A DNA stretch of 64,000 nucleotides. It comes from Bacteroidota bacterium. Lineage in GTDB: Bacteria; Bacteroidota; Bacteroidia; 2-12-FULL-35-15. The position numbers and the translations under genes were made by a program. A model generated the notes under the pieces. That model did no database searches, was not told the DNA's origin, and saw nothing but the letters and a program-made list of their open reading frames with translations. Location: the NCBI GenBank assembly GCA_025963715.1, contig JAOQAG010000008.1, forward strand, positions 23,907 through 87,906. Direction: 5' to 3'. Positions 1 through 64,000 of this stretch are shown here, piece by piece. How positions within the stretch are numbered: the stretch's first letter is position 1; every line of letters begins with the position of its first letter.

Positions 1-198
1 TAATTTTTCAAAGATCTGGATCACCATATCTTTTGCGGTATCCTTGTCTTTAAAATAATTGATGCACATACCAAAAACCAAATGTGCATATCGTTTGTAA
101 AGCTCGCCTACCAATAATTTATCGTGCGATCTTTTATAGTCGGCGATCAACTCATTATCGCTCATGTGCCGGATAGTTTCGTTTGAAGAGTAGTTCAT
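1..198 (-). CDS. ECF-type RNA polymerase sigma-70 factor, N-terminal 66 aa only (gene continues beyond window start)
   Basis: Reverse-strand translation from ATG (complement at 196-198): MNYSSNETIRHMSDNELIADYKRSHDKLLVGELYKRYAHLVFGMCINYFKDKDTAKDMVIQIFEKL, a sigma-70 region-2 like pattern. Absent from ORF track because no stop lies inside the window. Confidence 0.55.
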   Translation of the reverse strand, partial: MNYSSNETIRHMSDNELIADYKRSHDKLLVGELYKRYAHLVFGMCINYFKDKDTAKDMVIQIFEKL

Positions 199-202
199 AC
201 GT

Positions 203-309
203 GCTTATTTTTTGTTACCCGGAATCGGTTCTTGATGGTAAGACGTTTTCTGTGATCAGATTCCATACAGTTTAACCTGATCGCTTATTTTTTTGTTATC
301 CGGAATGAG
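203..309 (-). promoter_or_regulatory. Pair of 26-bp direct repeats (gcttatttttt(t)gtta(c/t)ccggaat(c/g)(g/a)g) upstream of the ECF sigma gene; candidate autoregulated promoter/operator
   Basis: Copies at 203-228 and 283-309, about 80 bp apart, in the divergent spacer between the sigma factor gene and the plug-domain gene. Confidence 0.2.
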
Positions 310-601
310 TAAACGGCGGTTTTTTGAAAATAAACGGTCATTGTCCGCCCTGAGCGAAAAATGTGATTTATTGTTCCCCATTCCAGCCATTTATAAAAAC
401 CCACTTCTAAGGATCGTCATCCCGCACTTGTTGCGGGATCCCGTAAATACTTGTAGATATATTTGTTTAATGCCGTTTTCAGGTGAAATCGGTAAATTCA
501 TAAATATTTGTGGAATCGGTTTCCCGGACACGTCTTACCTGCAAACAGGCAAAAAAGCGCTAGCCGAATCATTACAAATCTTTTTAAAACCATTAATAAT
601 T

Positions 602-1405
602 ATGAAAACAATCAGACTCTTTTTAATTGCTTCGTTTGCAATGACCGGCAGTTACATTATGGCACAAAATTCAGCCACCATCAAAGGAACCGTAACCGAT
701 AGCAAAGGCAAACCAATGCCATACGCAACAGTGGCGCTCATGGAGGATTCTACGATAACAGCAGCGGTTAATACCGACGATAATGGCGATTATGCTTTTA
801 AGCAAGTTGTGCCCGGAATTTACACGCTGCAATTCTCTTTTGTTGGCTTTAATACTAAAAAAGTAAAAAAAGTGGATGCCGATCCGGAACAGATTGCCTA
901 TGTGAATACTTCTATGCAGGAAAGCAGCACTACTCTTAAAGAAGCAGAAGTTGTAGCGACATACGAAAAACAGATCATCAACCCTAAATTTTCGACAATT
1001 ACACCGATCAAAATCGACCAGATCGAACACATGGCCGTAGCAAAAGGCGATATTGTAGCAATGATCATAGCAGTAACGCCTGCGGTAATGGCATCGGAAG
1101 ATGGTAAAAATATTTACGTACGCGGATCACGCAGCGGCAGCACCCAGTTTATTGTGGATGGTAATAAAGTAATGCCTAATTCCAGCCCGGATGTACCGGG
1201 GCCCGGAATTGCAAGTATGGAAGTGCTTACCGGCGGTGTTCCTGCTGAATATGGCGATTGTACCGGTGGTATCGTAATCATTACCACAAAAGAATACCAG
1301 TGGGAAATGCGCCGCAAGGAAATGGAAAGACGGGCACGCGCAGAGGCGGAAGCGGAAGCAAAACAGGAAAAAGCAAAAGCAAAAACAGTGGAAGTTGTCC
1401 AATAG
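602..1405 (+). CDS. Carboxypeptidase-regulatory-like domain + TonB-dependent-receptor plug domain protein lacking the beta-barrel (plug-only protein), C-terminal EA/KA-rich coil
   Basis: Signal peptide MKTIRLFLIASFAMTGSYIMAQ from ATG 602. TIKGTVTDSKGKPMPYATVAL...DDNGDYAF is CarbPepD_reg-like; NIYVRGSRSGSTQFIVDGNKV...MEVLTGGVPAEYGD is plug-like. The ORF-track start 293 gives a non-signal N-terminus and contains a hairpin repeat, so 602 is preferred. Confidence 0.6.
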   Translation: MKTIRLFLIASFAMTGSYIMAQNSATIKGTVTDSKGKPMPYATVALMEDSTITAAVNTDDNGDYAFKQVVPGIYTLQFSFVGFNTKKVKKVDADPEQIAYVNTSMQESSTTLKEAEVVATYEKQIINPKFSTITPIKIDQIEHMAVAKGDIVAMIIAVTPAVMASEDGKNIYVRGSRSGSTQFIVDGNKVMPNSSPDVPGPGIASMEVLTGGVPAEYGDCTGGIVIITTKEYQWEMRRKEMERRARAEAEAEAKQEKAKAKTVEVVQ

Positions 1406-1430
1406 AACCATAAACAGATCTCCGCAAAAG

Positions 1431-1456
1431 ATCCTGCTCCGGCAGGATTTTTTGTT
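1431..1456 (+). terminator. Rho-independent terminator (atcctgc tccg gcaggat + T6)
   Basis: 7-bp GC-rich stem, 4-nt loop, T-run, 26 nt after the stop of the plug-domain gene. Confidence 0.7.
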
Positions 1457-1510
1457 TTTATAAAATTAAGCGATTATTATCAATCTTATACCAACTCATA
1501 AACACCCAGC

Positions 1511-1606
1511 GCGTCATTGCGAGGGCTTTTCGCCCGAAGCAATCTCATTCCAGTTTTATACACTGGTGTGAGATTGCTTCTCCGCAAGGGCGGCTCGCAA
1601 TGACGT
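1511..1606. repeat. Palindromic element family P92, copy 1 (right arm degenerate)
   Basis: gcgtcattgcgagggcttttcgcccgaagcaatctcat...gagattgcttc..cgcaatgacg. Related copies at 12901-12992 and 32688-32779 and a half copy at 62077-62102. Confidence 0.85.
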
Positions 1607-1700
1607 TCTTAAATAATTCAGATACTAAAAATTAAAGCACGCTAAGAACTTCAAAAAATCCAACCCGCATCCGAAACATTTAGTAATTTTGAGTACTTAA

Positions 1701-2681
1701 TTGATGCACATGAATCCCAAAACTATTCAGCGTTTTATCCGCCTGGCACAAGTCACGTTAATCTTTGTTTACCTGGTTATTATAGCCGGTTCGGTGGTAC
1801 GTGCTACCGGTTCGGGCATGGGTTGCCCCGATTGGCCAAAATGTTTCGGGCATTGGATCCCGCCTACAGATGTATCGCAATTACCGGCTAATTATAAGGA
1901 AATATATGCGGGCGAACATCATGCTGTAGCGGAATTTAACGCTGCCAATACCTGGGTGGAATACCTCAACCGTTTGTGCGGCGCAGTGCTGGGTTTGCTG
2001 ATTTTTGCACAATTTATTCTATCGTTCAAATTCCGGAAAACCGACAAGCGCATTTTTGTTTTATCCTTCATGGAATTTATCCTGATCGGCTTCCAGGGCT
2101 GGCTGGGCGCCAAAGTGGTAAGCAGCAATTTAGCATCGGCAAAAATTACGGTTCACACGATCATGGCATTAATTATCCTTTGCATCGCGATCGCGATCAT
2201 TTACCGTGCAAAAAAATTAATGCGCGTACAGCAGGAAAGCAAAATCGATCCTTCAATAAAGAAACTAGGAATTACCGTTCTATTGCTAACTACGATCCAG
2301 ATCATGCTGGGAACAAACGTTCGCGAGGAAGTTGATCTGTTTTTGAAAAACTTTGATGCCATTTTCAGGAATGAAATTGTGGATCATTTAGGATTAGCGT
2401 TTAAAATCCACCGCACATTTTCCATTGTGCTGATGCTTGTAAACGGTTGGCTGGTATATAAAATTTTGAAAAGCGATGCAACAATGATCTTAAAAAACAA
2501 TGCAAAAAAACTGATCGCAACATTATGCTGTGCTTTTGCAGCTGGTGTAATGTTGAGTTATTATGCATTACCGCCTGCTTTGCAGCCGGTTCACTTTTTG
2601 CTTGCCTGCCTTACATTCGGCTTGCAGGTCGGAATTATTTTGAGGGTTTGGAAACCGGAGCAGGTTTTACCATCGGCTTAA
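1701..2681 (+). CDS. ctaA: Heme A synthase (COX15/CtaA family)
   Basis: Polytopic membrane protein with RATGSGMGCPDWPKCFGHWIPP motif typical of CtaA/COX15. A TAnnTTTG-like motif (taattttg, 1684-1691) lies upstream. Confidence 0.8.
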   Translation: MMHMNPKTIQRFIRLAQVTLIFVYLVIIAGSVVRATGSGMGCPDWPKCFGHWIPPTDVSQLPANYKEIYAGEHHAVAEFNAANTWVEYLNRLCGAVLGLLIFAQFILSFKFRKTDKRIFVLSFMEFILIGFQGWLGAKVVSSNLASAKITVHTIMALIILCIAIAIIYRAKKLMRVQQESKIDPSIKKLGITVLLLTTIQIMLGTNVREEVDLFLKNFDAIFRNEIVDHLGLAFKIHRTFSIVLMLVNGWLVYKILKSDATMILKNNAKKLIATLCCAFAAGVMLSYYALPPALQPVHFLLACLTFGLQVGIILRVWKPEQVLPSA

Positions 2682-3447
2682 CCATAACAGGCTTAACTAC
2701 ATTGTTTTTCCACTGGAACGTTTCCACCATGTGATAAATATCTTTTTTGATAAAATCAACACATGGTTTTATTGAATCGTTATTGGGAACCGCATTAAAA
2801 TACAATGCTCCGCGGATAAAATTACTGGTACTGTCCGTTAAAAAAAACTGGATGCGCGATGCCGCATTTCCGCCAATGTCATAGATCAGCCCGTATACTT
2901 TTTGTTTGTCTTTTGATACTACCTCTTCCTGGATTCCGGATGCTTTTATTTCGTGCTTCGACACCAGCTCGTATGTATTTTGCAAATAGCTGCCAAGGTT
3001 GGTCGCATTTACCGATTCGTAGCTTAAATGTAACGTTGCATTCAACGAAGGAAAATCTAAATTCAGCCAGCAAGGCTCTGCTCCCGGATGCGGGTCTTTT
3101 ACCATTTTTGCATACGCAGGCATCTCAAATTTAAACGGACAAGCAGAATCATACATCACGTATTTTTTTTCAGGAAATGTTAAGCGAAAATACGCGCGCG
3201 GCTTTGGCGCAATGGTTTCATCATCGTCACTTCCGCAGGATGATAAGGAGATGCAGGATGCAAGAATCAAGAAACAAGATACCAACGTACGCGCTAAACG
3301 CTTTGAGGAGATGCAAGATGTAAGAGTCAAGAAACAAGATACCAACGTGTTTGCTAAACGCTTATTTGAGATGCAAGATGTAAGATACAAGAAACAAGAT
3401 ACCAACGTATTCACTAAATGCTTACTTGAGAAATCACGCACCAACAT
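2635..3447 (-). CDS. gldD: Gliding-motility lipoprotein GldD candidate (start ambiguous: M at 3447 or 3516)
   Basis: Lies directly downstream of a GldE-like CBS/DUF21 gene, with ssb and mutY next upstream. This matches the mutY-ssb-gldE-gldD synteny described for Flavobacterium johnsoniae. N-terminus carries lipobox-like signal peptides (LTSC / LSSC). Identity by synteny only, not sequence identity. Confidence 0.55.
   Translation of the reverse strand: MLVRDFSSKHLVNTLVSCFLYLTSCISNKRLANTLVSCFLTLTSCISSKRLARTLVSCFLILASCISLSSCGSDDDETIAPKPRAYFRLTFPEKKYVMYDSACPFKFEMPAYAKMVKDPHPGAEPCWLNLDFPSLNATLHLSYESVNATNLGSYLQNTYELVSKHEIKASGIQEEVVSKDKQKVYGLIYDIGGNAASRIQFFLTDSTSNFIRGALYFNAVPNNDSIKPCVDFIKKDIYHMVETFQWKNNVVKPVMVKPMVKPAPVSKPSK
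3248..3430. repeat. Tandem 60-bp x3 in-frame repeat inside the 5' end of the gldD candidate (encodes a tripled signal-peptide-like unit KRLA(N/R)TLVSCFL(T/I)L(T/A)SCIS)
   Basis: Units 3251-3310, 3311-3370, 3371-3430 at about 85-90% identity. Confidence 0.9.
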
Positions 3448-3472
3448 TCCACTGCGTTTCTCACACACAGTA

Positions 3473-3503
3473 CTTGATTCTTGATTCTTGATTCTTGATT
3501 CTT
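3473..3503. repeat. Heptanucleotide microsatellite (CTTGATT)x4 plus partial unit in the gldE-gldD spacer
   Basis: cttgattcttgattcttgattcttgattctt, immediately 3' of the gldE stop (3506-3508). Confidence 0.9.
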
Positions 3504-3505
3504 TT

Positions 3506-4849
3506 TTAGTCTTCATTGCTGCGTTCAATTGTAATTTTAACACGTTTAATTTTCCGGTTATCCGCCGATTCGATCGTGAATAACAGGTTTTCAAATTTAA
3601 TGAGATCTCCTTTTTTAGGAATGCGGCCTTCCAGCTCCAACAGTAATCCGGCAAGCGAATCGGCTTCCCCTTTTGCTTCTTCAAACACATCACCGTCAAT
3701 TTCCAGGACACGGTATACATCATTCAAATGCGCTTTTCCTTCAAACACATAATTATCATCATCCAGCTTCGAATACGTCAGATCATCGTCATCAAATTCA
3801 TCGTTGATCTCACCCACAATTTCCTCGATCACATCTTCCAGCGTAACAATTCCGGACGTTCCGCCATACTCATCCACCACAACCGCTAAGTGGATTTTTT
3901 TAAACTGGAACTCACGCAACAGATCATCGATCTTTTTATTTTCGGGAACAAAAAACGGCGGACGGATAATTCCCTGCCAGTTAAATGTATCGGCTTCATT
4001 CAAATACGGAAGCAAGTCTTTTGTGTACAACACACCGGTGATCTGGTCGATGGTTTCCTTGTAGATCGGCACGCGCGAAAAACCATAATTGGTAATTTCT
4101 GCCAGTAATTTTTTATAATTGGTGCCAAATTCAATGGCCGTTACATCCGTCCTCGATTTCATGATCTGCTTCACATCGGTATTACCGAACTTTACAATTC
4201 CCTGTAAAATTTTGTGATCTTCCTCCGGAATGTCTTCATCAGAAGTCAGCTCCAGCGCCTGCGATAATTCATCCACCGAAATATTGTGCGCTTTAGGCTT
4301 TACTAATTTATTGATCATGGAAGTGGAATACACCAATACCGAGCTGATCGGATAAAAGATCTGCTGCAGCAACACTATAAAAAACAACAATACGCGCGCA
4401 ACTCTTAAAGGGTTTTGTGTAGAGTAAATTTTCGGGATCACCTCACCAACCATTAAGATCAGGAAGGTAACCACCACCACCTGGATCACAAATCCGAGCG
4501 TCGGGCTTTGCGAAAAATCAAACAAACCTTCCATTACGTACGTGGAAAGTATAACAATGGCGATATTGATAAAGTTGATGCTGATCAGCAGCGTTGCCAG
4601 CAAGCGTTTCGGCTTGTTGATAAGCAAAAGAATGCGGTCATCCGTTTTACTGCTGGATTCTTTCAGCGTTTCGAGATCGGTAGGTGTAAGCGCAAAAAAT
4701 GCAGATTCAGCAGCCGAAACCAGCGCTACAATGCAGAGGAAGATCAGCATAAAAACAATTGCCGCTCCAATGCCAAACGTAAAAGGTTTAATAATAACTT
4801 CCGATAAAGGAATGTGAAGATTCGTTATAAAAACACCCGGAAGGTCCAA
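3506..4849 (-). CDS. gldE: Gliding motility protein GldE (CNNM/CorC family: DUF21 transmembrane domain + CBS pair + CorC_HlyC domain)
   Basis: N-terminal 4-TM DUF21 region, CBS-pair region, C-terminal transporter-associated domain; synteny with ssb/mutY/gldD. Confidence 0.8.
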   Translation of the reverse strand: MDLPGVFITNLHIPLSEVIIKPFTFGIGAAIVFMLIFLCIVALVSAAESAFFALTPTDLETLKESSSKTDDRILLLINKPKRLLATLLISINFINIAIVILSTYVMEGLFDFSQSPTLGFVIQVVVVTFLILMVGEVIPKIYSTQNPLRVARVLLFFIVLLQQIFYPISSVLVYSTSMINKLVKPKAHNISVDELSQALELTSDEDIPEEDHKILQGIVKFGNTDVKQIMKSRTDVTAIEFGTNYKKLLAEITNYGFSRVPIYKETIDQITGVLYTKDLLPYLNEADTFNWQGIIRPPFFVPENKKIDDLLREFQFKKIHLAVVVDEYGGTSGIVTLEDVIEEIVGEINDEFDDDDLTYSKLDDDNYVFEGKAHLNDVYRVLEIDGDVFEEAKGEADSLAGLLLELEGRIPKKGDLIKFENLLFTIESADNRKIKRVKITIERSNED

Positions 4850-4921
4850 TGAATGTAAATTTAGTTAAACAAAATGCTGTTGTAAAAATACAATTTTACA
4901 ATTAAATCGGTCATTCTAATT

Positions 4922-5329
4922 TTAAAACGGCAGGTCATCCCCTGTTTTCGGGATGTGTGTGCCCTGGTCGTCGTTGCCGGATGATGAATTATTATCTTTT
5001 TTACTGCTCAGGATCGTAAATGTATCCGCCACAATCTCGGTGGTGTAACGCTTGATATTTTCTTTATCTTCCCAGGAGCGGCTGCGGATCTTTCCTTCCA
5101 GGTAGATCGTCATTCCCTTTTTCAGGTATTTTTCAGCCACATCGGCCAAACCGCGCCATACCACAATGTTGTGCCATTCCGTTTGATCCGTACGGTTTCC
5201 GTTTTTATCTTTGTACGATTCGGTAGTTGCCAATGTAAAATTTGCAACAGAAGCGCCGCCTTCCAGGTGACGCACTTCCGGATCTTTCCCTAAATTCCCT
5301 ACAAGGATTACTTTATTGATGCCTGCCAT
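4922..5329 (-). CDS. ssb: Single-stranded DNA-binding protein
   Basis: OB-fold N-terminus (VILVGNLGKDPEVR...WHNIVVW) and acidic C-terminal tail ending DDLPF. Confidence 0.95.
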   Translation of the reverse strand: MAGINKVILVGNLGKDPEVRHLEGGASVANFTLATTESYKDKNGNRTDQTEWHNIVVWRGLADVAEKYLKKGMTIYLEGKIRSRSWEDKENIKRYTTEIVADTFTILSSKKDNNSSSGNDDQGTHIPKTGDDLPF

Positions 5330-5396
5330 TTTTTTGAATGAATTATAAATGATGAATTATAAATGTGTGTTGGTTTTCAATTGTGATTCGTAATTA

Positions 5397-5600
5397 CACA
5401 CCCCTAACCCCTCTCAATGGCTCCTACGCTGAAGCTTCGGCGCAAGCGTAAGGGGAATTGATCCTGCTCACAATCTTAATTGATATACAGATTTGTAAAT
5501 TCCTGCCCGACTGCGTCATTCAGGCGGGTGTATTTATTTGTAATTTGTAACCACCCAGATTCGTAATATTCGTTCCTGTTCGTTATCTGTACCACGTTAT
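5397..5600. repeat. Composite intergenic repeat family B, copy 1
   Basis: Shares blocks cacccctaacccctctcaa, ggggaat.gatcctgc, ctgcccgactgcgtcattcaggcggg and cgttcctgttcgttatctgta with 19413-19555 and, inverted, 41540-41760. Confidence 0.8.
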
Positions 5601-5627
5601 CCGTAACCCAAATATACTACACAAATT

Positions 5628-6713
5628 TTAAAAAAGTGTAAGCGTTTTTTTTACCGGTTTTTTCCGTACTTCCAGGTAATTTTCGATCAAACGCGGAACG
5701 GCATATTTTTCCAGATCCTTTTGTTTGATCACAATAGCGTTGGCCGGAATAATTTTTTCGAGCACAGCTTCCGTTTCAATTTCCCAAAAACGGGCAAAAA
5801 TTTTCTGATGACTCAGGATGTGCTTATAATAAGGAGAAACCGACCTGATCGTGAATTTATTTTTCCCCAGCAGTTTTTTCCATCCTGCCGATTTTAAAAA
5901 TTCCTCTTCCTGCAATTCCATTTCGGTTTCCAATAATGGAAAATCGTACAAATTGGTCCAGATATCCTTTGCTTCCCGTTTATTGATCACGGTACTTCCT
6001 TTGTGATCCAATACAATATAATTAAAATAACGGTTCCGCACTTTCGTTTTTTTTGATTTTACCGGCAACTCCGCCACCACTTTTTTTGCAAAAGCATAAC
6101 AATGGTTTTTCATCGGGCAAACCGGGCAATCGGGATTTACCGGCTTGCACATCATAGCGCCAAACTCCATGATCGCCTGGTTGTGAGTGCCCGGATCTTT
6201 TTTATCCAGCAATTCGTTGGCCAGCGCATTGAATTCTTTTTTGCCGGTTGTACTGTCGATAGGCGTTTCTATACCAAATACACGCGCCAGTACCCTGTAC
6301 ACATTGCCATCCACCACCGCATGCGGCTTATTAAATGCAAAGGATGAGATCGCGGCAGCGGTATACTCGCCTACACCTTTCAGGGAAAGGATCTCCGCGT
6401 ATTCTGAAGGAAATTTTCCTTTAAAATCAGCATTCACCATTTTGGCTGCCGTATGCAGGTTCCGGGCACGGGAGTAATAGCCCAGGCCTTGCCAGAGTTT
6501 CATTACCGTGTCGTTTTCCGCTTCCGCGAGATGTTTTACCGTAGGAAATTCACGGGCAAACTTTAAATAATAAGCCATTCCCTGGTCCACCCGGGTTTGC
6601 TGCAGGATGATCTCCGAAAGCCAGATCAGGTAGGCGTCGTTGGTATTCCGCCATGGCAGATCGCGTTTATTTGCACGATACCATTGGGTTATTATACTCG
6701 AAAAGTGCTTCAT
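5628..6713 (-). CDS. mutY: A/G-specific adenine DNA glycosylase
   Basis: HhH-GPD domain, 4Fe-4S cysteine cluster (CKPVNPDCPVCPMKNHC) and C-terminal NUDIX-like domain. Confidence 0.9.
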   Translation of the reverse strand: MKHFSSIITQWYRANKRDLPWRNTNDAYLIWLSEIILQQTRVDQGMAYYLKFAREFPTVKHLAEAENDTVMKLWQGLGYYSRARNLHTAAKMVNADFKGKFPSEYAEILSLKGVGEYTAAAISSFAFNKPHAVVDGNVYRVLARVFGIETPIDSTTGKKEFNALANELLDKKDPGTHNQAIMEFGAMMCKPVNPDCPVCPMKNHCYAFAKKVVAELPVKSKKTKVRNRYFNYIVLDHKGSTVINKREAKDIWTNLYDFPLLETEMELQEEEFLKSAGWKKLLGKNKFTIRSVSPYYKHILSHQKIFARFWEIETEAVLEKIIPANAIVIKQKDLEKYAVPRLIENYLEVRKKPVKKTLTLF

Positions 6714-6856
6714 CTGCGGGTTGAATGGGATATTTTTTGGTAGAGGCCTCCAAAATTACAATTTTAATTTCTCTATCTGAATTTTAATCCTATCTTTGCA
6801 ACCCTAAATTTAATTTTTTTGGATTAATTGTTTGATTTTAAATAGATTATAGAAGT

Positions 6857-7156
6857 ATGACAAAAGCGGACATCATTACAGAAATTGCTGAAAAAACAGG
6901 TATTGAAAAAGTGGCAGTACAAGCTTCAGTTGAAGCATTTATGAAAACGGTTAGAAATTCGATGGTTGCAGGGGAGAATGTATATTTAAGAGGTTTTGGT
7001 AGTTTTATTGTTAAAAAACGTGCTGAAAAAACAGGGCGTAATATTTCAAAGAATACAACTATCATTATTCCTGCACATTATGTTCCGGCTTTTAAACCGG
7101 CAAAAACCTTTACTGAAAAAGTAAAGAAAAATGTTAAAAAGGAAGCAACAGCGTAA
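6857..7156 (+). CDS. hup: HU family DNA-binding protein
   Basis: MTKADIITEIAEKTGIEKVAVQASVEAF...NVYLRGFGSF, classic HU/IHF fold signature. Confidence 0.9.
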   Translation: MTKADIITEIAEKTGIEKVAVQASVEAFMKTVRNSMVAGENVYLRGFGSFIVKKRAEKTGRNISKNTTIIIPAHYVPAFKPAKTFTEKVKKNVKKEATA

Positions 7157-7164
7157 GCGATTAA

Positions 7165-7224
7165 GGATTTGGGAATCAGGATTTTATAATTTTTAAATCC
7201 CAAATCAGAAATCCTAAATTTTTT
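7165..7224 (+). terminator. Candidate terminator hairpin after hup (gatttggga...tcccaaatc, nested aggattt...aaatcct, then T6)
   Basis: Imperfect nested inverted repeats followed by TTTTTT at 7219-7224. Confidence 0.4.
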
Positions 7225-7229
7225 AAAGA

Positions 7230-8078
7230 ATGAAATCTGTAAATAAAACACAATTAATTGTCATTTCAGGTTCATTAGTATTGATCGTTCTTTTATTATT
7301 TGCGAATACACAGCCTCCGAAAAACCAGGACAAACCAATGGCAATGTCCGAACATGCCGGAAATTCAGCTGCTTCAGCATCCGCTTCTATCACTACGCTG
7401 GTAGAAGCTGCAAAAAGCAAATTAACGCCTGCACAAAAGGAGTTGATTTCCAAGCTGGAAGGAGCATTAAAAACCGCTCCCGACAAAAAAACGGCTTACG
7501 AGAACATGGTGAACGAGTGGGATGATCTGAAAAAACAGGATGTTGCCGCGTATTATGTGGAACAGGCCGCAATTGTTTCTCCTACCGAAACCAACTGGAT
7601 GGAAGCAGGTAACAGGTATTACGGTGCAACTCGTTTTGCACAGGAAGCGGACAGGCCTTTACTTTTTGGAAAAGCGATCGGGTGTTATGAAAAAACCATC
7701 ACGATCAATCCTAAGAATGTAGATGCCAAAGTAAATATGGGGGCGTGTTATGTAGAAGGAAGCAGCGATCCGATGAAAGGGATCGGTATCTTAAAAGATG
7801 TGGAAAAAACAGATTCAAACAATGTGAATTTGCAGTTGAACTTCGCATTCTTTTCTGAAAAATCCGGACAGTGGGATAAAGCCATTGCACGCTTTCAGAA
7901 AGTGCTGAAGATCCAGCCCGATTTTATTGAAGCTTACTTACACCTTGCCGATGCTTATGAACAAAAAGGAGATAAGCAAAAAGCAATTGAGTACTATGAA
8001 AAATACAAAAATCTTGTGGATGACGCCAGTACAAAAACGGATATCCAGGACTATATCAATAAATTAAAAAACTCTTAA
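7230..8078 (+). CDS. Tetratricopeptide-repeat protein with N-terminal membrane anchor
   Basis: N-terminal TM helix then TPR-like helical repeats (AYLHLADAYEQKGDKQKAIEYYEKY). Confidence 0.65.
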   Translation: MKSVNKTQLIVISGSLVLIVLLLFANTQPPKNQDKPMAMSEHAGNSAASASASITTLVEAAKSKLTPAQKELISKLEGALKTAPDKKTAYENMVNEWDDLKKQDVAAYYVEQAAIVSPTETNWMEAGNRYYGATRFAQEADRPLLFGKAIGCYEKTITINPKNVDAKVNMGACYVEGSSDPMKGIGILKDVEKTDSNNVNLQLNFAFFSEKSGQWDKAIARFQKVLKIQPDFIEAYLHLADAYEQKGDKQKAIEYYEKYKNLVDDASTKTDIQDYINKLKNS

Positions 8079-8090
8079 AAACAACAGATT

Positions 8091-8180
8091 ATGCCAAGCG
8101 GAAAAAAAAGAAAAAGACATAAAATGGCTACTCACAAACGTAAAAAACGTTTGAGAAAAAACAGACATAAGAAAAAATAG
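8091..8180 (+). CDS. Unannotated 29-aa Lys/Arg-rich small ORF (MPSGKKRKRHKMATHKRKKRLRKNRHKKK) with its own terminator
   Basis: ATG 8091 to TAG 8178-8180; below the ORF-track size cutoff; followed immediately by a hairpin + T-run. Confidence 0.3.
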   Translation: MPSGKKRKRHKMATHKRKKRLRKNRHKKK

Positions 8181-8206
8181 TCAACTGAAAAGTTGATTGT
8201 TTTTTG
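8178..8206 (+). terminator. Rho-independent terminator (aatcaac tgaaaa gttgatt + T-run)
   Basis: Hairpin overlapping the stop of the small basic ORF, followed by tgttttttg. Confidence 0.5.
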
Positions 8207-8551
8207 CATGATTCTTTATTAAAAACGGTATCCGGAATTTCCGGACACTGTTTTTAATACATGATTGTGTTTGTATATCTTCCTGGGTTCAATCCGGGAT
8301 CTTAGCTCTATTTACAAAACATTTTTAACACAGGCTTTGCTTGAGGCAAGGCGCTGTGTTCTTGTATTTATTAAAAAACAAAGATTATCATTTTCATTAC
8401 AGGAAAATAATCAGTGTTTATTGTTGCTTCTCTCCCGGGATTTTGTCAAAGGCCCCGGATAAAAATTCGGGTAACCGGATCTTTTACAGCAATTCACATG
8501 ATTACTCTTAAGTTATTTTCCGGTTTGTGATAATCACTAAAAATTAACAAA

Positions 8552-10108
8552 GTGAATAACGAACTGATTATTGATGTTACTCCATCAGAAGTTGTTATTG
8601 CACTTTTAAACGATAAACGTTTAGTTGAACTTAATCGCGAAAAAAGCAATAATAATTTTTCTGTAGGCGATATTTATCTTGGGCGCGTAAAAAAAGTAAT
8701 GCCCGGATTAAATGCTGCCTTTGTGGATGTAGGATACGAAAAAGATGCGTTTCTGCACTACCTTGATTTAGGCCCGCAGGCGGCATCGCTCAATAAGTAC
8801 ACAAAGCTTGTACAAACGGGCAAACAAACAACTTCCAACTTAATGTATTTTAAGATGGAAGACGATATTCAAAAAGATGGTAAGATCGGGAATGTGCTCA
8901 ATTCCAACCAGCAGATCCTGATCCAGATCGCGAAGGAACCTATTTCTACAAAAGGCCCGCGGATTACCACCGAGATCTCTTTAGCCGGACGCTATTTAGT
9001 CCTGATCCCTTTTGCAGATAAAGTTTCTGTTTCCCAAAAAATAAAGACCACGGATGAGAAAAATCGTTTAAAGCGATTGATCCAAAGCATCAAGCCGAAA
9101 AATTTTGGTGTGATCATCCGTACTGTTGCTGAAGGAAAAAGTGTAGCCGACCTGGATGCGGATCTGAACGATCTGGTAAAAAAATGGGAAAAATGCTACG
9201 AGAATTTAAAAACTGCTCAGCCACCATTTAAGGTATTGGGTGAGATCGACCGTACATCGGCGATCCTGCGCGATTTACTGAATGCCAGCTTTAACAGCAT
9301 TCATATTAATGACCAGGCTTTGTTCGAGGAAACAAGAACATACCTGCAAACCATTGCCCCGGATAAAGAAAAGATCCTGAAATTATACAAAGGCCCGGTT
9401 CCGATCTTTGATCATTTTGGTGTTGACCGCCAGATCAAAGGTTTATTTGGGAAAACGGTGACGATGCGCAGCGGTGGTTATTTAATTGTGGAACACACGG
9501 AAGCCTTGCACGTAATTGACGTGAACAGTGGAAACCGTGCAAAATCCGACAATAACCAGGAAACCAATGCGCTGGAAGTGAATCTGGAAGCTGCAGTTGA
9601 AGTTGCGCGCCAGTTGCGTTTACGCGATATGGGCGGAATTATTGTGGTGGATTTCATTGATTTACACTCAGCGGATAACCGCAAGCTTTTATTTGACAGG
9701 ATAAAAGAAGAAATGTCGAAAGACCGCGCGAAGCACAACATTTTACCTCCAAGTAAATTCGGATTGATCCAGATCACCCGTCAGCGTGTACGCCCGGAAA
9801 TGAATGTAGTGACCGTTGAAAAATGTCCTACCTGCGGCGGAAGCGGCGAGATCCAGGCAAGTATTTTATTGATGGACCAGATCGAAAACAATTTGCGTTA
9901 TATTTTAAAAGATCAGAACGAAAAAGATGTTACGCTATGTGTACATCCTTATCTGGAAGCATACATTACCAAAGGTTTTTTCTGGAGTTCGCTGAAAAGC
10001 AAATGGGCGAAAAAATACGGCAGCAAGTTTAAAGTGCGCTCTGTTTCTTCCTACACATTTATGGAATACCGCTTCATGAACAAGAATGAAGATGAAATAA
10101 AGATCTAA
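8552..10108 (+). CDS. rng: Ribonuclease G/E family endoribonuclease (GTG start)
   Basis: S1 domain (GDIYLGRVKKVMPGLNAAFVDVG) followed by the RNase E/G catalytic domain (HVIDVNSG). Preceded by a ~345-nt untranslated leader. Confidence 0.85.
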   Translation: MNNELIIDVTPSEVVIALLNDKRLVELNREKSNNNFSVGDIYLGRVKKVMPGLNAAFVDVGYEKDAFLHYLDLGPQAASLNKYTKLVQTGKQTTSNLMYFKMEDDIQKDGKIGNVLNSNQQILIQIAKEPISTKGPRITTEISLAGRYLVLIPFADKVSVSQKIKTTDEKNRLKRLIQSIKPKNFGVIIRTVAEGKSVADLDADLNDLVKKWEKCYENLKTAQPPFKVLGEIDRTSAILRDLLNASFNSIHINDQALFEETRTYLQTIAPDKEKILKLYKGPVPIFDHFGVDRQIKGLFGKTVTMRSGGYLIVEHTEALHVIDVNSGNRAKSDNNQETNALEVNLEAAVEVARQLRLRDMGGIIVVDFIDLHSADNRKLLFDRIKEEMSKDRAKHNILPPSKFGLIQITRQRVRPEMNVVTVEKCPTCGGSGEIQASILLMDQIENNLRYILKDQNEKDVTLCVHPYLEAYITKGFFWSSLKSKWAKKYGSKFKVRSVSSYTFMEYRFMNKNEDEIKI

Positions 10109-10231
10109 TTTTATAATTCGATAATTTGGAATGCCCCGGGAAACCGGGGCATTTTTTGTTTTTGGAAACAGATATTGGATGTTAGATGCTAATTTTATCG
10201 CTTACGCGAGTGATTAAACAATTAAAAAAAT

Positions 10232-10368
10232 CTATCGCAGGCGCGAGTGTCCCACTCGTGCCAAACTATTGCAGGGCGTCCCGCCCTGATAGATAATAAG
10301 AATACCCGACACATAAAACAATTAAAAAACCACCACATAAGGCACAAAGAAACACATAAGACTGGTTT
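10232..10368. repeat. 135-bp direct repeat unit R1 (E2-type module with two hairpins plus ccacataaggcacaaag motif)
   Basis: About 95% identical to 10480-10612. Confidence 0.9.
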
Positions 10369-10479
10369 GTAACATACCAACGTATAATTGAACCACAAAA
10401 GAAACAAAAGAAAAACAAAAGGCGGAAGTGTAACATTCCAACGTGCAGCTTTGACACACAGTTTTAATAATTCTGCCAA

Positions 10480-10612
10480 CTATCGCAGGCGCGAGTGTCC
10501 CACTCGTGCCAAACTATTACAGGGCGTCCCGCCCTGATAGATAATTAAGAATACCCCACACATAAAACAATTAAAAAACCACCACATAAGGCACAAAGAA
10601 CCACATAAGAGG
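10480..10612. repeat. 135-bp direct repeat unit R2, followed by an inverted partial copy (10628-10668)
   Basis: Second copy of gcaggcgcgagtgtcccactcgtgccaaactatt.cagggcgtcccgccctgatagataat...accacataaggcacaaagaa.cacataaga. Confidence 0.9.
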
Positions 10613-10853
10613 ATCATGTGACATACCAATGTTTATTTATGTATTTAACAGGCCTTGCCTTATGTGCTCCTTTGTGCCTTATGTGGTAGAAAAAACACGT
10701 TGTGCGACACACCAGTATTACACACACAGTCCAACATCCAATATCTAAACATCCAATATCCGTTTGAGATTGTTTCGGGCGAAAGCCCTGCAAGAAATCC
10801 TCAATTTTTTGTATCTTAGTTTATAATTTACTCCTTGTACCCAACATTTGATC

Positions 10854-12839
10854 ATGAAAAAAATATACATCCTCGCAGCACTGCTGTTTATTGCTATTAG
10901 CGGATTTGCGCAAACTGCTCCCAATACGGCTTTTGCACACAGGGCATTTCCACAGGAAAAAATTACTGCTGAAATTAAAAAAGCATTTGAACATTCGTCA
11001 GCAGCTCCTGCTTCGGCTACAACTGCCGTTAAACCGGATGGAAAAAGCAATTCCGGGCAAGCGATCCGTAAAATGGATGAGGTAAAAAAAATGAACTGGA
11101 ACCGGTACAAACATCCGGGAACAAGCCGCTCGCTGGACACGGTGTATGTTGGCGTTGTGCCACACGATACACTGGTGATCACGGGAACGTATAACCATAC
11201 CGGACCGATCTTCGTTTTTAACGATGGCGTGCTGATCTTTTATAATGCTACCGCAACCAATTATGGCGATGTATATCTGTTTGAACACGGACGATTGCTG
11301 GGCCTTAATTCTTCACTGACTTTTCCGCAAACTTATTTTTACCAGCGCTCGCTGATCGTGGTGCAAAACGGATTGGCATACTTTAATAATTGTTCGTTCA
11401 ATTACAGCGGCGTGCAGCACAGCTTAGTGGTTGGTGATTCCGGAGCGGTAGGAATGGAAAGTGTTCATCAGGCCGACTGGACCACAGCCGGTTTATACGG
11501 GCATGCTACGATCCAGATCCATGGCCTGAACCTAGGCGGCGAATACATCCTGGACGATAGCAGCACATCTGCGTTCAGCAACGTGGATACACTTTTATTG
11601 TGGCACCAGCTGCCGAATACTGCGGTGATCAATTATGCATTTCCGCAAGGCGATACAGTGATGAACTATGCCTTCAACAATACCGTTCCGGGTGTGAGCG
11701 GCATTCAATACAACGTAAATGTGGATAGCTGCCATACGGTTTGGTGGGCGATGATGCCGGTAAACGGCTCCAATGTGACCATTTCCAATTCCAATATCCG
11801 GGCCATCGGAACGTGGTTCCAGTATGGCGATACGGCCACAGCGAATGGTATTTTTGATAATACATTTTATCCGAATGTGGTGATTCCGCTCTCCGACAGG
11901 AATTTACACCTACTCAATAGCTTTGTGCAAACCTGGAATTTGTATGTATTTGATTCGTCGCAGCTTAACATTACCAATTGCACGGTGGGCGAAGTGGGAA
12001 CACAGCAAAAAGCAAGCATTTATTCGCAGCAATTTTTACTGGACGGCTCGGGTGGTTATTTCTGGGCAACGGATACAAGTGTGATCTTTGGCTCCGGTGT
12101 TACGATATACTCGACAGCGCGGAGTGAGCGGACCGGCATTTTTATTCTGTCGTACAGCGATTTACCATTTGCGCCGGTTTCGTCTATTGGCACCAGTTTA
12201 ATGATCTCGGTGCAAAATACGCAACCAACCGATCCCACTCCGTTTGATGGCAGCATCATGTGGCTGGAAAATATTGAATCGCCTGCAACTACGCATGCCG
12301 ACTCGATTGTACCGGTACGCGGCTCTGCCTGGATCGATCAGGGACCTGCGGGAAGCTGGATGGATTATGGCAGCTATAGCTTGTATTACCAGCTGCAGGG
12401 CGATCCGGCATGGACACCAATTGTGATCGATTCCACGATAGAGATCCGCCACAATGTGCTTGGGATGTGGAATACAACCGGGCTTATTGCTGGAAATTAC
12501 AATGTGCGTTTGCTGGTAAAAAACGATCTGACCGATAGCGTGGAAGATATAAAAGTGGTAACGGTGTTGCCGGGCGTAAGCACAGGATTGGCAAATACTG
12601 ATTTGTTACCGGTAAGTATTTATCCAAATCCCGCTTCGGACCAGCTGATGGTATACGTTCCGGCAAGCACTGCAAAAACAGAGATCCGCATTTATAATTT
12701 GCTGGGTGAAAATAAAATCGTGGAAACGACAAACCGCTTACAATCCTTTGTAAATGTAGCAAACCTGGCAGCCGGTGTTTACACGATCGAAGTAAAATGC
12801 GGAAATAAAATAAGCCGTCAGAAATTTGTGAAACAATAA
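10854..12839 (+). CDS. T9SS type-A C-terminal sorting domain protein (secreted, function unknown)
   Basis: Signal peptide MKKIYILAALLFIAISGFAQ; C-terminal Por_Secre_tail pattern (VSIYPNPASDQLMVYVP...GVYTIEVKCGNKISRQKFVKQ). Track start 10848 is a TTG; ATG at 10854 preferred. Confidence 0.75.
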   Translation: MKKIYILAALLFIAISGFAQTAPNTAFAHRAFPQEKITAEIKKAFEHSSAAPASATTAVKPDGKSNSGQAIRKMDEVKKMNWNRYKHPGTSRSLDTVYVGVVPHDTLVITGTYNHTGPIFVFNDGVLIFYNATATNYGDVYLFEHGRLLGLNSSLTFPQTYFYQRSLIVVQNGLAYFNNCSFNYSGVQHSLVVGDSGAVGMESVHQADWTTAGLYGHATIQIHGLNLGGEYILDDSSTSAFSNVDTLLLWHQLPNTAVINYAFPQGDTVMNYAFNNTVPGVSGIQYNVNVDSCHTVWWAMMPVNGSNVTISNSNIRAIGTWFQYGDTATANGIFDNTFYPNVVIPLSDRNLHLLNSFVQTWNLYVFDSSQLNITNCTVGEVGTQQKASIYSQQFLLDGSGGYFWATDTSVIFGSGVTIYSTARSERTGIFILSYSDLPFAPVSSIGTSLMISVQNTQPTDPTPFDGSIMWLENIESPATTHADSIVPVRGSAWIDQGPAGSWMDYGSYSLYYQLQGDPAWTPIVIDSTIEIRHNVLGMWNTTGLIAGNYNVRLLVKNDLTDSVEDIKVVTVLPGVSTGLANTDLLPVSIYPNPASDQLMVYVPASTAKTEIRIYNLLGENKIVETTNRLQSFVNVANLAAGVYTIEVKCGNKISRQKFVKQ

Positions 12840-12900
12840 TAATTGCCGAAAGTTTATATTGTAGATCCGCCGTTATTTTATTGACTTTTTTAATCAACTT

Positions 12901-12992
12901 GTCATTGCGAGGGCTTTTCGCCCGAAGCAATCTCATTCTAGATTTATATACTGGTGTGAGATTGCTTCGGGCGAAAAGCCCTCGCAATGACG
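12901..12992. repeat. Palindromic element family P92, copy 2 (34-nt arms, perfect)
   Basis: gtcattgcgagggcttttcgcccgaagcaatctcat(tctagatttatatactggtg)tgagattgcttcgggcgaaaagccctcgcaatgacg. Confidence 0.9.
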
Positions 12993-13247
12993 TTTTTAAA
13001 AATAATTCCTTTTTGTGAATATAAGTTTCGAATACTCATTTAATAATAAGTGTGTAAATTTTCCACACAAAAATAATTCCCTCCGTTTAAACCACTGTCT
13101 TTATCCGTTGTCATACGAGCGGATAAAGACAAAATGAGCATGTTCTTCTATGAAATAGCAGAGTACTTCTATTTCAGTTTTTAATACATGTTTCATGTAT
13201 GATCTTTATAAAAATTTTATCTGTAAAATTTATTTTAAGATCTTTCT

Positions 13248-13943
13248 ATGACAGTTATTTCACATTCAAAAAAATTAATTTTCATTCACAATTATAAAGT
13301 AGCGGGCACCAGTATTGAGTATGCGCTCCGCCGTTACGATAATAAAACATTTTGGAAGTCGGGCCTGAAAGATCAGTTGGCATTCCTTACCAACGCTTAT
13401 CCTCCGGTTTATTCTTCTGAATTTTCGCCGCACATTACAGCTGCTGATCTGAAAAAAAATTTACAGTATGAATTGTTCAGCAAGTATTTTAAATTTGGTT
13501 TTGTGCGCGATCCATGGGACTGGCAGGTTTCCATGTATTCTTATATCTTGAAAACAAAAGAACACCATCAGCATGAGCTGTTAAAAAGTATGAACAGCTT
13601 TGATGAATTTATTGAGTGGCGCATCCATGAGGATTTTCATTTGCAAAAAGAATTTTTTTATGATGAAGAGGGGAAATGCCTGATGGATTACATCGGGAAA
13701 TTTGAAATGCTTGGTGCCAGCATGAAAAAATTATTCGATATGTTTGGGCTTGATGCCGACCTGTTGCATTTGAACCAAAGTCGGGAAAATACAGATTATC
13801 TGCATTTTTACAGTCAGCGCTCAATAGACCTTGTTGCCGAGGCTTACAGGGACGACCTCCTTGCATTTGGTTATTGCAAGCCGGAGCTGGCCGGTAGAAG
13901 AAAAGCCCCTGAATATGTTCACATTGCGGCAAATTTGCGCTGA
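13248..13943 (+). CDS. Sulfotransferase family protein
   Basis: N-terminal KLIFIHNYKVAGTSIEYAL resembles the 5'-PSB motif of family-2 carbohydrate sulfotransferases. Confidence 0.55.
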   Translation: MTVISHSKKLIFIHNYKVAGTSIEYALRRYDNKTFWKSGLKDQLAFLTNAYPPVYSSEFSPHITAADLKKNLQYELFSKYFKFGFVRDPWDWQVSMYSYILKTKEHHQHELLKSMNSFDEFIEWRIHEDFHLQKEFFYDEEGKCLMDYIGKFEMLGASMKKLFDMFGLDADLLHLNQSRENTDYLHFYSQRSIDLVAEAYRDDLLAFGYCKPELAGRRKAPEYVHIAANLR

Positions 13944-13994
13944 AATTTCAAAACCGAAACTTTCCTTATCTTTACGTAAAATTTTAAAATACGT

Positions 13995-14633
13995 ATGAAA
14001 AAACTTCTACTCCTTTGTAGTTTCTGTTTTGCTTTTATGGCAACAAAAGCGCAAAATCTGAACTGCGGCAATTTTTGTATCCTCGGCATTACTGTTGATT
14101 CCACCACGCATGAAATGAATGTAACTATTTACAACGGCGATACCCTGCAGGTGAATTACCCGGTGGTACAAGTGGTGAACGCAACAGGCGATACTGTTGG
14201 AAATATCGACGGACAATTTTATTTATTTGCACAATTAGCGGGAGATACGGTGGTGCATACCATTCCAACTACGATCAACAGCGCAGCAGGCTTTACCGGC
14301 CTGGTTTACCTGAGCAACGGCGGCGATACAACAGCGGCTTGTATGTTCTCTTACCCGATGACCTGCACCGTAGGGATTCACGAGCTTTATGCAGCCAACC
14401 GCATCAACGTGTATCCAAATCCTGCAACAGATAATATTACCGTGGATATTGAAAAATTAAACAACAAAGAAGCGGTGATCGCGATCTACGACATGACCGG
14501 AAACATGATCCGTTCATACACTACCGCCAGCAATCAATTAACGATCAACCGCGATGGCTTAAAAAGCGGAATGTATTTTATAAGTGTTACAGCGGATAAC
14601 AAACGTTATACAAACAAGCTGATCATTCAGTAA
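13995..14633 (+). CDS. Small T9SS type-A C-terminal sorting domain protein
   Basis: Signal peptide MKKLLLLCSFCFAFMATKAQ; C-terminal INVYPNPATDNITVDI...GMYFISV Por_Secre_tail pattern. Confidence 0.75.
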   Translation: MKKLLLLCSFCFAFMATKAQNLNCGNFCILGITVDSTTHEMNVTIYNGDTLQVNYPVVQVVNATGDTVGNIDGQFYLFAQLAGDTVVHTIPTTINSAAGFTGLVYLSNGGDTTAACMFSYPMTCTVGIHELYAANRINVYPNPATDNITVDIEKLNNKEAVIAIYDMTGNMIRSYTTASNQLTINRDGLKSGMYFISVTADNKRYTNKLIIQ

Positions 14634-14652
14634 TTTATTTTTTGAAACAAGG

Positions 14653-14684
14653 AAAAGGCTCAACAGTGTTGAGCCTTTTTTATT
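14653..14684 (+). terminator. Rho-independent terminator (aaaaggctcaac agtg ttgagcctttttt)
   Basis: 9-bp stem, 4-nt loop, T6, 20 nt after stop. Confidence 0.8.
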
Positions 14685-15279
14685 TCCAAAACCTTAGAAA
14701 TCATTTAAACAAAATCTTGCATTAAAAAAATATAGGTTTACCTCTACCTTTTACTTTTTGAAGGCAAAAAGTAACAAAAACCTTTTCTGCCTGTAAGGTA
14801 ATTTTTCCTTCCGCTGCCGCTACAGGAAAACCGCGGTTAATTTCGCGCATACGGTTGGTCACTTCGTAACTATGACTTTTCTGGCGCTTATTCCCGCTAT
14901 TACTGAACAGGCCGAAATAGTCTGCAGAATGAGTATCCTATTGTTTTTTTTAAATTGGCAGCAGAATGTTTGAGAAGCGGAGCATGATTTTAATTCACCC
15001 CGATCCGAAGGGAGTACGAAAAAGAAATTCAGAAGGGCGCGGTGGCCAGAACAAGTAGCGGGGACGCGTCAGGTGGTGTGTAGGACCGATGGCTTGTTCT
15101 TGAATTTTTTGTTTCTTTTTGTTTCAAGACAAAAAGAAAAGAGAATGAAATGAAGCAGCATTCGATTTTATACTTCTAAGGATTCAAACAAAAAACTACA
15201 TTTTACTAATGCAAAATCTAAAACAAATTGGCATCGCAAGATTTTTGTTTTAAATTAGCTACAACCAAAAAACATCCTC

Positions 15280-17784
15280 ATGAAAAAGCTGTACACTTTA
15301 TTCATACTTCTCACGTTTGCAACATCTGTTTTTTCACAACCCGCCAGCTGGAATGCCCGCGGAATTGGCGGAGGCGGTGCTTTGTTTTCACCGAGCATTA
15401 ATCCGGGTAACGGCAATGAATATTACATTTCCTGTGATATGAGTGAGCTTTTTCACAGCGTCGATTTTGGACAAACCTATTCACAAGTAAATTTTCAACA
15501 GTTTACAGGCGGGCACAATTCGAAAGTGTGTTTTACCGCCACTCCTCACCTGCTCTACTCGATCAGTTATATCAACGATGTGGGTACACCCGTAAAAAGT
15601 AATGACAATGGTTTTAACTGGACCGCGCTCAGCGGAAATCCGGATGCAAGCGAAGACGTAGTTACTATTGATGTAGATTATAACAACCCAAGCCGGATTA
15701 TTATTTCCACGTATGGCGCCATTTATTTTTCGGGTAACAGTGGCGTTACGTTTACACAGTTCCACACTGCCGTGGACGGCGGCGCAGGAAATGTGGTAGG
15801 CGGCGTTTTATTTGATTCCAATAATATTTATGTCGGAACCAACGATGGCGTGCTGGTTTCTACTAATTTCGGCACCACCTGGACAATTGCAGCCTTGACC
15901 GGAATTCCATCTTCCGACAGGATCTGGAGCTTTACAGCTGCTAAAGTTGGTGGCGTGGTACGTTTTTATTGCCTCACAGGCAATGCTGCTGATATTTATG
16001 TGGGTTTACAGGGTTCCGATTATTATGGCTTTTGTACCGGAATCTATTCCTGTGATTATTCATCTTCTACTGCATGGGTGCTGAAAACAACGGGAATTAA
16101 TTTAAGCTCTGATTTCCCAATGTTTATTGATATGGCACAAAACGACCTGAATACGGTATATCTAGCGGGGAGCAATGATAATTCGGAACCGATCATTATG
16201 AAAACCACCAATGCAGGCGGCATGTGGAACCATACATTTTTAACGGCATCCAATCAGAATATAATTACCGGCTGGAGCGGCCAGGGTGGTGATCGCGGCT
16301 GGAGTTACGGCGAATGTCCGTTTGGATTTGATGTATCTGCAACCAATTCACAGGAAGTTATTTTCGGTGATTTCGGATTTTGTCATAAAACAATTGACGG
16401 CGGCGCAACCTGGCAGCAGGCGTATGTGAATACAAGCGGGCAGCATCCGGCGAATGCAGCAACACCGCCTAATCAAAGCTATACCAGTATTGGTTTAGAA
16501 AATACTACCTGTTGGCAGGTGAACTGGCCGGATGCAAATAATATGTGGGCCTGCTATTCCGACATTCGCGGGATCCGCAGCACCGACGCCGGAAACAGCT
16601 GGTCGTATAATTATACAGGTACAACTGCCAACTCCAGCTACAGGCTTGCGAAAAGTACAACAGGAAGATTGTACATGGGTACTTCCAACATCCACGATAT
16701 GTACCAGAGCACGCGCTTGCAGGATGCACAGCTGGATGCAGCGGATGCAAATGGCAAATTGCTTTATTCGGATGATAATGGCGCAACCTGGCTGAACATG
16801 CACACGTTCGGGCATTCTGTTTTTTGGGTGGCGCTGGATCCTTCCAATTCAAACCGCGGTTACGCAAGCGTGATCAATTATGGAGGGGGCGTTGGCGGTG
16901 TGTATCGCTGTAATAATTTATCGGCACTGGGAAGCTCCACCTGGACGCAATTACCTGCTCCGCCGCGTACAGAAGGACATCCGGCAAGCCTGGTGGTATT
17001 GAACGATGGAAAATTAGTGGCAACCTATTCCGGCAGACGCGATGGAAGCAGCGCATTTACTGCCAGTTCCGGCGTTTTTATTTATGATCCGGTAGGCAAC
17101 TCCTGGGCGGATGTTTCGGATGCGGGTATGCATTACTGGACAAAAGATGTGGTGATAGATCCGAATGATGCCACGCAAAACACCTGGTATGTTTGTGTTT
17201 TCAGCGGTTGGGGCGGCCCACCCAATGGCTTGGGTGGTTTATACAGAACAACAAACAGGGGAACCAGCTGGACCAAATTAACAGGCACATCGCTCGACAG
17301 GGTAACTTCCTGCACCTTCAATCCAAACAATGCAAATGAATTGTATATCACAACAGAAACGCAGGGCTTGTGGAGAAGTGCTGACATCAATGCTACAAGT
17401 CCGACCATTTCCCTTGTAGGAAATTATCCTTTCCGTCAACCGGAGCGCGTATTTTTTAACCCGTATAATACTACTGAAATGTGGGTAACCAGCTTTGGCA
17501 ACGGAATGAAAATGGGTACGCTGTTAACCACCGGCGAAGTTGAATTTGCAAATGAAACAGTGTTTGAAATGTATCCGAATCCTGCAACAGATGTTTTAAC
17601 AATCACAACGGATACAAAAAATCCGGTAGTGGAAATTTACAATGTGCTGGGTGAAAAAGTTGGAGGGTACCAAATCACAACTAATAAAAACGAGATCTCC
17701 ATTGCTGATTTAAAAAGCGGGATTTATTTTGTAACGCTGCTGGTGGATGGAAAGAGAGTGACGAAGAAACTTGTGAAGGAATAG
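15280..17784 (+). CDS. BNR/Asp-box repeat (GH74/sortilin-like beta-propeller) protein with T9SS type-A C-terminal sorting domain
   Basis: Multiple S/T-x-D-x-G-x-T-W motifs (SNDNGFNWT, FGTTWTIA, DGGATWQQA, DAGNSWSY, DDNGATWLNM, TNRGTSWTKL); C-terminal MYPNPATDVLTIT...GIYFVTLLVDGKRV. Confidence 0.75.
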   Translation: MKKLYTLFILLTFATSVFSQPASWNARGIGGGGALFSPSINPGNGNEYYISCDMSELFHSVDFGQTYSQVNFQQFTGGHNSKVCFTATPHLLYSISYINDVGTPVKSNDNGFNWTALSGNPDASEDVVTIDVDYNNPSRIIISTYGAIYFSGNSGVTFTQFHTAVDGGAGNVVGGVLFDSNNIYVGTNDGVLVSTNFGTTWTIAALTGIPSSDRIWSFTAAKVGGVVRFYCLTGNAADIYVGLQGSDYYGFCTGIYSCDYSSSTAWVLKTTGINLSSDFPMFIDMAQNDLNTVYLAGSNDNSEPIIMKTTNAGGMWNHTFLTASNQNIITGWSGQGGDRGWSYGECPFGFDVSATNSQEVIFGDFGFCHKTIDGGATWQQAYVNTSGQHPANAATPPNQSYTSIGLENTTCWQVNWPDANNMWACYSDIRGIRSTDAGNSWSYNYTGTTANSSYRLAKSTTGRLYMGTSNIHDMYQSTRLQDAQLDAADANGKLLYSDDNGATWLNMHTFGHSVFWVALDPSNSNRGYASVINYGGGVGGVYRCNNLSALGSSTWTQLPAPPRTEGHPASLVVLNDGKLVATYSGRRDGSSAFTASSGVFIYDPVGNSWADVSDAGMHYWTKDVVIDPNDATQNTWYVCVFSGWGGPPNGLGGLYRTTNRGTSWTKLTGTSLDRVTSCTFNPNNANELYITTETQGLWRSADINATSPTISLVGNYPFRQPERVFFNPYNTTEMWVTSFGNGMKMGTLLTTGEVEFANETVFEMYPNPATDVLTITTDTKNPVVEIYNVLGEKVGGYQITTNKNEISIADLKSGIYFVTLLVDGKRVTKKLVKE

Positions 17785-17824
17785 TTCAAAGTTTAAAGTT
17801 TGAAAGTTCAAAGTTTGCTGTGTA
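17785..17824. repeat. Stop-adjacent element SAE (gttcaaagtttaaagtttgaaagttcaaagtttgctgtg), copy 1
   Basis: Begins 1 nt after the TAG stop of the BNR gene; same family at 22655-22700, 22745-22790, 34761-34811, 41931-41972. Confidence 0.85.
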
Positions 17825-17929
17825 ATGCTGTGTGTTTTACCGCAGAGGACGCGGAGAAGGCGCAAAGGCCGCAAAGAAGTCAAGTCCAAAATGCGGTATG
17901 ATAAATGGGACGCTAATCTCTCGTAACCC

Positions 17930-17958
17930 TGTTATCCCGGGCCTGACCCGGGATCTGT
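17930..17958. repeat. CCCGGG-core hairpin element family H, copy (tgttatcccgggcctgacccgggatctg)
   Basis: Same motif at 34692-34721, 38661-38690, 50183-50212 and 50248-50277; related at 414-441. Confidence 0.8.
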
Positions 17959-18005
17959 TGTTTAGAAATAGTTCACCGGTTTGTTTTCTTTTGCGGTTAA
18001 ATTTT

Positions 18006-19364
18006 CTACGGAAACAACACGCCGTTACATTCCATACAATTAACCGTAGGAATCACCGAGCTGTATTTGTTGTTGATGGCTTTTATAAATTCATTCGCGA
18101 TCAGCGCGTATCCTTTTTGATTGGGATGATAACCATCCAGGCTCAGGAAACCACCGGTAACAAATTCGGCATTAAAATCCGCACCGTCCCAGATAATTCC
18201 GGTTTTAACGCTTGCCATAAACGAATGCATATCTACCAGCGCTAAATTATATTGCGCTGCTTTTTGCGCGATCACCGAATTGTAACTGCTGATGGCAGCA
18301 TCAATGGCGTATACTTCTTCACTGTCGAGTACATAACGGTCGTTGATGGTATTCACGAGCAAGCCGTACTGCTGGCATTTCATCGAATCTACAGGAGTGG
18401 AAAGTGTAATGTATTCGCCACTGTGCAGCTGGCGGAAACCACCGTTTGCATTTACATCGTCGATCACAAAACCGTTGCGGCCTGCATGAAAATTAATTTG
18501 TGTCAAGCCTGCCGGTTGGTATACATTGTTCAGATCATCCGCTTGTGATTGCGTGATGTCGGCATTGTCCCAGGCCACCAATGTGTAATAAGGAAAATTC
18601 CGGAAATCAGGAATGTTGGCGATCACACCTTTTGCGCCGTTAACGGTAAGTCCTTGTAACAACGAATCAAGATACATCGAGAATGCGGAAGAAGATGGGA
18701 TCGGTGCACTGGTACCACCGCTTGCCGCGAAATTAAAAATGTCTTCCATACCAACCCAGGCTGTAAAAAAAGTAGCATTCTGCTCTTTCGCATCCGAAAA
18801 AACAGTGGATGTTCCGGGTGTGCTGGCAATGCGGTTATAGAATGGATTTTTTTGTGCTGCAGCCGAAGAAAGATCTCCAAAAGCCGGATTAAAATAATCC
18901 GCAATGTTTGCATACGGCACTGCAAAATTCTGGATACTGTTGCCCGCTAATCCGCTCAGATAAGGAACGGCAGCCGATCCGGAAACAGTGCTGCGTAACG
19001 GAAATAAAGAAGAAACGCCCTGGCAATCGGTTTTATAACCTAAATGGCTTGCCGTGATGTAAAGGCTTTCCCAGGTTTTATCATTCAATCCCAATCCTCT
19101 GTCATCGGGCATCATTACCTGGTTAAAAGCGGTGCCGCCAACCAGTTTAAATTGTTCGGCAAGCAAGGCAGGGATACAATATTTTTGTCCTTTCTGGTAC
19201 AAGGCGCCATCCTGGTAACCGGCCATAAAATCGCCGCCGACGGCAATTGTTTTGGTAAAATTGGCATTACCGGCTTTTGGTTTTGGAACATCCAGTTCGG
19301 GAGTGCAGGACGAAATTAAAAATGTGGAAAGAAGGGATAGAAATAAGGTAGTTTTTGTTGTCAT
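18006..19364 (-). CDS. SGNH/GDSL-type hydrolase family lipoprotein
   Basis: Lipobox LISSC after signal peptide; C-terminal LDGYHPNQKGY (DxxH block of SGNH hydrolases). Confidence 0.6.
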   Translation of the reverse strand: MTTKTTLFLSLLSTFLISSCTPELDVPKPKAGNANFTKTIAVGGDFMAGYQDGALYQKGQKYCIPALLAEQFKLVGGTAFNQVMMPDDRGLGLNDKTWESLYITASHLGYKTDCQGVSSLFPLRSTVSGSAAVPYLSGLAGNSIQNFAVPYANIADYFNPAFGDLSSAAAQKNPFYNRIASTPGTSTVFSDAKEQNATFFTAWVGMEDIFNFAASGGTSAPIPSSSAFSMYLDSLLQGLTVNGAKGVIANIPDFRNFPYYTLVAWDNADITQSQADDLNNVYQPAGLTQINFHAGRNGFVIDDVNANGGFRQLHSGEYITLSTPVDSMKCQQYGLLVNTINDRYVLDSEEVYAIDAAISSYNSVIAQKAAQYNLALVDMHSFMASVKTGIIWDGADFNAEFVTGGFLSLDGYHPNQKGYALIANEFIKAINNKYSSVIPTVNCMECNGVLFP

Positions 19365-19412
19365 TATTTTTATTTTCGATTTACATTTTATAATTCGTTA
19401 CTATTTTAAGAA

Positions 19413-19555
19413 CACACCCCTAACCCCTCTCAAGAGGGGAATCTGATCCTGCATACATTTTAATTGTACACAGATTAATCACATTTGGAATACACACAGA
19501 TTCGTAGTCATCCTGAGCTTGTCGAAGGACGTTCCTGTTCGTTATCTGTATCAGG
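19413..19555. repeat. Composite intergenic repeat family B, copy 2
   Basis: cacccctaacccctctcaagaggggaatctgatcctgc ... tcatcctgagcttgtcgaaggacgttcctgttcgttatctgta. Confidence 0.8.
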
Positions 19556-19796
19556 CTATTGCTAAATTTACCGCTTCCACTGCTGTTATTTCCGGCACCG
19601 AGCGTTTGATCGTTTCTTCGATCCCCGCTTTCAGTGTCATCATGCTCATCGAGCACGATTTACAAGCACCCTGCAATTCCAGTTTTACAACATGCTCTTC
19701 TGTAATTTCCACCAATGACACATTCCCACCATCGGCCTGTAAATACGGCCTGATCTGTTCCAACGCATCTTCCACTCTTTTTACTAAATCATTCAT
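19551..19796 (-). CDS. NifU-like Fe-S cluster assembly protein (Nfu C-terminal domain type)
   Basis: LEQIRPYLQADGGNVSLVEITEEHVVKLELQGACKSCSMSMMTLKAGIE, typical Nfu/NifU C-terminal domain with CxxC. Confidence 0.85.
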   Translation of the reverse strand: MNDLVKRVEDALEQIRPYLQADGGNVSLVEITEEHVVKLELQGACKSCSMSMMTLKAGIEETIKRSVPEITAVEAVNLAIA

Positions 19797-19822
19797 AATA
19801 CTATTTTGTTTCTGAATTTTAT

Positions 19823-20914
19823 TTAATTCGGAACTAATTCCGCTTGTTTTCTTGTTGCATTTACAATGGATACCTGTTGCGCTACATTGCTCGCCATTTC
19901 CATGAAAGCCAATGCCTGCGGCGTATTGTCCTGCATTACTGCGGGGCGGCCTGCATCACCCGCTTCACAAATGCTTTGCACCAGTGGAATTTCTCCCAGT
20001 AGTGGCACACCCAGCTTTTCTGCCAGCATTTTTGCGCCGTCCTTACCAAAGATATAATATTTATTATCCGGAAGCTCAGCCGGTGTAAAATAAGCCATAT
20101 TTTCCACAATGCCCAATACCGGCACATTGATGGACGGGATCTGGAACATGCCTACTCCTTTTTGTGCATCGGCAAGCGCCACATTTTGCGGTGTGCTCAC
20201 GATCACCACGCCGTTCAACGGAATAGCACCTACCAGCGACAAGTGAATATCACCCGTTCCCGGAGGAAGATCGATGATCATGTAATCCAGTTCGCCCCAA
20301 TCGGCATCCGAAAACATTTGTGTAAGCGCTTTTACAGCCATTGGCCCGCGCCATACGATGGCTTGTGAAGTGTCTGCAAAAAAGCCGATGGATAATAATT
20401 TTACGCCGTAACTTTCAACGGGAATAATTTTGTTAACGCCGTCAATCACTTTGATCATGGGCTTTTCGTGCACTACGTCAAACATAATGGTTTGCGACGG
20501 CCCGTAAATATCGGCATCAACCAAACCTACGGAGGCACCTTGTTTTGCCAGCGCTACCGCCAGGTTGGAAGCAACAGTTGATTTACCAACTCCGCCTTTT
20601 CCGGAGGCTACGGCAATAATGTTTTTTACTTTCGGCAGCATCGGCCCGGATTTTTTTCCTCCGGTTACATCGGCTGTCATGTGAACTTTTACGATCGCTT
20701 CCTTATCCACAAAATGCAATACTGCATTTACACAGGCTTTATGGATCATTTCTTTCATCGGGCAGGCAGGAGTTGTAAGTACAACGGTAAAATTTACATT
20801 TTTGCCGTTTACTTCCAGGTCTTTTATCATGCCTAATGTTACCAGGTCTTTTTTCAGATCCGGATCATCTACATTTTTTAATGCTTCTAATACTTGTTCC
20901 TTGGTGATGCTCAT
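19823..20914 (-). CDS. apbC: Mrp/NBP35/ApbC family Fe-S cluster carrier ATPase with N-terminal DUF59
   Basis: P-loop ASGKGGVGKST, CxxC (CEAGD region), N-terminal MIP18-like domain. Confidence 0.9.
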   Translation of the reverse strand: MSITKEQVLEALKNVDDPDLKKDLVTLGMIKDLEVNGKNVNFTVVLTTPACPMKEMIHKACVNAVLHFVDKEAIVKVHMTADVTGGKKSGPMLPKVKNIIAVASGKGGVGKSTVASNLAVALAKQGASVGLVDADIYGPSQTIMFDVVHEKPMIKVIDGVNKIIPVESYGVKLLSIGFFADTSQAIVWRGPMAVKALTQMFSDADWGELDYMIIDLPPGTGDIHLSLVGAIPLNGVVIVSTPQNVALADAQKGVGMFQIPSINVPVLGIVENMAYFTPAELPDNKYYIFGKDGAKMLAEKLGVPLLGEIPLVQSICEAGDAGRPAVMQDNTPQALAFMEMASNVAQQVSIVNATRKQAELVPN

Positions 20915-20959
20915 TTTTCTTCTCTCCTACCCTTTTATTGTTGATTTTTTGGTAGTGTA

Positions 20960-21305
20960 AATATACGAAAAAATGTGGTTAGAAAAGAGAGGAATTTCTC
21001 GCAGGATTTCCGTGTGTGGTTTCTCGCAGAGGCTCGGAGAAAGCGGAGGTGGGCGTGTGCCGGGTGGTTCTCCCGCAGAGGCTGGATATATTTTCTCACA
21101 AAGACGCAAAGTTCGCAAAGGCTGTATGTTTCTGTGTGTGGTTTCTCGCAAAGGCGCGGAGAACGTGGAGGCTGGGTAGTTACTGTATGTTATTGCTTCG
21201 CGGAGATCGGATGTATTTTTGCAAACAATCTAAAGACTAATTACTAAAGACCAGCTATTTTTTCCACACAGCCTAATGACTACTTACTAAAGACTAGCTA
21301 CTGTA
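20960..21305. repeat. Tandem/composite repeat block TR (ttctcgcagaggc.cggagaa.cg.ggag units, ttctcacaaagacgcaaagttcgcaaaggc, ctaattactaaagac) upstream of apbC
   Basis: Highly similar to block 43693-44140 upstream of the rluB-like gene; single unit also at 17838-17880. Confidence 0.85.
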
Positions 21306-21748
21306 TCAGTCAATGTGGTGGTCATTTCCTGTACCCAGTTCAGCAATTTTGTTTTTTGCTCTTCAGTAAGTGGCGCATCCGTATGGATCCAGGTATAGGA
21401 ACTCATCGGCATTTCGCCTTCGGTGATCTGTTCCCTGATCTCTTTCAGTTTATGCAGCTTGCGTTTGAGTGGATAGGTTTTAAATTCGGAAAAATTCAGC
21501 TCATGTTTTCCTTCATTTACATGATGATTGAGCCACCAGCCAACCGGCTGAATGTGCGTGTACCAGGGGTAATCCGTATGGTCGGAATGGCAATCGTAAC
21601 AGGATGTTTTTAAGATCTGCGAAATTTCTGCAGAAGCGGTAATACTGTTCTCTCCCTCTCCAATCCCTGCATTTTCGGTTGGTTGAAACAGCTGTATAAA
21701 AATAAGTACAGCGATCAGCGTATAGACGATTCTTTTTTTCCTGCTCAT
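21287..21748 (-). CDS. Heme-binding domain protein (cytochrome c-like, single CxxCH)
   Basis: N-terminal TM anchor, CYDCH heme c attachment motif followed by PWYTHIQPVGWW pattern of Haem_bd-type proteins. Confidence 0.55.
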   Translation of the reverse strand: MSRKKRIVYTLIAVLIFIQLFQPTENAGIGEGENSITASAEISQILKTSCYDCHSDHTDYPWYTHIQPVGWWLNHHVNEGKHELNFSEFKTYPLKRKLHKLKEIREQITEGEMPMSSYTWIHTDAPLTEEQKTKLLNWVQEMTTTLTDTVASL

Positions 21749-22650
21749 AATTCCTTTTTATCAAAATCGAAACGGATGCGGTATGCTATGCCTACATTGA
21801 ACAAAGCATAACTTTTCATTGGTGTGTACACAGGGTTTACATCCGTCGTGTTTTTTGTATTGTACGTGTATTGCCATGGATTTTTTCCCAGCGTATAACC
21901 CGCTTCCGCGAACAGCATAATCTTTTTGTACACAAACCAGTTAACAAATATTTTTAATTCCTCTTCGTTATAACGCACGTAATCGTAGTTATTTGCTCCA
22001 GATAAGCGGAATGATCGTGTGAATGATTTAAAGTTTAATCCGGTATACAATTTATATTTCATGATCGTATATTCCGCCCAGTAATTGGAGGGGATTATAC
22101 CGTAAAAATACAAACGATCATTCACTTTCCAGTCGAGCCCCACCAGCGGCATAAAAAAATTACCGAACGCTTCACGGTTGTAATACAAGCCCAGCTTAAA
22201 TTTTAAATTGTCGTTGCGCACATATTGCTGCAGAAAAATTCCGCCTAACTGGTAATCCTTATCGTTGATCTTACTTCTGAAATCACAAGCGATTTTCGGA
22301 ATGCCGATCAGGATCGTTTCCCATTTTTTATTTTTTGTCACAAACTTAAATCCCAATGGAAGCGAGATCGCGGAAAGCCGGTACGAATAGGATGAATCGG
22401 GAGAAGTAGTGGAATTAATCGTTTCAGTGTTCAGCCGGATCAACAATGTATTTCCGTTTTTAAATACTTTCGGTAGAAAAAAATTCAGAACATAATCGTC
22501 GGTTTTATTTTTTTGCTGCCGCGAATTTTGTTCTGATTTATAAGGTGATGAAAACGTTTGGTAACTGGCACTTACCACATCCGCGAAAGGTTGAGCGGTG
22601 ATTTTATTCAAAAGAAAGATAAGAGTAATAAATAGTAAGTATTTTTTCAT
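21745..22650 (-). CDS. Putative outer-membrane beta-barrel protein (hypothetical)
   Basis: Signal peptide MKKYLLFITLIFLLNKITAQ from ATG 22650. The track start 22671 is a TTG lying inside the SAE repeat. Alternating-hydrophobic C-terminus ending with an aromatic residue, then two more (...IRFDFDKKEL). 4-nt ATGA overlap with the heme-binding gene. Confidence 0.45.
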   Translation of the reverse strand: MKKYLLFITLIFLLNKITAQPFADVVSASYQTFSSPYKSEQNSRQQKNKTDDYVLNFFLPKVFKNGNTLLIRLNTETINSTTSPDSSYSYRLSAISLPLGFKFVTKNKKWETILIGIPKIACDFRSKINDKDYQLGGIFLQQYVRNDNLKFKLGLYYNREAFGNFFMPLVGLDWKVNDRLYFYGIIPSNYWAEYTIMKYKLYTGLNFKSFTRSFRLSGANNYDYVRYNEEELKIFVNWFVYKKIMLFAEAGYTLGKNPWQYTYNTKNTTDVNPVYTPMKSYALFNVGIAYRIRFDFDKKEL

Positions 22651-22654
22651 ATTA

Positions 22655-22790
22655 ACTTTTAAAAAGTTCAAGGTTCAAAGTTCAAAGTTTTGCTGTGTTT
22701 GTTTCTATATTTAAAGGTTGAACATCCACAGTATTGCAAGTCTGGCATCTGCGCAAAGCTAACCTTGAACCTTGAACTTTGAACCAAAAA
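22655..22790. repeat. Inverted pair of SAE elements forming a ~135-nt potential stem-loop between porP-like stop and next gene start
   Basis: aaagttcaaggttcaaagttcaaagttttgctgtg ... ggcatctgcgcaaagctaaccttgaaccttgaactttgaacc. Confidence 0.8.
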
Positions 22791-22793
22791 AAC

Positions 22794-23720
22794 TTATTGC
22801 ATTTTAGCTGAGCTTCCTCTTTCCGGCGTTTTGTGAAATTTAATTCCGATCATGATTTCGTGCGTTCCCGTGCTGTATTTTTTAATAGCCGTGGTTGTAA
22901 AATCATACGAATAGGCAAACGTAATGTTTTCCTGCAGCGTGTAACCAATCATCGCCGACATTGCATCCAGGTAACGGAAAGCGCCGCCCAGCCATAATTT
23001 ATCTTTGTAGATGGCACGCAATCCAATATCAAATTGTACCGGTGCCGGGCTTACAAATTTTACACAGGTGGAAGGCTCCACTTTAAAATCATTGCCGAGG
23101 TAAAACTGGTAACCGGCCGTTACATAATAATGTGTTGCCAGCCTGCTCAAACCGGTGTTGGTATAATCGTAAAATTTAATGCGGTTTTGTGTGACCTGCG
23201 GAACGCTTGCGCCGATGTACCATTTGTGATCCGTAGAATACGCATAAACACCTGCGCCAAAATCAGGGATCAACACCGATTCCACACCGCTGCTGATCAC
23301 ATTGTCGTGCGGATCGTGCAGCGTAATTTTAGAACCATCCACCATAAATTGTAAAATACCGCCCGAAAGTCCTAAGGATAAACGTACTTTTTGCGACAGC
23401 TTTAAATGATAGGCGTATGATAAATACAAACCTGTGCGTCTTGTCGGGCCAACAATATCCGTAAACAACAAACCACCCAATCCCACATTCTGATTTTTTG
23501 TAGGCCCGTTCACACTCAGCATATACGTACGTGGCGCATCCGTGATCCCGATCCACTGGTAACGGTTATTCGACATCGCCTCAAAATACGGATGGCTGCC
23601 GCCGATCGCCGGGTTCATCGGATAATCATTCAGCATGTAATTGCTGTAAAGCGGCAATTGCTGTGCCCGCAGATCCGCTACAGCTGCAATAAATAAGAGT
23701 ATCGCTATTATTTTTTTCAC
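22794..23720 (-). CDS. sprF: PorP/SprF family type IX secretion system membrane protein (cognate of the adjacent type-B CTD adhesin)
   Basis: Signal peptide (M)KKIIAILLFIAAVADLRAQQ then LPLYSNYMLNDYPMNPAIGGS..., typical PorP/SprF N-terminus; GTG starts at 23753 (track) or 23720 (better signal peptide). Confidence 0.8.
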   Translation of the reverse strand: MKKIIAILLFIAAVADLRAQQLPLYSNYMLNDYPMNPAIGGSHPYFEAMSNNRYQWIGITDAPRTYMLSVNGPTKNQNVGLGGLLFTDIVGPTRRTGLYLSYAYHLKLSQKVRLSLGLSGGILQFMVDGSKITLHDPHDNVISSGVESVLIPDFGAGVYAYSTDHKWYIGASVPQVTQNRIKFYDYTNTGLSRLATHYYVTAGYQFYLGNDFKVEPSTCVKFVSPAPVQFDIGLRAIYKDKLWLGGAFRYLDAMSAMIGYTLQENITFAYSYDFTTTAIKKYSTGTHEIMIGIKFHKTPERGSSAKMQ

Positions 23721-23783
23721 CTTGTAATTTTTTAAAATTCTTTTTTCACACACATTTTATCTCCTGGTTTGCAACATAAAATG

Positions 23784-26700
23784 TTAGCGCAATATTGTGA
23801 TCGGGCCTGTGTAAGCATCCGGAAACAAAGGGTCTCCAAGATCGATGATGTAATAATACGTTCCCACAGGCAGGTCTTTTCCTTTGTAAACGCCTTTCCA
23901 GTGCTCTTTGTAGCCCGGCGACTGGAATAGCAATTCGCCCCAGCGGTTATACACCTCAACAGTACAGTTCGGGAACATTTCTATTCCATCGATCAGCCAT
24001 TCATCATTGTCACCATCATTATTCGGAGAAATTCCATCCGGGATTTTGATCGTAGGCAATACCGTTACCAGTACCGAATCCGAAGCAATACAGCCTTGCG
24101 CCGATGTGATCGTTACCGTATAAAGCGTAGTGGTTACAGGCGTTGCGATCGGGTTAAATGCTGTTGCATTATCCAATCCCGGCAACGGTGTCCACATCGC
24201 AGTTGCTCCTGAGGCAGTCGTAGTCGGGCTTCCGCCGATCGGTGTGCTTTGCGCGATCACGATCGATACATCCGGTCCGGCACTCGCTGTTGGCAATGCA
24301 TTGGAGATCACCGTAATTGTATCATTATCCGTACAGCCGGTTCCATTATCCACCATCACGTAATAATCCGTTATACCAATTGGCGGCGCCACCGAAACGT
24401 TAGAAGTATTTCCAACGCTGGTATTTGCAGGTATTTCAAACCATTGGTAATTCACTCCGTTCACACTTCCCGATGCATTCAGCACGATCGAACCATTCTG
24501 GCAGAAGCTGGTATCATTGCCAGCAGCGGCAATCACCGACTGGCTTGGTGTCAGCACCGTAGTATCTGAAACCGTACAACCATTTCCATCGGTTACATTC
24601 ACCGTATATGTTCCCCCCAATATTCCGCTCAGATCTTCCGTAATTGCTGTTGATCCGCCACTCCATTGATAGCTGTACGTGGATGTTCCGCCACCTACCG
24701 TCACATCGATCGAACCGTCAGCAATAGTATTACAGCTTGGATTCACAGACGTGCTGCTGATCGTTAATGCAGTGGTTTGCGAAAGCACCGTTGATTGTGT
24801 TGCCGTACAACCATTGCCATCCGTAACCGTAACAGTATAGGTATTTGCAGTCAGGCCGGTTGCCGTTAAGCCGCTTCCGCCGGATGGTGTCCATGCGTAT
24901 GAATATGCTAATGTACCGCCCGATGGAATTACCGTGATGGTGCCCGATGTATCTCCGTTACACAATGGATTGGTTGCATTTACAAGACTGAACACAATTG
25001 GTGTTGGTTGCGTTAACGAAACTGTTCCCACTGCCACACAACCGTTGGCACCCGTTACTTCTACCGCATAATTTCCGGCACACAATGCTGTTGCAACCGG
25101 TGTGGTTTGCAATCCTAAATCGTTCCAGGAATAAGCGTATGGTGCTGTACCGCCCGTGGCTACTACCGTTGCAGTTCCATTGCAGAAAGCGTTACAGCTA
25201 ATATTAGTGGACGTAATGGCAAGCGAAGATGCGTTGAAATTGCTCAACGGGATCACTACATTTACCACACAACCATTGGCATCCGTGATCTGTACGGAAT
25301 AAATACCCGCGCATAAATTTGTTAATGTCAATGCAGTTGAACCGGTATTCCACAATATCGTATACGGTGCCATTCCGCCCGATGGTGCAATCGTAATTGT
25401 TCCGTCACATACGCCGCATGCAGCAGCAGTGATCGTTTGATTGGCGAGAATCGCAGCTGGTTGTGTAATAGTAACAGAATCCAGGCGCGAACAACCGCTG
25501 GAATCGGTTACCTCCACAAAATAAATACCTGCAGACAAGCCGCTCAATGTTGCTGTGGTTTGTCCGCCCGCAATCCAAAAATAAGTATACGGAGGAGTTC
25601 CACCGCTTGGCGTTACGCCTGTAACAGCTCCGTTAGCACTACCGTTGCAGGTAACGTTGGTAGCTGTGATCGCAATGCCGGTTGGCCCGCTTGTATTGTT
25701 TACAGGAATTGCAGCACTGTTTACACAACCGTTCGCATCCGTAATGTTTACCGTGTATAAACCGGAACATAAGTTGGTGGCAGTTGCTGTGGTTTGTCCA
25801 TTGCTCCATAAATAATTGTATGGTGCTGCACCACCGCTTGGCGTTAATACTGCCGAACCGTTGCACACACCGCAGGTTGCATCCGTGATCACAGGATTGG
25901 CAGCTACCGGCGGAGTTGCAGTAATGGTTGTATTTAATGTAACAGAGCAGCCATTTGCATCGGTGATCGTTACCGAATAATTTCCGGCGCACAATGCCGT
26001 TGCAGTATCGTTTGTTTGTCCGGCAGCATCGTTCCATTGAATGTTATATGGTGCCGTACCTGATGTAATTGTTACATGCGCTGTTCCGTTGCAAACATTC
26101 GAACACGAAATATTCGTTGAGCCGATCGTGGCAGCCAATGGCGCCGATTGTGTGACCGTAAACGAATCTGTTTTTGTACACAGGTGCGCATCCGTAATGA
26201 CTACCGTATACGTACCCGGACATAATCCTGTAACGTTTGCTGTGCCTTGTCCCGTAATCGCTCCGGGCGTCCATACATACGTATAACCCGGCGTGCCACC
26301 TGTTGTTGCAAGCGAAATGGCACCGGTGCACACATTGCTGCAGATCGCACTGGTAATGCTGGCATTGGACAGGATCGGAGCCGGTTGGTTGATCGTTACC
26401 GGGCTAAAGTGAATACAAGTATTGGAATCGGTGATCTGCACAAAATAATTTCCGGCGCATAAGCTTGTTGCCGTATCATTTGCTGTTGGCGGCGGGCCGT
26501 TGTTCCATAAAAAATTGAATGGCGCTACACCACCTATCGGAACTACCGATCCCGAACCGTTGCAAAAACTATTACACGATACATCTATCGTAGATACTGT
26601 TTCTCCGGTTACACCACCGGAGTTGTTCATCGGAATAATAAATGTGGAATCACAACCATTTGCATCCGTTACCGTGATGTTGTATAATCCTGCACAAATG

Positions 26701-29700
26701 TTGGTTCCGTTTGGCGTGCCCTGGCCGGTTACCGCAGGCGACCATACGTAGGTATAAGGCGTTTGTCCCGTGATCGGCGAAATGGTGATGGAACCGTTAC
26801 AAACACCGCAATTGGCCGGTGTACTTCCCGAAACAATGCTTAACTGCGGCGGATTTGCAACAACAACCGTTTGTGTGTCCTTACAATTTTTTGTGTCAGT
26901 TACTATTACCGTATAGGTTGCAGGGCAAAGTCCGCTTACTATTGGTGTAATTGCCGCTCCCGGCGACCATGAATAAGTATATCCTGCAGTTCCGCCAACC
27001 GGCGTAGCTGTTACCGTTCCGTTACAGCTGTTGTTACAGGTTGGGCTTGTACTTGTTGGGTTTGCATTCAATGTCGGCGGATCAATCAGCGTTATGTTTT
27101 GATTGCGCGCACAACCCAGTGAATCGGTGATCGTAAGCACATACGCACCCGCACACAATGCAGTGGCGTTTGGCGTGCCCTGCCCGGTAATGACTCCCGG
27201 CGACCAGTTGTAAGTATACGGTGCAGTTCCACCAGTAGGTGCTGCTGTAGCCGTTCCGTTACAGGCGCTGTTACAAGTCGAATTTGTTGTTGTTACTGCC
27301 GGTACAATAGCTCCCGGCTGTGTGATCACTACCGGAGGCGGCGTGGATGCACAACCATTTGCATCGGTCACCACCGGGTTGTAGCTCCCGGCACACAATC
27401 CGGAAGCCGTATCATTGCTGATGGCTCCCGGCGACCAGGAATATCCGTAAGGGATTGTTCCACCGGTTGCTGTAACGATAGCAATTCCATCGCAGACGCC
27501 ATTACAGGATGCATTTACCTGGCTGGTAGATGCAAAAAGCGGCGGCGGTTCTGTGATGTTTACTGTGTCTTTTGCAGTACAACCGTTACCATCTGTAAGT
27601 GTAACAATGTATTGGTTCGGACAAAGATTTACAATGTTTGGTAATACAATCGCAGGCGGCTGATTGGTCCAGCTGTAGCTATAACCCGATCCGGAGCCGC
27701 CCGAAGGCGTTGCCGTTGCTGTTCCGTCGCAGTTAAAGGCACAGCGCACATTGGTAGATGACAATGTTACCACAAGCATTGGTGGCGCTGTGATCGTGAT
27801 GATCAGTGTAGAATCACAACCGTTTGTATCCGTAACAATTACCGTATAAGAACCTGCGCACAAACCGGAAATGGTTGGAGTAGTTGCTCCACCCGGTGAC
27901 CATGCATAACTATAGCCCGGTGTACCGCCGGTTGTATTCAACGTAATGCTTCCGTTACAGGATCCGCCGCAGCTTTCATTTACCACAACCGGATTTGGTG
28001 AGATCAGTGTAGGGTTATTCACTGTTGCGGTATCCAGCCTGATACAGCCTGCAACATCCGTTACCGTGATGGTGTAAGTTGTTGTTCCGCACAGGGAAAT
28101 AACTGCATTTGTTCCATCGCCGGTTGGATTTCCGGGAGTCCAGTTGTATAAATAACCGCCTGCTCCACCGCTTGCCGTTACTGTAGCCGTTCCGTTGCAT
28201 GCATTGTGGCACGTTACATTTGTATGCGCCATAGTAAGGTTCGGCCCGTTCACATTGTTCAATATATAACTGAAAGTGAAAGAACAGCTGGAACCGTCTG
28301 TGATCACTAATGAATAAGCCCCCGGTAATAAATTGATCAGCGATGGTGTACCTTGCCCGGTAAGTGCTCCCGGGCCCGACCACACATAAGTATATGACCC
28401 GGAGCCGCCGGTTGGGGCAACCGTAATGCTTCCATCGGCAAGCAAACAATTGGCATCTGTAATGGTCACGTTATCCAGCACCAACGTTGGCTCAGTGACC
28501 GTAACGATAGCTGTATCCGAACAACCGCCTGCATCCGTTGCTGTAAAAGTATAAGTTCCTGCACATAAGCCCGAAACCGCTGCAGTTGTTTGTCCGCCCG
28601 GCATCCATAAATAAGTGAACGCTCCGTTTCCGCCGCTGGCCGTTCCGTTAGCCGTTCCGTTACAGCTACCACCACAGGTAGCGTTGGTATGCGTTGCCGA
28701 AACACTTAGCACCGGTGGATTTGTAAACACCACTATCGCTGTATTCAAGCAACCGTTGGCATCTACTACCGTAACCGTGTAGCTTCCGGCACATAAGCCG
28801 GTTGCTGTCTGGCTGGTAGAAACCGTTCCAGTCGAATCCACCCATAAATAGTTGTATGGCGCTAACCCGCCCCCGGCATTTGCCGTAGCAATTCCATCGC
28901 ATGCACCGGCACAGCTCAGTGTTGTATTGGATGTGGTGATGGTGATGGTGATCGTTTGCATGATCGTTACCACGCTGGATGCGGTACAACCGTGTGCATC
29001 AGTTACAGTAACGGTATATGTCATATTCGGGCATAACCCGATAGCGGTAGGTGTACTTTGTCCGCCCGGCGCCCATGAATAATTGTACGGAGGCGTGCCA
29101 CCCGCTGCTGTTACTGTTGCTGTTCCGTTACATACGTTACAGCTGGAAGTGGATCCGGTGATCGGGGCACTTAAAACAGCAGGCTGCGTAATGATTACGG
29201 GCTGACTGCTCGTGCAGCCATTTCCATCGGTGGTTACCAGCGTATAACTGCCTGCGCATAATCCGGTAATGGTTGGTGTACCATCTCCTGCAGGAGTTCC
29301 GGGCAACCAATTGTAAGTATATCCTCCCGAGCCGCCAATTGCGGAGGATGCTGCGGATCCGTTACACAAGCCTGCACACGTCACATTGCTTGCCACAACA
29401 GGGTTTCCGAGTACCTGCGTGGGCGTATTAACAATTACCGTGTTGGTAAGCATACAGCCGTTTGCATCTTTTACAGTTACTGTATATGTTCCGGCGCATA
29501 AACCGGTAATCGATGGAGTTATTTGTCCGCCCGGAGCCCAGGAATACGTATAACCGGGAGTTCCGCCACCGGCAATCACAGAGGCTGTTCCATTGCACAA
29601 GCCAAAACATGTAACATCCGTAGAGCTGGAAACTACCGTCAATGGCGTTGGTTGGCTGATGGTAACGTTTGCCGTTGCCGGACAACCATTCAAATCCGTT

Positions 29701-32324
29701 ACGTTTACCGTATATACACCGGCACACAGAGAACTAACCGTATTGGTTGTTCCGCCCGAAAGACCGGCAGGCAGCCAGTTGAATGAAAAAGTAGCAGTAC
29801 CGCCCGTTACTGTAGCTCCGGCAGTAGCATTGCAATCGCCGTTACAGGCTATGGTTGTGGAGTTGATGGTAACATTAAGAGGATTCGGCTGCGTAATGGT
29901 AACCGTTGCTGTTTTAATACAATTGTTGGCATCTTTTACAGTAACGGTGTACGTTCCCGGGCACAAGCCGGTAATAGTTGGTGTGGTAGCGCCTCCCGGT
30001 GACCAGGAATAACTGTAACCCGGTGTTCCGCCCGAAGGGTTTGCCGTTGCATTTCCATTGCAGGCGCCATTACAGGTCACATTCATTTTTGAGATCACCA
30101 CGTTTAAGATCGTTGGCTGCGTAACGGTTACGGTTTGAATGGTATCGCAACCATGCGCATCGGTTACAACCACATTGTACGTTCCGGTACACAAGCTGGT
30201 AATAGTTGGAGTACCATCTCCCGGAGGATTTCCGGGTGTCCAGTTGTAATTATACGGCGCTGTTCCACCCGCAGGTGCAGCAGTAGCTGTTCCGTTACAA
30301 TCACCAAAACATAATTCATTAACGCTGGTAGGATTGGCCGTCAGTAAAGCCGGTTGTGTGATCACCACAATTCCGGTATCGGAGCAACCGTGGGTATCGC
30401 CAACGGTAACCGTGTAGGTTCCCGGACAAAGTCCTGAAACATTGGGCGTACCATCTCCTATAGGATTTCCGGGCGTCCAGTTGTAATTATAAACAGGTGT
30501 TCCACCGGTTACAATTGCATGGGCTGTACCATCGCATAAACCAAAACAGGATATGTTCACACCTGTAGCCGACGCCAGCAATACTGCGGGTTGCGTAATA
30601 ATTACCGAATCTATTTTTGAACAGCCGTTTGCATCGGTCAGCTGAATAATATAGGTTCCCGCGGGAAGGCCGCTGATGGTGTTGGTTGTGGATGCCGTTG
30701 TAAGCGAGGAACCGTTGGACCATACGTATGTATATGGCGAAACACCGCCTGAAACTGTTGCTGTTGCTGTTCCGGTGGAAGCACTGCCGCAATCCACATT
30801 GGCATGAGAAACTGCTAAATTTAATATAGGCGGCTGTGTGATATTGGTGGTAAATGTGGCAATACACGAATGCGCATCCGTTACAGTGCAACTGTAACTG
30901 CCGGGGCATAAACCGGTAATTGACGGTGTTCCGTCGCCGGTGGGATTTCCCGGTGTCCAGTTATATCCATAAGGCGTTGTACCGCCGGTAGGAGCTACTG
31001 TTGCTGTTCCATTACAGGCGGCGTTACAAACTACATTTGTAAATGAACCCGGAACGGCTAATACCGCAGGCTGCGCTACCAAAATGGTCGTGCTTCCGGT
31101 ACATCCTCTCGAATCGATCACCGTTACAGTATACGTTCCCGCACATAAGTTCAAAACCGTATCATTGGTTCCTGCACCACCGGTCCATGAATAATTATAT
31201 CCGCCCGGGCCGGGTGTACCACCGGTTGCATCCACTACGGAAGAGCCATTGCATTGCCCGTTACAAAGTGGTTTGGTGGTCACGATCTCAAAATCAAACA
31301 GAACTCCCGGCTCAGTAATCTGAATAGAACAAAAACAAAATAATCCCGAAACGCTATCGGTTACTTTTACCGTATACGTACCTGCTCCCAGCCCGGTAAC
31401 ATTGGGTGTGCCCTGGCCGGTACCCGGCGCCGGTGACCAGAAAAAAGTAAAGGTTCCGGAGCCACCTGTTACTGTAGCATTGGCAGTTCCGTTGGCAAAT
31501 CCGTTACAAATCACGTTTGTTCCGGTTAGCGAAATGGTAAAGTTTGCGCAAGCCGTCCCGGAAGGTGTACAACCGGATGCTACTGCAGATACTGAACCGT
31601 AAGCCAATCCACCGCTTCTGAAATGGAACGTATCCAGCGAATCGGCAAACATGATGCGGGAAGAAGCTGCAGAAAGTATTAGATTGGAAGCATCACTGCA
31701 ATCCCATACATTGTTGATCAGGATCTCGGAAGAAGTTAAATTAAGCGTCCTACTTTGAGAAGAGTTGCTGCTGAAATTATTACAGATGATTTTTTTATCG
31801 TTGGTATTGAGTGTTCCTTTTGCGAGGCTGATATTAGCTGCCGGGGCATTTACATCATCAGCGAGCAGCCAGGAACCGGTACCGTTAAATACCCAATTGC
31901 CGATCAGTGCTACTCCGGCGGTGCTGATGCGATTACCGGAAGTGGTACCTGCAAAAACCGTTTGTCCCTTAAAACCGTTTGATAACAATGGAGATAAGGC
32001 ATAAGAACCGTTTACGGTCAATGTCCGGGCGCGTGCCGAAGAAAAAATAACGTTCTTGTCAATCCCGCTCCAGTTGATGCTGCGACAAGCACCATCAACA
32101 GTAAGCATCACCGTTTGTTTATCATCGGAAAAGGAATGAGCATCAAAAAAAACATCGTCGCTACCGGCAGGAATTACCGTTCCGCCTGCACCGCCGCTTA
32201 CCAGCGACCAATGGGATGCATCATTCCAGGCTCCTGTACCTCCCACCCAGTATAGGTTAGAAGCATCCAGGCAAAAATTAAACAACAATAGCAAGCCAAT
32301 AGTTACAAGTAAATTCTTTTTCAA
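23784..32324 (-). CDS. sprB: Giant (2846 aa) SprB-repeat cell-surface adhesin with T9SS type-B C-terminal domain (gliding-motility-associated CTD)
   Basis: More than 30 degenerate ~75-85-aa repeats carrying the CxGxCNGxA...GG(T/S)xPYxYxW SprB-repeat signature; C-terminal PDGISPNNDGDNDEWLIDGIEMFPNCTVEVYNRWGELLFQS...GTYYYII is the type-B CTD; TTG start followed by signal peptide KKNLLVTIGLLLLF. Confidence 0.9.
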   Translation of the reverse strand: MKKNLLVTIGLLLLFNFCLDASNLYWVGGTGAWNDASHWSLVSGGAGGTVIPAGSDDVFFDAHSFSDDKQTVMLTVDGACRSINWSGIDKNVIFSSARARTLTVNGSYALSPLLSNGFKGQTVFAGTTSGNRISTAGVALIGNWVFNGTGSWLLADDVNAPAANISLAKGTLNTNDKKIICNNFSSNSSQSRTLNLTSSEILINNVWDCSDASNLILSAASSRIMFADSLDTFHFRSGGLAYGSVSAVASGCTPSGTACANFTISLTGTNVICNGFANGTANATVTGGSGTFTFFWSPAPGTGQGTPNVTGLGAGTYTVKVTDSVSGLFCFCSIQITEPGVLFDFEIVTTKPLCNGQCNGSSVVDATGGTPGPGGYNYSWTGGAGTNDTVLNLCAGTYTVTVIDSRGCTGSTTILVAQPAVLAVPGSFTNVVCNAACNGTATVAPTGGTTPYGYNWTPGNPTGDGTPSITGLCPGSYSCTVTDAHSCIATFTTNITQPPILNLAVSHANVDCGSASTGTATATVSGGVSPYTYVWSNGSSLTTASTTNTISGLPAGTYIIQLTDANGCSKIDSVIITQPAVLLASATGVNISCFGLCDGTAHAIVTGGTPVYNYNWTPGNPIGDGTPNVSGLCPGTYTVTVGDTHGCSDTGIVVITQPALLTANPTSVNELCFGDCNGTATAAPAGGTAPYNYNWTPGNPPGDGTPTITSLCTGTYNVVVTDAHGCDTIQTVTVTQPTILNVVISKMNVTCNGACNGNATANPSGGTPGYSYSWSPGGATTPTITGLCPGTYTVTVKDANNCIKTATVTITQPNPLNVTINSTTIACNGDCNATAGATVTGGTATFSFNWLPAGLSGGTTNTVSSLCAGVYTVNVTDLNGCPATANVTISQPTPLTVVSSSTDVTCFGLCNGTASVIAGGGTPGYTYSWAPGGQITPSITGLCAGTYTVTVKDANGCMLTNTVIVNTPTQVLGNPVVASNVTCAGLCNGSAASSAIGGSGGYTYNWLPGTPAGDGTPTITGLCAGSYTLVTTDGNGCTSSQPVIITQPAVLSAPITGSTSSCNVCNGTATVTAAGGTPPYNYSWAPGGQSTPTAIGLCPNMTYTVTVTDAHGCTASSVVTIMQTITITITTSNTTLSCAGACDGIATANAGGGLAPYNYLWVDSTGTVSTSQTATGLCAGSYTVTVVDANGCLNTAIVVFTNPPVLSVSATHTNATCGGSCNGTANGTASGGNGAFTYLWMPGGQTTAAVSGLCAGTYTFTATDAGGCSDTAIVTVTEPTLVLDNVTITDANCLLADGSITVAPTGGSGSYTYVWSGPGALTGQGTPSLINLLPGAYSLVITDGSSCSFTFSYILNNVNGPNLTMAHTNVTCHNACNGTATVTASGGAGGYLYNWTPGNPTGDGTNAVISLCGTTTYTITVTDVAGCIRLDTATVNNPTLISPNPVVVNESCGGSCNGSITLNTTGGTPGYSYAWSPGGATTPTISGLCAGSYTVIVTDTNGCDSTLIITITAPPMLVVTLSSTNVRCAFNCDGTATATPSGGSGSGYSYSWTNQPPAIVLPNIVNLCPNQYIVTLTDGNGCTAKDTVNITEPPPLFASTSQVNASCNGVCDGIAIVTATGGTIPYGYSWSPGAISNDTASGLCAGSYNPVVTDANGCASTPPPVVITQPGAIVPAVTTTNSTCNSACNGTATAAPTGGTAPYTYNWSPGVITGQGTPNATALCAGAYVLTITDSLGCARNQNITLIDPPTLNANPTSTSPTCNNSCNGTVTATPVGGTAGYTYSWSPGAAITPIVSGLCPATYTVIVTDTKNCKDTQTVVVANPPQLSIVSGSTPANCGVCNGSITISPITGQTPYTYVWSPAVTGQGTPNGTNICAGLYNITVTDANGCDSTFIIPMNNSGGVTGETVSTIDVSCNSFCNGSGSVVPIGGVAPFNFLWNNGPPPTANDTATSLCAGNYFVQITDSNTCIHFSPVTINQPAPILSNASITSAICSNVCTGAISLATTGGTPGYTYVWTPGAITGQGTANVTGLCPGTYTVVITDAHLCTKTDSFTVTQSAPLAATIGSTNISCSNVCNGTAHVTITSGTAPYNIQWNDAAGQTNDTATALCAGNYSVTITDANGCSVTLNTTITATPPVAANPVITDATCGVCNGSAVLTPSGGAAPYNYLWSNGQTTATATNLCSGLYTVNITDANGCVNSAAIPVNNTSGPTGIAITATNVTCNGSANGAVTGVTPSGGTPPYTYFWIAGGQTTATLSGLSAGIYFVEVTDSSGCSRLDSVTITQPAAILANQTITAAACGVCDGTITIAPSGGMAPYTILWNTGSTALTLTNLCAGIYSVQITDANGCVVNVVIPLSNFNASSLAITSTNISCNAFCNGTATVVATGGTAPYAYSWNDLGLQTTPVATALCAGNYAVEVTGANGCVAVGTVSLTQPTPIVFSLVNATNPLCNGDTSGTITVIPSGGTLAYSYAWTPSGGSGLTATGLTANTYTVTVTDGNGCTATQSTVLSQTTALTISSTSVNPSCNTIADGSIDVTVGGGTSTYSYQWSGGSTAITEDLSGILGGTYTVNVTDGNGCTVSDTTVLTPSQSVIAAAGNDTSFCQNGSIVLNASGSVNGVNYQWFEIPANTSVGNTSNVSVAPPIGITDYYVMVDNGTGCTDNDTITVISNALPTASAGPDVSIVIAQSTPIGGSPTTTASGATAMWTPLPGLDNATAFNPIATPVTTTLYTVTITSAQGCIASDSVLVTVLPTIKIPDGISPNNDGDNDEWLIDGIEMFPNCTVEVYNRWGELLFQSPGYKEHWKGVYKGKDLPVGTYYYIIDLGDPLFPDAYTGPITILR

Positions 32325-32644
32325 AGCTATGTAGTGTTTAGGAGTGATTTATCCACAATTCAATTACTACAAATATGCTATAAATACCCGATATATAAAA
32401 ATTGAAATGAAAGGTTTTTAACAGCGTTCTGTTAGTTCATTCTGAAGATGCAAAAAAGCAGCTAAAAGTTGCTTATACAGGCAGTTACGTGAAAAATAAA
32501 ATACCGTAAATCTGTAACCTTTTTCGAATACTGCTTTGGTGGCATAAACAGCATTCGCATAAAGCGGAAACGAATGATTATTTTGCGAAACGAAATGGGG
32601 ATTGGCACAACAGTTTTATAGTCTGTGAGAAATAGCATTAAATA

Positions 32645-32930
32645 AGTATCCGGAACTTTGTACCATAAAAAGAGTTCCTTTAAGAACGTCATTGCGAGGG
32701 CTTTTCGCCCGAAGCAATCTCATTCTGGTTTTATACTCTGGTGTGGGATTGCTTCGGGCGAAAAGCCCTCGCAATGACGCGCTAAGTAAAAAATCAATAA
32801 AAATAAAGCGAAAGTTTATACCAAAACTGTTTTATCTTATTGAAAAAAATTTCATTAACACGTCATTCCGATCCCCCAGGTGGAGAAGATCTCATTTAAA
32901 TCTACCACATAAGGTACAAAGTTCCGGATA
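32645..32930. repeat. 19-bp inverted repeats (gtatccggaactttgtacc / ggtacaaagttccggatac) bracketing P92 copy 3: possible larger MITE shell
   Basis: IR at 32645-32663 and 32912-32930. Confidence 0.6.
32688..32779. repeat. Palindromic element family P92, copy 3 (34-nt arms, perfect)
   Basis: gtcattgcgagggcttttcgcccgaagcaatctcat(tctggttttatactctggtg)tgggattgcttcgggcgaaaagccctcgcaatgac. Confidence 0.9.
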
Positions 32931-33108
32931 CTCATTTAGCATTAAGAACCGGTAATATTATTATATAATGCAGATCACATTAAAAAAAAGATTGCAAACC
33001 ATTGCCAGAAAAGGGATTTACAAAAAAGAGCAAAAAATAAGCAGGCACTTGTAACTAATTAAAAGAGATGCGCGTCACATTCAAAAAACAAGAAAACTCT
33101 TAAAAACT

Positions 33109-34563
33109 ATGAATACTAAAACTATCAAATCGAAAATGTACGGGGTGTTATTTTTAACATGCATTTCCGTACTTGGTGTGAAAGCGCAACAGGTAAGAAC
33201 CGTTGGTGACTTTACAGGAATTAAAGCCGGTGACTCTTTTGATATCGTTCTTTCACAAAGCGACGCCAACAGTGTAAAAGTGGATGCACCGGACAATGTG
33301 CAGGCACAAATTAAAACAGAAGTAAAAGACGGGATTCTGACTGTTACTACTGAAGGTAACATCAAAACCGACAAAACGATCACGATCACGATCGGGGTAA
33401 AAAACCTGACCAGCCTGGATGCATCGGGTGCTGCGGATATTAAATCCGATAACCAGCTTACCTGCGATAAATTAACGATCACTTCCAACGGTGCCGGTGA
33501 TGTAAACCTTGATGTGAAAGCAAACGAAGTGAAAGCGCAGATCAGCGGTGCTGGCGATGTTACTTTAAAAGGAACTGCTCAGCTACTGGATGCAGGTGTT
33601 TCCGGAGCCGGTGATTTAAAAGCATCGAACCTGGAAGCTGATAAAGTAAAAGTAAAAGCAACGGGAGCCGGAAGTGCAAAGGTGTATGCGAAACAAAGCC
33701 TCGATGCGGATGTTTCCGGCGCTGGTGACGTGATCTACAAAGGCAACCCGGTTGATCCTACGGTAAATATTTCCGGATCAGGATCTGTTCGCGAAAGCAA
33801 AAGCGGTAATGGCGAAGAAACGGCAAGAGATACGACCAAAATTAAACTGGGCGGAAAAAAATACATGATCATTGGCGACGATGATAATGATCAGAAAGCA
33901 GAAGTACACAGCAAAAAAGATTCGATCCGCAATTACAATTCTGATTTTAAACACTGGAACGGTGTGGAACTGGGCGTAAATGGTTTTATGGATTATAAAA
34001 ACAGCCTGAATGCACCTGATAATGCTAAATTTTTAGAATTGAATTATGCAAAATCGTACCAGTTTGGAGTTAATTTATTTGAAAAGGATTTTCATATCTA
34101 TAAAAACTTCATCAACATTGTTACCGGTGTAGGATTTAATTTCAACCATTATGCATTCGATAACAACGTTACATTAAGAGCAGATAGTACGTATATGTCG
34201 GCAAGTACAGACTCGGTAAAATACAAAAAGAACACACTGAATGTTAGCTACATCAGAGCTCCGTTGATGCTGGAGATCAACACCAGCAAAAACCCGAAAA
34301 ATAATTTTCACATTGCAGGCGGTGTTGAGTTTGAATATATGATCCACGCGGTATCAAAACAACGTTACGATGAAAACGACAATCATTACAAGATCAAAAA
34401 ACGTGATGATTTTAATATGGATCCGTTCAGCTACAGCGCTATTGCACGTATTGGTTATAACAATGTAACAGTGTATGCAACTTACGGCCTGAACCGTTTG
34501 TTCAAAAAAGACGAAGGTCCGCAAGTATATCCTGTAAGTGTTGGAATTTCCTGGACGCTGTAA
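33109..34563 (+). CDS. DUF2807/GIN (autotransporter-adhesin head-like) domain fused to a C-terminal outer-membrane beta-barrel-like domain
   Basis: Signal peptide; N-terminal VRTVGDFTGIKAGDSFDIVLSQS...repetitive GAGD beta-solenoid units; C-terminal alternating hydrophobic beta-strands (residues ~290-484). Confidence 0.55.
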   Translation: MNTKTIKSKMYGVLFLTCISVLGVKAQQVRTVGDFTGIKAGDSFDIVLSQSDANSVKVDAPDNVQAQIKTEVKDGILTVTTEGNIKTDKTITITIGVKNLTSLDASGAADIKSDNQLTCDKLTITSNGAGDVNLDVKANEVKAQISGAGDVTLKGTAQLLDAGVSGAGDLKASNLEADKVKVKATGAGSAKVYAKQSLDADVSGAGDVIYKGNPVDPTVNISGSGSVRESKSGNGEETARDTTKIKLGGKKYMIIGDDDNDQKAEVHSKKDSIRNYNSDFKHWNGVELGVNGFMDYKNSLNAPDNAKFLELNYAKSYQFGVNLFEKDFHIYKNFINIVTGVGFNFNHYAFDNNVTLRADSTYMSASTDSVKYKKNTLNVSYIRAPLMLEINTSKNPKNNFHIAGGVEFEYMIHAVSKQRYDENDNHYKIKKRDDFNMDPFSYSAIARIGYNNVTVYATYGLNRLFKKDEGPQVYPVSVGISWTL

Positions 34564-34625
34564 GTTATAAAGTTGAAAAGTTTAAAGGAATTTAGTTTTG
34601 ATTTAGTACCCAGTTAATTATGAGA

Positions 34626-34658
34626 AATCCCACGACATACACGTTGTGGGATTTTTTT
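34626..34658 (+). terminator. Rho-independent terminator (atcccacgac ataca cgttgtgggat + T8)
   Basis: 10-bp stem with one mismatch, T8 run. Confidence 0.7.
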
Positions 34659-34691
34659 TGTTTGTCTAATGGCATGTTGGTCCCTAATTAA

Positions 34692-34721
34692 CAGATCCCG
34701 GGTCAGGCCCGGGATGACAGT
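34692..34721. repeat. CCCGGG-core hairpin element family H, copy
   Basis: cagatcccgggtcaggcccgggatgacagt, identical to 38661-38690. Confidence 0.85.
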
Positions 34722-34760
34722 CAAAAGGATGATCGATTTTCATAATTAACCTTTCAAAAG

Positions 34761-34811
34761 GCATCTGCGCACAGCAAACTTTGAACTTTCCAACTTTAAA
34801 CTTTAAACTTA
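34761..34811. repeat. SAE element copy abutting the stop codon (34812-34814) of the cyclase gene
   Basis: gcatctgcgcacagcaaactttgaactttccaactttaaactttaaactta. Confidence 0.85.
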
Positions 34812-35570
34812 TTAAAGCGCTTTATTCAACTGAAACAACAGCGGTTTGCTTGGTGAAGCATCATTTTCAAAGCTCGCGATCTGGATGTTAAGTAAATATG
34901 TTCCATCAAAAATAGTATTGGGAACATAGATCATTTCGGTGATGGTGCGTGCAGTTTTTGTATTGTGCGGATATTGCCAGAATGCATGATGCGCCAATAG
35001 TTTCCCGCCATCCACTTCCTTATCCACCGATGGCAGATCGATGAGTAAATGATCAATTCCCAGCTGATCAATGTATTCGGCGGCTTCGTGATGCAGGTAA
35101 GGCGGATTGGTGTTGGAATATTGCCGGTTAATTTTTGAGATGTGATTATCAAGTGTACGGATGACGAGTGCTTCCGGATGCTTTCCATCCAGGCAGTTTT
35201 CGATGTGTTGTTTTGTAATAATGTGATCGCCTTCCGGAGTTTCATCCGGTAAAATGGTGATCAGCTCTGCCATAAAAAAGAATTTTTTCAGAGATTGGTT
35301 AATGCTGTAATCTTCCTTGCTGATGTGCCCCACACATTCGGTGTGTGTACCGTTGCCATGCGGATTGAACATAATGTTCCTGAAATTTACAGAACCGCCC
35401 TGCTTTACATCGCCCACCCAATCGCCCATACGAACTGGCTCAATTGTAACCGGTTTAGCATACCATGCATTCACATTTTCTTTTCCCGTGCGTAAGGGAA
35501 TAGAAATATCGATCGGTTTATCGAGATCAAGATTGTAGGATGTTCCTTTGAATGTGATTTTTGTAACCAT
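34812..35570 (-). CDS. Cyclase family protein (kynurenine formamidase-like)
   Basis: HGNGTHTECVGHISKE matches the HxGTHxDxPxH cyclase signature. Confidence 0.7.
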   Translation of the reverse strand: MVTKITFKGTSYNLDLDKPIDISIPLRTGKENVNAWYAKPVTIEPVRMGDWVGDVKQGGSVNFRNIMFNPHGNGTHTECVGHISKEDYSINQSLKKFFFMAELITILPDETPEGDHIITKQHIENCLDGKHPEALVIRTLDNHISKINRQYSNTNPPYLHHEAAEYIDQLGIDHLLIDLPSVDKEVDGGKLLAHHAFWQYPHNTKTARTITEMIYVPNTIFDGTYLLNIQIASFENDASPSKPLLFQLNKAL

Positions 35571-35612
35571 GTATTTTAAGTGTTTGATTTTATAAAACAG
35601 CAGTGAAAAAAT

Positions 35613-36743
35613 TTATTCTACTTCGAATAAATCACTTGCAATTTTATCGGCAATTAATTTTCCTTTATCTGTTAAAAATAATTGATTCTCTTCAAATAAA
35701 AGATCATTTGAAGCAATATATTTTTGTGCTTCCTGCAAACAGTATTTTGCAAATTTTTCTCCGTAATTATTTTTTATCTGCTCCAGCGATGTGCCCCAGA
35801 TGGTGCGCAGGGAGGTAAGTACATATTCGTTGTAACGCTGCGCTATTGTTAGGTTTTCCGATTCAAAATTCAGTTCATTTTTTTCCAGCGATTGAATATA
35901 CAGACCATTGTTGGACACATTCCACTGGCGCGTGATGCCATTGTAGGAATGTGCCGACGGGCCTACTCCCAGGTATTTTTCTTTGAGCCAGTAATTGCTG
36001 TTGTGACGTGAATAAAACCCGTCTTTACAAAAATTAGAAATTTCGTATTGTACAAAATCATTGGCACGCATTCCTTCCAGCATGATCTCAAATTGTTCGG
36101 CGCTTTGCTGCTCGTCCACATTTTTTATTTTACCGGTTTTTACAGCCTGCGCCAATGCTGTTTTTGGCTCTACGGTTAAGCAATATGCCGAAATATGTTT
36201 TACATCCAGCGCAAATGCGATCTGCAAATTATTGCGCCATTTGTGTTCGGTCAACGTCGGCATTCCATAGATCAGGTCGATCGTGAGATTTTCAAAACCC
36301 TGGTCCTGCGCAAATTTTACGGCGTTTAATGCTTCTGCAGAATTATGAGCGCGGTTCATCAGCTTTAGATCTTCATCGTAAAAGCTCTGAATGCCAATGC
36401 TGAACCTATTCACAGGCGTGCTCTTTAATTCCCTTATTTTTATTTCCGTGAGATCATCCGGGTTTGCTTCGAGTGTGATCTCTGCATTTGCATCGATTGT
36501 AAAATGTTTATTGAGCGTTTCAAAAAGATCCAGCAGCTCTGCCTGTGTGAGCAATGAAGGAGTTCCACCTCCGAAATAAATGGTGGAAATATTTTTTGTT
36601 CCCAGATAATCTTGCTGAAGCGCGATCTCTCTTTTGAGTGCTTTTAAAAATGCATCCTTGTTTTGAAGCGATGTGGAGAAATGAAAATCGCAGTAATTGC
36701 AAGCTTGTTTGCAAAACGGAATATGAATGTAAATACCGGCCAT
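35613..36743 (-). CDS. hemW: Radical SAM heme chaperone HemW (coproporphyrinogen III oxidase-like)
   Basis: MAGIYIHIPFCKQACNYCDF (CxxxCxxC) plus HemN_C-like C-terminus. Confidence 0.9.
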   Translation of the reverse strand: MAGIYIHIPFCKQACNYCDFHFSTSLQNKDAFLKALKREIALQQDYLGTKNISTIYFGGGTPSLLTQAELLDLFETLNKHFTIDANAEITLEANPDDLTEIKIRELKSTPVNRFSIGIQSFYDEDLKLMNRAHNSAEALNAVKFAQDQGFENLTIDLIYGMPTLTEHKWRNNLQIAFALDVKHISAYCLTVEPKTALAQAVKTGKIKNVDEQQSAEQFEIMLEGMRANDFVQYEISNFCKDGFYSRHNSNYWLKEKYLGVGPSAHSYNGITRQWNVSNNGLYIQSLEKNELNFESENLTIAQRYNEYVLTSLRTIWGTSLEQIKNNYGEKFAKYCLQEAQKYIASNDLLFEENQLFLTDKGKLIADKIASDLFEVE

Positions 36744-38245
36744 TATTTATTCAGCACGATCCTGAACGTGGTTCCTTTGTCCTGTTCGGAGCTTTTTACA
36801 AATATTTTTCCGGAATGGTAATTTTCGATGATGCGTTTTGTCAATGACAAACCAAGTCCCCATCCTCTTTGTTTGGTAGTATATCCCGGCTCAAATACCG
36901 TTTTGTATTTCGATTTTGGAATTCCTTTTCCGGTATCTGCAATATCGATGTACACAAATTGCGTTTGATCGGAAATGGAAATTTTGATCTCACCGTTTCC
37001 GTTCATTGCATCCACTGCATTACGGATCAGGTTTTCGATCACCCATTCAAATAACGGAACATTGAGCTGTGCGGTGATCTCGGCAGAATTAGCTTTTTCA
37101 ACAGAAAAAATAACATTTTTAGACGTACGCAATTTCATATAATTCACTGCATCGTTCAATACTTTTGTCACCTCCACATCGTCCAGTTTTGGCACCGATC
37201 CGATCTTGGAAAAGCGCTCTGTAATGGTTTCCAATCGTTTTACATCCTTCTCGATCTCGCTTGCCGTTTCCGGATCCAGTCCTTTGGAACGCAAATATTC
37301 CAGCCATGCGATCAGCGACGAAAGCGGCGTTCCGAGCTGATGCGCCGTTTCTTTTGCCATTCCCACCCATACCTGGTTTTGCTCAACGCGACGCGCCGTG
37401 CTGAATAATAAATAAGCGATCAGTAAAAACAACCCGATGATGGTAAACATCACGTATGGATAATATTTTAATTGTGTGAGCAAGGTGGATTCCTGGTAAA
37501 AAATGTAACTCTTTGCACCATCTCCAAACTCTACTTCTATTGGTTGATTTTGCGCAGCCATTACTGCAATCTGACTGATCAGGAAGGTGGTATCATTTCT
37601 TCTCAATGAATCGATGTTACCGGAAGCGATCACATGCTGTCGCGTGGAATCCGTGTAGATCACAGGCACAGAGGCGGAATTGACGGCAACTTCGGAAATA
37701 AATGATTTGATCAGATCGTCCAGTACATTTTTCAGATCGGAAAAAAGGCGGGAATCTTTATAATATAAATAATTTTTTTGTCCTTTATAAATGGTGATCT
37801 CGATCGGCTCCTGCACAGCACGCATGGCCTGCATTTGCATTTTTAAATAGGCTTTGTCATTTTCCTTCGTGGAATCCAGGTTGCGGGAAGTGATCGGTGT
37901 ACCGTGCTCATCCGCAAGAATTACGGGCACAGTGGTATTATCGGAAACCACTTTCAGTACAAATCCGTAATCGGTAAGATCCATGGAAAGCTGCTTGGTT
38001 GCTTCGGCCCAGAGTTCTACTTTTTTGCGTTCGTCTGCTTTGATCTTGTTAAAAAGCTCGTTGGTATATTTTACCAATCCAACTTTCCGCTGGATGGCAT
38101 CCGCCCAGAGTTTTACTTTTTTACGCTCTTCCTTCGCTATCTTGTTCACAAGCGTATTGGTGTACCAGAGAGATACGCCCACAATCACAACTGCCGTCAT
38201 GAACAACCACAATTTCCAGGTCTGCTTTTTTGAATAGATACTCAC
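36743..38245 (-). CDS. Sensor histidine kinase (orphan in this window)
   Basis: Two TM segments flanking a periplasmic region with an internal duplication, H-box HQLGTPLSSLIAWLEYL, HATPase_c (DTGKGIP...GWGLGLS). Stop overlaps the hemW start (TAATG). Confidence 0.85.
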   Translation of the reverse strand: MSIYSKKQTWKLWLFMTAVVIVGVSLWYTNTLVNKIAKEERKKVKLWADAIQRKVGLVKYTNELFNKIKADERKKVELWAEATKQLSMDLTDYGFVLKVVSDNTTVPVILADEHGTPITSRNLDSTKENDKAYLKMQMQAMRAVQEPIEITIYKGQKNYLYYKDSRLFSDLKNVLDDLIKSFISEVAVNSASVPVIYTDSTRQHVIASGNIDSLRRNDTTFLISQIAVMAAQNQPIEVEFGDGAKSYIFYQESTLLTQLKYYPYVMFTIIGLFLLIAYLLFSTARRVEQNQVWVGMAKETAHQLGTPLSSLIAWLEYLRSKGLDPETASEIEKDVKRLETITERFSKIGSVPKLDDVEVTKVLNDAVNYMKLRTSKNVIFSVEKANSAEITAQLNVPLFEWVIENLIRNAVDAMNGNGEIKISISDQTQFVYIDIADTGKGIPKSKYKTVFEPGYTTKQRGWGLGLSLTKRIIENYHSGKIFVKSSEQDKGTTFRIVLNK

Positions 38246-38448
38246 TAAATCGGTCTTTTTATTAGAGTTACGAATTTAGTGATTTTATTTTGAACGGCAT
38301 ATTCGCGCAAGCGTAATAAAGCGGCGAAATTGGGGAATCTGCGGTGCGAAGATTAATTTTATTTTATCCGCATGTTAAAAAAACGAGTAAAACGATTGGT
38401 AATAAAGGTTTATCGGGGAGCAAGAGTAAAATGAATGTGAATTCATAG

Positions 38449-38574
38449 AAAAAATAAAGCCACAGATTCACAGATTTTTTCTTTTCAAATTAATTACACA
38501 GATTTTCCGAATCGCAAAGCGATTTGAATGATCTGAGTAAATTTTTTTCAGTTTTTTAATCTGTGAATCTGTGG
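38449..38574. repeat. MITE-like element E1 with perfect 18-bp terminal inverted repeats (gccacagattcacagatt)
   Basis: TIRs at 38449-38466 and 38557-38574; internal aatcgcaaagcgatttgaatgatctg; related rearranged copy at 45464-45545. Confidence 0.85.
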
Positions 38575-38597
38575 CGACAATAATACAATGGCAGGAT

Positions 38598-38647
38598 GCC
38601 ATAAAATAAATTGGCACGTTGGGACAACGCGCCTGCGTGAGTTATAT
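38598..38647. repeat. E2-type element (inverted orientation copy of caggcgcg.tgtccca.cgtgccaa module)
   Basis: ccataaaataaattggcacgttgggacaacgcgcctgcgtgagttatat; cf. 10239-10275, 10487-10523, 45549-45600, 45650-45690. Confidence 0.8.
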
Positions 38648-38660
38648 AGTTTTTAATTGG

Positions 38661-38690
38661 CAGATCCCGGGTCAGGCCCGGGATGACAGT
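38661..38690. repeat. CCCGGG-core hairpin element family H, copy
   Basis: cagatcccgggtcaggcccgggatgacagt. Confidence 0.85.
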
Positions 38691-38762
38691 ACAGAAGAAA
38701 AATCCACTTCCTAATTTACACACAGCATCCACACAGATTGGTATATTAGTAAAAATTGGTAT

Positions 38763-41447
38763 TTAGTAGTCGTCTTCTTCCGGTTTTTTCGGTTTCTTTA
38801 ATTCTTTTTTCTCTTCTTTTTTATCGGCCTCTTCCCAGTTGATCTTAAATTTGGCAGCATCTTCCTGCTTTACTTTGTTTTTATCGTTCAAGGTCGAATC
38901 TTTTTTAAACAAGCCGAACTCATCCCTTAAAATTCCTTTCAGGTTTTGTTTTTCTATTTTCAAATCCTGTTTTACGTTTTGTACGGCGCTTTTCGAATCG
39001 TATTTGATGACTGGATTACTGATGTTACCTGTCATCAGGATAAAAATATTGGTGCGGCCCAACCCATCATCTGCCACTTCGCCAAATTCATCATTTTGTT
39101 TTTTTGCCGCTTTTGCTTTTCTCGAAAGCAGGTCGTTGAGCGATAATTTAATTTTGTAATTGATATCATTATTGAACGTATGTGTCCCGGAAAAAGAAAG
39201 GTTGATCGCGTTTGATTTTATTTCCATTTTCGGAATGCTGATCACCTGTTTTTTGATCTCGATCTGGTTTTTAAGTGTCGCAAAACGGATATTTTCCAAT
39301 TCTTTTAATTCAATGAAGCGCGATAAGCTTTTCATCGATTCCACATTGTCCAGCTCACCGTTATCAATACTCATGTCGATACCGGCATACAATTTATCCA
39401 TATCAATTTTTAATGAAGGCGATAACACGGCAGCAAACTGGATCTTGGCGGTGGCAATCCCTTTTATATTTTTATCTGTAATGGTTGTTTGTCCGAAATT
39501 TTCGAACTCTTCAAACATTTTGGCGATGCTGATCTTGTTGATATCTGAAAAGCAAGTGATGAGTAATTTTGTAGAATCACTTCCGTCGATGAGCCCGCTG
39601 GTGGTAATTGTACCGCCCATTGTATTGAGCGAGACCGGGTCCAGCACCATTTTTTTATCTTTTAATTTGATCACACCGCGAATGTTGCTTGCATCAAATT
39701 TCCGGAATTGCAAATGCTGGATCTCCGCGTTTAAATTCACATTGATGTGCTCCGAAAATTTCAGCATGTACTCACCGTCTTTTTTTACTTCTTTTACATC
39801 TTCGTGCCTGTTTGCCAGCAATTCGTTGAGATTGATCATGGAGGAATTCAGCGTGGCTTCCACCGTAATGTTTTCATTATCCTTCAATGCAAATCCCACG
39901 ATGTTCCTGAAAAAACCTTTTAATTCGAAATCGCTGCTGGATACTTTTCCTTTGAATTCATTTACCACCAGGTCGTTGTTGTTGAATTTAAAATCGCCCT
40001 GGATATTGGTAAAATTGAGCAGGTTATTTTTCAATTTTACATTTGCATCGGTAATGGCCATGTCGCCGGAGGTCACTACATTTTCATAGATATTGGAACC
40101 GGTTGCTTTTCCATCACTGCTAAATTCGGCATTGATCCGCAGGGAACCGCTGATACTTTCCACCGTATCGATTTTTATAAATTTCTGCACTTCCTGCAGT
40201 GTGGTATTCGCAATTATTTTTCCGGCAAAAGAAGGATTGGAAAGATTTTTCATTCGCAGCTCACCGCTTACAGATCCCTGGTTAATGATGGCTGAAAACT
40301 GCATCAGATCAAGTACAGAAACCTCGCCGGTATTTTTATTTCCATTGGAATAATGCCCCTGCAATGTTACATTTTTCAGGGAAATATCATTTTTTACCTG
40401 TTTGATGTTTGCCGATTTAATTCCAAAATCCGCAGTGATCTGCGGCGTATTTCCTTTTGCCAGGCTTCCCTGGATCAAAGCATTAAAATAAAATTCGCCA
40501 TCACTTTCGTAATCATTTATTTTGCCTTTGTATTTTGCCGGGATCAGCGAAAGCACGGATTTAATATCCATATCTTTTCCTTTCACACCAATGTTTACGA
40601 TCGGTTCGTTATTTGAATTGAGCACGTTTCCAAACACTTCAAAAAGCAAATCTTCAATTTTCAATTGCCCGGATGCGATCTTGTATTCGTTGGTTTTGTT
40701 ATTGACGTTCAGCGAAAATTCGGTATGGATATTTTTTTTGCGCAGGTAATTGGTGCTGTCGCTTTTTAAATAATTTACATACAGATCGGCAACGGTGTTG
40801 AGCGTGTAACTATCGTTGGAAAATTCGCCGGAAAATTTGCCGGACTTTATTTCTCCCTCAATCGCCTGGCGTGCTTTCGAATCTTTGTAATTTAATTTTA
40901 CACGATTTAAAATGATCTTTTCCAGTGCAAATGAAAATGCGGTGGAAGTTGTATCGGCGCTTTCTTTCCAGAAATGGTAATTGTCTTTTCCTTCTTTATC
41001 AATGCGTACACGCAGATCCACATCCGTTAATTCAATTTTTTTGATGTGGTACTTTTTTTTGAAAACATCCACAATGTTAAATTGCATGGAAATCTCACCG
41101 GCTTTGAACAAGGTATCTTTCCGCTTATCGGATCCGGCATCCAGCGCTTTTACATTTTTAAAATCGACGGAAGCATACGGGAAATTTTTCAGCACGGTAA
41201 AATCAATGTCTTTGCCTTCCACAATTACCTGCGTGTTCAGCTGTTTGTTCAATTCGCCAACAATGTATTCTTTTACTTCATCCTGGTAATAATGTACGAT
41301 CACAAATGCAACACCGACGATCAACACCACCAGCGTTAAAAATAAAATGCACAACCTTACCAGCCAGCGAACGGCCCAATGCATCCGTTTAGGCGCAGCA
41401 GGTGTATTCCCTTCCGGGATGGAGGTATTTGTATTTTCGTTAGTCAT
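38763..41447 (-). CDS. AsmA-family (TamB/AsmA-like) large envelope protein
   Basis: N-terminal signal-anchor (WAVRWLVRLCILFLTLVVLIVGVAFVIV), ~850-aa beta-rich body, Lys/Glu-rich C-terminus. Confidence 0.6.
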   Translation of the reverse strand: MTNENTNTSIPEGNTPAAPKRMHWAVRWLVRLCILFLTLVVLIVGVAFVIVHYYQDEVKEYIVGELNKQLNTQVIVEGKDIDFTVLKNFPYASVDFKNVKALDAGSDKRKDTLFKAGEISMQFNIVDVFKKKYHIKKIELTDVDLRVRIDKEGKDNYHFWKESADTTSTAFSFALEKIILNRVKLNYKDSKARQAIEGEIKSGKFSGEFSNDSYTLNTVADLYVNYLKSDSTNYLRKKNIHTEFSLNVNNKTNEYKIASGQLKIEDLLFEVFGNVLNSNNEPIVNIGVKGKDMDIKSVLSLIPAKYKGKINDYESDGEFYFNALIQGSLAKGNTPQITADFGIKSANIKQVKNDISLKNVTLQGHYSNGNKNTGEVSVLDLMQFSAIINQGSVSGELRMKNLSNPSFAGKIIANTTLQEVQKFIKIDTVESISGSLRINAEFSSDGKATGSNIYENVVTSGDMAITDANVKLKNNLLNFTNIQGDFKFNNNDLVVNEFKGKVSSSDFELKGFFRNIVGFALKDNENITVEATLNSSMINLNELLANRHEDVKEVKKDGEYMLKFSEHINVNLNAEIQHLQFRKFDASNIRGVIKLKDKKMVLDPVSLNTMGGTITTSGLIDGSDSTKLLITCFSDINKISIAKMFEEFENFGQTTITDKNIKGIATAKIQFAAVLSPSLKIDMDKLYAGIDMSIDNGELDNVESMKSLSRFIELKELENIRFATLKNQIEIKKQVISIPKMEIKSNAINLSFSGTHTFNNDINYKIKLSLNDLLSRKAKAAKKQNDEFGEVADDGLGRTNIFILMTGNISNPVIKYDSKSAVQNVKQDLKIEKQNLKGILRDEFGLFKKDSTLNDKNKVKQEDAAKFKINWEEADKKEEKKELKKPKKPEEDDY

Positions 41448-41539
41448 CGGAAGAACCGTAATTCATACAAAGTTTATAAAAATAGCGTGTAGTGCTTTGG
41501 AGTTCAGGCAGATGTTATCAATAACGGAAAGTGAATAAG

Positions 41540-41760
41540 TTTAGTATTACGGATAACGCCCGCCTGAACGATTCGGGCAGGAACAGGAACGTCCTTCGAC
41601 AAACTCAGGATGACAACGAATCTGCGTAGAGCCAACGAATAACGAATTTTAACGAATAACGAATCTGCGTAGGGTACGGGTAACAGGAACGAATATTCCC
41701 CCCGCCTGAATGACGCAGTCGGGCAGAAATCTGTGTGGATGGGGTGTATGATGGAACGCG
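41540..41760. repeat. Composite intergenic repeat family B, copy 3 (inverted)
   Basis: Contains reverse complements of tcatcctgag.ttgtcgaaggacgttcctgttc, ctgcccgactgcgtcattcaggcggg and aatattcgttcctgtt. Confidence 0.8.
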
Positions 41761-41930
41761 TATTTGGCAGATGTAACGGATAAAGGCGGATATTGAACCA
41801 CAAAAGAAAACAAAAGGACTCAAAAGAATTGGATGTAACATACCAACGTGAATTCCTTGATAGGCGAGGTAAGTAAAGCCTTTGCGCTTTTCTTTGCGCC
41901 TCTGCGACTTTGCGGTTATTTTTTAGCAAA

Positions 41931-41972
41931 CACAGCAAACTTTGAACTTTCAAACTTTAAACTTTGAACTCC
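41931..41972. repeat. SAE element copy abutting the stop codon (41974-41976) of the rluB-like gene
   Basis: cacagcaaactttgaactttcaaactttaaactttgaactc. Confidence 0.85.
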
Positions 41973-41973
41973 C

Positions 41974-43662
41974 TTATTCCCCGCTGCTAATCATTTTCAG
42001 CATTCCTACTTCTGATTCGGTTAAAAGTCTCCAGCGGCCGCGCGGCATGTCTTTTTTGGTCAGTGGGCCAAACACAACCCGGTCGAGCTTACGGACATTG
42101 TATCCCAGGTGTTCGAAAATACGGCGTACAATGCGGTTTTTACCGGAGTGAATCTCTACGCCTACATTGGTTTTATCTTTTCCATCGGCAACGTAGGAGA
42201 TCTCATCCACTTTGATCGGGCCGTCTTCCAACTCCAAACCTTCTGTGATCAGGTCGAAATCCGAGCGTTTCAGCGGTTTGTCCAATTCTACATGGTAGAT
42301 CTTACGCACGCCGTAGCGCGGATGGGTTAATTTTTTTGTTAGTTCACCATCATTGGTAAACATCAGCAAACCGGTAGTAGCCCTGTCGAGGCGGCCAACC
42401 GGGTAAATGCGTTCGCGGCAGGCATCCTGTACCAACTCCAGCACGGTTTTGCGCTGTTGCGGATCGTCAGATGTAGTCACATAATCCTTCGGTTTGTTGA
42501 GGATCAGGTATACCAAACGCTCCTTTTTCAGGGTTTGTCCGCCATACTTGATCACATCCGTAGGTTTTACTTTGTAACCCATTTCGGTGATCACTTTTCC
42601 GTTTACCTGCACCACGCCTGATTCGATCAGATCGTCGGCCTCCCGGCGGGAACAAATCCCGGCATTGGCAATGTATTTATTTAAACGGATGGTGTCATCG
42701 TCGTTTGATTTGTGCATTCCTGAAGCCGGGCCTTTACCGGATGATTTTTTCTCATACGCGCGTTTTTTATACGGGCGTGAATGGTTCAAACTGTTCCGTT
42801 CGGTACGCGGTGCGCTGTCTCCCTCATCGTCTTTCGGTCTTGGCGCTGCTTTTTTAGTACCATTCTTTTTATCCAGGTATTCCTGTTCGTAATCAATTGC
42901 ACGGTCGCTTGCTCTTACAAAAGCCGGTTTTGATTCGTAAAAATCATCATCATAGCTTTTTTTAGAAGCGCTTTTTTCCGATCTGTCATCATCATCGCGT
43001 GTTTTACGGAAAGTTGGTTTATCAGAAGAAACACGGCGTTTGTTCTCTGTATAGCTTGATTTTTTCTCGCGGTCGAAGGATGCCGGTTTCTTTTCGGAAG
43101 AATCGTCGTTACGGGTTTTGCGGAAAGCTGGTTTATCGCCGTAGGATTTGCGTTTATCATCGCCGTAAGCCGGTTTTTTCTCGCGGTCAAAAGAGGCCGG
43201 TTTCCGTTCGGAAGAATCAGTATCACGGGTTTTGCGGAACACTGGTTTATCGCCGAAAGGTTTGCGTTTGTCATCGCTGTAAGCTGATTTTTTCTCGCGA
43301 TCGAAGGAAGCAGGTTTCCGTTCGGAAGAATCAGTATCACGGGTTTTACGGAACGCTGGTTTATCGCCGTAACCGGATTTTTTTTCGCGGTCAAATGCAG
43401 GTTTTCTTTCGGAAGAATCATCGTCATCACGCTTTTTACGGAATGCAGGTTTATCGCCGAAAGGCTTGCGCTTATTATCGCCGTAGCCGGAAGCACTGCT
43501 TTTTCGAGGCGCGGAGCTTCCAAAGTCAGATGGACGGGAATCATCGCGGTAACGCTCAAAAGCTGGTTTTTGATCCTTTTTTGAGTCTTTGCGGGATTTT
43601 GGTTCAGACGATTTTTTATCCTTAAAATCTTTGCTGTTACTGCGTTTGAATTCCTTTGCCAT
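41974..43662 (-). CDS. rluB: 23S rRNA pseudouridine synthase (RluB/RsuA family) with a ~300-aa Lys/Arg/Asp/Ser-rich repetitive N-terminal extension
   Basis: C-terminal S4 domain (IRLNKYIANAGICSRREADDLIESGVVQVNG) and PseudoU_synth_2 core (YPVGRLDRATTGLLMFTNDGEL). N-terminus has about 5 tandem ~40-aa units (RKPASFDREKKSAYSDDKRKPFGDKPVFRKTRDTDSSE). Start moved from track position 43722 to the second Met (43662) because the upstream codons lie inside the TR repeat block. Confidence 0.8.
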   Translation of the reverse strand: MAKEFKRSNSKDFKDKKSSEPKSRKDSKKDQKPAFERYRDDSRPSDFGSSAPRKSSASGYGDNKRKPFGDKPAFRKKRDDDDSSERKPAFDREKKSGYGDKPAFRKTRDTDSSERKPASFDREKKSAYSDDKRKPFGDKPVFRKTRDTDSSERKPASFDREKKPAYGDDKRKSYGDKPAFRKTRNDDSSEKKPASFDREKKSSYTENKRRVSSDKPTFRKTRDDDDRSEKSASKKSYDDDFYESKPAFVRASDRAIDYEQEYLDKKNGTKKAAPRPKDDEGDSAPRTERNSLNHSRPYKKRAYEKKSSGKGPASGMHKSNDDDTIRLNKYIANAGICSRREADDLIESGVVQVNGKVITEMGYKVKPTDVIKYGGQTLKKERLVYLILNKPKDYVTTSDDPQQRKTVLELVQDACRERIYPVGRLDRATTGLLMFTNDGELTKKLTHPRYGVRKIYHVELDKPLKRSDFDLITEGLELEDGPIKVDEISYVADGKDKTNVGVEIHSGKNRIVRRIFEHLGYNVRKLDRVVFGPLTKKDMPRGRWRLLTESEVGMLKMISSGE

Positions 43663-43692
43663 TTTACTGATTTTTTTTGCAAAGATAGGTAT

Positions 43693-44140
43693 TTTTTCTC
43701 GTAGAATCGCGGATTTTACCACTAAGGCACTAAGAACACTAAGGGTTGTACTCGCTGGCTCGTTTTCTGGTTTTTTCTCGCAGAGGCGCAGAGAACGCGG
43801 AGCTGGGTGTTCGCGGGCTCACGTTTTTTACCACTAAGACACTAAGGACACTAAGCTAATGGCTCGCAGGCTCGCATTTTTTCTCGCAGAGACGCGGAGA
43901 ACGTGGAGCTGGATGCTCGCGGGCTCACGTTTTTTTACCACTAAGGCACTAAGGACACTAAGCTAATGGCTCGCAGGCTCGCATTTTTTCTCGCAGAGAC
44001 GCAAAGTTCGCAAAGGCTACGTGTTTGCTGGGTGCTTGCAGGTTCGGTTGTGATTTCCAGCGGAAACGCAGAGATCAGATGCGCTACGTTCCACACCACC
44101 TACCGACTAATTACTAAAGACTATTTACTAAATTAAACTA
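43693..44140. repeat. Tandem repeat block TR (~118-bp unit x ~2.8 plus ttctcgcagagacgcaaagttcgcaaaggc and ctaattactaaagac tail) upstream of rluB-like gene
   Basis: Units approx 43693-43787, 43788-43905, 43906-44020; paralogous to 20960-21305. Confidence 0.85.
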
Positions 44141-44495
44141 AAGGATAAAAGGCGGCTTCGATGTGGTTTATCTGTGGATTACTGGCATTCATTACTACCG
44201 AAATAATATCGAAACGGACTTCCAGGTCGAGCTGATAGCGCTCAATGTATTCGTGCGCTGCTTTGATGAGGTTCTTTTGTTTCTGACGGGTAACAAAGGT
44301 TTCGGGCTCACCGAAAAAGGCGGTGCTGCGGGTTTTTACTTCAGCTACCACGAGCGTATCGGCGAGGATGGCAATAATGTCGGCTTCCAGGTTCCGGAAC
44401 CGCCAGTTTGTTTCCAGGATGTCGTATCCTTTGCTTTTCAGATAATCTGCTGCCAGCTCTTCCCCTTTTTTACCCGTTACATTGTGTTCTGCCAT
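44133..44495 (-). CDS. yraN: YraN family (UPF0102) endonuclease
   Basis: GEELAADYLKSKGYDILETNWRFRNLEADIIA...VVAEVKTR matches the UPF0102 signature. Confidence 0.85.
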   Translation of the reverse strand: MAEHNVTGKKGEELAADYLKSKGYDILETNWRFRNLEADIIAILADTLVVAEVKTRSTAFFGEPETFVTRQKQKNLIKAAHEYIERYQLDLEVRFDIISVVMNASNPQINHIEAAFYPLV

Positions 44496-44677
44496 ATTTT
44501 TTTACATTTTTTAAATTGAGCATCGCCATTTCGTGGCAAATATGAACAATTTAAACCTTCTCCTGCATTTTGACCCCGTATTTTGGTACGAGTTTTGAAA
44601 AGGATGCCCGGCTGAATTAAAATTTTACTATTTTAGCACAACGTCTAAACTAAAACCAAACAACAAACCATTATAAA

Positions 44678-45325
44678 ATGAAAAAAAACCTGTTAAAAAT
44701 CGTTTCAGTAACAGCAATCCTTATTGCATTTGCTTTTTCTGCTTCAGCACAAACATTTGAAGGTGTTATTGAATTTAAAAAACAATCGACGACCGATACC
44801 ACCAATTACATTTATTATGTGAAAGATAACATGGTACGTATTGATGAAATAGGTTCGAAATCCCATAAAGTAGAAGGTACTTTTTTAGTGAACATGGATG
44901 AAAAAACAATGATGTCGCTGAACCACGAGCGTAAATTGTACATGACACAAAATAACCCGACTGCTCCTGTAGTTAAAGGAACATGTGTTGTAAAAAAAGG
45001 CCAGAATGTAAAAAACCTGCAGGGTTATAAATGTGTGGAATATACGGTTACCAACCAGGAAGAAGGAACGATCATCACATATTGGATCGCAGACGGAAAA
45101 TTCACATTCTTCGAAAAAATGTTGCGTCAGCTGAACCGTAAAGATAAATCATCGGTTTATTTTTTACAGATCCCGGATATTAAAAATGTGTTCCCGATGT
45201 TGTCTGTACAAACAGACCTGACAGGAAAAGAACAGGTAAAACTGGAAGTAACAAAAATCACAAAAAAAGTAATCGATCCTTCGATGTTTGAAGTTCCGAA
45301 AGGATATAACAAATTTGAAAAATAG
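44678..45325 (+). CDS. Secreted hypothetical protein (DUF4412-like, tentative)
   Basis: Signal peptide then FEGVIEFKKQST...; family assignment from memory only. Confidence 0.4.
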   Translation: MKKNLLKIVSVTAILIAFAFSASAQTFEGVIEFKKQSTTDTTNYIYYVKDNMVRIDEIGSKSHKVEGTFLVNMDEKTMMSLNHERKLYMTQNNPTAPVVKGTCVVKKGQNVKNLQGYKCVEYTVTNQEEGTIITYWIADGKFTFFEKMLRQLNRKDKSSVYFLQIPDIKNVFPMLSVQTDLTGKEQVKLEVTKITKKVIDPSMFEVPKGYNKFEK

Positions 45326-45345
45326 TTTTTAGGACTTAAAAAAAT

Positions 45346-45380
45346 GAAACGCTCATCTGAAAAGGTGGGCGTTTTTTATT
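45346..45380 (+). terminator. Rho-independent terminator (aacgctcatc tgaaaa ggtgggcgtt with two G-U pairs + T6)
   Basis: Hairpin 20 nt after stop, followed by ttttttatttg. Confidence 0.6.
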
Positions 45381-45463
45381 TGTATGGAACGCGGATGATG
45401 CGGATAGGGCGGATAAAAACGGATCAATACCAAATGTGTTTACTGAACTTGGCGTCTTATTTT

Positions 45464-45700
45464 TGCCACAGATTCACAGATTAAAAATGGAAAAGGGATT
45501 TTCACAGATCATTCAAATCGCTTTGCGATTTAGATAATTTGTGTAATTAATTGAACTTCCAGGCGCGAGTGTCCCAACGTGCCAAACTATTTTATGGCAT
45601 CTTGCCATTATTTAAAGTATTTAAGAGCAGGACGCTCTAAAAATAAAGAGGCACGACACTCGCGCCTGCGTGCAATTAATTGAAATAAAAAATCTGTGTC
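45464..45700. repeat. Pile-up of E1-like element (single TIR, internal segment inverted) and an inverted pair of E2-type modules
   Basis: gccacagattcacagatt...cagatcattcaaatcgctttgcgatt...ccaggcgcgagtgtcccaacgtgccaaactatt...gaggcacgacactcgcgcctgcgtg. Confidence 0.8.
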
Positions 45701-45722
45701 CCGATAGTTATCGGGGCTGTGG

Positions 45723-46322
45723 CTAATTGTTTTTGTGATTATTTTTTGAGATCTCTGCTTTTTTATTCATCCGTTCAGCCAGTATTTCCAATCCTTTTTT
45801 TAAATCATTATTAGCATTTTTAAATGTGTATGTGATCTCTTCCGTTACGGCGTTAACCTTATTATCAAATTTTACAGAAGCAGGATTGTAGTTATATGAA
45901 CGTCCTATCCAAAAGAGGCTGCTGCCAGAGCCATATCTTCTTGGTCTTAAAAAAATGCTCAACGCAACAGCCAAAGCTAATTCCCCATTTGTTGACGAAG
46001 GCCTGTCATCTTGAATGCTGTCTTCTTTTGTATATTCAAATCCGGAGAGTTCATCAAAATAATAAGTATCTCCTTTTGCAAAAAACTTCGAAAAGAAATT
46101 AGGCCGGATAATGTTAAATTTATCTTCGTACACTTCAAGAATGTAATAGTTTGTATTCATAAGTACAAACAACGAAAACACTATAATTACAAGAAGAATT
46201 ACCCGGTCATCCCGGTATAGAAACGCCAGCGGAAGAGCAAGCGCGATCACCGCCATTTTAGATAAATAAAAACTAAGTGGAAGCGAATATTTGTAAAGTG
46301 GCTGATCGGTTGGTGATTTCAT
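45723..46322 (-). CDS. Hypothetical membrane protein (two N-terminal TM helices)
   Basis: MKSPTDQPLYKYSLPLSFYLSKMAVIALALPLAFLY...; track start 46394 is a TTG lying inside the ldcA terminator hairpin. Confidence 0.4.
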   Translation of the reverse strand: MKSPTDQPLYKYSLPLSFYLSKMAVIALALPLAFLYRDDRVILLVIIVFSLFVLMNTNYYILEVYEDKFNIIRPNFFSKFFAKGDTYYFDELSGFEYTKEDSIQDDRPSSTNGELALAVALSIFLRPRRYGSGSSLFWIGRSYNYNPASVKFDNKVNAVTEEITYTFKNANNDLKKGLEILAERMNKKAEISKNNHKNN

Positions 46323-46378
46323 TGGGATGAAATTAATTAGAGTGTATTTTATAAAATTATAAGCTGTGTTTTTTATTA

Positions 46379-46414
46379 CCCCTGTCAGGGACAAAAAAGC
46401 CCTGACAGAGGCTG
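46379..46414 (-). terminator. Terminator hairpin after ldcA (cctctgtcagggc tttttt gtccctgacagggg on transcribed strand)
   Basis: 12-13-bp stem, followed on the minus strand by taataaaaaa. Confidence 0.6.
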
Positions 46415-46435
46415 CTCTGAGAAAAAATCAATTAT

Positions 46436-47326
46436 TTAAAATGATACCGTGGATTGATCTTTGCCAATCTTTAGCTTCACTTTTCTGCCAAATATCATTG
46501 CTAAATTGCGATCAATATGTCCGGCAGGAAAATTAAAACACACCGGATAATTGTATTCTTTTACCGCATCCATGATAATTTCCTCTGCTGATTTACCAAA
46601 CGGAATTGTATTGTCTTTCATGTCCGTCATTCCGCCAATAACCAAACCGGCCAGGTCACTTAATTTCCCGGCACGTTTCAGGTTCAGCATCATCCGATCG
46701 ATGTGATATAAATATTCATCCAGGTCTTCCAGGAATAAAATTTTTCCTTTGGTGAAAACGTCGGAACTGCTTGCTGTGAGTGCATATAAAAGGGAAAGGT
46801 TTCCTCCCGCCAGCTCGCCTTCTGCAAGCCCATTTCTGTTTAGTGCATGTGGCTCTATTTCATAGCTTAACTTTTCGCCGGTCAATGCTTTTAAAAGCGT
46901 GGATGTTGCTTCTTCATTTTTTGCAAAATTGATCGGCATGGTGGCATGCAGCGTTTCGATCCCGAAATTATGAATGTGCGAGTGCAGCACGGTAATATCG
47001 CTGTAGCCGATCAGCCATTTTGGCGATTGACGGAATTTAGTAAAATCAATTTTATCGATGATGCGCATCGTACCGTAACCGCCGCGTGCGCTGATAATGG
47101 CTTTGATAGCGGGATCATCCAGCATTTGCTGCAGATCGGCAGCGCGCTGATCGTCCGTTCCTGAAAACTGGTGATCGGCATTGAACAGGTTTTTCCCAAA
47201 CACTACTTCCAGTCCGTTGTCATTGAAAAATTGCACAGCAGGTTTTAATTCGTCCGGCGATATTTTCCGGGCGCAAGCCACGATGCCTATTTTATCGCCT
47301 TTTTTAAGGTAGGATGGAGTGTTCAT
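46436..47326 (-). CDS. ldcA: LD-carboxypeptidase (peptidase S66, muramoyltetrapeptide carboxypeptidase)
   Basis: GDKIGIVACARKISPDE...LIGYSDITVLH, S66 family signature with Ser nucleophile region. Confidence 0.85.
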   Translation of the reverse strand: MNTPSYLKKGDKIGIVACARKISPDELKPAVQFFNDNGLEVVFGKNLFNADHQFSGTDDQRAADLQQMLDDPAIKAIISARGGYGTMRIIDKIDFTKFRQSPKWLIGYSDITVLHSHIHNFGIETLHATMPINFAKNEEATSTLLKALTGEKLSYEIEPHALNRNGLAEGELAGGNLSLLYALTASSSDVFTKGKILFLEDLDEYLYHIDRMMLNLKRAGKLSDLAGLVIGGMTDMKDNTIPFGKSAEEIIMDAVKEYNYPVCFNFPAGHIDRNLAMIFGRKVKLKIGKDQSTVSF

Positions 47327-47456
47327 TTTATTCGGGAATCAGTAACAAATTCTTATCTTTGAACGCAATTTACGAAAAATAGATATTAGATTTGAGATGT
47401 TAGATTTTAGACCGTTCTATTCGTAAAATCTGCAAAATTTCATCATTCATCAATAT

Positions 47457-49571
47457 ATGACATTCAAGAGATATACTGTTACTGCTGCTTTGCCTTATGC
47501 GAACGGGCCTGTACACATCGGCCACCTTGCAGGCTGTTATTTGCCTGCGGATATTTATGTACGTTACCTGCGCTCAAAAGGCGAAGATGTAAAATTTATT
47601 TGCGGATCGGACGAACACGGCGTGCCTATTACGATCAAAGCAAAAAAAGAAGGTATAACGCCGCAACAGGTGGTGGATAAATATCACAAAATAATGGGTG
47701 ATGCTTTCCGCGATTTTGGCGTTTCCTTCGATATTTATTCGCGCACTTCTTCACAGACACATCACGAAACGGCTTCCGGATTTTTTAAAACATTGTATGA
47801 TAAAGGTGTTTTTAAAGAGGAAGTAACGGAGCAATATTTTGATGAAAAAGCCAACCAGTTTCTGGCCGACCGCTACATTGTGGGAACTTGTCCGAAATGC
47901 GGCAATGAAAACGCTTATGGCGACCAGTGCGAAAATTGCGGCACGAGCTTAAATACAACCGACCTGATCAATCCGCGCTCGACGCTTTCCGGTGAAAAAC
48001 CGGTATTGAAAGAAACGAGGAACTGGTTTTTGCCTTTGGATAAAATGCAGCCGCAAATCGAGGCGTACATTGATTCGCACAAGGAGTGGAAAAGCAATGT
48101 GTTCGGGCAATGCAAAAGCTGGCTGAATGCGGGTTTGCAGCCGCGTGCTATGACGCGCGACCTGGATTGGGGCGTAAAAGTTCCGATCGAAGGTGCAGAG
48201 GGAAAAGTGCTGTATGTATGGTTTGACGCACCGATCGGGTATATTTCCGCTACCAAGGAATTATTCAGGAATAAGGATTTAGGAATTGGGATTGATGCCA
48301 ACCGCGGAACCGAACTGGGTACCAGAACCGGAATTTTGGATGATTCTGAATGGGAAAAATACTGGAAAGATAAAGATACCAAGCTGGTGCATTTTATCGG
48401 GAAGGATAACATTGTTTTCCATTGTATTATTTTCCCGGCAATGCTGATGGCGGAAGGTTCTTACATCCTGCCTGACAATGTTCCGGCGAATGAATTTTTG
48501 AACCTGGAAGGAAATAAAATTTCCACATCGCGCAACTGGGCGGTATGGCTGCACGAATATTTGCTGGAGTTTAAGGACAAGCAGGATGTATTGCGTTATA
48601 CGCTTTGCGCGAATGCACCGGAAACAAAGGACAATGATTTTACATGGAAAGATTTCCAGGCGAAAAACAACAATGAGCTGGTGGCGATCCTTGGAAATTT
48701 TATCAACCGCACGATGGTGCTGACGCATAAATATTACGAAGGAAAAGTACCGGTAGCGGCAGAATATACAAAAAGTGATATTTTATTGCTGGAAGAGATC
48801 AGCAAATATCCGGCGAAGATCGCGGCAAGCATTGAACAATACCGCTTCCGCGAAGCGCTGGGTGAATTGATGAACCTGGCGCGTTTGGGAAATAAATATT
48901 TAGCGGAAAATGAACCCTGGACGCTGATCAAAACGGATGAAAAACGTGTGCAAACGATCATGAATTTGTCGCTGCAGATCTCCGCTAACCTGAGTGTGCT
49001 GATGGAACCTTTCCTGCCATTCACTGCAAAGAAGCTGGGCGCGATGATGAACCTGAATACCGATTTAAAATGGAACGATGCAACGCGCACGGATCTTTTA
49101 CTGGCGGGGCACCAGGTCAATCCATCCAGCTTATTATTTGATAAAGTGGAAGATGATGTGATTGTTGCACAGGTACAAAAACTGGAAAATTCGAAAAAAG
49201 AAAATGAAGCGGCGAATGTTGCTGCTGTGGAGCCTGCAAAACCGGAAACATCCTTTGATGATTTTTCCAAAATGGACATTCGCATTGGTACCATTGTGGA
49301 AGCGGAACGTGTACCAAAAACCGACAAGCTTTTGAAATTGCTGATCGATACGGGAATTGACAAGCGTACGGTTGTTTCGGGCATTGCGGGATCATACAAA
49401 CCGGAAGAGATCATCGGGCAACAGGTAAGCATTTTGGTAAATCTTGCGCCACGTAAAATAAAAGGGATTGAAAGCCAGGGGATGATCCTGATGGCGGAAA
49501 ATAATAAAGGTGAATTGAGCTTTGTAGCGCCTACAAAAGCAGATATGAATAATGGCGGCGCTGTAAAATAA
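47457..49571 (+). CDS. metG: Methionine--tRNA ligase with C-terminal EMAPII-like tRNA-binding domain
   Basis: HIGH-like [12 protein letters not shown], zinc knuckle [23 protein letters not shown]-equivalent KISTSRNW, C-terminal tRNA-binding OB domain. Confidence 0.95.
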
Positions 49572-49595
49572 TTTCATCTTAATAATTTATTCTTT

Positions 49596-50135
49596 ATGAT
49601 ACAATTAATCCGGCTGATCGTTGCACTTGTTTTATGGATCTCACGTGCCAGTAAAAAACAAGGTATTTCAGGTACAAAACGAAAAACAACGAAACTGATC
49701 GAAAAGATCAATAATAATGAAGTTGACCTGAATGCATTTAAAGCGGATTATATCCTGAGAACCGGAATGGAAACGCTTCCTGCTGATCAGCTGTTGATGG
49801 AAGACAATGAGCTGGAGAAAGCTTTCCTGCAACTAAAAAGTACGGAAAAATTCAAGATCAGGATGTGTAAAAAAATCACGCGTGGCGAATATCTTTTTAT
49901 TGTTGATAGTTATATTCATGATATAGAAGTAACCGGCATTAGCGGAAATACAAAAGAGACCATCGTAGAGAATACATATATTTTTATTTTCAAAAAGAAT
50001 TCGAAAACAAATTCATACGAAGTGTATTCCGATCTTCACGATGCGGCGCAGGATAAAACATTGCGTGTTAATTTTTCCAAATTATTGTTTGATCTGATCA
50101 ATAAAAATAAAGTGGAAGCGGCGTTGCCTGCTTAA
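49596..50135 (+). CDS. Hypothetical protein with N-terminal hydrophobic segment
   Basis: No recognisable domain; 24 nt downstream of metG. Confidence 0.4.
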   Translation: MIQLIRLIVALVLWISRASKKQGISGTKRKTTKLIEKINNNEVDLNAFKADYILRTGMETLPADQLLMEDNELEKAFLQLKSTEKFKIRMCKKITRGEYLFIVDSYIHDIEVTGISGNTKETIVENTYIFIFKKNSKTNSYEVYSDLHDAAQDKTLRVNFSKLLFDLINKNKVEAALPA

Positions 50136-50182
50136 TGTGTTGTAGAACAATGTCGTTATGGAAACAGAAATATTTTTCTGAT

Positions 50183-50277
50183 CTGTCATCCCGGGCTTGA
50201 CCCGGGATCTGCCAATTAAGAACTGCGTAGATGCTGCAAGTGTTTAGCAGATCCCGGGTCAAGCCCGGGATGACAGT
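50183..50277. repeat. Inverted pair of family-H hairpin elements (31-bp arms, 35-bp spacer)
   Basis: ctgtcatcccgggcttgacccgggatctgcc ... gcagatcccgggtcaagcccgggatgacagt. Confidence 0.9.
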
Positions 50278-50474
50278 ATTATTTGTGAATATTGTAACAA
50301 CAACATTTCCTTACAACAATATCTGTATTTTCAATTTTCACTGACTGTATTTTCTAAAAAGGTTGCTTGCAAAAACTTTTTTTATTTGCAATATATTTTT
50401 CATGGAGCTGTATCATTTGAAAGAGTTGATCGTTATAGAACCAAAACTATTCCGTTAAATAACTATTAAAACAA

Positions 50475-52631
50475 TTGCATTTGCGCTCTCTTCTACTCCT
50501 GCTTTTTTCTTTCCTGAGCTTTGGTTTGGCCGCCCAGGAAACATTTACATTATCAGATTCTATATTGCCAAACACAACCGGTTTTGAACGAAATCCGGTG
50601 AAGCTTGTACAGAAGCTCAGCGAAGGAAAAAACAGCGACAAGGAAAAGTTTGATGCTATTTTTACCTGGGTAGTAAAAAATATCCGTTACGATTATTATT
50701 CTTACCTCTCTCCAAGCGGTGCGTCCATGCCGAGAGTTGACAGGATCCTTAAATATAAAAGAGGAATCTGCATCGACTATGCTTATCTGATGGATACTTT
50801 ATGCAACCTTGCAGGGATCCAAAATGTTTCTATTTATGGTTATGCCAAGGATGATCTGTTTGATGTGAACGATTCGATCTACATGGATAATCATGCCTGG
50901 AATGCGGTGAAGCTGAACAATTACTGGTATCTATATGATGTTACCTGGTCGTCGGGAAAATACATGTGGAAGTATACAAAATTCAGTAAGCGTATTGTTG
51001 ATGCGAAGAAAAAACTCCTTTCAAAAGGGAAAGAAAAAAAGGTGATCTTTAAATCTACGCGGATCACTGAATGTGATACCACGCATTTCTCTTACGAGCA
51101 AACTTACACTGCTTTATCCTTAAAGCACAGGCTTCTCTATAAGCTTCTTTCCAGATTTAGAATTAAAAAACGACCGTATTTTGCTAAAGTCGGGCGGCCC
51201 GATTATTATTTAACAGAACCAAAAGTTTTTGCCATTACCCACTTTCCGGATAATCCGTATTGGGCGCTGCACAGCGACTACAAAACCTGCAGGGATTTTG
51301 AAACCGACAGCGCTTATTATAACCTGAATGACAGCACGTATATAAAACAAAAAAGAGAACCTAATTTTTGCCTGGATTGTGATAGTTATTTTGCGCTTGA
51401 TGAAATGGCGAAGCAAAAACAATTGAGAAATAACAGCTATAATTTTAATAAAAGAAACAGGTTCATTACCTGGTTATGTAATTACAATATCGCTAATATC
51501 TTTTACAACAAATCACTTCCGGAAACGGACTCGACGGCAAAGATCAACCTGATCGATTCGTCGCTTACTTATTATTCAAATGCCAAAAATGATCTGCGCC
51601 AATGCGTTATTAATGTAAATAAAGAGAATCAGCTGCAGATGGCAAAAAACACGTTAAAATCAAGGATCCTTTATGATGAAAATAAAAAGCATACACTTTT
51701 TATGCATGCTATTATAGCTGCGACCTATAAAGAAACAGGCAAGATGAATCATTTTTCGCAGGAAAATAAAGTTGCTGTAAAAAGATTCCGGCTGAAGAAA
51801 AAAAAATTGTCCGGGATTACCGGGAATGTAGAAATTAAATCACGTGGGTTCAGGACAAAAGAAAACGTAAAAGCAATTCAGTTGAAATTTAAAAAAGATG
51901 TAGAAACAGCAGATTCATTGAACAACGAGTTCACTATCTTATTGGCATCCTACAATCAAATGGTGCCGGAGCTTTCTGATAAGCTCTGGAAAAAAATAAA
52001 GCTCCAGGATTCACTCGCCATGCCATTTGTATATGGAAGCATTTACCGGTGGCTATATCTGCTTGATAATTATAAAAAAGTGATTGTTGAAGAAAGAAAA
52101 AATATCGGGAAGTATGAAAAAAAATACATGCTCGATCTGCAGGACAGTATCTTTTTTCTTTCGGAGCGCTGTGCAGATAGCGGCATGCAATTATTCGATC
52201 TTCTTGAAAAGAGAAACAATCTTTATATAGAATCGACAAAGCTGGCGGCTATATTAACGGAAGAAACCAAGATCAGCAAAGATTCTTTAAAGAAATTTGT
52301 TAAGTTAAACAATGACAGGATCCAGGAAAATATTTGCTGGGTGGTTGGCGGTACTTCAAAATTAAAATCTGTTGTAACAGGATATAAATTAATTGTGAAT
52401 CGCCAAAAAATGATCGAACAGCTTATAAAAGGTGAAAACCGCAGTGAATATGGGAGATACAAAGAGGTTAACAGAGAAATTCTCCGCAGAAAAGTAAAAT
52501 TCAGAAATATTCCTATGCATAATTTAAGGGTAACATCACGGGGAAAAAATTCAGTTATTCATTACAAACGCAACTATCTGCAAAGCTTAAAAGAAGCGCG
52601 AAAAAAGGAAAAGAATAAAAAGCACAAGTAG
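50475..52631 (+). CDS. Transglutaminase-like cysteine-protease-fold domain protein with long Lys-rich alpha-helical C-terminal region (TTG start)
   Basis: Signal peptide; Cys (RGICIDYAYLM), His (DNHAWNAVKL), Asp (YLYDVTW) spacing typical of transglutaminase-like core; remaining ~550 aa lack recognisable domains. Confidence 0.6.
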   Translation: MHLRSLLLLLFSFLSFGLAAQETFTLSDSILPNTTGFERNPVKLVQKLSEGKNSDKEKFDAIFTWVVKNIRYDYYSYLSPSGASMPRVDRILKYKRGICIDYAYLMDTLCNLAGIQNVSIYGYAKDDLFDVNDSIYMDNHAWNAVKLNNYWYLYDVTWSSGKYMWKYTKFSKRIVDAKKKLLSKGKEKKVIFKSTRITECDTTHFSYEQTYTALSLKHRLLYKLLSRFRIKKRPYFAKVGRPDYYLTEPKVFAITHFPDNPYWALHSDYKTCRDFETDSAYYNLNDSTYIKQKREPNFCLDCDSYFALDEMAKQKQLRNNSYNFNKRNRFITWLCNYNIANIFYNKSLPETDSTAKINLIDSSLTYYSNAKNDLRQCVINVNKENQLQMAKNTLKSRILYDENKKHTLFMHAIIAATYKETGKMNHFSQENKVAVKRFRLKKKKLSGITGNVEIKSRGFRTKENVKAIQLKFKKDVETADSLNNEFTILLASYNQMVPELSDKLWKKIKLQDSLAMPFVYGSIYRWLYLLDNYKKVIVEERKNIGKYEKKYMLDLQDSIFFLSERCADSGMQLFDLLEKRNNLYIESTKLAAILTEETKISKDSLKKFVKLNNDRIQENICWVVGGTSKLKSVVTGYKLIVNRQKMIEQLIKGENRSEYGRYKEVNREILRRKVKFRNIPMHNLRVTSRGKNSVIHYKRNYLQSLKEARKKEKNKKHK

Positions 52632-52716
52632 AAAACAGGTTTCTAAAAAAAGTATATCTTTATAATTGCATTCAGGAAGGTTTTCCGGATGCAATTTTTA
52701 TTTTAAACCAACCACG

Positions 52717-54873
52717 ATGAAAAAAGGATTTTTAATTATTTCGGCTTTTATCGCGCTGACGCAGATAGCTGTTGCGCAAACAAAAATGCTGACGATGGAA
52801 GAAGCTGTTGTGAAACAAAAAACAACGCTTGCTCCCTCCAAACTTGCGCAGCTGATGTGGGTAAAAGGCAGCACTACCTATTCTTTTATTGATAAACAAA
52901 ATCCGGAAGAAATGCTGGCGACCGGAAGCGCCGATAATACCACTGCGAAAGAGATCCTGAGCTTAACGCAACTGAATACTGCATTGAGCACAGTGAACCA
53001 GAAAGCGATGAAAACGTTTCCGGTGATCACCTGGAAAAATGATAAACAATTTACGTTTGAAGTTGATAAACAATTGCTGAGCTACGACCTGGATGCAAAA
53101 AAAGTAACGGTGGAAGCCACTCGTGATTTTGGCGATGGCGCGGAGAATACGGATGTTGCTAACAAAACAAATTATGTAGCGTACACTGTAAACAATAATT
53201 TGTTTGTGTATGATGGAAAAAATAACCTGATCGTGACGAATGATAAGGATGAAAATATTGTGAACGGAAAATCGGTACACCGTGAAGAATTTGGCATTGT
53301 GAAAGGAACATTCTGGTCGCCAAATGGCAATTTACTGGCGTTTTACCGCATGGATCAAACAATGGTAACGGATTATCCGATCATCGACTGGACTACCCGC
53401 CCGGCTACAAATCACAATATTAAATACCCGATGGCCGGTGATAAAAGCCATGAAGTAACGGTTGGAATTTACAATGTGAATACAGGTAAAACGGTGTTCC
53501 TGAATACCGGTGAGCCGAAGGAGCAATACCTGACGAACATTGCCTGGAGCCCGGATGAACAATTTGTTTACATTGCTGTTTTGAACCGCGAACAAAATCA
53601 TTTGAAATTAAATAAATACAGTGTGGCAAGCGGACTGATCGAAAAAACATTGTTTGAGGAAACTAATGATAAGTATGTGCATCCAACGCATACGATGGTA
53701 TTTTTACCGACCAATCCCAATCAATTTATCTGGCAAAGCGAACGCGATGATTACAATCAGTTGTATTTGTATAGCGCCGATGGTAAGCTGATCAAACAAT
53801 TGACAAAAGGCAATTGGGTGGTAACGGATTTCGCAGGATTTGATAGCAAATGTACACGGGCCTTTTACACGGCAACAACTGAAAGCGGCATCACGCGTAA
53901 TTTTTACAGCGTAGATCTGAAAAAAGGAAAGATCACACGCATCACACAAGGCGACGGTACACATACGGCAACGCTGAGCAGCAACGGAAATTACATTCTT
54001 GATAATTTTCAAAGCACTTCCGTTCCGCGGAATATTTATGTGATCCCGACAAACGGAAAAGCTGCAAAACAAATTTATACGGCCGCAAACCCGCTGGCAG
54101 ATTATAAACTGGGAAGCATGAGCATTTTCACATTAAAAAGTGATAACGGCGATGACTTGTATTGCCGGTTGTTTAAACCGGTAGATTTTGATGAGAATAA
54201 AAAATACCCAACCATTGTTTATTTATACAACGGCCCGAATGTGCAGATGGTGAACAATACCTGGAATGGTGGTGGCGACCTGTGGTTCCAATACATGGCG
54301 GAACACGGGTATGTGGTTTTTACGATGGACGGAAGAGGCAGCTGGAACCGCGGATTGGCTTTTGAACAGGCGTCATTCCGGCATCTGGGGGTTACGGAAA
54401 TGAAAGATCAGATGGTGGGTGTTGATTTTTTAAAAAGTCAGAAATACGTGGACGCAAGCCGCATGGGCTTATTTGGCTGGAGCTTCGGCGGATTTATGAC
54501 CACCAGCATTATGACGCGTTACCCTGATGTGTTTAAAGCAGCGGTAGCGGGTGGCCCGGTGATGGACTGGAGCTATTATGAAGTGATGTATACGGAGCGT
54601 TACATGGATACGCCGCAGGAAAACCCCGACGGTTACAAGGAAGCGCGCACGATGAATTACATTGATAACCTGAAAGGGAAATTAATGCTGATCCATGGAA
54701 CGCAGGATCCGGTGGTGGTTTGGCAGCAAAGCATTATGTTTTTGAAAGCTTGTGTGGATAAAGGAAAACAGGTGGATTATTTTGTATACCCGGGGCATGA
54801 ACATAATGTTTTGGGGAAAGACAGGCAGCAATTGTATCAGAAAGTGACGGATTATTTTATGCAAAATTTGTAA
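52717..54873 (+). CDS. S9 family serine peptidase (dipeptidyl-peptidase IV-like: beta-propeller + alpha/beta hydrolase)
   Basis: Signal peptide MKKGFLIISAFIALTQIAVAQ; catalytic GWSFGG, later D and H (IHGTQDPVV, GHEH). Confidence 0.85.
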   Translation: MKKGFLIISAFIALTQIAVAQTKMLTMEEAVVKQKTTLAPSKLAQLMWVKGSTTYSFIDKQNPEEMLATGSADNTTAKEILSLTQLNTALSTVNQKAMKTFPVITWKNDKQFTFEVDKQLLSYDLDAKKVTVEATRDFGDGAENTDVANKTNYVAYTVNNNLFVYDGKNNLIVTNDKDENIVNGKSVHREEFGIVKGTFWSPNGNLLAFYRMDQTMVTDYPIIDWTTRPATNHNIKYPMAGDKSHEVTVGIYNVNTGKTVFLNTGEPKEQYLTNIAWSPDEQFVYIAVLNREQNHLKLNKYSVASGLIEKTLFEETNDKYVHPTHTMVFLPTNPNQFIWQSERDDYNQLYLYSADGKLIKQLTKGNWVVTDFAGFDSKCTRAFYTATTESGITRNFYSVDLKKGKITRITQGDGTHTATLSSNGNYILDNFQSTSVPRNIYVIPTNGKAAKQIYTAANPLADYKLGSMSIFTLKSDNGDDLYCRLFKPVDFDENKKYPTIVYLYNGPNVQMVNNTWNGGGDLWFQYMAEHGYVVFTMDGRGSWNRGLAFEQASFRHLGVTEMKDQMVGVDFLKSQKYVDASRMGLFGWSFGGFMTTSIMTRYPDVFKAAVAGGPVMDWSYYEVMYTERYMDTPQENPDGYKEARTMNYIDNLKGKLMLIHGTQDPVVVWQQSIMFLKACVDKGKQVDYFVYPGHEHNVLGKDRQQLYQKVTDYFMQNL

Positions 54874-54902
54874 TTTCAGTATTGAATTTAAAAAAAACGA
54901 TC

Positions 54903-55712
54903 ATGGCAACAGCAGCAAAAATTAACTGGGAAGCGGCTTTTCAACCGCTGATCAAAAAATACAAAGGCAAACAGCATCCGCTGGATTATAAAAATACGTA
55001 CCAGCTGATGGTCATGGTGATCTTGTCGGCGCAGGATTCCGACCGGCATATCAACAGCCTGGCGGAGCCATTGTTCAAAGCTTTTCCAAACATGGAAGCG
55101 CTGGCGCGTGCCGATTACGAAGCGCTGATCCCTTTTGTAGGCAAGGTGCGCAACTCGGGTAATAAAATGAAATGGCTGATGCAGATCGCGCAGACACTTA
55201 AAACGGATAAAAGTATACCGCAAACACTGGAGGAATTAACGAAACTACCCGGTATAGGCCGTAAATCGGCGAACGTGATCCTGCGTGAAAGCGGCAAAAA
55301 GGCGGAAGGCATTATTGTGGATCTGCACGTGGTGCGTGTGGCGCCACGGATTGGCATAGCAACAGGCACCGATCCTAAAAAGATTGAGCAGCAGCTGATG
55401 GATGCATTACCACAGAAAGATTGGGGCGAAGTTGGGATGGCAATCTCGTTTTTAGGCCGCGAAACCTGCAGACCAACCGACCCGAAACATGCGGAATGTG
55501 TGATGAAAACGCATTGTGAGTATTTCAGATCAATGACAACTGGGAAGAAAGCACCATCTGAGAAAAAGGCGGCACCAGTGAAAAATGCAGCAGCAACGAA
55601 GAAGGTGGCGGTAAAAAAAATTGCCGCGAAGAAAAAAGCCGCACCGGCTAAAAAGACTGCAGTAAAGAAAAAAACAGCTGTGGCGAAGAAATCTGTGGGT
55701 AAGAGAAAGTAA
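54903..55712 (+). CDS. Endonuclease III-like HhH-GPD DNA glycosylase fused to a C-terminal histone H1-like Lys/Ala-rich tail
   Basis: HhH LTKLPGIGRKSANVIL with catalytic Lys, IVDLHVVRV Asp, only three Cys in the cluster region; C-terminal 75 aa KKAAPVKNAAATKKVAVKKIAAKKKAAPAKKTAVKKKTAVAKK. Confidence 0.7.
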   Translation: MATAAKINWEAAFQPLIKKYKGKQHPLDYKNTYQLMVMVILSAQDSDRHINSLAEPLFKAFPNMEALARADYEALIPFVGKVRNSGNKMKWLMQIAQTLKTDKSIPQTLEELTKLPGIGRKSANVILRESGKKAEGIIVDLHVVRVAPRIGIATGTDPKKIEQQLMDALPQKDWGEVGMAISFLGRETCRPTDPKHAECVMKTHCEYFRSMTTGKKAPSEKKAAPVKNAAATKKVAVKKIAAKKKAAPAKKTAVKKKTAVAKKSVGKRK

Positions 55713-55805
55713 AAAAGCTAAATTTGCAGGCGCAGATTTTAACACGGAGAGCACAGAGGAGAAGAGAGCTGCACGGAGATCGCGCCTGAATTTATATAAA
55801 TTATT

Positions 55806-55940
55806 GGTTTCGTAGTTCAACGCCCGCCTGCGCGAAAAGCGCATTCGGGTAAAGATAGAATAGAAGTTTACTAAACTTTTGATCCCAGTTCCCTGCCCGA
55901 ACGTGCTTTTCGCACGGGCGGGGATTCTGGTGGACGAGAC
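55806..55940 (+). repeat. tRNA-Arg-derived pseudo-tRNA copy A carrying two ~30-bp hairpin insertions (D-loop after position 17; T-loop after position 56)
   Basis: ggtttcgtagttcaacg[cccgcctgcgcgaaaagcgcattcgggtaaa]gatagaatagaagtttactaaacttttgatcccagttc[cctgcccgaacgtgcttttcgcacgggcgg]ggattctggtggacgagac; the inserts are near reverse complements of each other. Confidence 0.8.
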
Positions 55941-55965
55941 AAAAAAAAGGACGATTGAGAAGAGG

Positions 55966-56211
55966 ATGATGTACTATGCATATGTTTTAAAGAGTTTAAA
56001 AGACGGTTCATTATATAAAGGACATTGTGAGAATATTGAAATACGACTGAAACAACATAATAGCGGAAAAACTCAATCTATTTCTGGTAAACTTCCTTTT
56101 GAAGTAACATATTTTGAGAATTTTGAAACGCGTGAAAATGCAATTGCCAGAGAAAAATATTTTAAAAGCGCTGCTGGCAGACGATTTTTGAAACAAAAAT
56201 TAAATTTATAA
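55966..56211 (+). CDS. Free-standing GIY-YIG nuclease family protein (YhbQ/UPF0213-like, 81 aa)
   Basis: MMYYAYVLKSLKDGSLYKGHCENIEIRLKQHNSG...VTYFENFETRENAIAREKYFK: GIY-YIG, conserved Arg, His-Asn and Glu motifs. Track start 55879 lies inside the pseudo-tRNA copy A. Confidence 0.8.
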   Translation: MMYYAYVLKSLKDGSLYKGHCENIEIRLKQHNSGKTQSISGKLPFEVTYFENFETRENAIAREKYFKSAAGRRFLKQKLNL

Positions 56212-56216
56212 ACATT

Positions 56217-56273
56217 GGTTTAATAGTTCAACGCCCGCCCGTGTGAAAAGCAGGTTCGGGTGAAGATAGAATA
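56217..56273 (+). repeat. Partial tRNA-Arg-derived copy B (5' half only) with the same D-loop hairpin insertion
   Basis: ggtttaatagttcaacg[cccgcccgtgtgaaaagcaggttcgggtgaa]gatagaata, starting 6 nt after the GIY-YIG stop; upstream flank aatttata.aa.att shared with copy A. Confidence 0.75.
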
Positions 56274-56288
56274 AAAGTGTAAAATTAT

Positions 56289-56360
56289 TGGTTTCGTAGT
56301 TCAACGGATAGAATAGAAGTTTCCTAAACTTTTGATCCCAGTTCGATTCTGGGCGAGACC
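56289..56360 (+). tRNA. tRNA-Arg (anticodon CCT)
   Basis: Manual cloverleaf: acceptor ggtttcg/cgagacc (one G-U), D-stem gttc/gaat, anticodon stem gaagt/acttt, loop ttCCTaa, 4-nt variable loop, T-arm cccag ttcgatt ctggg, discriminator A; CCA not encoded. Confidence 0.8.
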
Positions 56361-56511
56361 ACAAAAGCCTCACAGAAATGTGGGGCTTTGTACTTAATAG
56401 TGAATATTTCACAACATTTAAGCTAGTTACCATATATCATAATAAGAAACACCAAAGTAGTATTCAGCAGGTTTCTGTCTTTTTTTACTTTTATCTTGAA
56501 AAACAAGTATA

Positions 56512-57237
56512 ATGAAACATCTAATAATCTTTCTTTTTCCTTTGCTGATCATAAGTTGTAATACAGATCAGAAAACGAAAGACGATCGGAGAAAAACGAG
56601 TTTAAAGCCAGAAGGTTTTATTAAAAATCAGGTTTTACTTACTAACTATGCAACATTTAAAGGCGGACAGTCATTGAATGGTGCAAGCGCATTTTTGATT
56701 GAATATAAAAACACTGTTTATGCTGTTACCGCTAAACATTTAATTGGAGAAGCCGGAGGTGTTACACCGGAGGTAAATCAAACAGCACTTTCAACAGAGT
56801 TATTAAGTTGGAAAATGTTTCCACGTGTACCTATCGATCCTTCAAGAGATACCGTAGTTGTAAATGCAACACATTTGAACTACCAAAAAAACAAAAGCGA
56901 CGCTTTATTGCTTAATACAATAAGTAATCATTCCAACATTAAACCTTTGATACCGTGTTTTAACATACCCACCACAGGAGATTCGTTGTTCCTAATAGGT
57001 TGCCCTTACAGCGAGACAGACTGTAAGCAAAACATTTACAAAGCTCTTTTTTTAAACGTTGAGCAAGGTTTTTTGAGATGTGAAATAAAATTTAATATCG
57101 AAATGGCTGGTTTTAGCGGGGCACCATTATTAAATAGCGAAGGACAAGTAGTAGGAATTATTTATGGCGGTGGAGAATCTGATGGTAAAAATTATATTTT
57201 AGCAACCCCTATAAATGAAATTCAATCCATAGAATAA
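56512..57237 (+). CDS. Trypsin-like (S1/S1C-fold) serine protease lipoprotein
   Basis: Lipobox LIISC; His region AKHLIG, Ser region GFSGAPLLNSEGQVVGII. Confidence 0.65.
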   Translation: MKHLIIFLFPLLIISCNTDQKTKDDRRKTSLKPEGFIKNQVLLTNYATFKGGQSLNGASAFLIEYKNTVYAVTAKHLIGEAGGVTPEVNQTALSTELLSWKMFPRVPIDPSRDTVVVNATHLNYQKNKSDALLLNTISNHSNIKPLIPCFNIPTTGDSLFLIGCPYSETDCKQNIYKALFLNVEQGFLRCEIKFNIEMAGFSGAPLLNSEGQVVGIIYGGGESDGKNYILATPINEIQSIE

Positions 57238-57337
57238 TTAAAACGTATAGTCATTGAGTATAGCTGTAATTTTAGCAATTATATAACTTACTAAGAAAAC
57301 TATTACCTTTTAACAATAGCTATTACAATGGTTAATC

Positions 57338-57480
57338 CAGCAAAACATAATTTTTCAATCTAAATAATAACTTAATATCTTCTAATAAAAGGTTCGTATT
57401 TTCGCTGGGAGAGACCGCCACAAAAGCAGAAAGCCTCAACCTACCGGTTGGGGCTTTCACTTTTGTGGCCTGGAGCGAAC
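57338..57480 (+). repeat. ~80-bp direct-repeat element DR80 copy 1 followed by a long imperfect hairpin
   Basis: cagcaaaacataatttttcaatctaaataataacttaatatcttctaataaaaggttcgtattttcgctggga then gccacaaaag...cttttgtggc hairpin. Confidence 0.75.
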
Positions 57481-57589
57481 GACGAATGAGGCCTGCTGCA
57501 GAAAACTTAATAATATGCTTCGATTTTTTGCAGGCAGACACTCCACTTGACTAAAAATTAAGTATTTTAGTAAATAAAAATTCTGGAAA

Positions 57590-58549
57590 ATGCGTATACG
57601 ATTTATAATTTTGTCTTTGACAATTGGGATTATTTTTACATCCCATGCACAAAATCTGGTGCCAAATCCTTCTTTTGAGATTTCTACACAATGTCCTTAT
57701 AATCCCTCCCAGGTTTCTTTTGCCCTACCGTGGACAGATCCCAACAATGGCAGTTCTGATTATTTTAATGCTTGTGGTACTGGTGGACTAGGAGTACCAA
57801 TGAATTTTATAGGTAATCAACTTGCAAGAACAGGCAATGCTTATATGGGATTGTCTGTTTATTATAATGATATTGAGAATTGGAGGGAATATATTCAGGT
57901 AAAACTAAATTCCACGTTAGAATATCATAAAAATTATGCTGTCGAATTCTATGTAAGTTTAGCAGACACTGTATATACTGCTGCAAATGTTTCTTTGTAT
58001 TTCTCAGATACTGCGATTTCAGAAACAGCTACCAATATTTTAAATGTAAGTCCTCAAATAGTTAACGACATGATAACTAATCCTTTAACAGATAAGGCAG
58101 GATGGACAAAAATTTACGGAATGTATACTGCAAACGGAAGTGAGAACTATATTACTATTGGAAATTTTTCAGACGATGCTAATACAGATACTATTATGGT
58201 AGGTACTACTGAGTCTATTGGTGCTTATTATTATTTAGACGATGTTAGTGTGGTTTGCATGGATTGCGATGCAACAGGTATTGATGAAGCAAGCAACCCT
58301 TACAATTTAAATATCTATCCTAATCCTGCTCAAAATACAGTTCACATGACTTACACATTACCGAAATATGAAAATGTTGGTATAAAGCTCTATGATTATT
58401 TGGGTAAATCAGTAGCAATCCAATCTCTTTCTATAAGTGAAGGTGAAATATCTTTTAATACAACAAATTTACCAAACGGAGTATATTTTTGTTCTCTTAC
58501 TTTGGATAACGCTATTATTTCATCACAAAGAGTTATTATTTCAAAATAA
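57590..58549 (+). CDS. T9SS type-A C-terminal sorting domain protein (paralogue of 58739..59704)
   Basis: Signal peptide; NLVPNPSFE N-terminal block; C-terminal NIYPNPAQNTVHMTY...GVYFCSLTLDN. Confidence 0.75.
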   Translation: MRIRFIILSLTIGIIFTSHAQNLVPNPSFEISTQCPYNPSQVSFALPWTDPNNGSSDYFNACGTGGLGVPMNFIGNQLARTGNAYMGLSVYYNDIENWREYIQVKLNSTLEYHKNYAVEFYVSLADTVYTAANVSLYFSDTAISETATNILNVSPQIVNDMITNPLTDKAGWTKIYGMYTANGSENYITIGNFSDDANTDTIMVGTTESIGAYYYLDDVSVVCMDCDATGIDEASNPYNLNIYPNPAQNTVHMTYTLPKYENVGIKLYDYLGKSVAIQSLSISEGEISFNTTNLPNGVYFCSLTLDNAIISSQRVIISK

Positions 58550-58611
58550 CTCTGTTCATTAAATTACAACTCTTTAATGACACGATAAATAAGAGGCACT
58601 AATTAACACTT

Positions 58612-58692
58612 CAGCAAAACATAATTTTTTAATTTCAATAATAACTTAATATCTTCAATTAAAAAGGTTCGAACTTTCGCTGGGTGACTCCA
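58612..58692 (+). repeat. DR80 copy 2
   Basis: cagcaaaacataattttttaatttcaataataacttaatatcttcaattaaaaaggttcgaactttcgctgggtga. Confidence 0.75.
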
Positions 58693-58727
58693 TAAAAAAA
58701 GCCCAGGAATTGGGCTTTTTTTATGGA
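58689..58727. terminator. Bidirectional terminator between convergent T9SS-cargo genes (ctccataaaaaaagccc agg aatt gggctttttttatggag)
   Basis: 17-bp interrupted stem with internal A/T runs serving either direction. Confidence 0.7.
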
Positions 58728-58738
58728 GTAAATTAAAC

Positions 58739-59704
58739 CTATTGAACAACTATTTTTTCAGTTGTTGTTTTTTCGCCATCATTAAATTTCACAAAATAAA
58801 TTCCTTTTGGGGATTGTGAAATGTTAATGTTAAAAGTGGATTTATTTTTATTCGTTTCCGAATAAATCAGCTCCCCTACTACGTTATAAACTTCAACAGT
58901 TTGTGTTTTATTACCATTCGTTTGATGTGCGACGGAAAAATTTCCATTTGACGGGTTTGGGAAAATTTCAATCCCATTTTCTTCACCCAATCCTTCTTCA
59001 ATACCTGTTGGCAATGTAACAGTAACATCATCGATCCATAGTATACTGTGGGCTTTCGGACTCATATCCAATGATGCAGCGCTATACAATACATACAAAG
59101 TATCCGGTGTCAATGAGCTGATATAGGTAAAATTTATTGTTGCCTGCTGCCATCCGGAGGTCGCTACATTTGTTTTGAAAACACCGCCAGCAACAAGTGT
59201 TCCATTGCTTAGCAAAGCAACACGACACTCAGCAGTATCATTTCCATTTGGATTGTATTGATACCAGAATTTGTATTGGTCCAATTTTATTGCGCAAGGA
59301 ATACCCGGTGCGTAAGAAGCAGGGGAAACATTTACATTTCCGTTAAACAAGATCCCCAGCGTGTCATTATAAGGATGTCCAATGAATGGAGTACCATAGC
59401 CATTATAATAATTCCATGAAGTTGGCGTATACACTTTTGATTCGATCCGGGCAGCATACGTTCCGGAATGGACCGTATCCGTAACACGTGTAACTGAGAT
59501 TGGGCTGCTTCCTAAAAAAGGGCTGTTGTACACATTAAAATCCCACCAGCCGGTTGAGCCATTTCCGGTATTCGGGTTCATTGCACTTGGAACAACTGCA
59601 TCAGCCGACCAGGTTTCAAATCCCGGGTTAATTATTTGTGCCTGTGCAAAATGTGTTGAAAGGAAGAGTGAACAGGATACTAAAAGGAGTAATTTTTTTT
59701 TCAT
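58739..59704 (-). CDS. T9SS type-A C-terminal sorting domain protein
   Basis: Signal peptide MKKKLLLLVSCSLFLSTHFAQAQ; IINPGFETW block; C-terminal IEIFPNPSNGNFSV...GIYFVKFNDG. Confidence 0.75.
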   Translation of the reverse strand: MKKKLLLLVSCSLFLSTHFAQAQIINPGFETWSADAVVPSAMNPNTGNGSTGWWDFNVYNSPFLGSSPISVTRVTDTVHSGTYAARIESKVYTPTSWNYYNGYGTPFIGHPYNDTLGILFNGNVNVSPASYAPGIPCAIKLDQYKFWYQYNPNGNDTAECRVALLSNGTLVAGGVFKTNVATSGWQQATINFTYISSLTPDTLYVLYSAASLDMSPKAHSILWIDDVTVTLPTGIEEGLGEENGIEIFPNPSNGNFSVAHQTNGNKTQTVEVYNVVGELIYSETNKNKSTFNINISQSPKGIYFVKFNDGEKTTTEKIVVQ

Positions 59705-59788
59705 TTTTTTTATCTTTAAGTTTATTTTTATAAAGATAACAAACTTTCACCGGGCAGCAGCGCCTATGATTATTTTGATCAATATCAT

Positions 59789-59827
59789 GTAATAAATAAA
59801 ACCTGTAAACGCTCCGTTAAGAAGCGT
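59789..59827 (-). terminator. Rho-independent terminator after 59858..60517 (aaacctgtaaacgc ttcttaacgga gcgtttacaggttt + ttttattt on minus strand)
   Basis: 14-bp perfect stem. Confidence 0.7.
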
Positions 59828-59857
59828 TTACAGGTTTGAATTTTGAATGTAAATAAT

Positions 59858-60517
59858 TTATTCAATATCCATTACCAAAGCAACTGCAAAGGCATACACC
59901 AGCGCCTGAGTGGTAGGCTGAACAGAAACATCAAATACTCCGTATGAAACAACCCAATAAAGCGTTTGGCTATTTGTTAAGGAATATACACCGTGCGAAA
60001 AACTTGGCCCTCCTGCTTTTTCTACGATCTCATTTGCAATGGTTGTTGCCATGTTATTGATCACCTGCGTGGTGCTGGGGATTTGCCAGGTATCAAAATT
60101 CTGCTGTATTTGGGTAGTCAGCTGAGGCAACCCCTGCAACGCATCGTTACAATAATTTTGAACTAATCCACTGTCACTATTAATAGTTAAATCATCGTCA
60201 TCACCTTCCAGGTCTTTAAAAATTTTTGTGAAATTAGATGTGGCTGATTTTGCCATTGCCGCCCTTGCGTCAGTGATGGTCTTGCCAATATTTTCCTGAT
60301 CATAATTAACCATTCTTCCGCTACTTTTAAGTGCGTGATAATGTGCCTGCGGATAACCTGCAACATGTAAACCGGCAGGCGGTGACATTTGGTTAGAAAT
60401 AGTGGTTACCATTCCTTCAAGCTGAGCTGCTGTTTTCGCTACATCAGTAACAGCACTGGAGATTTGACTAACTACGTCGTCAACTGTGCCACCAATGGCA
60501 CTTACAATTTTTCCCAT
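59858..60517 (-). CDS. Hypothetical helical protein without signal peptide, hydrophobic C-terminal segment (toxin-like? unknown)
   Basis: MGKIVSAIGGTVDDVVSQISSAVTDVAKTAAQLEG... and C-terminal LYWVVSYGVFDVSVQPTTQALVYAFAVALVM; no family recognised. Confidence 0.45.
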   Translation of the reverse strand: MGKIVSAIGGTVDDVVSQISSAVTDVAKTAAQLEGMVTTISNQMSPPAGLHVAGYPQAHYHALKSSGRMVNYDQENIGKTITDARAAMAKSATSNFTKIFKDLEGDDDDLTINSDSGLVQNYCNDALQGLPQLTTQIQQNFDTWQIPSTTQVINNMATTIANEIVEKAGGPSFSHGVYSLTNSQTLYWVVSYGVFDVSVQPTTQALVYAFAVALVMDIE

Positions 60518-60812
60518 GATATTTAATTTTTATTTTTTGTCCTTACTCTTTTTAAGGCTTTTCGGGTTACGCCTTTATCATTATTTTGAAGCTTCGGTAA
60601 TGATGCAACAAATGAACAGCGAATTAATTATCCCAAACAGCGCAAAAACACCCTATTATAAATTCAGGTGTTTATACCTGCCTCTCCGCTAAATGGCCGT
60701 AGAATGGGAAATCTGGCCTTTCATCCAATTAAAATAAAGAGAAGAATGATATTACACAGACAAATTATTACATTTGAATTACTGTATTTACATACATCTT
60801 AAATCCAACCAC

Positions 60813-61229
60813 ATGAAACATAAAACAACTTCAGTTAAATTAATCATCATCGCAACTTTTTTAATTTTAATTGTAAACGCCTGCAAAACAAACGAACCAA
60901 CGATTGTTGGAGTATGGAAACCAAGCTCACTTATTTTACCGGAAGGGTTAAAAAAGGATGTAAACAGTGTACAATTTATAAACATGACGTTTGAAAAAAG
61001 CAAGGAAATTTGCTACAAATTTAATGCAGATGGAACGTTTGAATTTGTTTCAGACAAAGACATCCCCGGAATAAAGGGTTCGAAAGGCACTTATAAAATT
61101 GAAGGAAAAACGATGGCTATTGATTATAATAATTCGAAACAGGAAAGCACGATCATTAAATTAACGGATACGGAGATTCAAGTACAATCAAAGGATAGCA
61201 TTATTGTGGTGTACGAAAGAAATAAGTAA
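60813..61229 (+). CDS. Lipocalin-like small lipoprotein
   Basis: MKHKTTSVKLIIIATFLILIVNACKT lipoprotein signal; IVGVWKPS...GTFEF...GTYKIEGKTMAIDY beta-rich pattern. Confidence 0.5.
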   Translation: MKHKTTSVKLIIIATFLILIVNACKTNEPTIVGVWKPSSLILPEGLKKDVNSVQFINMTFEKSKEICYKFNADGTFEFVSDKDIPGIKGSKGTYKIEGKTMAIDYNNSKQESTIIKLTDTEIQVQSKDSIIVVYERNK

Positions 61230-61341
61230 ACTGTATAATTTAATAAACCCTTGACACGCACCTTCATCCTATCTGCAATTTTTATCCTGTCCGTAGAATT
61301 TCAGGAAAAAAATGCATTTGCTTTTTCAAAAAATTAAGTAC

Positions 61342-62055
61342 ATGAAACAAAACACACAACTCTTCTTTGTATTTACAGTGTTTACATTGATCATCGGATG
61401 CAGCAGCTCCGATACGCAAACGGCTGCAGCAGAGTACCAATTAACCGGCAGTGAAAAGAAAATATGTGATTCGATGCAGATCGACAGCACCATCATCCGG
61501 GACATCAGGGCATTTAATACCAATGCAATTGAGCCTTTTCATTATTCGCTTTCAAAAAGTATAGATAGTAACGGCAGGGAAACGGAAATTGACCCCATCC
61601 GTTTAAACGGCTTTGTTTTTAATGAAGAAAATGCGACTTCCTACAATCTCATTTTTTCTTTAAAAGATAATCTCAGAAGAAAAGGATACAGCATTTTTCT
61701 TGTAGAGAATAATTTTAATATCAGGAATGAGCCTGATCACATTGGTGTTTTAAAAACCACTGATAAATACACGGTTTTAAAACAAGTTGCAACAGATGGA
61801 ATTAATTATGGAATTACCAACGATAGCCTGATCAAAATCATTCACGAATTTGACAATAAATATTCGCTGGATTTAATTGGCGCTTCCGGCGACTGGTGTG
61901 AGTTTATTGTACAAAAAGAACCTGCCGACTGGAATGCTTTTGCAAATGAAGTTTATAAGGCTTGTCCGGATGTTGTGGATCAGGGAACCGGCACAGTTGA
62001 AGAGCTGGCAAAAGAGTTGAAAAATACAAAACGATTGTATTTCTGGTGGGATTAA
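61342..62055 (+). CDS. Hypothetical lipoprotein (C-terminus ...DWCEF...LYFWWD; DUF4253-like, tentative)
   Basis: Lipobox LIIGCSS; no enzyme motif. Confidence 0.4.
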   Translation: MKQNTQLFFVFTVFTLIIGCSSSDTQTAAAEYQLTGSEKKICDSMQIDSTIIRDIRAFNTNAIEPFHYSLSKSIDSNGRETEIDPIRLNGFVFNEENATSYNLIFSLKDNLRRKGYSIFLVENNFNIRNEPDHIGVLKTTDKYTVLKQVATDGINYGITNDSLIKIIHEFDNKYSLDLIGASGDWCEFIVQKEPADWNAFANEVYKACPDVVDQGTGTVEELAKELKNTKRLYFWWD

Positions 62056-62076
62056 TAAAAGATTAAATGAGTATCC

Positions 62077-62102
62077 GGCGAAAAAGCCCTCGCAATGACG
62101 CG
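62077..62102. repeat. Half copy (right arm) of palindromic element P92
   Basis: ggcgaaaaagccctcgcaatgacgcg. Confidence 0.7.
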
Positions 62103-62406
62103 TTGATTAAAATTTTTCCCAATAAAATCGCTATAGCTTGGTATAAACTTTCCGATTTCATTAAAGATTAAAACAAAAAGCTACATTTTTCTAATACAGA
62201 ACTGAAGATAACCGGGCTGTAAAATTACCTGAATCGGAATATATCAATTACATCCACGAATATGATTATTGGTCCCCGGCATATTGGCCTTATTAGCAAT
62301 TTTATCTTCTTTCCACCTGATTCTTTTCATTCTGATCTGCAGCCAAACTATTTCCATTTTTTCGATATCTTTATATTGAAAAAATAAATAGCCCAATAAA
62401 AATCGC

Positions 62407-62931
62407 GTGAACAAGCAACAAATCATCGAATCGCTTCAGAGCAAATACCATTCGTTTATTGATTACATCAACAGCCTCAGCACCGGTGAATATGTATACA
62501 GCTATCAGCAAAAATGGACAGCCGGGCAGCAGCTGGAACACATTGTTTTGTGTGTAAAACCCATTGTACAGGTTTTTAGCATGGATGCAGCTGCGATCGA
62601 AAAAAATTTCGGTTCAACCGATAGGATAAGCAGTACCTATGAAGCATTGCTGCAGGAGTATACCGAAAAATTAAAGGAAGGTGGAAAAGCTCCCAGCCGT
62701 TATGTGCCGGAAAGCAGCTTGCCTGATCGGGAAGTTTTGACTGAAACACTGGCAAAATTAATAGCAGAATTAAACTCAAAGATTGAAAATTTCACAGAAC
62801 AGGAACTCAACCGTTTGTGCATCCCACACCCTCTGCTGGGGAATTTAACCTTACGGGAAATGCTGTACAATGTGATCTATCACGTACAGCACCACCAGGA
62901 AATAACCTTCCAAAATTTAAAAAACAAGTAA
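62407..62931 (+). CDS. DinB/YfiT-like family protein (GTG start)
   Basis: WTAGQQLEHIVLCV and NVIYHVQHHQ, the His triad spacing of DinB_2 four-helix-bundle proteins. Confidence 0.55.
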   Translation: MNKQQIIESLQSKYHSFIDYINSLSTGEYVYSYQQKWTAGQQLEHIVLCVKPIVQVFSMDAAAIEKNFGSTDRISSTYEALLQEYTEKLKEGGKAPSRYVPESSLPDREVLTETLAKLIAELNSKIENFTEQELNRLCIPHPLLGNLTLREMLYNVIYHVQHHQEITFQNLKNK

Positions 62932-62987
62932 TTATTCGGCAATTGATCTAAAAACTTGCTATTTTTAGCATACTCCAATCTGGCCTG

Positions 62988-64000
62988 ATGTTAAACAATT
63001 TCTGGAAAAAAATTATAAACCGCGGTGTTACACCCGACCTTGAGTTCAATGTACGAAACAAGATCCGGATCTTTAATTCGTCCACCTTTGTGATCGGCTC
63101 CACTTATATATTTTATGCACTGATCGGATTTATACGCGGGCACTTTCTTGCCGGTGTGCTTACATTTATGGCCTGGGCTATCAGCGCATTTTGCCTCTAC
63201 CTGATGAGTCAGCGTAAATATGTGCTGGCCTATCACATTACTGCGATCCTGGGAACGGTATTTTTGTTTACGTTCTCACTTTTCTATGGAGAAACAAATC
63301 TCACCCATATTTTTTTCTTTTTTGTTCCCGTTGGCGCACTTGTATTGCTGGACGATTTCAAAGCCTGCTTTATTTATTTTATATCAACCGTTATTTGTCT
63401 GCTCACGGTAAAAATACTTTTCCAGTATTATCCGCCCTATTACCCGGTAGAAGCAATCAACAAATACCTGGCGTACCTGAATATTGTAATGACCTGTACA
63501 TTGCTTTACCTGGCCGTACGGATGTTCAAATACGAAAACCTGATCTATTCCAAAGAGATCAGTCAGCAGCGGGATGTGATCGAAGAAAAAAACAAGGACA
63601 TTGTAAGCAGCATTCATTATGCAAAACGCATTCAAAAAGCATTGCTGGCTTCCGATAACCTGCTGCAAAAAAATCTGCCCGAGCATTTTGTTTTGTACAA
63701 GCCAAAAGACATTGTGAGCGGCGATTTTTACTGGGGCGAAATCGTAAATGACACCTTCGTGTTTTGTACTGCAGATTGTACCGGGCATGGCGTTCCGGGC
63801 GCTTTCATGAGTTTGCTCGGGATCAGTTTCCTGAATGAGGCGGTGAAGGAAAAAAAGATCACACGGCCCGATCTTATTTTTAACCAGCTCCGCGAAGACA
63901 TTATAAAAGTGCTGAACCCGGAAGGCACACAGGACGAAGGAAAAGATGGAATGGACGCAGTTTTGTGCCGTTTTGATTTCCGGAATATGACAATGGATTT
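62988..64000 (+). CDS. Membrane-anchored PP2C/SpoIIE-family protein phosphatase (partial, continues beyond window end)
   Basis: Own translation from ATG 62988: six hydrophobic segments then DIVSGDFYWGEI...FCTADCTGHGVPGAFMSLLG, the PPM/SpoIIE metal-binding motifs. Not in ORF track because no stop in window. The track's minus-strand ORFs 62991..63236 and 63384..63788 are antisense to it. Confidence 0.7.
   Translation, partial: MLNNFWKKIINRGVTPDLEFNVRNKIRIFNSSTFVIGSTYIFYALIGFIRGHFLAGVLTFMAWAISAFCLYLMSQRKYVLAYHITAILGTVFLFTFSLFYGETNLTHIFFFFVPVGALVLLDDFKACFIYFISTVICLLTVKILFQYYPPYYPVEAINKYLAYLNIVMTCTLLYLAVRMFKYENLIYSKEISQQRDVIEEKNKDIVSSIHYAKRIQKALLASDNLLQKNLPEHFVLYKPKDIVSGDFYWGEIVNDTFVFCTADCTGHGVPGAFMSLLGISFLNEAVKEKKITRPDLIFNQLREDIIKVLNPEGTQDEGKDGMDAVLCRFDFRNMTMD

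Follow-up and report, generated by a model that had tools for sequence, protein, structure and literature searches.

Lipobox cysteines are expected within about the first 15-35 residues of a precursor (PROSITE PS51257), and the ESPR of autotransporters and two-partner secretion proteins is a long N-terminal extension placed before a normal n/h/c signal peptide. The GldD leader described here is likewise extended ahead of an otherwise normal signal peptide; the ESPR, however, is a conserved motif on Sec/SPase I substrates, whereas the GldD extension is hypervariable, consisting of low-complexity or repeat sequence, and belongs to an SPase II lipoprotein. The GldD/GldE pair of Flavobacterium johnsoniae and F. 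psychrophilum belongs to the same families, in the same gldE-gldD order and with a lipoprotein precursor bearing a lipobox Cys, the F. psychrophilum GldD being annotated as a 187-aa lipoprotein precursor (PMC5682007). By comparison, the present precursor is predicted to have 293 aa, 93 of them in a leader that includes a 7-bp array and a repeat of 3 x 20 codons. Lipoprotein export signals (LES) have been described in Bacteroides fragilis (consensus SDDDD) and F. johnsoniae (SDDFE), the position of the motif relative to the +1 Cys being critical (PMC5080379). The sequence CGSDDDE of the present GldD resembles them in that a polar residue, with an acidic stretch behind it, follows the +1 Cys, a feature conserved in orthologs, except that the motif is displaced by one residue (G at +2); as a polar or positive residue followed by at least two acidic ones lies within +2 to +6, it may be regarded as a putative LES.

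Coding repeats in a leader-peptide region are known from Neisseria opa, whose CTCTT units undergo slipped-strand mispairing (PMC3960869). The two systems share slippage-prone, pyrimidine-rich tandem repeats that encode a hydrophobic or leader part (PMC3960869), but the perfect 5-bp opa units shift the frame and switch expression, whereas the 60-bp units described below are in frame and diverged. Along the same line, about ten 7- or 14-bp tandem arrays occur in the window (the whole 64-kb stretch of DNA analysed), mostly intergenic and adjoining starts or stops, in likeness to LSSR (Mrazek 2007), cyanobacterial STRR and TAACTGA arrays. The last are known in Beggiatoaceae, Cyanobacteria and Bacteroidetes, and their intergenic placement next to start and stop codons fits that of the window's arrays (PMC4679880). 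In contrast to TAACTGA-type arrays, that of the gldE-gldD junction falls within the reading frame and is predicted to be translated. The array unit differs between species (AATCAAG, GTATCAR, AGTACAA, ATTYCAA, AGATTTC), and on direct reading no stop trinucleotide occurs, in whichever frame, in the gldD-junction arrays of the window and of loci L002, L003 and L008.

Here, I show that the 5' part of gldD in the window carries a real, in-frame and lineage-specific minisatellite, in which a 20-codon block of the GldD leader is present three times. The features of the locus are as follows.

2635..3234, minus strand: mature GldD domain and stop codon; intact, PF25593 nearly full length
3217..3234, minus strand: acidic run G-S-D-D-D-E after the +1 Cys, resembling the Bacteroidetes lipoprotein export signal
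3235..3246, minus strand: conserved lipobox L-S-S-C, Cys codon 3237-3235, the Cys being invariant in ortholog alignment A2
3247..3306, minus strand: repeat unit 3, encoding SKRLARTLVSCFLILASCIS; h-region hydrophobicity 2.93, ancestral-like, aligns to the single unit of L081
3307..3366, minus strand: repeat unit 2, encoding NKRLANTLVSCFLTLTSCIS; hydrophobicity 2.08, eroded
3367..3426, minus strand: repeat unit 1, encoding SKHLVNTLVSCFLYLTSCIS; best 9-mer Kyte-Doolittle hydrophobicity 2.01, eroded
3445..3447, minus strand: second in-frame ATG, downstream of the heptamer array, taken as the start by the first-pass annotation; possible secondary or back-up start
3473..3503, minus strand: perfect heptamer array (AATCAAG) x4.4 (Tandem Repeats Finder, 100% matches, score 62), translated as ESRIKNQESS in the predicted n-region of the leader
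3514..3516, minus strand: probable true gldD start ATG, inside ...AATGAAGACTAA, with the gldE stop ending 10 nt further on
3506..4849, minus strand: gldE, a CNNM/CBS/CorC_HlyC protein (Pfam CNNM, CBS and CorC_HlyC; TIGR03520, 559 bits against a cut-off of 376)
3212..3484, plus strand: antisense ORF of 90 aa on the reverse strand of the repeats; spurious

The assignment of the gene to gldD, already made in the first-pass annotation, is borne out by PF25593 (E=1.6e-68, 230 bits, profile positions 2-170 of 170), by the equivalog TIGR03512 (227.3 bits, the cut-off being 120, over positions 4-182 of a 182-position profile) and by its position after gldE. The latter adjoins gldD upstream, its final 11 nt overlapping the gldD start, and was detected upstream of gldD in 101 of the 162 loci compared. 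The mature protein shares about 90% identity by BLAST with that of the nearest relative among the matches listed (locus L081, protein P0001), and a global alignment of the codons gives 91.6%.

The in-frame tandem of three 60-bp units, as noticed in the first-pass annotation, was recovered by Tandem Repeats Finder (3248-3431: period 60, 3.1 copies, 85% matches, 0% indels, score 256), by a separate repeat search of the window (three 60-nt copies at 60-nt spacing) and by translation, the units being read on the minus strand in the gldD frame. Pairwise nucleotide identities between units are 87%, 83% and 80%, slightly lower than the 85-90% first estimated. The differences fall in 14 of 60 alignment columns and amount to 13-20% divergence, spread over all codon positions without bias; despite this, the 180 nt of units contain neither a stop nor an indel in the gldD frame. 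A 21-mer, ACGTTGGTATCTTGTTTCTTG, is invariant across the units, with three occurrences in the window against none expected (100 shuffles); it is absent from the rest of the 64-kb window, and an exact search for it in metagenome contigs gave no match. A dispersed element or a regulator-binding iteron was considered and ruled out, for no copy of the unit was found at any other site, and it sits downstream of the conserved start without disturbing the frame. Each unit encodes K(R/H), then a hydrophobic stretch, then an L-x-S-C motif, and LSSCGSDDDE directly follows unit 3 in the translation. The repeated block extends from the K-R end of the n-region through the hydrophobic core to an internal L-x-S-C, which is not the conserved lipobox. 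The pattern [LVI][ASTVI][GAS]C occurs four times (LTSC, LTSC, LASC, LSSC), and to that extent the lipobox earlier noticed in each unit stands; the Cys of the internal motifs, however, copies a residue that lies mid h-region and is not conserved in orthologs, only the last Cys being invariant.

The triplication is not a universal feature of the family. An ortholog alignment, as had been proposed in the first place, reveals one unit in L081 and the triplication in 0 of the 120 best orthologs; among the 121 leaders scored (those of the 120 orthologs plus the window's own), only that of the window has three hydrophobic segments. The close clade was sampled through protein look-ups, while scans of genome and metagenome contigs gave, among the matches listed, mostly distant loci at most 70% identical. 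The units also differ from L081, their identity to it at 4-fold sites being 54-73%. The first-pass annotation had envisaged a recent expansion; this does not hold, because the units are 13-20% diverged without codon-position bias, and by these measures the triplication is old on the population scale, with its frame still intact. The antisense ORF, which had been called spurious, exists and matches no protein family at threshold; it is the antisense of a lineage-specific repeat absent from L081.

Long and repeat-laden leaders are the norm in the clade. As annotated, the GldD leader has a median of 38 aa (range 6-103 residues), and it reaches at least 30 aa in 100 of the 120 orthologs; in many distant loci, no more than about 50-65 nt separate the gldE stop from the Cys codon, which implies a leader of some 20 residues. 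A 7-residue periodicity is indicated in 38 of 121 leaders by five or more lag-7 residue identities. Some genes at least 90% identical differ by exactly +7 aa (21 nt), namely P0156/P0157 and P0163/P0159, and other gene pairs at the same level of identity have entirely different leaders. A case in point concerns L165 and L166, which carry an in-frame 48-bp repeat (x1.9-2.7) of the same leader block; this duplication is independent of that in the window and, with 71-77% matches between copies, is old as well. Judging from these comparisons, the GldD leader of the clade is hypervariable and apparently built from translated 7-bp arrays. The arrangement seen in the window is unusual, as first thought, in that none of the 120 orthologs shares it, but not abnormal in the sense of a long, repeat-laden leader. 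Nor was any sign of the impaired export once suspected found on sequence comparison, with leaders of up to 103 aa in the clade and an independent 48-bp duplication elsewhere; the triplication is probably a curiosity rather than a defect.

The main start of gldD probably lies elsewhere than at ATG 3447, because the gldE-overlapping ATG is conserved across the clade and the frame from it is open in 10 of 10 array-bearing loci, the ortholog frames being taken largely from metagenome consensus sequences; were the arrays untranslated, at most one third would be expected in frame per locus. A same-frame ATG lies at -10, -13, -16 or similar in L002-L008, L081, L083, L163, L164, L168 and many distant loci, and in L002, L003, L163 and L164 no other start is able to give a signal peptide. 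The ten array-bearing loci include three orthologs annotated with very short leaders (P0097, P0106, P0154); all three are in frame from the gldE-overlapping ATG, and their short starts are gene-caller choices. In the window, the frame is open from 3516 through to the lipobox Cys, and ATG 3516 is probably the start of gldD, rather than ATG 3447, with a leader of 93 residues and a precursor of 293 aa instead of 270 aa; its overlap with the gldE stop suggests translational coupling.

Among the three units, only one resembles the signal-peptide core of the orthologs. K/R residues precede each of the three uncharged hydrophobic segments; the best 9-mer of unit 3 (2.93) stands at the 43rd percentile of ortholog leaders, whereas units 1 and 2 fall below their 1st percentile of 2.34, an asymmetry due to only two amino-acid positions per unit. 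The 48-bp lineage likewise retains such a core in the last copy only (1.82/1.89/3.04 and 1.64/1.03/3.04). The Cys at 3237-3235 is the probable site of lipidation and of signal peptidase II cleavage: the TIGR03512 profile begins just ahead of it, and G8, D10 and D11 are nearly invariant in alignment A2. Unit 3, being the sole copy with normal hydrophobicity and abutting the conserved lipobox, is probably the working core. The choice of start codon, of h-region and of processed Cys is my inference from such comparisons. In the resulting scheme, translation of gldD would begin at ATG 3516 in coupling with the gldE stop, giving a 93-residue leader that consists of a polar heptamer-array segment, unit 1, unit 2, and unit 3 with LSSC; unit 3 would act as the signal-peptide core, lipidation and cleavage at the conserved Cys would yield the usual mature N-terminus CGSDDDE, and units 1 and 2 would be decaying passengers in an extended n-region, lost with the leader. 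The triplication probably originated by slippage or unequal exchange in degenerate 7-bp array DNA, (TCTTGNN)n, and persisted owing to a leader that tolerates almost any stop-free in-frame insertion. Taken as a whole (start at 3516, core in unit 3, cleavage at the conserved Cys, units 1 and 2 discarded), this reading is judged to have a somewhat better than even chance of being right. Several observations count against it. The 76 residues before the working h-region are unusual for Sec substrates, the conserved Cys lies well beyond the first 35 residues in which a lipobox Cys is usually placed, and the invariance of the 21-nt core in all three units (p about 0.013) hints at some constraint or gene conversion acting on all copies, something not expected of pure passengers.

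The strongest competitor, which was the first option of the first-pass annotation, places the working signal peptide in unit 1, cleaved at its L-T-S-C. A hydrophobic, Cys-rich stretch of 46 residues, made up of units 2 and 3, would then remain on mature GldD as a tether before CGSDDDE. Sec normally engages the most N-terminal signal, and from ATG 3447 unit 1 offers a canonical 24-residue lipoprotein signal (R4, K9, a 14-residue h-region and L-T-S-C); the rule of a Cys within the first 15-35 residues agrees only with the unit-1 Cys, residue 25 from 3447, the conserved Cys being residue 94 from ATG 3516 and 71 from ATG 3447. The h-region of unit 1, however, is less hydrophobic than 99% of ortholog leaders, its Cys copies the non-conserved internal one while it is the last Cys that is invariant in orthologs, and the conserved start at 3516 adds 23 more residues ahead of it. 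Moreover, cleavage there would put 46 residues between the +1 Cys and the conserved acidic motif, whose placement is critical (PMC5080379); a working unit 1 is unlikely. It might also be that the repeats are not translated at all but belong to a 5'-UTR or are intergenic repeats, in the manner of the genome's other heptamer arrays, with the true start in or after unit 3, e.g. at the TTG of Leu55 in the 270-aa form. The window's other heptamer arrays do sit in intergenic DNA beside starts and stops, and annotators do give short starts to orthologs such as P0011, P0097, P0106 and P0154; but in the short-start loci whose DNA was read the frame is open from the gldE-overlapping ATG onwards, the leader left by a start in unit 3 would have 17 residues, a TTG codon and no positive n-region, and the period is a multiple of 3, with no stop or indel over 180 nt in units that have diverged this far. 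An untranslated repeat is very improbable. As for an assembly artefact, mis-assembly of tandem repeats does occur, but copies that differ in 14 of 60 columns are not collapsed or duplicated identical reads, the reading frame is kept and the flanks align cleanly to L081; such an origin is hardly credible.

Other alternatives attribute a regulatory role to the repeats. The first-pass annotation had speculated that repeat number might modulate motility, i.e. that the 60-bp units form a contingency locus in which one, two or three of them tune GldD export and hence gliding. Their identical 21-22-nt cores could allow in-frame unequal exchange, the leader is demonstrably dynamic in relatives, and loss of gldD in F. 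psychrophilum abolishes gliding and affects secretion (PMC5682007). Against this, the divergence of the units is the opposite of what a frequently resetting array would show, in-frame changes do not switch expression, the copies of L165/L166 are old too, and no second allele of the species was found in the protein collection or the metagenome contigs (the three candidate window proteins are all absent from a collection of 15 billion proteins). Nothing supports control of motility by the 60-bp units, and the idea is highly improbable. A repeat of the opa kind is near-perfect, has a unit length indivisible by 3 and lies in the 5' coding region. The 60-bp repeat departs from this, its period being a multiple of 3 and its units diverged, whereas the (AATCAAG) array, 100% perfect and located between ATG 3516 and ATG 3447, agrees with it. 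The gldE-gldD junction could be a translated simple-sequence-repeat hotspot that switches gliding and type IX secretion in the way of a contingency locus; in this genome, ATG 3447 and the triplicated module would serve as a bypass or back-up leader and make the switch leaky, a proposal that is decidedly unlikely. With translation running from a gldE-coupled start through perfect 7-bp arrays, a slip of one heptamer would truncate GldD translation, and only 21-nt changes would restore it. When array slippage by +/-7 nt was computed, the 3516 ORF was truncated after 13-38 codons while ATG 3447 stayed in the gldD frame; in related clusters, only frame-preserving differences of +21 nt were seen, and a search for frame-shifted OFF alleles, including orthologs with very short annotated leaders, found 0 of 10 loci out of frame.

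A further alternative concerns nucleic-acid pairing. The (AATCAAG) array and the (TCTTGNN)n core in each 60-bp unit are reverse complements, and equivalent arrays are found in orthologs. This complementarity might be functional, (AAGAAUC)n pairing with the UCUUGUUUCUUGAUUCUUG core, in RNA or as a DNA cruciform, and thereby modulating gldD translation or mRNA stability, the triplication providing alternative pairing partners. Seven inverted repeats (I1-I7) join the array to the units, the best of 19 nt at 95% complementarity, with pairs to all three units, and the minimum-free-energy fold joins the array to units 2 and 3. The 21-nt core is invariant at synonymous sites too (p about 0.013), relatives with CAAGAAT arrays also carry TTCTTGA arrays in the h-region, and duplexes formed within a locus exceed in strength those formed between loci (permutation p=0.006). 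The permutation signal, however, is carried by related loci, folding z-scores are unremarkable (-1.6 in the window, -0.7 in L081), L002, L003, L006 and L008 have no within-locus complementarity, Rfam gives no match, no notable known RNA family, promoter or terminator was found in region 3000-3800, and purine-rich polar codons opposite pyrimidine-rich hydrophobic codons yield complementarity trivially. A conserved RNA hairpin between array and h-region was accordingly set aside and kept as a minor rival, a functional pairing being decidedly unlikely. Inverted pairs are not a general property of the window's heptamer arrays either: at the other arrays, inverted pairing was found only at 22663/22761 and, weakly, at 7159/7198. 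On a wider view, which goes with the switch reading of the junction and is as unlikely, the purine-rich (NNCAAGA)n and the pyrimidine-rich (TCTTGNN)n, an inverted pair of heptamer arrays, could have been co-opted as code for the polar n-region and for the hydrophobic h-region with its L-x-S-C, respectively.

To sum up, the gldD start belongs at the gldE-overlapping ATG in the annotation, the 93-residue leader is not to be taken as a defect, and the antisense ORF is to be dropped. The tolerance of the lipoprotein leader is large: in this one Bacteroidota clade it ranges from about 20 to about 100 residues, apparently with translated 7-bp arrays and duplicates of signal modules as its building blocks, and it turns over while mature GldD stays at least 90% identical. 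If the favoured processing scheme is true, the locus would offer a natural experiment on how far an h-region and lipobox can lie from the N-terminus, and another on the decay of redundant signal copies. If the less likely reading of the junction as a contingency switch is true, a simple genetic switch would control gliding and T9SS-dependent traits in environmental Bacteroidota. Finally, if the arrays have indeed been co-opted, this would be a case of signal peptides built and rebuilt from repeat DNA.

The gene directly 3' of gldE on the minus strand encodes GldD: its product covers the full PF25593 profile (E=1.6e-68) in a profile search and scores 227 bits against the TIGR03512 equivalog (cut-off 120). 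In its leader, i.e. the residues ahead of the lipobox Cys, Tandem Repeats Finder (TRF) reports at 3248-3431 a 60-bp unit repeated 3.1 times, with 85% matches, zero indels and a score of 256. The lipobox and predicted mature N-terminus, LSSCGSDDDE, come straight after unit 3 in the gldD frame.

4849-3506, minus strand: gldE, CNNM/CBS/CorC_HlyC protein (TIGR03520, 559 bits)
3503-3473, minus strand: (AATCAAG) x4.4 array, reverse complement of the unit core (19 nt at 95%)
3426-3367, minus strand: unit 1, gldD-frame product SKHLVNTLVSCFLYLTSCIS
3366-3307, minus strand: unit 2, gldD-frame product NKRLANTLVSCFLTLTSCIS
3306-3247, minus strand: unit 3, gldD-frame product SKRLARTLVSCFLILASCIS
2635-2637, minus strand: gldD stop codon

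The in-frame threefold 60-bp repeat described in the first-pass annotation is confirmed by TRF, by the in-frame units and by a 21-nt core of the same sequence in all three (chance expectation, 0 matches), with no further copy elsewhere in the 64-kb window. Pairwise nucleotide identities between units are 87%, 83% and 80%; because the copies are so diverged, an assembly artefact is an unlikely source of the triplication. The last 47 nt of gldD (2635-2681) are shared with the 3' end of the COX15/CtaA gene (1701..2681, plus strand), which runs convergently, an arrangement also found in the related loci L081, L163, L164 and L168.

Among the matches listed, the closest relative is that of GCA_900291705.1 (protein P0001, locus L081), with identities of ~90% for mature GldD by BLAST (91.6% when aligned globally by codons) and 97% for GldE. 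The first-pass annotation had proposed comparing unit number among related gldD genes: in L081 the block is in single copy, the 60-bp repeat being absent, and none of the 120 best orthologs carries the triplication, which is therefore lineage-specific. A simple count of hydrophobic segments gives three in the window only, and two in ortholog P0098 only. A recent expansion had been offered as one possibility; against this, divergence between units is 13-20% and evenly distributed over codon positions. Set against 54% identity in gldD and 73% in gldE at 4-fold degenerate sites of the window/L081 pair, this divergence places the duplications after the L081 split but a considerable way back towards it. 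Units 1 and 2 are the most similar pair and have a derived Thr in common, which suggests that the triplication arose in two steps.

Translation had been assigned to ATG 3447; a more likely start is the upstream in-frame ATG 3516-3514, which sits within ...AATGAAGACTAA and shares 11 nt with the final gldE codons and stop. Across Bacteroidota, in the 162 related loci where the gldE stop and gldD frame were mapped, an ATG that precedes the end of the gldE stop by 3 to 25 nt, in constant relative frame, is common, and nearly all close-clade members (L002-L008, L081, L083) have the gldE-overlapping ATG. From 3516 the window has 93 open codons to the lipobox Cys; in relatives, 7-bp tandem arrays fill the stretch from the overlapping ATG to the hydrophobic core. 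With untranslated arrays, no more than one third would be expected in register per locus; the frame is open and in register in all ten loci whose DNA was read (window, L081, L002, L003, L005, L006, L008, L163, L164, L168). Annotated starts in L163, L164 and L168 are short and downstream, yet the frame is open from the overlapping ATG, and L002, L003, L163 and L164 are without any other start able to give a signal peptide. Since the ATG is conserved, the ten frames are open and several loci have no alternative, gldD is most likely translated from ATG 3516, coupled to gldE; ATG 3447 may be a secondary start. In L163, besides a (GTATCAG)n array, the leader has a pyrimidine-rich one in frame, (TCTCCCG) x4 at 1425-1455; the start called by JGI lies 3' of both, the overlapping-ATG frame being nonetheless open.

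Throughout the clade, the GldD leader is hypervariable, repeat-built, unusually long and fast-evolving. Annotated leaders span 6-103 residues (median 38), with at least 30 in 100 of the 120 orthologs. When the orthologs' leaders and that of the window were scored (121 in all), 38 showed five or more residue identities at lag 7, e.g. KYQVSGIRYQVSS, KNQESRIKNQES, FRILDFRFRIL and KIQDSRFKNQD. Such periodic leaders are translated 7-nt arrays; locus L167 carries (CAAGAAT) x19.9. The DNA of the hydrophobic core, too, is a heptamer array in degenerate form, (TCTTGNN)n (TRF detects period 7 within the units); this gives rise to a recurring S-C ... L-x-L pattern, with L-x-S-C motifs at 7-residue spacing, and supplies DNA on which slippage can act. 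GldD proteins clustered at 90% identity or more have nearly identical mature parts and leaders that differ, by exactly 7 residues (21 nt, three heptamers) in P0156/P0157 and P0163/P0159; in others they are entirely different, some having REP-like inserts translated as PFDSAQGD, which points to exchange of leaders or to insertions where gldE and gldD meet. Unrelated leaders on at least 90% identical mature proteins occur in P0061/P0140/P0146/P0147, P0073/P0190/P0192 and P0103/P0179/P0180/P0183, where some in-frame inserts, PFDSAQGD or PFDYAQGD, resemble small REP-like elements. Independently of the 60-bp triplication, the same n/h block has been duplicated in frame as a 48-bp unit in L165 (x2.7) and L166 (x1.9).

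To judge which copy functions, the units were compared by their highest 9-residue Kyte-Doolittle score: unit 3 reaches 2.93 (43rd percentile among ortholog leaders), units 1 and 2 only 2.01 and 2.08, both under the 1st percentile (2.34); the two differing positions are hydrophobic in L081 and unit 3 (L/V, I/A), and Y/T and T in units 1 and 2. Likewise, in the 48-bp lineage the last copy scores 3.04 and upstream copies 1.0-1.9. Of the Cys residues, orthologs invariably keep the last one alone; directly after it comes a nearly invariant acidic run that matches the SDDDD / SDDFE type of Bacteroidetes lipoprotein export signal, a signal that depends critically on where it stands with respect to the +1 Cys (PMC5080379); the in-unit Cys is a copy of a mid-h-region Cys, non-conserved in orthologs. 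The main rival is export via unit 1 with use of the first lipobox and, read from ATG 3447, the geometry of unit 1 is indeed that of a canonical lipoprotein signal. Given that unit 3 alone is normally hydrophobic, that the last Cys is invariant and that the position of the acidic run is critical, the most coherent model is that unit 3 plus LSSC would be the working signal, cleavage yielding CGSDDDE, and that units 1 and 2 with the array-encoded segment would form an extended n-region that would be discarded. The clade tolerates such extensions, as shown by relatives in which 60-80 residues come before the one h-region. The mature N-terminus C-G-(S/G/D)-D-D-D-(E/D) (3217-3237) is kept across the GldD clade; as it matches the export signal, surface exposure of GldD in these organisms is a possibility.

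Pairing of the (AATCAAG) array with the unit cores as a functional hairpin is suggested by the inverted repeats linking them and by the invariance of the 21-nt core across units (p about 0.013); however, folding z-scores are ordinary, array/core complementarity is missing from several relatives, and the gldE-gldD region has no Rfam family match. Modulation of motility by repeat number, also put forward in the first-pass annotation, finds little room, the units being in frame and too diverged and relatives showing frame-preserving 21-nt steps only; an out-of-frame gldD allele occurs in none of the ten loci, and no second allele of this species was found in the protein collection or metagenome contigs searched. 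The perfect 7-bp array is a more plausible mutational hotspot than the 60-bp units: a change of 7 nt either way would truncate the 3516 ORF after 13-38 codons, ATG 3447 staying in frame. Slippage there as a gldD switch would be a novel reading, and an improbable one.

Scattered over the window are about ten short tandem arrays with 7-bp (or 14-bp) units, nearly all intergenic, just past a stop codon or a few nt ahead of a start, e.g. 3' of the T9SS-CTD protein gene 15280..17784 and of the PorP/SprF gene 22794..23636, and ahead of ssb and of metG (47457..49571); a shared CTGTG...CGCAG(A/T)GG or CTGCGCA motif follows several.

Heptamer-type arrays: 3473-3503, 5338-5365, 7194-7219, 17783-17817, 22663-22689, 22761-22785
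Heptamer-type arrays, continued: 34776-34810, 41634-41664, 41936-41970, 44105-44132, 47380-47411

The arrays (AAAGTTC)n at 22663-22689 and (AACCTTG)n at 22761-22785 are an inverted pair, 95% complementary over 20 nt and separated by a 78-nt spacer; located between the PorP/SprF gene and the gene that follows it on the same strand, the pair could form a long hairpin. Large in-frame tandem repeats at 43058-43459 (114 bp x2.8, 90 bp x2.1; 82-86% matches) belong to an S4 + pseudouridine synthase protein (ORF 41974..43662, minus strand), where they lie within its long N-terminal extension. Intergenic repeats at 43770-44003 (107 bp x2.2, 93% matches), which contain CACTAAGG octamers and CGCAGAG motifs, and at 21216-21302 and 44105-44132 (43 bp and 14 bp, motif CTAAAGACTA(A/C)(T/C)TA) may be a dispersed repeat family.

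Both kinds of repeat are already known: Neisseria opa, like gldD, has tandem repeats within leader-coding DNA (PMC3960869), and the heptamer arrays resemble those described in Cyanobacteria, Beggiatoaceae and some Bacteroidetes (PMC4679880). The initial interpretation is thus partly supported, for the in-frame triplication of a signal-peptide module, and not for its recency, the start at 3447 or repeat-number switching. The triplication of the gldD signal-peptide module is real, lineage-specific, moderately old and in frame, and it is most likely close to neutral and removed in lipoprotein maturation.

Follow-up and report, generated by a model that had tools for sequence, protein, structure and literature searches.

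MITEs that duplicate a TA target (the IS630/Tc1-mariner type, for example the Correia elements of Neisseria) are short, non-autonomous and gene-adjacent elements that are co-transcribed. In Cyanobacteria, Elhai et al. reportedly described in 2008 a set of STRR heptamers together with SDRs of under 30-40 nt, which are said to be nested and whose mobilising mechanism is said to be unknown. Among the REPs, those of the GTAG type are reported to donate TAG stops to the ORFs that flank them (PMC3733652). Arrays of the heptamer TAACTGA have been described in Beggiatoaceae, Cyanobacteria and five Bacteroidetes, where they are located mostly just upstream of start codons and in forward orientation (MacGregor 2015, PMC4679880).

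The 64,000-nt stretch of Bacteroidota DNA analysed here in its entirety (hereafter the window) carries five copies of an element that can be set beside these systems and that is classed among the miniature interspersed repeats. With a confidence that we would place a little above even, its copies are read as ultra-small (17-40 nt) non-coding, non-palindromic and lineage-specific insertion modules that are TA-targeted at stop codons.

Copies in the window and the wider class of modules

A preliminary description of this DNA had proposed five copies of a conserved element, four of them abutting the stop codons of unrelated genes, and all five are present, their positions being either exact or displaced by a few bases. 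The module consists of one to four units of the form GTT(C/T)(G)AAA followed by a GTTTGCTGTG tail, which is sometimes extended to ...GCGCAGATGCTGTGTG, and its lengths cluster at 17, 24, 31 and 39-40 nt. There is also a long-tail variant, GTT(T/A)GCT(G/T)TGCGCAGATGC(TGTGTG), and the tail motif is often doubled. For each copy the start was taken as the first G of the array and the end as the end of GCTGTG or of the long tail. The base composition of the element is 23% G and 8% C (9 G and 3 C in 39 nt). Resemblances of short words within it to the tRNA T-loop (GTTCAAA), to the IS91 target (GTTC/CTTG), to a -1 frameshift heptamer (TTTAAAG) and to the Bacteroidetes -33/-7 promoter boxes were set aside as untestable coincidences.

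Copy A (17784..17822, + strand) is a 39-nt module, GTTCAAAG TTTAAAG TTTGAAAG TTCAAAG TTTGCTGTG, whose first G is at the same time the G of the TAG stop (17782-17784) of a T9SS BNR gene (15280-17784), which corresponds to a gap of -1 nt. It is flanked by a TA at 17782-17783 and by another at 17823-17824, and the A that follows the second TA yields a displaced TAA. Its downstream partner (17826..17880, + strand) comprises a second tail, TGCTGTGTG, then TTTTACC and a purine-rich array composed of GCAGAGG ACGCGGAG AAGGCGCAAAGG CCGCAAAG; the same combination is also found 3' of the L010:7813 copy of the sister species OLLL01 (GCA_900291705.1), at a non-orthologous locus. Copy D (41931..41969, - strand), the anchor of the present finding, is a 39-nt module identical to copy A that starts 4 nt (GGGA) past the TAA (41974-41976) of an rluB-like gene (41974-43722), and it is followed by a partner (41880..41930, - strand) formed by TTTGCT AAAAAATAACC and then the array GCAAAGTCGCAGAGGCGCAAAGAAAAGCGCAAAGGC, which is of the type seen 3' of copy A but diverged. 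Copy B (22744..22784, - strand), with the structure GTTCAAAG TTCAAGG TTCAAGG plus the long-tail variant GTTAGCTTTGCGCAGATGCC, starts 9 nt past the TAA (22794-22796) of a PorP/SprF gene (22794-23753) and is 90-95% identical to L005(-), a copy at a non-orthologous site of OLLL01. Its inverted partner, copy E (22666..22697, + strand), is oriented away from the next gene, whose start codon is at 22650. Copy C (34760..34808, - strand), a four-unit array with the long tail GTTTGCTGTGCGCAGATGCC, lies directly 3' of the double stop TAA-TAA (34809-34814) of a cyclase/kynurenine-formamidase-like gene (34812-35570), so that its gap of 3 nt is the second TAA. Where a gap of 0-8 nt past the stop had been claimed for these copies, it measures 3 nt at C, 4 nt at D, -1 nt at A (the G of the stop being shared) and 9 nt at B. 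A degenerate array of the same kind, GTTATAAA GTTGAAAA GTTTAAAGG (34564..34588, + strand), directly follows the TAA of a convergent DUF2807 outer-membrane gene (33109-34563) and has no CTGTG tail. According to Pfam, the genes upstream of the copies code for a T9SS cargo with Por_Secre_tail, a PorP/SprF protein, a member of the cyclase family and an S4/pseudouridine-synthase rluB-like protein, and no common functional theme was found among the genes that precede copies. The ORFs that overlap arrays (41504-41953 and 17832-18245) have no Pfam match, and the former, a 149-aa ORF starting within copy D, was judged to be spurious.

Copies A and D are identical over 41 of 41 nt (39/39 over the module) and A matches C at 38 of 40 positions; the tail CACAGCAAACTTTGAAC is common to copies A, C and D, and the tail GGCATCTGCGCA(A/C)AGC to B and C. 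The degenerate array motif occurs 17 times in the window against 1.45 occurrences expected from shuffles, none of 100 shuffles reaching 17, and Tandem Repeats Finder reports a period of 7 with 3.6-4.9 copies and 82-90% matches. An independent Logan assembly contig of the same organism (L001) is 100% identical to the window and ends inside copy C, and this identity, taken together with the break of the contig in a copy, indicates a real dispersed repeat rather than an assembly artefact. The earlier view that this is a defined element, and not the product of low-complexity drift, is sustained by the conserved tail, by the identity of A with D and by the 90-92% identity between non-orthologous copies.

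The element is one flavour of a larger class of this lineage, in which an array of heptads or octads starting with a purine is followed by a CTGTG(TG) tail. In the element itself, any gap between stop codon and array is purine-rich (GAA, AAGA, AAAGA, AAAAGA, GGGA, GGAAAAA) and looks like a 5'-truncated unit. Arrays of other units with a (G/C)TGTG(TG) tail also directly follow other stops, namely (GAATCAA)x4-GTACTGTGTGTG 3' of a gldE-like gene (at 3506), ATACCAAT...CTGTGTGGATGCTGTGTG 3' of an asmA/yhdP-like gene (at 38763), ACGAAC-type arrays 3' of nifU and of the gene ending at 5628, and AGTCTTTAGTAATT arrays 3' of a UPF0102 gene, and further families of array plus tail are present in OLLL01. 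In the window, 11 of the 16 occurrences of CTGTGTG are intergenic, though 79% of it is coding, and modules of array plus tail are found at roughly 8-10 of its ~50 gene ends. Modules located beside gene starts point away from the gene, and tails converge in the middle of the spacer, the B/E pair being one such case.

Placement at gene ends and distribution among relatives

The position of the copies relative to genes was assessed in a census of ~310 kb comprising the window, OLLL01 and the metagenome contigs L009 and L021; these regions were in part ascertained by means of the motif itself, a choice that leaves position relative to genes unbiased. As ORFs, long stop-to-stop frames of at least 93 open codons were taken, with no gene finder involved. 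A regular expression retrieved 22 copies, 19 of which start between -6 and +14 nt past the stop of an ORF on the same strand, against a null of 3.7% for random non-coding positions and orientations in the same sequences (P ~1e-24). The same holds for the window by itself, where four of the five copies adjoin a sense-strand stop (P = 9e-6 at the 3.7% null), and the stop-adjacent placement in sense orientation that had been noticed at four genes is in this way extended to the wider census. The sense orientation is likewise without exception among copies starting 3-11 nt past the stop. Two of the three exceptions, E and L005(+), are inverted partners of copies that abut a stop, and the third, L019:2921, precedes a divergent start codon by 10 nt. 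Two further copies came from an nhmmer profile: L012:9763, at a locus without a long ORF, and a diverged OLLL01 orthologue of copy C.

The element is not widespread, given that an exact scan of 185,579 species-representative genomes for the junction 19-mer AAGTTCAAAGTTTGCTGTG returned two chance matches in unrelated sequence. Metagenome and WGS records contain it at 18 loci, 11 of them from OLLL01; those in L009 and L021 are true arrays and the remaining ones are chance matches in coding DNA. Searches of plasmids, phages and viral contigs returned nothing relevant to the element.

OLLL01 is syntenic with the window over 11.7-50 kb, with coding DNA 85-88% identical and with PorP, cyclase and asmA/yhdP-like proteins that are 98%, 98% and 95% identical, respectively; the sequences L029 and L030 are 100% identical to OLLL01 and hence uninformative on strain variation. 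In ~69 kb from five syntenic loci of more distant relatives, whose cyclase is 85-89% identical, no array was found. The array families are confined to a narrow clade (cyclase at least 97% identical) and are absent from the next relatives (at most 89%). At the cyclase gene, L025 and L026 have a bidirectional terminator hairpin 9-13 nt past the stop, and in the other distant syntenic loci unrelated hairpin repeats are found between the stop and the terminator. The window retains the orthologous terminator hairpin at 34622-34657, which is 97% identical to that of L027, and between cyclase stop and terminator an array, an unrelated spacer and a REP-like hairpin have been inserted. True REP-like hairpins coexist with the modules in the window as separate families.

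The age of the copies differs between sites. Copy C predates the splits from both OLLL01 and L027, as it has diverged orthologues in the two. On the other hand, the site of copy D in OLLL01 and in all other relatives is taken up by a convergent Peptidase_M90 gene that overlaps the 3' end of rluB and that is missing from the window, and on this comparison copy D is new in this lineage. Modules are kept at the same sites in both species at A, B and C and at the nifU, asmA/yhdP-like and UPF0102 stops. The identity between species at orthologous sites is 51% for A, 53% for B and 64-69% for C, whereas non-orthologous copies from the two species are 90-92% identical, compared with 85-88% for coding DNA. 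This pattern of identities implies that copies are still being made from, or converted to, conserved sources and that old copies decay. Subfamily variants such as GTTAGCTTTGCGCAGATGC are common to both species at different loci, and the consensus 19-mer is conserved across species. The module has been copied to dispersed places and has changed in unit number, and in L027 adjacent units carry the same AA-to-GG change.

Stop codons, a probable TA duplication and rival readings

The single clean pair of filled and empty sites is at the stop of the DUF2807 gene and belongs to a sister family rather than to the GTTC family. Here, the window reads CTG-TAA-G and L027 reads CTT-TA[ GTACGGATAACGAACAGGAACGAAAAACGAATCTGTGTG ]TA-AG, that is, TA[G TACGGATAACGAACAGGAACGAAAAACGAATCTGTGTG] TAA G. 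The protein end WTL* is identical in the window and L027, and the insert is absent from three outgroups. Compared with the window, the L027 site has gained a 39-nt module together with a duplication of TA within the stop codon. The new stop TAG consists of TA and the first G of the module, and the old TAA is displaced. A TA[module]TA layout also exists at copy A (TA[39 nt]TA-A), at L010(+) and L014(+) and at the UPF0102 stop in OLLL01, and the asmA/yhdP-like stop reads TA[A ATACCAAT...GCTGTGTG]TAA in the window and, with an array of a different family, TA[G TTTCGAATTACGAAT...CTGTGTG]TAA in OLLL01. Within the GTTC family, TA on both sides (with the short-tail boundary) is restricted to 3 of 22 copies, in which the 5' and the 3' TA co-occur (3/5 vs 0/17, Fisher P = 0.0065); most other GTTC copies have purine-rich leaders and tails that run into other modules, so that their limits are uncertain. 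A TAA follows the tail in 6 of ~14 stop-embedded modules by hand count, against a background of 3% (P ~2e-6).

These observations are consistent with a TA-targeted, transposition-like insertion, with the stop-rebuilding orientation favoured by selection (or chosen by targeting) and with transcription of the element, each of which we infer from the sites described. New copies would arise from conserved source sequences and enter at a TA dinucleotide, which would be duplicated in the process. Upon entry into a TAA stop, its TA and the first base of the module (G or A) would form an in-frame TAG or TAA, and because an in-frame stop is recreated in this manner the upstream protein would remain unchanged, the old stop being pushed beyond the module. 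In the reverse orientation, TA followed by C would give TAC and read-through, which would account for at least part of the sense bias at stops. Once resident, the module would sit passively, unstructured and rich in A/U, in the part of the 3' UTR that separates the stop from the native terminator; it would not terminate transcription by itself and would later change through gain or loss of 7-8-nt units and through point mutation. Regeneration of the stop cannot account for the sense orientation of the copies located 3-11 nt past it, the preference for stops among all intergenic TAs calls for more than TA targeting, and nothing in this reading accounts for the one grammar of the different families. 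A selected function would also be compatible with the modules that both species keep at matching sites. A further proposal, which we regard as distinctly improbable, is that of a new class of non-palindromic mobile DNA of ~17-47 nt, defined by array plus CTGTG tail and existing in many sequence flavours. An enzyme would direct these modules to the TA of stop codons in the stop-rebuilding orientation, and this targeting, rather than later selection, would sense the end of an ORF, for instance through translation termination or through the stop-proximal transcript; or else the arrays would be a 3'-UTR code read by an RNA-binding protein of this lineage.

Most of the rival readings concern what the module might do as RNA or DNA, and its structure is pertinent to several of them. 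Folded singly, copies form no RNA structure of significance (z between +0.45 and -1.2, the MFE being no better than that of shuffles). The inverted B/E pair does fold, as had been anticipated, into a ~135-nt stem-loop (dG -43.7 kcal/mol, z = -4.2, 0 of 200 shuffles as good), which is predicted to be situated in the transcript running from PorP to the next gene. In the window, Rfam 15 matches only a tRNA-Arg and a DUF805b motif, neither at any copy, and terminator and promoter consensus scans round all window copies remained at shuffle level with nothing adjacent. The terminator module that had been suggested in the preliminary description, either an intrinsic (Rho-independent) terminator or a Rho-loading (rut) site right after the stop, is scarcely credible in this light. 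It would suit the sense orientation of the array between the stop and the downstream DNA, the GCTCC-TTCG-GGAGC plus T-run that follows some OLLL01 copies and, for rut sites, which are likewise unstructured, the lack of structure; the array nevertheless has no hairpin of its own, a custom search recovered a hairpin plus T-run within 90 nt at none of the window copies and at only 5 of 22 overall, and the cyclase gene has its native terminator in a conserved hairpin distinct from the array. A rut site was also rejected on composition, G 23% and C 8% being the opposite of a C>G bias, and on size, the array measuring only 17-40 nt (39 nt in the module considered) against about 70-80 nt. The over-representation of a short word in direct repeats could instead point to a signal at the DNA level, such as a binding array for a nucleoid or partition protein, a DNA-uptake sequence or a set of recombination sites, and the array side always faces the nearest ORF (at E, at L019:2921 and in other families as well), which is a rule of DNA geometry and not of transcripts. 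This is very improbable nonetheless, considering that sites spaced by 7-8 bp would fall in turn on different faces of the helix, that orientation tracks the adjacent gene on both strands and not the replichore, that sequence turnover at orthologous sites is fast and that no associated protein is known.

The origin of the arrays has to be weighed in the same manner. Replication slippage of the stop context could produce microsatellite-like (STRR/LSSR-type) arrays locally, with no transfer between loci, and the lengths do step by 7-8 nt, adjacent units in L027 carry the same changes, and the units TTTAAAG, TTTGAAAG and TTTAGAAG contain TAA, TGA and TAG; moreover, among the long simple repeats of bacteria heptamers are the most frequent, according to Mrazek 2007 as cited in PMC4679880. 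As an explanation of origin this is improbable to a marked degree, and slippage alone cannot be reconciled with a non-repetitive tail of 10-25 nt that recurs at unrelated loci and in more than one species. In addition, D is a new site and yet matches A over all 41 nt, identity is far higher between non-orthologous copies than between orthologous ones, and variants such as GTTAGCTTTGCGCAGATGC are found in both species at different loci. Slippage is valid only as a process that alters the number of units after insertion. A 3'-UTR element that functions as RNA, with mobility as no more than its mode of spread, is unlikely. In this reading the unstructured, A/U-rich array would offer multivalent binding to a protein, let an RNase in, or act as a spacer that prevents the terminating ribosome from masking a terminator hairpin. 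In its favour, the sense orientation is strict also where a copy begins slightly beyond the stop, two species ~14% apart in coding DNA keep modules at matching gene ends, and the consensus 19-mer has been conserved between them. A spacer could matter where, as in L025 and L026, the terminator hairpin is only 9-13 nt past the cyclase stop, and protein binding has been proposed for other heptamer arrays (MacGregor 2015, PMC4679880). Against such a function, identity between orthologous copies has fallen to 51-69% and units, even whole families, have been replaced, unit number ranges from 1 to 4, the genes are also present in close relatives that do well in the absence of the element, and the genes concerned share no theme, with no candidate binding protein identified.

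If modules do insert into and rebuild stop codons as outlined above, they would be among the smallest mobile elements seen in bacteria, and they would illustrate a harmless route for selfish DNA into a compact genome, namely to enter a stop codon and to rebuild it. This would explain both the mosaic heptad repeats that lie 3' of about a fifth of the genes in the genus and the poor assembly of such genomes, in which contigs break inside the repeat. The narrow clade distribution provides a handle for finding the mobilising enzyme. From a practical perspective, the arrays will mislead gene callers and predictors of terminators and sRNAs, as exemplified by the spurious ORF 41504-41953.

Comparison with known systems

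The role of a MITE with a preference for TAA/TAG, which had been offered as the other possibility for this element, is supported in part. Like TA-duplicating MITEs, the modules are short, presumably non-autonomous, gene-adjacent and probably co-transcribed, with a putative TA target that is duplicated, and there is evidence of insertion in which the duplicated TA regenerates the stop; in addition, the layout of the B/E pair (arrays outward, tails inward, ~135 nt) resembles inverted ends of the array type. However, inverted arrangements of two modules are limited to B/E and L005(+/-), and single modules have no terminal inverted repeats (GTTCAAAG... and ...GCTGTG lacking complementarity). Known MITEs exceed their 17-40 nt by a factor of 3-10, the modules strongly favour stop codons and one orientation, and no transposase is known for them: neither a related IS in the window nor a transposase, reverse transcriptase or HUH-type transposase among its ~40 annotated ORFs was found. 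The element is consequently no classical MITE.

Simple-repeat systems provide a second term of comparison. With the cyanobacterial STRR and SDR repeats, as these are reported, the modules have in common intergenic tandem heptamers, tiny nested mobile repeats and a genome rich in mosaic repeats; they differ in phylum and sequence, SDRs being reportedly associated with hairpins and not reported to target stops. Head-to-tail 7-nt units of varying number, as in LSSR/STRR arrays, are found here too, but an LSSR/STRR array originates in place and has no shared flank, whereas here a tail of 10-25 nt is shared between loci, and the heptad array and its unique tail form one unit. The TAACTGA arrays (PMC4679880) are similar in having 2-6 units, an intergenic location and a strict relation to ORF boundary and orientation, and in that relatives with the same gene neighbourhood lack arrays. 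They are located upstream of starts, are built on another heptamer, and have no conserved tail or TA duplication described.

REP/BIME elements, including the GTAG REPs, are the nearest to these modules in habit. What defines a REP is its hairpin, whereas in the modules heptads are repeated directly and no significant structure forms. Nor is a RAYT (REP-associated tyrosine transposase) known for the modules, and TA duplication is not a feature of REPs. The habit itself is closely shared, both being present in high copy number, 20-40 nt long, extragenic, located at the 3' ends of genes and arranged in mosaics with other motifs. Five copies in 64 kb, and 19 of 22 copies placed after stop codons, correspond to what is seen in REPs and REPINs, and the dynamics within the genome are similar to those of REPINs (PMC3116915).

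Array modules at stop codons and in a spacer

The stop codon of the asmA/yhdP-like gene is followed by an array module, that is, a heptad or octad array with a CTGTG-type tail, in two species, and the array families differ between them (L033:11465-11510, a locus outside the window, versus window 38717-38762); both modules carry TA...TAA flanks. The presence of two families at one stop codon indicates either repeated independent insertion at that stop or replacement of one module by another. Arrays also fill the spacer (3248-3503) between the gldE-like (CNNM/CorC) gene at 3506-4849 and the gldD gene at about 2635-3220, where (GAATCAA)x4 and a CTGTGTGTG tail directly follow the stop codon and are succeeded by a 60-nt unit present three times. 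The mechanical (stop-to-stop) ORF 2635-3723 runs past this spacer, the GldD match being confined to its residues 169-338.

Repeats and gene content at the rluB-like locus

In the sister species assembly OLLL01 (GCA_900291705.1) and all other syntenic relatives, rluB and the asmA/yhdP-like gene have a Peptidase_M90 gene between them. At window 41448-41973 this gene is gone and its place is taken by approximately 520 nt of repeats, among them copy D, a heptad module following the rluB-like stop codon; the loss may represent a repeat-mediated deletion. Blocks of 53 and 107 nt are arranged in tandem at 43712-44019 and 21017-21174 and consist of modules beginning with a T-run, ACC and ACTAAGG x3 and of modules beginning with a T-run, CTC and GCAGAGG x3; they are located upstream of the rluB-like gene, oriented away from its start, and their OLLL01 version is shorter and diverged. 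Within the rluB-like ORF itself, the N-terminal extension contains an in-frame tandem repeat (43058-43491) of 114 nt in 2.8 copies, followed by 90-nt units, and the mechanical ORF reaches 582 aa as compared to 401-534 aa in its orthologues.

Dispersed and hairpin repeats

Compared with OLLL01, the window carries an insertion of approximately 530 nt at 14686-15219. Part of it, 14745-14948, shares 86% identity with L011:1196-1399, a locus outside the window, and also matches the extreme end of contig OLLL01000211; the segment is a further dispersed repeat of approximately 200 nt. The stop-codon modules A and C, like the asmA/yhdP-like module, are followed downstream by hairpin repeats of the CTGTCATCCCGGGCCTGACCCGGGATCTG type (17929-17965, 34684-34720, 38650-38689, 50183-50215 and 50244-50276), and the repeat adjoining copy C has an orthologous counterpart in OLLL01. 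Two more small hairpin repeats are GTCATCCTGAGCTTGTCGAAGGAC (19494-19540 and 41581-41627) and CCCGCCTGAATGACGCAGTCGGGCAG (5499-5528 and 41701-41730). The nifU stop codon is directly followed by an ACGAAC-type array module with the GTCATCCTGAGCTTGTCGAAGGAC hairpin nested within it. A 99-nt inverted-repeat family, 84% complementary and containing doubled CACAGATT words, occupies two separate intergenic regions (38488-38586 and 45454-45552).

An Rfam search of the whole window returned a DUF805b RNA motif (60540-60575, minus strand, 46.7 bits) and tRNA-Arg(CCT) (56290-56362, plus strand), and no other matches.

Finally, a REP-like hairpin family, CGTCATTGCGAGGGCTTTTCGCCCGAAGCAATCTCA...TGAGATTGCTTCGGGCGAAAAGCCCTCGCAATGACG, is present at 1513-1604, 12901-12992, 32688-32779 and 62082-62112, the arms of the window copies being 35 nt long with 97-100% complementarity. 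The OLLL01 site orthologous to window 12840-13041 lacks the hairpin copy. Members of this family start with CGTC, as do the REPs with a CGTC tag reported by Di Nocera 2013.

Follow-up and report, generated by a model that had tools for sequence, protein, structure and literature searches.

The locus described here is, on well-supported evidence, one instance of a three-part Bacteroidota module that consists of a small GIY-YIG nuclease gene, copies of tRNA-Arg and a family of palindromic mini-inserts, here called PAL. It is just as well supported that the tRNA copies of this module lie head-to-tail on both sides of the nuclease ORF and that exactly one of them is intact. A literature search for the arrangement of nuclease, tRNA-Arg and PAL found no prior description.

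Layout of the locus and its nuclease gene

In the window, by which we mean the whole 64-kb stretch of DNA that was analyzed, the locus comprises an intact tRNA-Arg(CCT), a full-length copy of it (copy A), a 5' partial copy (copy B) and, between the two copies, an ORF encoding a GIY-YIG protein of 81 aa:

55798–55805, plus strand: upstream flank AAATTATT, which recurs at 56282–56289 directly 5' of the intact tRNA (read from the sequence and the alignment)
55806–55940, plus strand: copy A, a full-length pseudo-tRNA-Arg (alignment to the tRNA), with tRNA-derived segments at 55806–55822, 55854–55891 and 55923–55940
55823–55853, plus strand: D-loop PAL of copy A, CCCGCCTGCGCGAAAAGCGCATTCGGGTAAA, between linear nucleotides 17 and 18 (canonical G18^G19)
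55892–55922, minus strand: T-loop PAL of copy A, reading CCCGCCCGTGCGAAAAGCACGTTCGGGCAGG on the minus strand, at linear nucleotides 55/56 (canonical C56^G57)
55966–56211, plus strand: GIY-YIG ORF, assigned to the Slx1/UPF0213 type, catalytic domain only, 246 bp, 81 aa
56217–56281, plus strand: copy B, a 5' partial pseudo-tRNA-Arg with nucleotides 1–17, a PAL and degenerate nucleotides 18 to about 34
56234–56264, plus strand: D-loop PAL of copy B, CCCGCCCGTGTGAAAAGCAGGTTCGGGTGAA
56290–56362, plus strand: intact tRNA-Arg(CCT) (ARAGORN; Rfam RF00005, 61.7 bits at 56290–56361)
56366–56391, plus strand: GC-rich hairpin GCCTCACA-GAAA-TGTGGGGC followed by TTTGT (read from the sequence)

A preliminary description of this DNA had placed the intact tRNA at 56289–56360, and ARAGORN and Rfam confirmed it with an offset of 1–2 nt; it was the only tRNA that ARAGORN found in the whole window, and by-eye comparison showed it to be identical to the tRNA of a Chitinophaga locus (L001). 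Alignment to the tRNA likewise bore out the full-length copy at 55806–55940 with a D-loop hairpin, a reversed T-loop hairpin and the anticodon ACT, as well as the 5' half-copy at 56217 with the same D-loop insert, copy B extending to 56281. The 246-bp ORF was also correctly described, both as a GIY-YIG gene (PF01541) and with respect to its spacers of 25 nt upstream (to copy A) and 5 nt downstream (to copy B). Since the flank AAATTATT is present twice, it marks a segmental duplication unit of approximately 484 bp. The 5' 17-mer of the tRNA occurs three times in the window against 0.17 occurrences expected, and a narrowly defined hairpin motif three times against 0.00 expected.

Both degenerate copies depart from the intact gene. 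The two inserts of copy A are exactly 31 nt each, lie in opposite orientations and are 85% complementary in the alignment, while the D-loop PAL of copy B and the T-loop PAL of copy A are 93% complementary. Copy A carries the anticodon ACT instead of CCT, and its T-stem and 3' acceptor strand are degenerate (3' end CTGGTGGACGAGACA vs. CTGGGCGAGACCA), while nucleotides 1–17 of copy B hold two mismatches to the tRNA, at nucleotides 6–7. Neither copy was called as a tRNA by ARAGORN or Rfam, and copy A was not recovered even with its inserts removed. In an Rfam E-value search of the locus the intact tRNA was the sole tRNA detected, matches to miRNA and snoRNA families merely reflecting the long inverted repeat. 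The predicted fold of copy A is very stable (-65.1 kcal/mol, z = -7.0). Downstream of the intact gene, the hairpin at 56366–56391 is likely, judged by its sequence, to be the terminator of the tRNA/ORF transcription unit; a simple terminator scan made no call there.

The ORF product matched PF01541 over residues 2–72 (E = 4.3e-13), and the catalytic residues Y6, Y17, G19, R27, H31, N32 and E51 were invariant across 43 sequences. The AF2 model (pLDDT 94.9) has a beta-beta-alpha-alpha-beta-alpha topology. Profile comparison against the PDB returned 1ywl (E = 2.1e-10), 1zg2 (E = 3.3e-9) and SLX1 (E = 0.0064), and Foldseek gave TM scores of 0.68–0.72 for Slx1 (rmsd 2.1–3.1 A), 0.52 for I-TevI and 0.43–0.46 for UvrC. 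Profiles and model thus place the protein in the Slx1/UPF0213 branch and not in the I-TevI or UvrC branch. The 81-aa protein is a single domain in which a RING or zinc-finger domain is absent, as is an Slx4-like partner, and no residues beyond the catalytic domain are present that could form a DNA-binding module. PHROG 314, annotated as homing endonuclease, matched weakly and over the catalytic part only (E = 4e-5), and since neither NCBIfam nor PADLOC matched the ORF, there is no indication of a named family or of a defense system. In total, 563 homologs of the ORF were found, and relatives are encoded at no fewer than 542 places in species-representative genomes. Among relatives dN/dS ranged from 0.03 to 0.18, with out-of-register pairs (amino-acid identity below 0.1) left out, indicating that the ORF is under strong purifying selection. 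No close relative was found in collections of phages and plasmids, and no vehicle was found.

Recurrence of the module and of PAL

The arrangement recurs throughout Bacteroidota. In 75 of the 80 loci that carry a relative of the ORF, a single intact tRNA-Arg (CCT, CCG or TCG) was found on the ORF's strand, in most cases abutting the ORF, and nearly all loci also hold extra tRNA copies interrupted by members of the PAL family. At the Chryseolinea locus L006 (OZ245766.1), the tRNA copy present is an interrupted one only. Carriers available in culture include Niastella yeongjuensis DSM 17621 (L005), Algoriphagus confluentis (L035) and Agriterribacter humi (L078). The tRNA is of the CCT or CCG type, rarely TCG and once a tRNA-Gln. 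Typical distances place the tRNA either 9–19 nt upstream of the ORF or -10 to +6 nt downstream of it, and 32 of the 81 ORFs use U8-A9-G10 of the tRNA itself as their stop codon; in four loci (L021, L039, L063, and L068) the ORF overlaps a fully functional downstream tRNA by 10 nt. The commonest architecture has PAL on only one side of the ORF. Five loci (L010, L012, L035, L052, and L059) carry tandem arrays of ORF plus tRNA copy, and a relic of the copy B type lies directly upstream of an intact tRNA-Arg in seven (L012, L010, L215, L232, L253, L267, and L315). Related genomes thus carry the same inserts, tRNA context and ORF, and not the insert-free second tRNA gene that the preliminary description had named as the outcome speaking against its reading.

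When the junction between PAL and the D-loop served as the only seed in metagenomes, the ORF was found at a distance of at most 400 nt and on the same strand in 97 of 140 matches, and in 54 of the 78 matches with room on the contig. Some of the matches lacking the ORF were chance matches in GC-rich non-tRNA DNA and the rest relics; ORF-less loci with PAL-bearing relics do exist. One intact tRNA copy was present in 32 of the 34 metagenome loci with room for it. In the ORF tree, CCT and CCG loci are intermixed, which suggests movement of the cassette between tRNA genes, and some taxonomic coherence is visible.

PAL is a GC-rich palindrome of 20–90 nt with the order 5'-CCCGCC, variable stem-loop, TTCG bulge, GGCGGG-3' and with 8-bp inverted termini (CCCGCCCG/CGGGCGGG), the long (60–90 nt) and short forms having common termini. 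We catalogued 118 inserts from the related loci and the window, 79 of which lie after tRNA nucleotide 17, 15 after nucleotide 55 and 11 after nucleotide 49/50. They occur at several tRNA positions, in both orientations and as tandem doublets or triplets. Automatic orientation calls are unreliable for near-perfect palindromes, and orientation was therefore judged by eye, by which PAL is found in either orientation at the D-loop site and at the T-loop site. No target-site duplication was seen at these two sites, and no autonomous parent transposon was found. The D-loop G18/G19 and the T-loop C56/G57 region form the elbow of a tRNA, and both main PAL sites (G18^G19 and C56^G57) are elbow positions.

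One PAL 28-mer was found 34 times in D-loop context and is identical in nine genome loci whose ORFs average only 72% identity, indicating that PAL is a conserved element and not debris. The inner stem covaries (score 0.137 vs. 0.074), with none of 500 shuffles reaching the observed value. A common core, AAT(G/C)^GA, lines up in register between the two main sites, the D-loop site (CAATG^GATA) being read from the top strand and the T-loop site (GAATC^GAAC) from the bottom strand. About 20% of PAL sites are without this core. The bottom strand of the T-loop site, GAATC^GAAC, agrees at 9/9 positions with the motif RAWTSGAAC published for the phage nuclease SegB.

Outside tRNA copies PAL is rare, with about five cases in roughly 0.9 Mb of scanned flanks. 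Three of these lie in the window, which therefore holds six copies, three of them within the locus:

5502–5528, no strand assigned: PAL-family copy outside a tRNA, CCTGCCCGACTGCGTCATTCAGGCGGG, in an intergenic mosaic of short repeats
41559–41581, no strand assigned: PAL-family copy outside a tRNA, CCCGCCTGAACGATTCGGGCAGG, in a second intergenic repeat mosaic
41701–41727, no strand assigned: PAL-family copy outside a tRNA, CCCGCCTGAATGACGCAGTCGGGCAG, in the mosaic that also holds 41559–41581

The hairpins at 5498, 41548 and 41701, earlier noted merely as similar, are thus genuine members of the family; the first differs very little from the T-loop PAL of L055 and the last is close to the PALs of L003 and L040. 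The narrow hairpin pattern misses all three, whereas a looser search finds them, and the view that PAL is confined to tRNA copies in this genome was consequently dropped. In viral contigs, the pattern CCCGCCCG-N8-30-TTCGGGCGGG matched mostly terminators of phages with GC-rich genomes, and the two PAL-like viral matches (L108 and L182) had no tRNA or GIY-YIG gene nearby.

In silico removal of PAL raised the number of tRNAs called by ARAGORN from 78 to 112, restoring 34 cloverleaves with the right anticodon. Interrupted and intact copies match from nucleotide 8 to 73, a near-identity that in sequence terms indicates concerted evolution with the intact gene, while 38 of their 45 differences fall in nucleotides 1–7. 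This 5' acceptor strand is about 29% diverged and uncompensated (38 differences in 133 positions), which argues that the interrupted copies are not working tRNAs.

Candidate explanations

With moderate confidence, and drawing on sequence comparison and analogy, we propose that the module is a persistent selfish nuclease cassette residing in tRNA-Arg genes, which may drive local duplication and gene conversion and whose spare tRNA copies would be disabled by PAL. As the ORF either follows the 3' end of a tRNA by 9–19 nt or runs up to or into the 5' end of one, there is no room for a promoter of its own, and the tRNA promoter thus probably drives a joint tRNA-ORF-tRNA transcript. The nuclease would cut or nick tRNA-Arg DNA at AAT(G/C)^GA, a candidate site deduced solely from the PAL positions and from analogy with SegB. 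Repair of the break by recombination with a neighboring or sister copy would duplicate tRNA segments together with the ORF, giving rise to tandem arrays and to 5' half-copies like copy B; it would also keep nucleotides 8–73 of all copies identical and let the cassette move between CCT and CCG genes. Copies with a cut site split by PAL would no longer be cleavable and would offer no long uninterrupted homology for deletion of the ORF, and hence would persist, while the needs of translation would preserve one PAL-free copy. In the window, copies A and B would be such disabled copies and 56290–56362 the retained gene. The cassette behaves like a selfish element that is long-lived and passed on mostly by vertical descent, or possibly like a domesticated one. 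Among the options raised earlier, that of a GIY-YIG cassette of the homing type within a duplicated tRNA target comes closest to the comparative data, the ORF family being almost always fused to tRNA-Arg copies; the protein, however, is a bare Slx1/UPF0213-like domain that lacks a DNA-binding module, and homing would be a putative activity. Given some taxonomic coherence of the ORF tree and the lack of phage or plasmid relatives, classical horizontal homing is weakly supported.

Some observations run counter to the cassette model, among them the roughly 20% of PAL sites that lack AAT(G/C)^GA. SegB is a member of another GIY-YIG branch, and its DNA-binding domains have no counterpart in the 81-aa protein. 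The intact tRNA beside the ORF retains both putative sites and would thus present a target in the element's own genome, which would be tolerable only if expression is low and repair efficient. Moreover, mere blocking of a site would not require a conserved insert, but PAL is better conserved than the ORF, suggesting a specific role of PAL beyond the cassette model, which accounts neither for the origin of PAL nor for its entry into DNA.

A reading in which PAL and the 81-aa Slx1-like nuclease form an unrecognized kind of element would address this, and we regard it as tentative and rather unlikely. The nuclease would either propagate the 28-nt hairpin into the tRNA elbow at AAT(G/C)^GA or run a break-induced conversion switch, in which PALs moved between copies would turn a single-codon tRNA-Arg (an AGG or CGG decoder) on and off; both would explain why PAL is more conserved than the gene and why exactly one copy is intact. 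It is likewise doubtful, if conceivable, that the pair works as a partnership of the REP/RAYT kind, with PAL as the mobile unit, a nuclease that recognizes the extruded hairpin or cruciform and mobilizes or copies PAL, a nuclease gene flanked by its own elements, and redundant tRNA copies as the nearest tolerated landing sites. The closest structural relatives of the protein are indeed structure-specific nucleases (Slx1, TM 0.72), and PAL is a conserved, covarying hairpin with conserved arms that occurs in both orientations, in doublets and triplets and in short and long forms with common termini, as MITEs do; the ORF of the window is bracketed by PALs that form a 93% inverted repeat, and three more copies in the window lie in non-tRNA intergenic DNA. 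Against such a partnership, PAL is very rare outside tRNA copies and so forms no dispersed high-copy family of the REP type, lies on only one side of the ORF in the commonest architecture and leaves no target-site duplication, and its insertion would need ligation or repair by the host, GIY-YIG enzymes being hydrolytic nucleases with, to our knowledge, no strand-transfer chemistry. The earlier suggestion of a tRNA-derived SINE- or MITE-like repeat with a hairpin insertion holds insofar as the hairpins are conserved miniature elements at recurrent tRNA positions, but the tRNA copies themselves are local tandem duplicates kept identical to their neighbor and are not dispersed.

The spare tRNA copy could instead be a domesticated device, serving as the structured 3' or 5' end of the mRNA for a nuclease with a host function, such as processing branched or hairpin DNA; PALs in the elbow (G18/G19, C56/G57) would block recognition by RNase P and other tRNA-processing enzymes, as RNase P would otherwise cut 7 nt before the ORF stop codon in tRNA nucleotides 8–10. 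The frequent use of these nucleotides as the stop codon (32/81), dominant PAL sites exactly at the D-loop and T-loop nucleotides that form the elbow, strong purifying selection, the partly coherent ORF tree and the lack of phage or plasmid copies all suit such a device. We nevertheless think it quite unlikely, since the ORF overlaps a functional downstream tRNA by 10 nt in the four loci named above, where disarming is evidently unnecessary, since PALs in upstream 5' half-copies, tandem arrays, ORF-less relics and the conservation of PAL are left unaccounted for, and since a bare GIY-YIG domain has no known function tied to tRNA-Arg. Still more improbable, to the point of being hardly credible, is a function of the interrupted copies as RNA, either with PAL removed like an intron to yield mature tRNA-Arg or as a tRNA-like ncRNA with elbow extensions. 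In its favor, the inserts are precise, and 34 cloverleaves with the correct anticodon reappear once they are removed; like non-canonical archaeal tRNA introns, they are located in loops or at helix junctions. Nucleotides 8–73 are almost identical to the functional gene, and copy A folds very stably. However, the 5' acceptor strand is diverged without compensation, copy A has a changed anticodon and broken T- and acceptor stems, and an intact copy, unnecessary if the interrupted ones worked, is nearly always next door; PALs further vary in orientation and position, also form multimers and are found outside tRNAs as well, and Rfam detects the intact tRNA alone. By inspection, the PAL junctions mark the base of an uninterrupted GC helix, with no 3-nt bulges and no bulge-helix-bulge, and no gene for an EndA-like splicing endonuclease is present at the locus. 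An intron-like function, prompted by the 34 restored tRNAs, was rejected on the retained intact copy and the divergence of nucleotides 1–7, and the functional ncRNA with elbow expansions put forward in the preliminary description is not supported, given the unrecovered copy A, the diverged acceptor strands, the retained intact tRNA and the variability of the inserts. Finally, decaying tRNA pseudogenes, a hitch-hiking ORF and hairpins that are terminators or chance palindromes might together be unrelated debris. Copies A and B are degenerate in the window, and GC-rich DNA frequently has generic CCCGCCCG...CGGGCGGG hairpins as terminators, but no fewer than 75 of 80 independent loci show the three-part arrangement, which the search seeded by the junction only found once more, the inserts belong to one sequence family at fixed positions and the ORF is under purifying selection. 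By its recurrence, the fixed insert positions and the single PAL family this reading is already contradicted, and we give it practically no weight.

Significance and relation to known systems

Standard annotation records such loci as 'GIY-YIG nuclease family protein' by 'tRNA-Arg' and misses the interrupted copies altogether; given the at least 542 places that encode an ORF relative, the module is a common, unrecognized feature of a major phylum. The proposed selfish cassette would extend nuclease-driven amplification of tRNA genes from phages (SegB, described in 2026) to bacterial chromosomes, with a much smaller enzyme from a different GIY-YIG branch. The large and function-less UPF0213/YhbQ-type group would gain a testable candidate substrate, namely tRNA-Arg DNA and/or the 28-nt hairpin, and bacterial tRNA genes with precise, intron-like elbow inserts are relevant to tRNA gene finders and to the origins of interrupted tRNAs. 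A nuclease this small, paired with a short and defined piece of DNA, may also prove useful in practice.

SegB, a GIY-YIG nuclease of T4-like phages, cuts inside tRNA genes at the motif RAWTSGAAC, which corresponds to the bottom strand of the T-loop, and drives recombination-dependent segmental amplification of tRNA genes and segB; no favored tRNA isotype was reported (PMC13096335). The module resembles it in having a GIY-YIG gene among tRNA genes, a T-loop PAL site that fits the SegB motif, and tandem arrays. SegB is, however, phage-borne, whereas the present protein is chromosomal, 81 aa long and Slx1/UPF0213-like, and the association with tRNA-Arg is almost exclusive here. SegB has about 220 aa and carries DNA-binding modules. 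The palindromic inserts and the rule of one intact copy are described for the module here and not for SegB. Homing endonuclease genes typically occupy a fixed place at a conserved target that has alleles with and without the ORF; in the module, the position of the ORF relative to tRNA-Arg is fixed, and the ORF-less loci with PAL relics may be candidates for alleles of the second kind. Mobile endonuclease ORFs of organelles, such as the Allomyces atp6/GIY-YIG ORF, bring along a replacement piece of the target gene, and GC-rich double-hairpin elements occur near insertions of this type. As in the module, an ORF goes with a duplicated part of its target, leaving one functional copy and one displaced pseudogene fragment; their targets are mitochondrial protein-coding genes whereas ours is a bacterial tRNA gene, and here the duplicates appear to be kept identical by conversion and carry hairpins inside them at fixed positions.

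With REP/RAYT systems the module shares short conserved palindromes with a covarying stem, flanking a single selected, genome-inherited gene of nuclease type, but that gene encodes a GIY-YIG protein and not an HUH Y1 transposase, and REP sequences exist in hundreds of extragenic copies while PAL is rare outside tRNA copies. REP elements further carry a GTAG or CGTC end tag (PMC3733652), neither of which is found on PAL. Like MITEs, PAL has inverted termini and long and short forms, but it has neither target-site duplication nor autonomous parent. Slx1/UPF0213 (YhbQ-type) proteins are the best match in sequence and fold and share the conserved catalytic residues, the present protein differing from Slx1 in having no RING/zinc finger or Slx4-like partner; we know of no link between this group and tRNAs or palindromes, and a search of the literature on YhbQ-type GIY-YIG proteins found no paper. 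Archaeal tRNAs with multiple introns likewise carry short inserts at several positions, including the D- and T-loops, whose exact removal restores the cloverleaf; in the present bacterial hosts, in contrast, there is no bulge-helix-bulge and no EndA, the acceptor stems are broken, and interrupted copies nearly always coexist with an intact gene. Mitochondrial GC clusters, MUSE and the Rickettsia palindromic elements are tiny GC-rich palindromes that insert into genes or spacers, sometimes in tandem, and their targets are broad, whereas PAL is almost confined to one tRNA type near one nuclease family.

The tRNA-Arg locus of the window

The only tRNA that ARAGORN identified in the 64-kb window was an intact tRNA-Arg(CCT), which scored 61.7 bits against the Rfam tRNA model at 56290-56361, and nothing besides this tRNA reached the curated threshold in an Rfam scan of 55300-56900. 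The locus comprises the following features:

55806-55940: copy A, a full-length broken copy, aligned to the intact tRNA and differing from it mainly by two exact 31-nt insertions
55823-55853: first insertion of copy A, between linear nt 17 and 18 (canonical G18/G19), D-loop AACG^GATA
55892-55922: second insertion of copy A, between linear nt 55 and 56 (C56/G57), T-loop TTC^GATT
55966-56211: GIY-YIG ORF, 81 aa, GIY-YIG domain E = 4e-13
56217-56281: copy B, a 5' partial copy with tRNA nt 1-17 (two mismatches), an insert, then decayed sequence to about nt 34
56234-56264: insert of copy B, after tRNA nt 1-17, the same as the D-loop type of copy A
56290-56362: intact tRNA-Arg(CCT) (ARAGORN)

The preliminary description of a GIY-YIG gene between degenerate, hairpin-bearing tRNA-Arg copies was borne out by direct reading, ARAGORN, Rfam and alignment. 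The second insertion of copy A is the reverse complement of the first insertion type (85% complementary), and copy A further carries the anticodon ACT instead of CCT and a damaged 3' end (CTGGTGGACGAGACA compared to CTGGGCGAGACCA). The same 8 bases, AAATTATT, stand before the intact tRNA and before copy A, which identifies the locus as a segmental duplication of about 484 bp. Both the hairpin-insert repeat and the tRNA 5'-end repeat are far beyond chance in the window.

Directly upstream lies an endonuclease III-like gene (54882-55712, + strand; HhH-GPD E = 5e-16), whose product has a Lys/Ala-rich C-terminal tail of about 70 aa (…KKAAPVKNAAATKKVAVKKIAAKKKAAPAKK…) resembling histone H1-like DNA-binding tails. 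A DPP-IV-like peptidase gene (52666-54873) is found upstream on the same strand, whereas its counterparts at two Chitinophaga loci (L001 and L002; 77-81% aa identity) lie downstream on the opposite strand, indicating that the tRNA/ORF segment is inverted relative to this neighbour. The two Chitinophaga loci lack nth and carry their insert after nt 21, not nt 17.

Recurrence of the ORF, tRNA-Arg and palindromic inserts

Homologues of the ORF were detectable in 563 cases, almost all of 78-84 aa and from Bacteroidota, and scanning one genome per species gave 542 places encoding a relative. Among the best 80 of these 542, exactly one same-strand tRNA-Arg was called by ARAGORN at 75 loci, with the anticodon CCT or CCG (TCG at one locus), while one of the others had a tRNA-Gln instead and four had no tRNA. 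The 3' end of the tRNA is typically 9-19 nt before the ORF start codon; in the alternative arrangement the tRNA starts anywhere from 10 nt inside the ORF to 6 nt past its stop codon. For 32 of 81 ORFs the stop codon is supplied by U8-A9-G10 of the tRNA. When each locus was compared with its own tRNA, extra copies were found at nearly every one, broken at recurrent positions and otherwise identical. The module has three parts: the GIY-YIG ORF, tRNA-Arg copies of which one is intact, and conserved GC-rich palindromic inserts (PALs) interrupting the other copies. Units of ORF and interrupted tRNA are tandemly repeated with periods of roughly 330-430 nt at four loci (L010, L035, L052 and L059), and units of 5' half-tRNA and insert at two (five of 133 nt at L010, three of 78 nt at L012).

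The module was also recovered from the insert. Metagenomes scanned for the D-loop/PAL junction alone yielded 140 matches on 120 contigs, 97 of them with a same-strand GIY-YIG ORF within 400 nt (54 of 78 where the contig leaves enough room). The matches without an ORF were either chance hits in GC-rich DNA or relics, namely a 5' half-copy with a PAL immediately ahead of an intact tRNA-Arg, exactly as copy B is arranged, an interrupted copy behind an intact tRNA, or a decayed ORF C-terminus. Of the 34 metagenome loci flanked by 1 kb of contig on each side, 32 had exactly one intact tRNA-Arg.

Several loci depart from this pattern. In Maribellus luteus (L047:1355-2010), an ORF of the same family lies behind an intact tRNA-Gln(TTG). 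Downstream of the ORF is a partial tRNA-Gln copy that shares homology from the D-loop on, terminator included, and has two long tandem PALs in its variable loop. Association of the module with tRNA-Arg is therefore not strict. Three serial GIY-YIG ORFs, each behind a tRNA-Arg(CCT) 3' fragment, occur at L004:660-1860, the first of which is 39% identical to the window ORF over 46 aa and falls in another small GIY-YIG subfamily, suggesting that several nuclease lineages share one site. On the complete chromosome of a Chryseolinea sp. (OZ245766.1; L006:1380-1890), the stretch up to 1.5 kb from the ORF contains no intact tRNA-Arg; the only copy there is an interrupted tRNA-Arg(CCT), in which a 65-nt PAL is inserted and the 5' acceptor strand is mismatched. 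In a Sphingobacteriales MAG (L059:480-1880), at least four copies of the ORF stand in an array that resembles an amplification in decay: by eye several copies seem disrupted, behind each there is a 3' tRNA fragment bearing a T-loop PAL, and an intact tRNA was not found in 3.2 kb. Several MAG records whose labels name unrelated taxa, such as Vulcanococcus limneticus, Bosea thiooxidans or 'Burkholderiales' (L004 and L068 among the titles), also carry the Bacteroidota-type locus and are probably mis-binned contigs or mislabelled records.

Inserts, interrupted tRNA copies and nuclease

The 118 catalogued inserts form one sequence family, with 79 located after nt 17, 15 after nt 55, 11 after nt 49/50 and a few elsewhere, one of these within an anticodon. 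PALs consist of 5'-CCCGCC, a variable inner stem-loop (usually with CG at both ends), a TTCG or GTCG bulge and GGCGGG or GGACGG(G)-3'; short forms measure 20-36 nt and long forms 60-90 nt, the latter with the same termini and an AT-rich interior. Two or three PALs can stand at a single site, and either orientation is found at both main sites. PALs are strongly conserved. The 28-mer CCCGCCCGGCTGACGCCAGTCGGACGGG occurred 34 times in D-loop context and did not vary between nine genome loci, even though nucleotide identity of the neighbouring ORFs is only 67-98% (mean 72%). At one pair of the inner stem GC, AU and CG replace each other, and the covariation score (0.137 versus 0.074 in shuffles) was reached in none of 500 shuffles. 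Outside tRNA copies PALs are rare: scanning roughly 0.9 Mb of Bacteroidota DNA turned up about five, of which three lie in the window near 5498, 41548 and 41701, where hairpins noted in the preliminary description proved to be true members of the family. These are the only non-tRNA PAL copies of the window and are embedded in long intergenic mosaics of short repeats (5330-5628 and 41448-41973; for example GTAACAGGAACGAATAT, AATCTGCGTAG and TTACGGATAACG plus complement). The window's PAL variant is most closely related to the T-loop PAL of L004 (CCCACCTGGCAAAAGCCATTCGGGTAAA). A PAL outside tRNA context at L224:3865 has GATTGTG on both flanks, the only apparent target-site duplication seen.

Removal of the catalogued inserts in silico raised the number of ARAGORN tRNAs from 78 to 112, and all new calls but one were tRNA-Arg with the locus's own anticodon; copy A was not restored. 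In 19 interrupted copies equal in length to their intact neighbour, 38 of 45 differences fall in nt 1-7, the 5' acceptor strand that overlaps the last codons of the ORF, and only seven in total in nt 8-73. The acceptor stem is thus mismatched while the remainder is kept identical to the functional gene, so that the copies evolve in concert from nt 8 onward, and the alignments bear the signature of gene conversion over a shared segment rather than of selection on a second tRNA. The mismatched acceptor, the almost constant presence of an intact copy and the damaged, unrestored copy A argue against the interrupted copies being intron-like tRNA genes, and against the tRNA-like non-coding RNA with elbow expansions proposed earlier. 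Judged by their sequences, the interrupted copies are not working tRNAs.

The family profile of the ORF product matches the UPF0213 proteins EF2693 (E = 2e-10) and BH0048 (E = 3e-9), and Slx1 weakly. Its AlphaFold model is confident (pLDDT 94.9); the Slx1 nuclease domain gives the best superposition (TM 0.68-0.72, rmsd 2.1-3.1 A), clearly ahead of I-TevI (TM 0.52) and UvrC (0.43-0.46). The GIY-YIG catalytic residues are invariant and dN/dS is 0.03-0.18 in close, in-register pairs, demonstrating an Slx1-like nuclease under purifying selection; the protein has no DNA-binding extension. NCBIfam and PADLOC held no model for it, and no close relative was found in phage and plasmid records. In a rough ORF tree with some taxonomic coherence, CCT and CCG loci are intermixed, as are loci with the intact tRNA upstream and downstream.

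Explanations and related systems

The two dominant PAL sites are one short motif on opposite strands (D-loop, top strand, CAATG^GATA; T-loop, bottom strand, GAATC^GAAC), with the common core AAT(G/C)^GA. A 2026 paper (PMC13096335) reports that the phage GIY-YIG endonuclease SegB cuts within tRNA genes with a preference for RAWTSGAAC, and that its nuclease activity, together with homologous recombination, causes segmental amplification of a tRNA gene with segB. The T-loop site agrees with this motif at 9/9 positions, its PAL separating S from G, and the D-loop site at 6/9 in the same register; by analogy with SegB, of another GIY-YIG branch, the PAL sites may offer a lead on the cut site.

We infer that the locus is a nuclease-based selfish cassette in tRNA genes. 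The ORF would be expressed from the tRNA promoter and its product would break tRNA-Arg DNA at the motif shared by the D- and T-loops, whereupon recombinational repair could duplicate and homogenise tRNA segments together with the ORF and allow the cassette to pass from one of the two tRNA-Arg genes to the other. Copies with PAL-split sites would accumulate because they are spared further cutting and no longer give long homology for ORF deletion, while selection would keep one copy intact. tRNA-Arg(CCU) and tRNA-Arg(CCG) read one codon each and are partly redundant where a U34 isoacceptor exists, which may make their genes tolerant hosts. Of the earlier proposals, a homing-type GIY-YIG cassette comes closest, and a SINE/MITE-like repeat with a hairpin insertion element was right about the hairpins; the interpretation as a whole is partly supported.

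The cassette model does not explain how PALs enter the DNA, why their sequence is more conserved than the ORF, the roughly 20% of PAL sites without the core motif, or the survival of an intact copy that keeps both putative sites. These gaps keep two rivals alive. In one, PAL and nuclease would be partners after the manner of REP/RAYT, the enzyme acting on the PAL hairpin, although HUH transposase and high-copy dispersal are both missing here. In the other, the arrangement would be a processing device whose elbow inserts protect the stop codon of the ORF from removal by RNase P. With a modest but real probability, PAL and nuclease form a pair new in kind.

The searchable full-text literature, which leaves out most subscription journals, yielded no account of a module combining a GIY-YIG gene, tRNA-Arg and palindromes in Bacteroidota. 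The module is common and sharply defined, escapes annotation and lends itself to direct testing, which makes it of high interest. The locus shows no target-site duplication, and it misses at least one defining feature of every system compared. The closest are SegB-type free-standing endonucleases of phage tRNA clusters, from which the locus differs in having no DNA-binding module, Slx1/UPF0213 nucleases (no RING domain here), archaeal multi-intron tRNA genes (no bulge-helix-bulge here), REP/RAYT, mitochondrial GC clusters, and organellar endonuclease ORFs that duplicate part of their own target gene.
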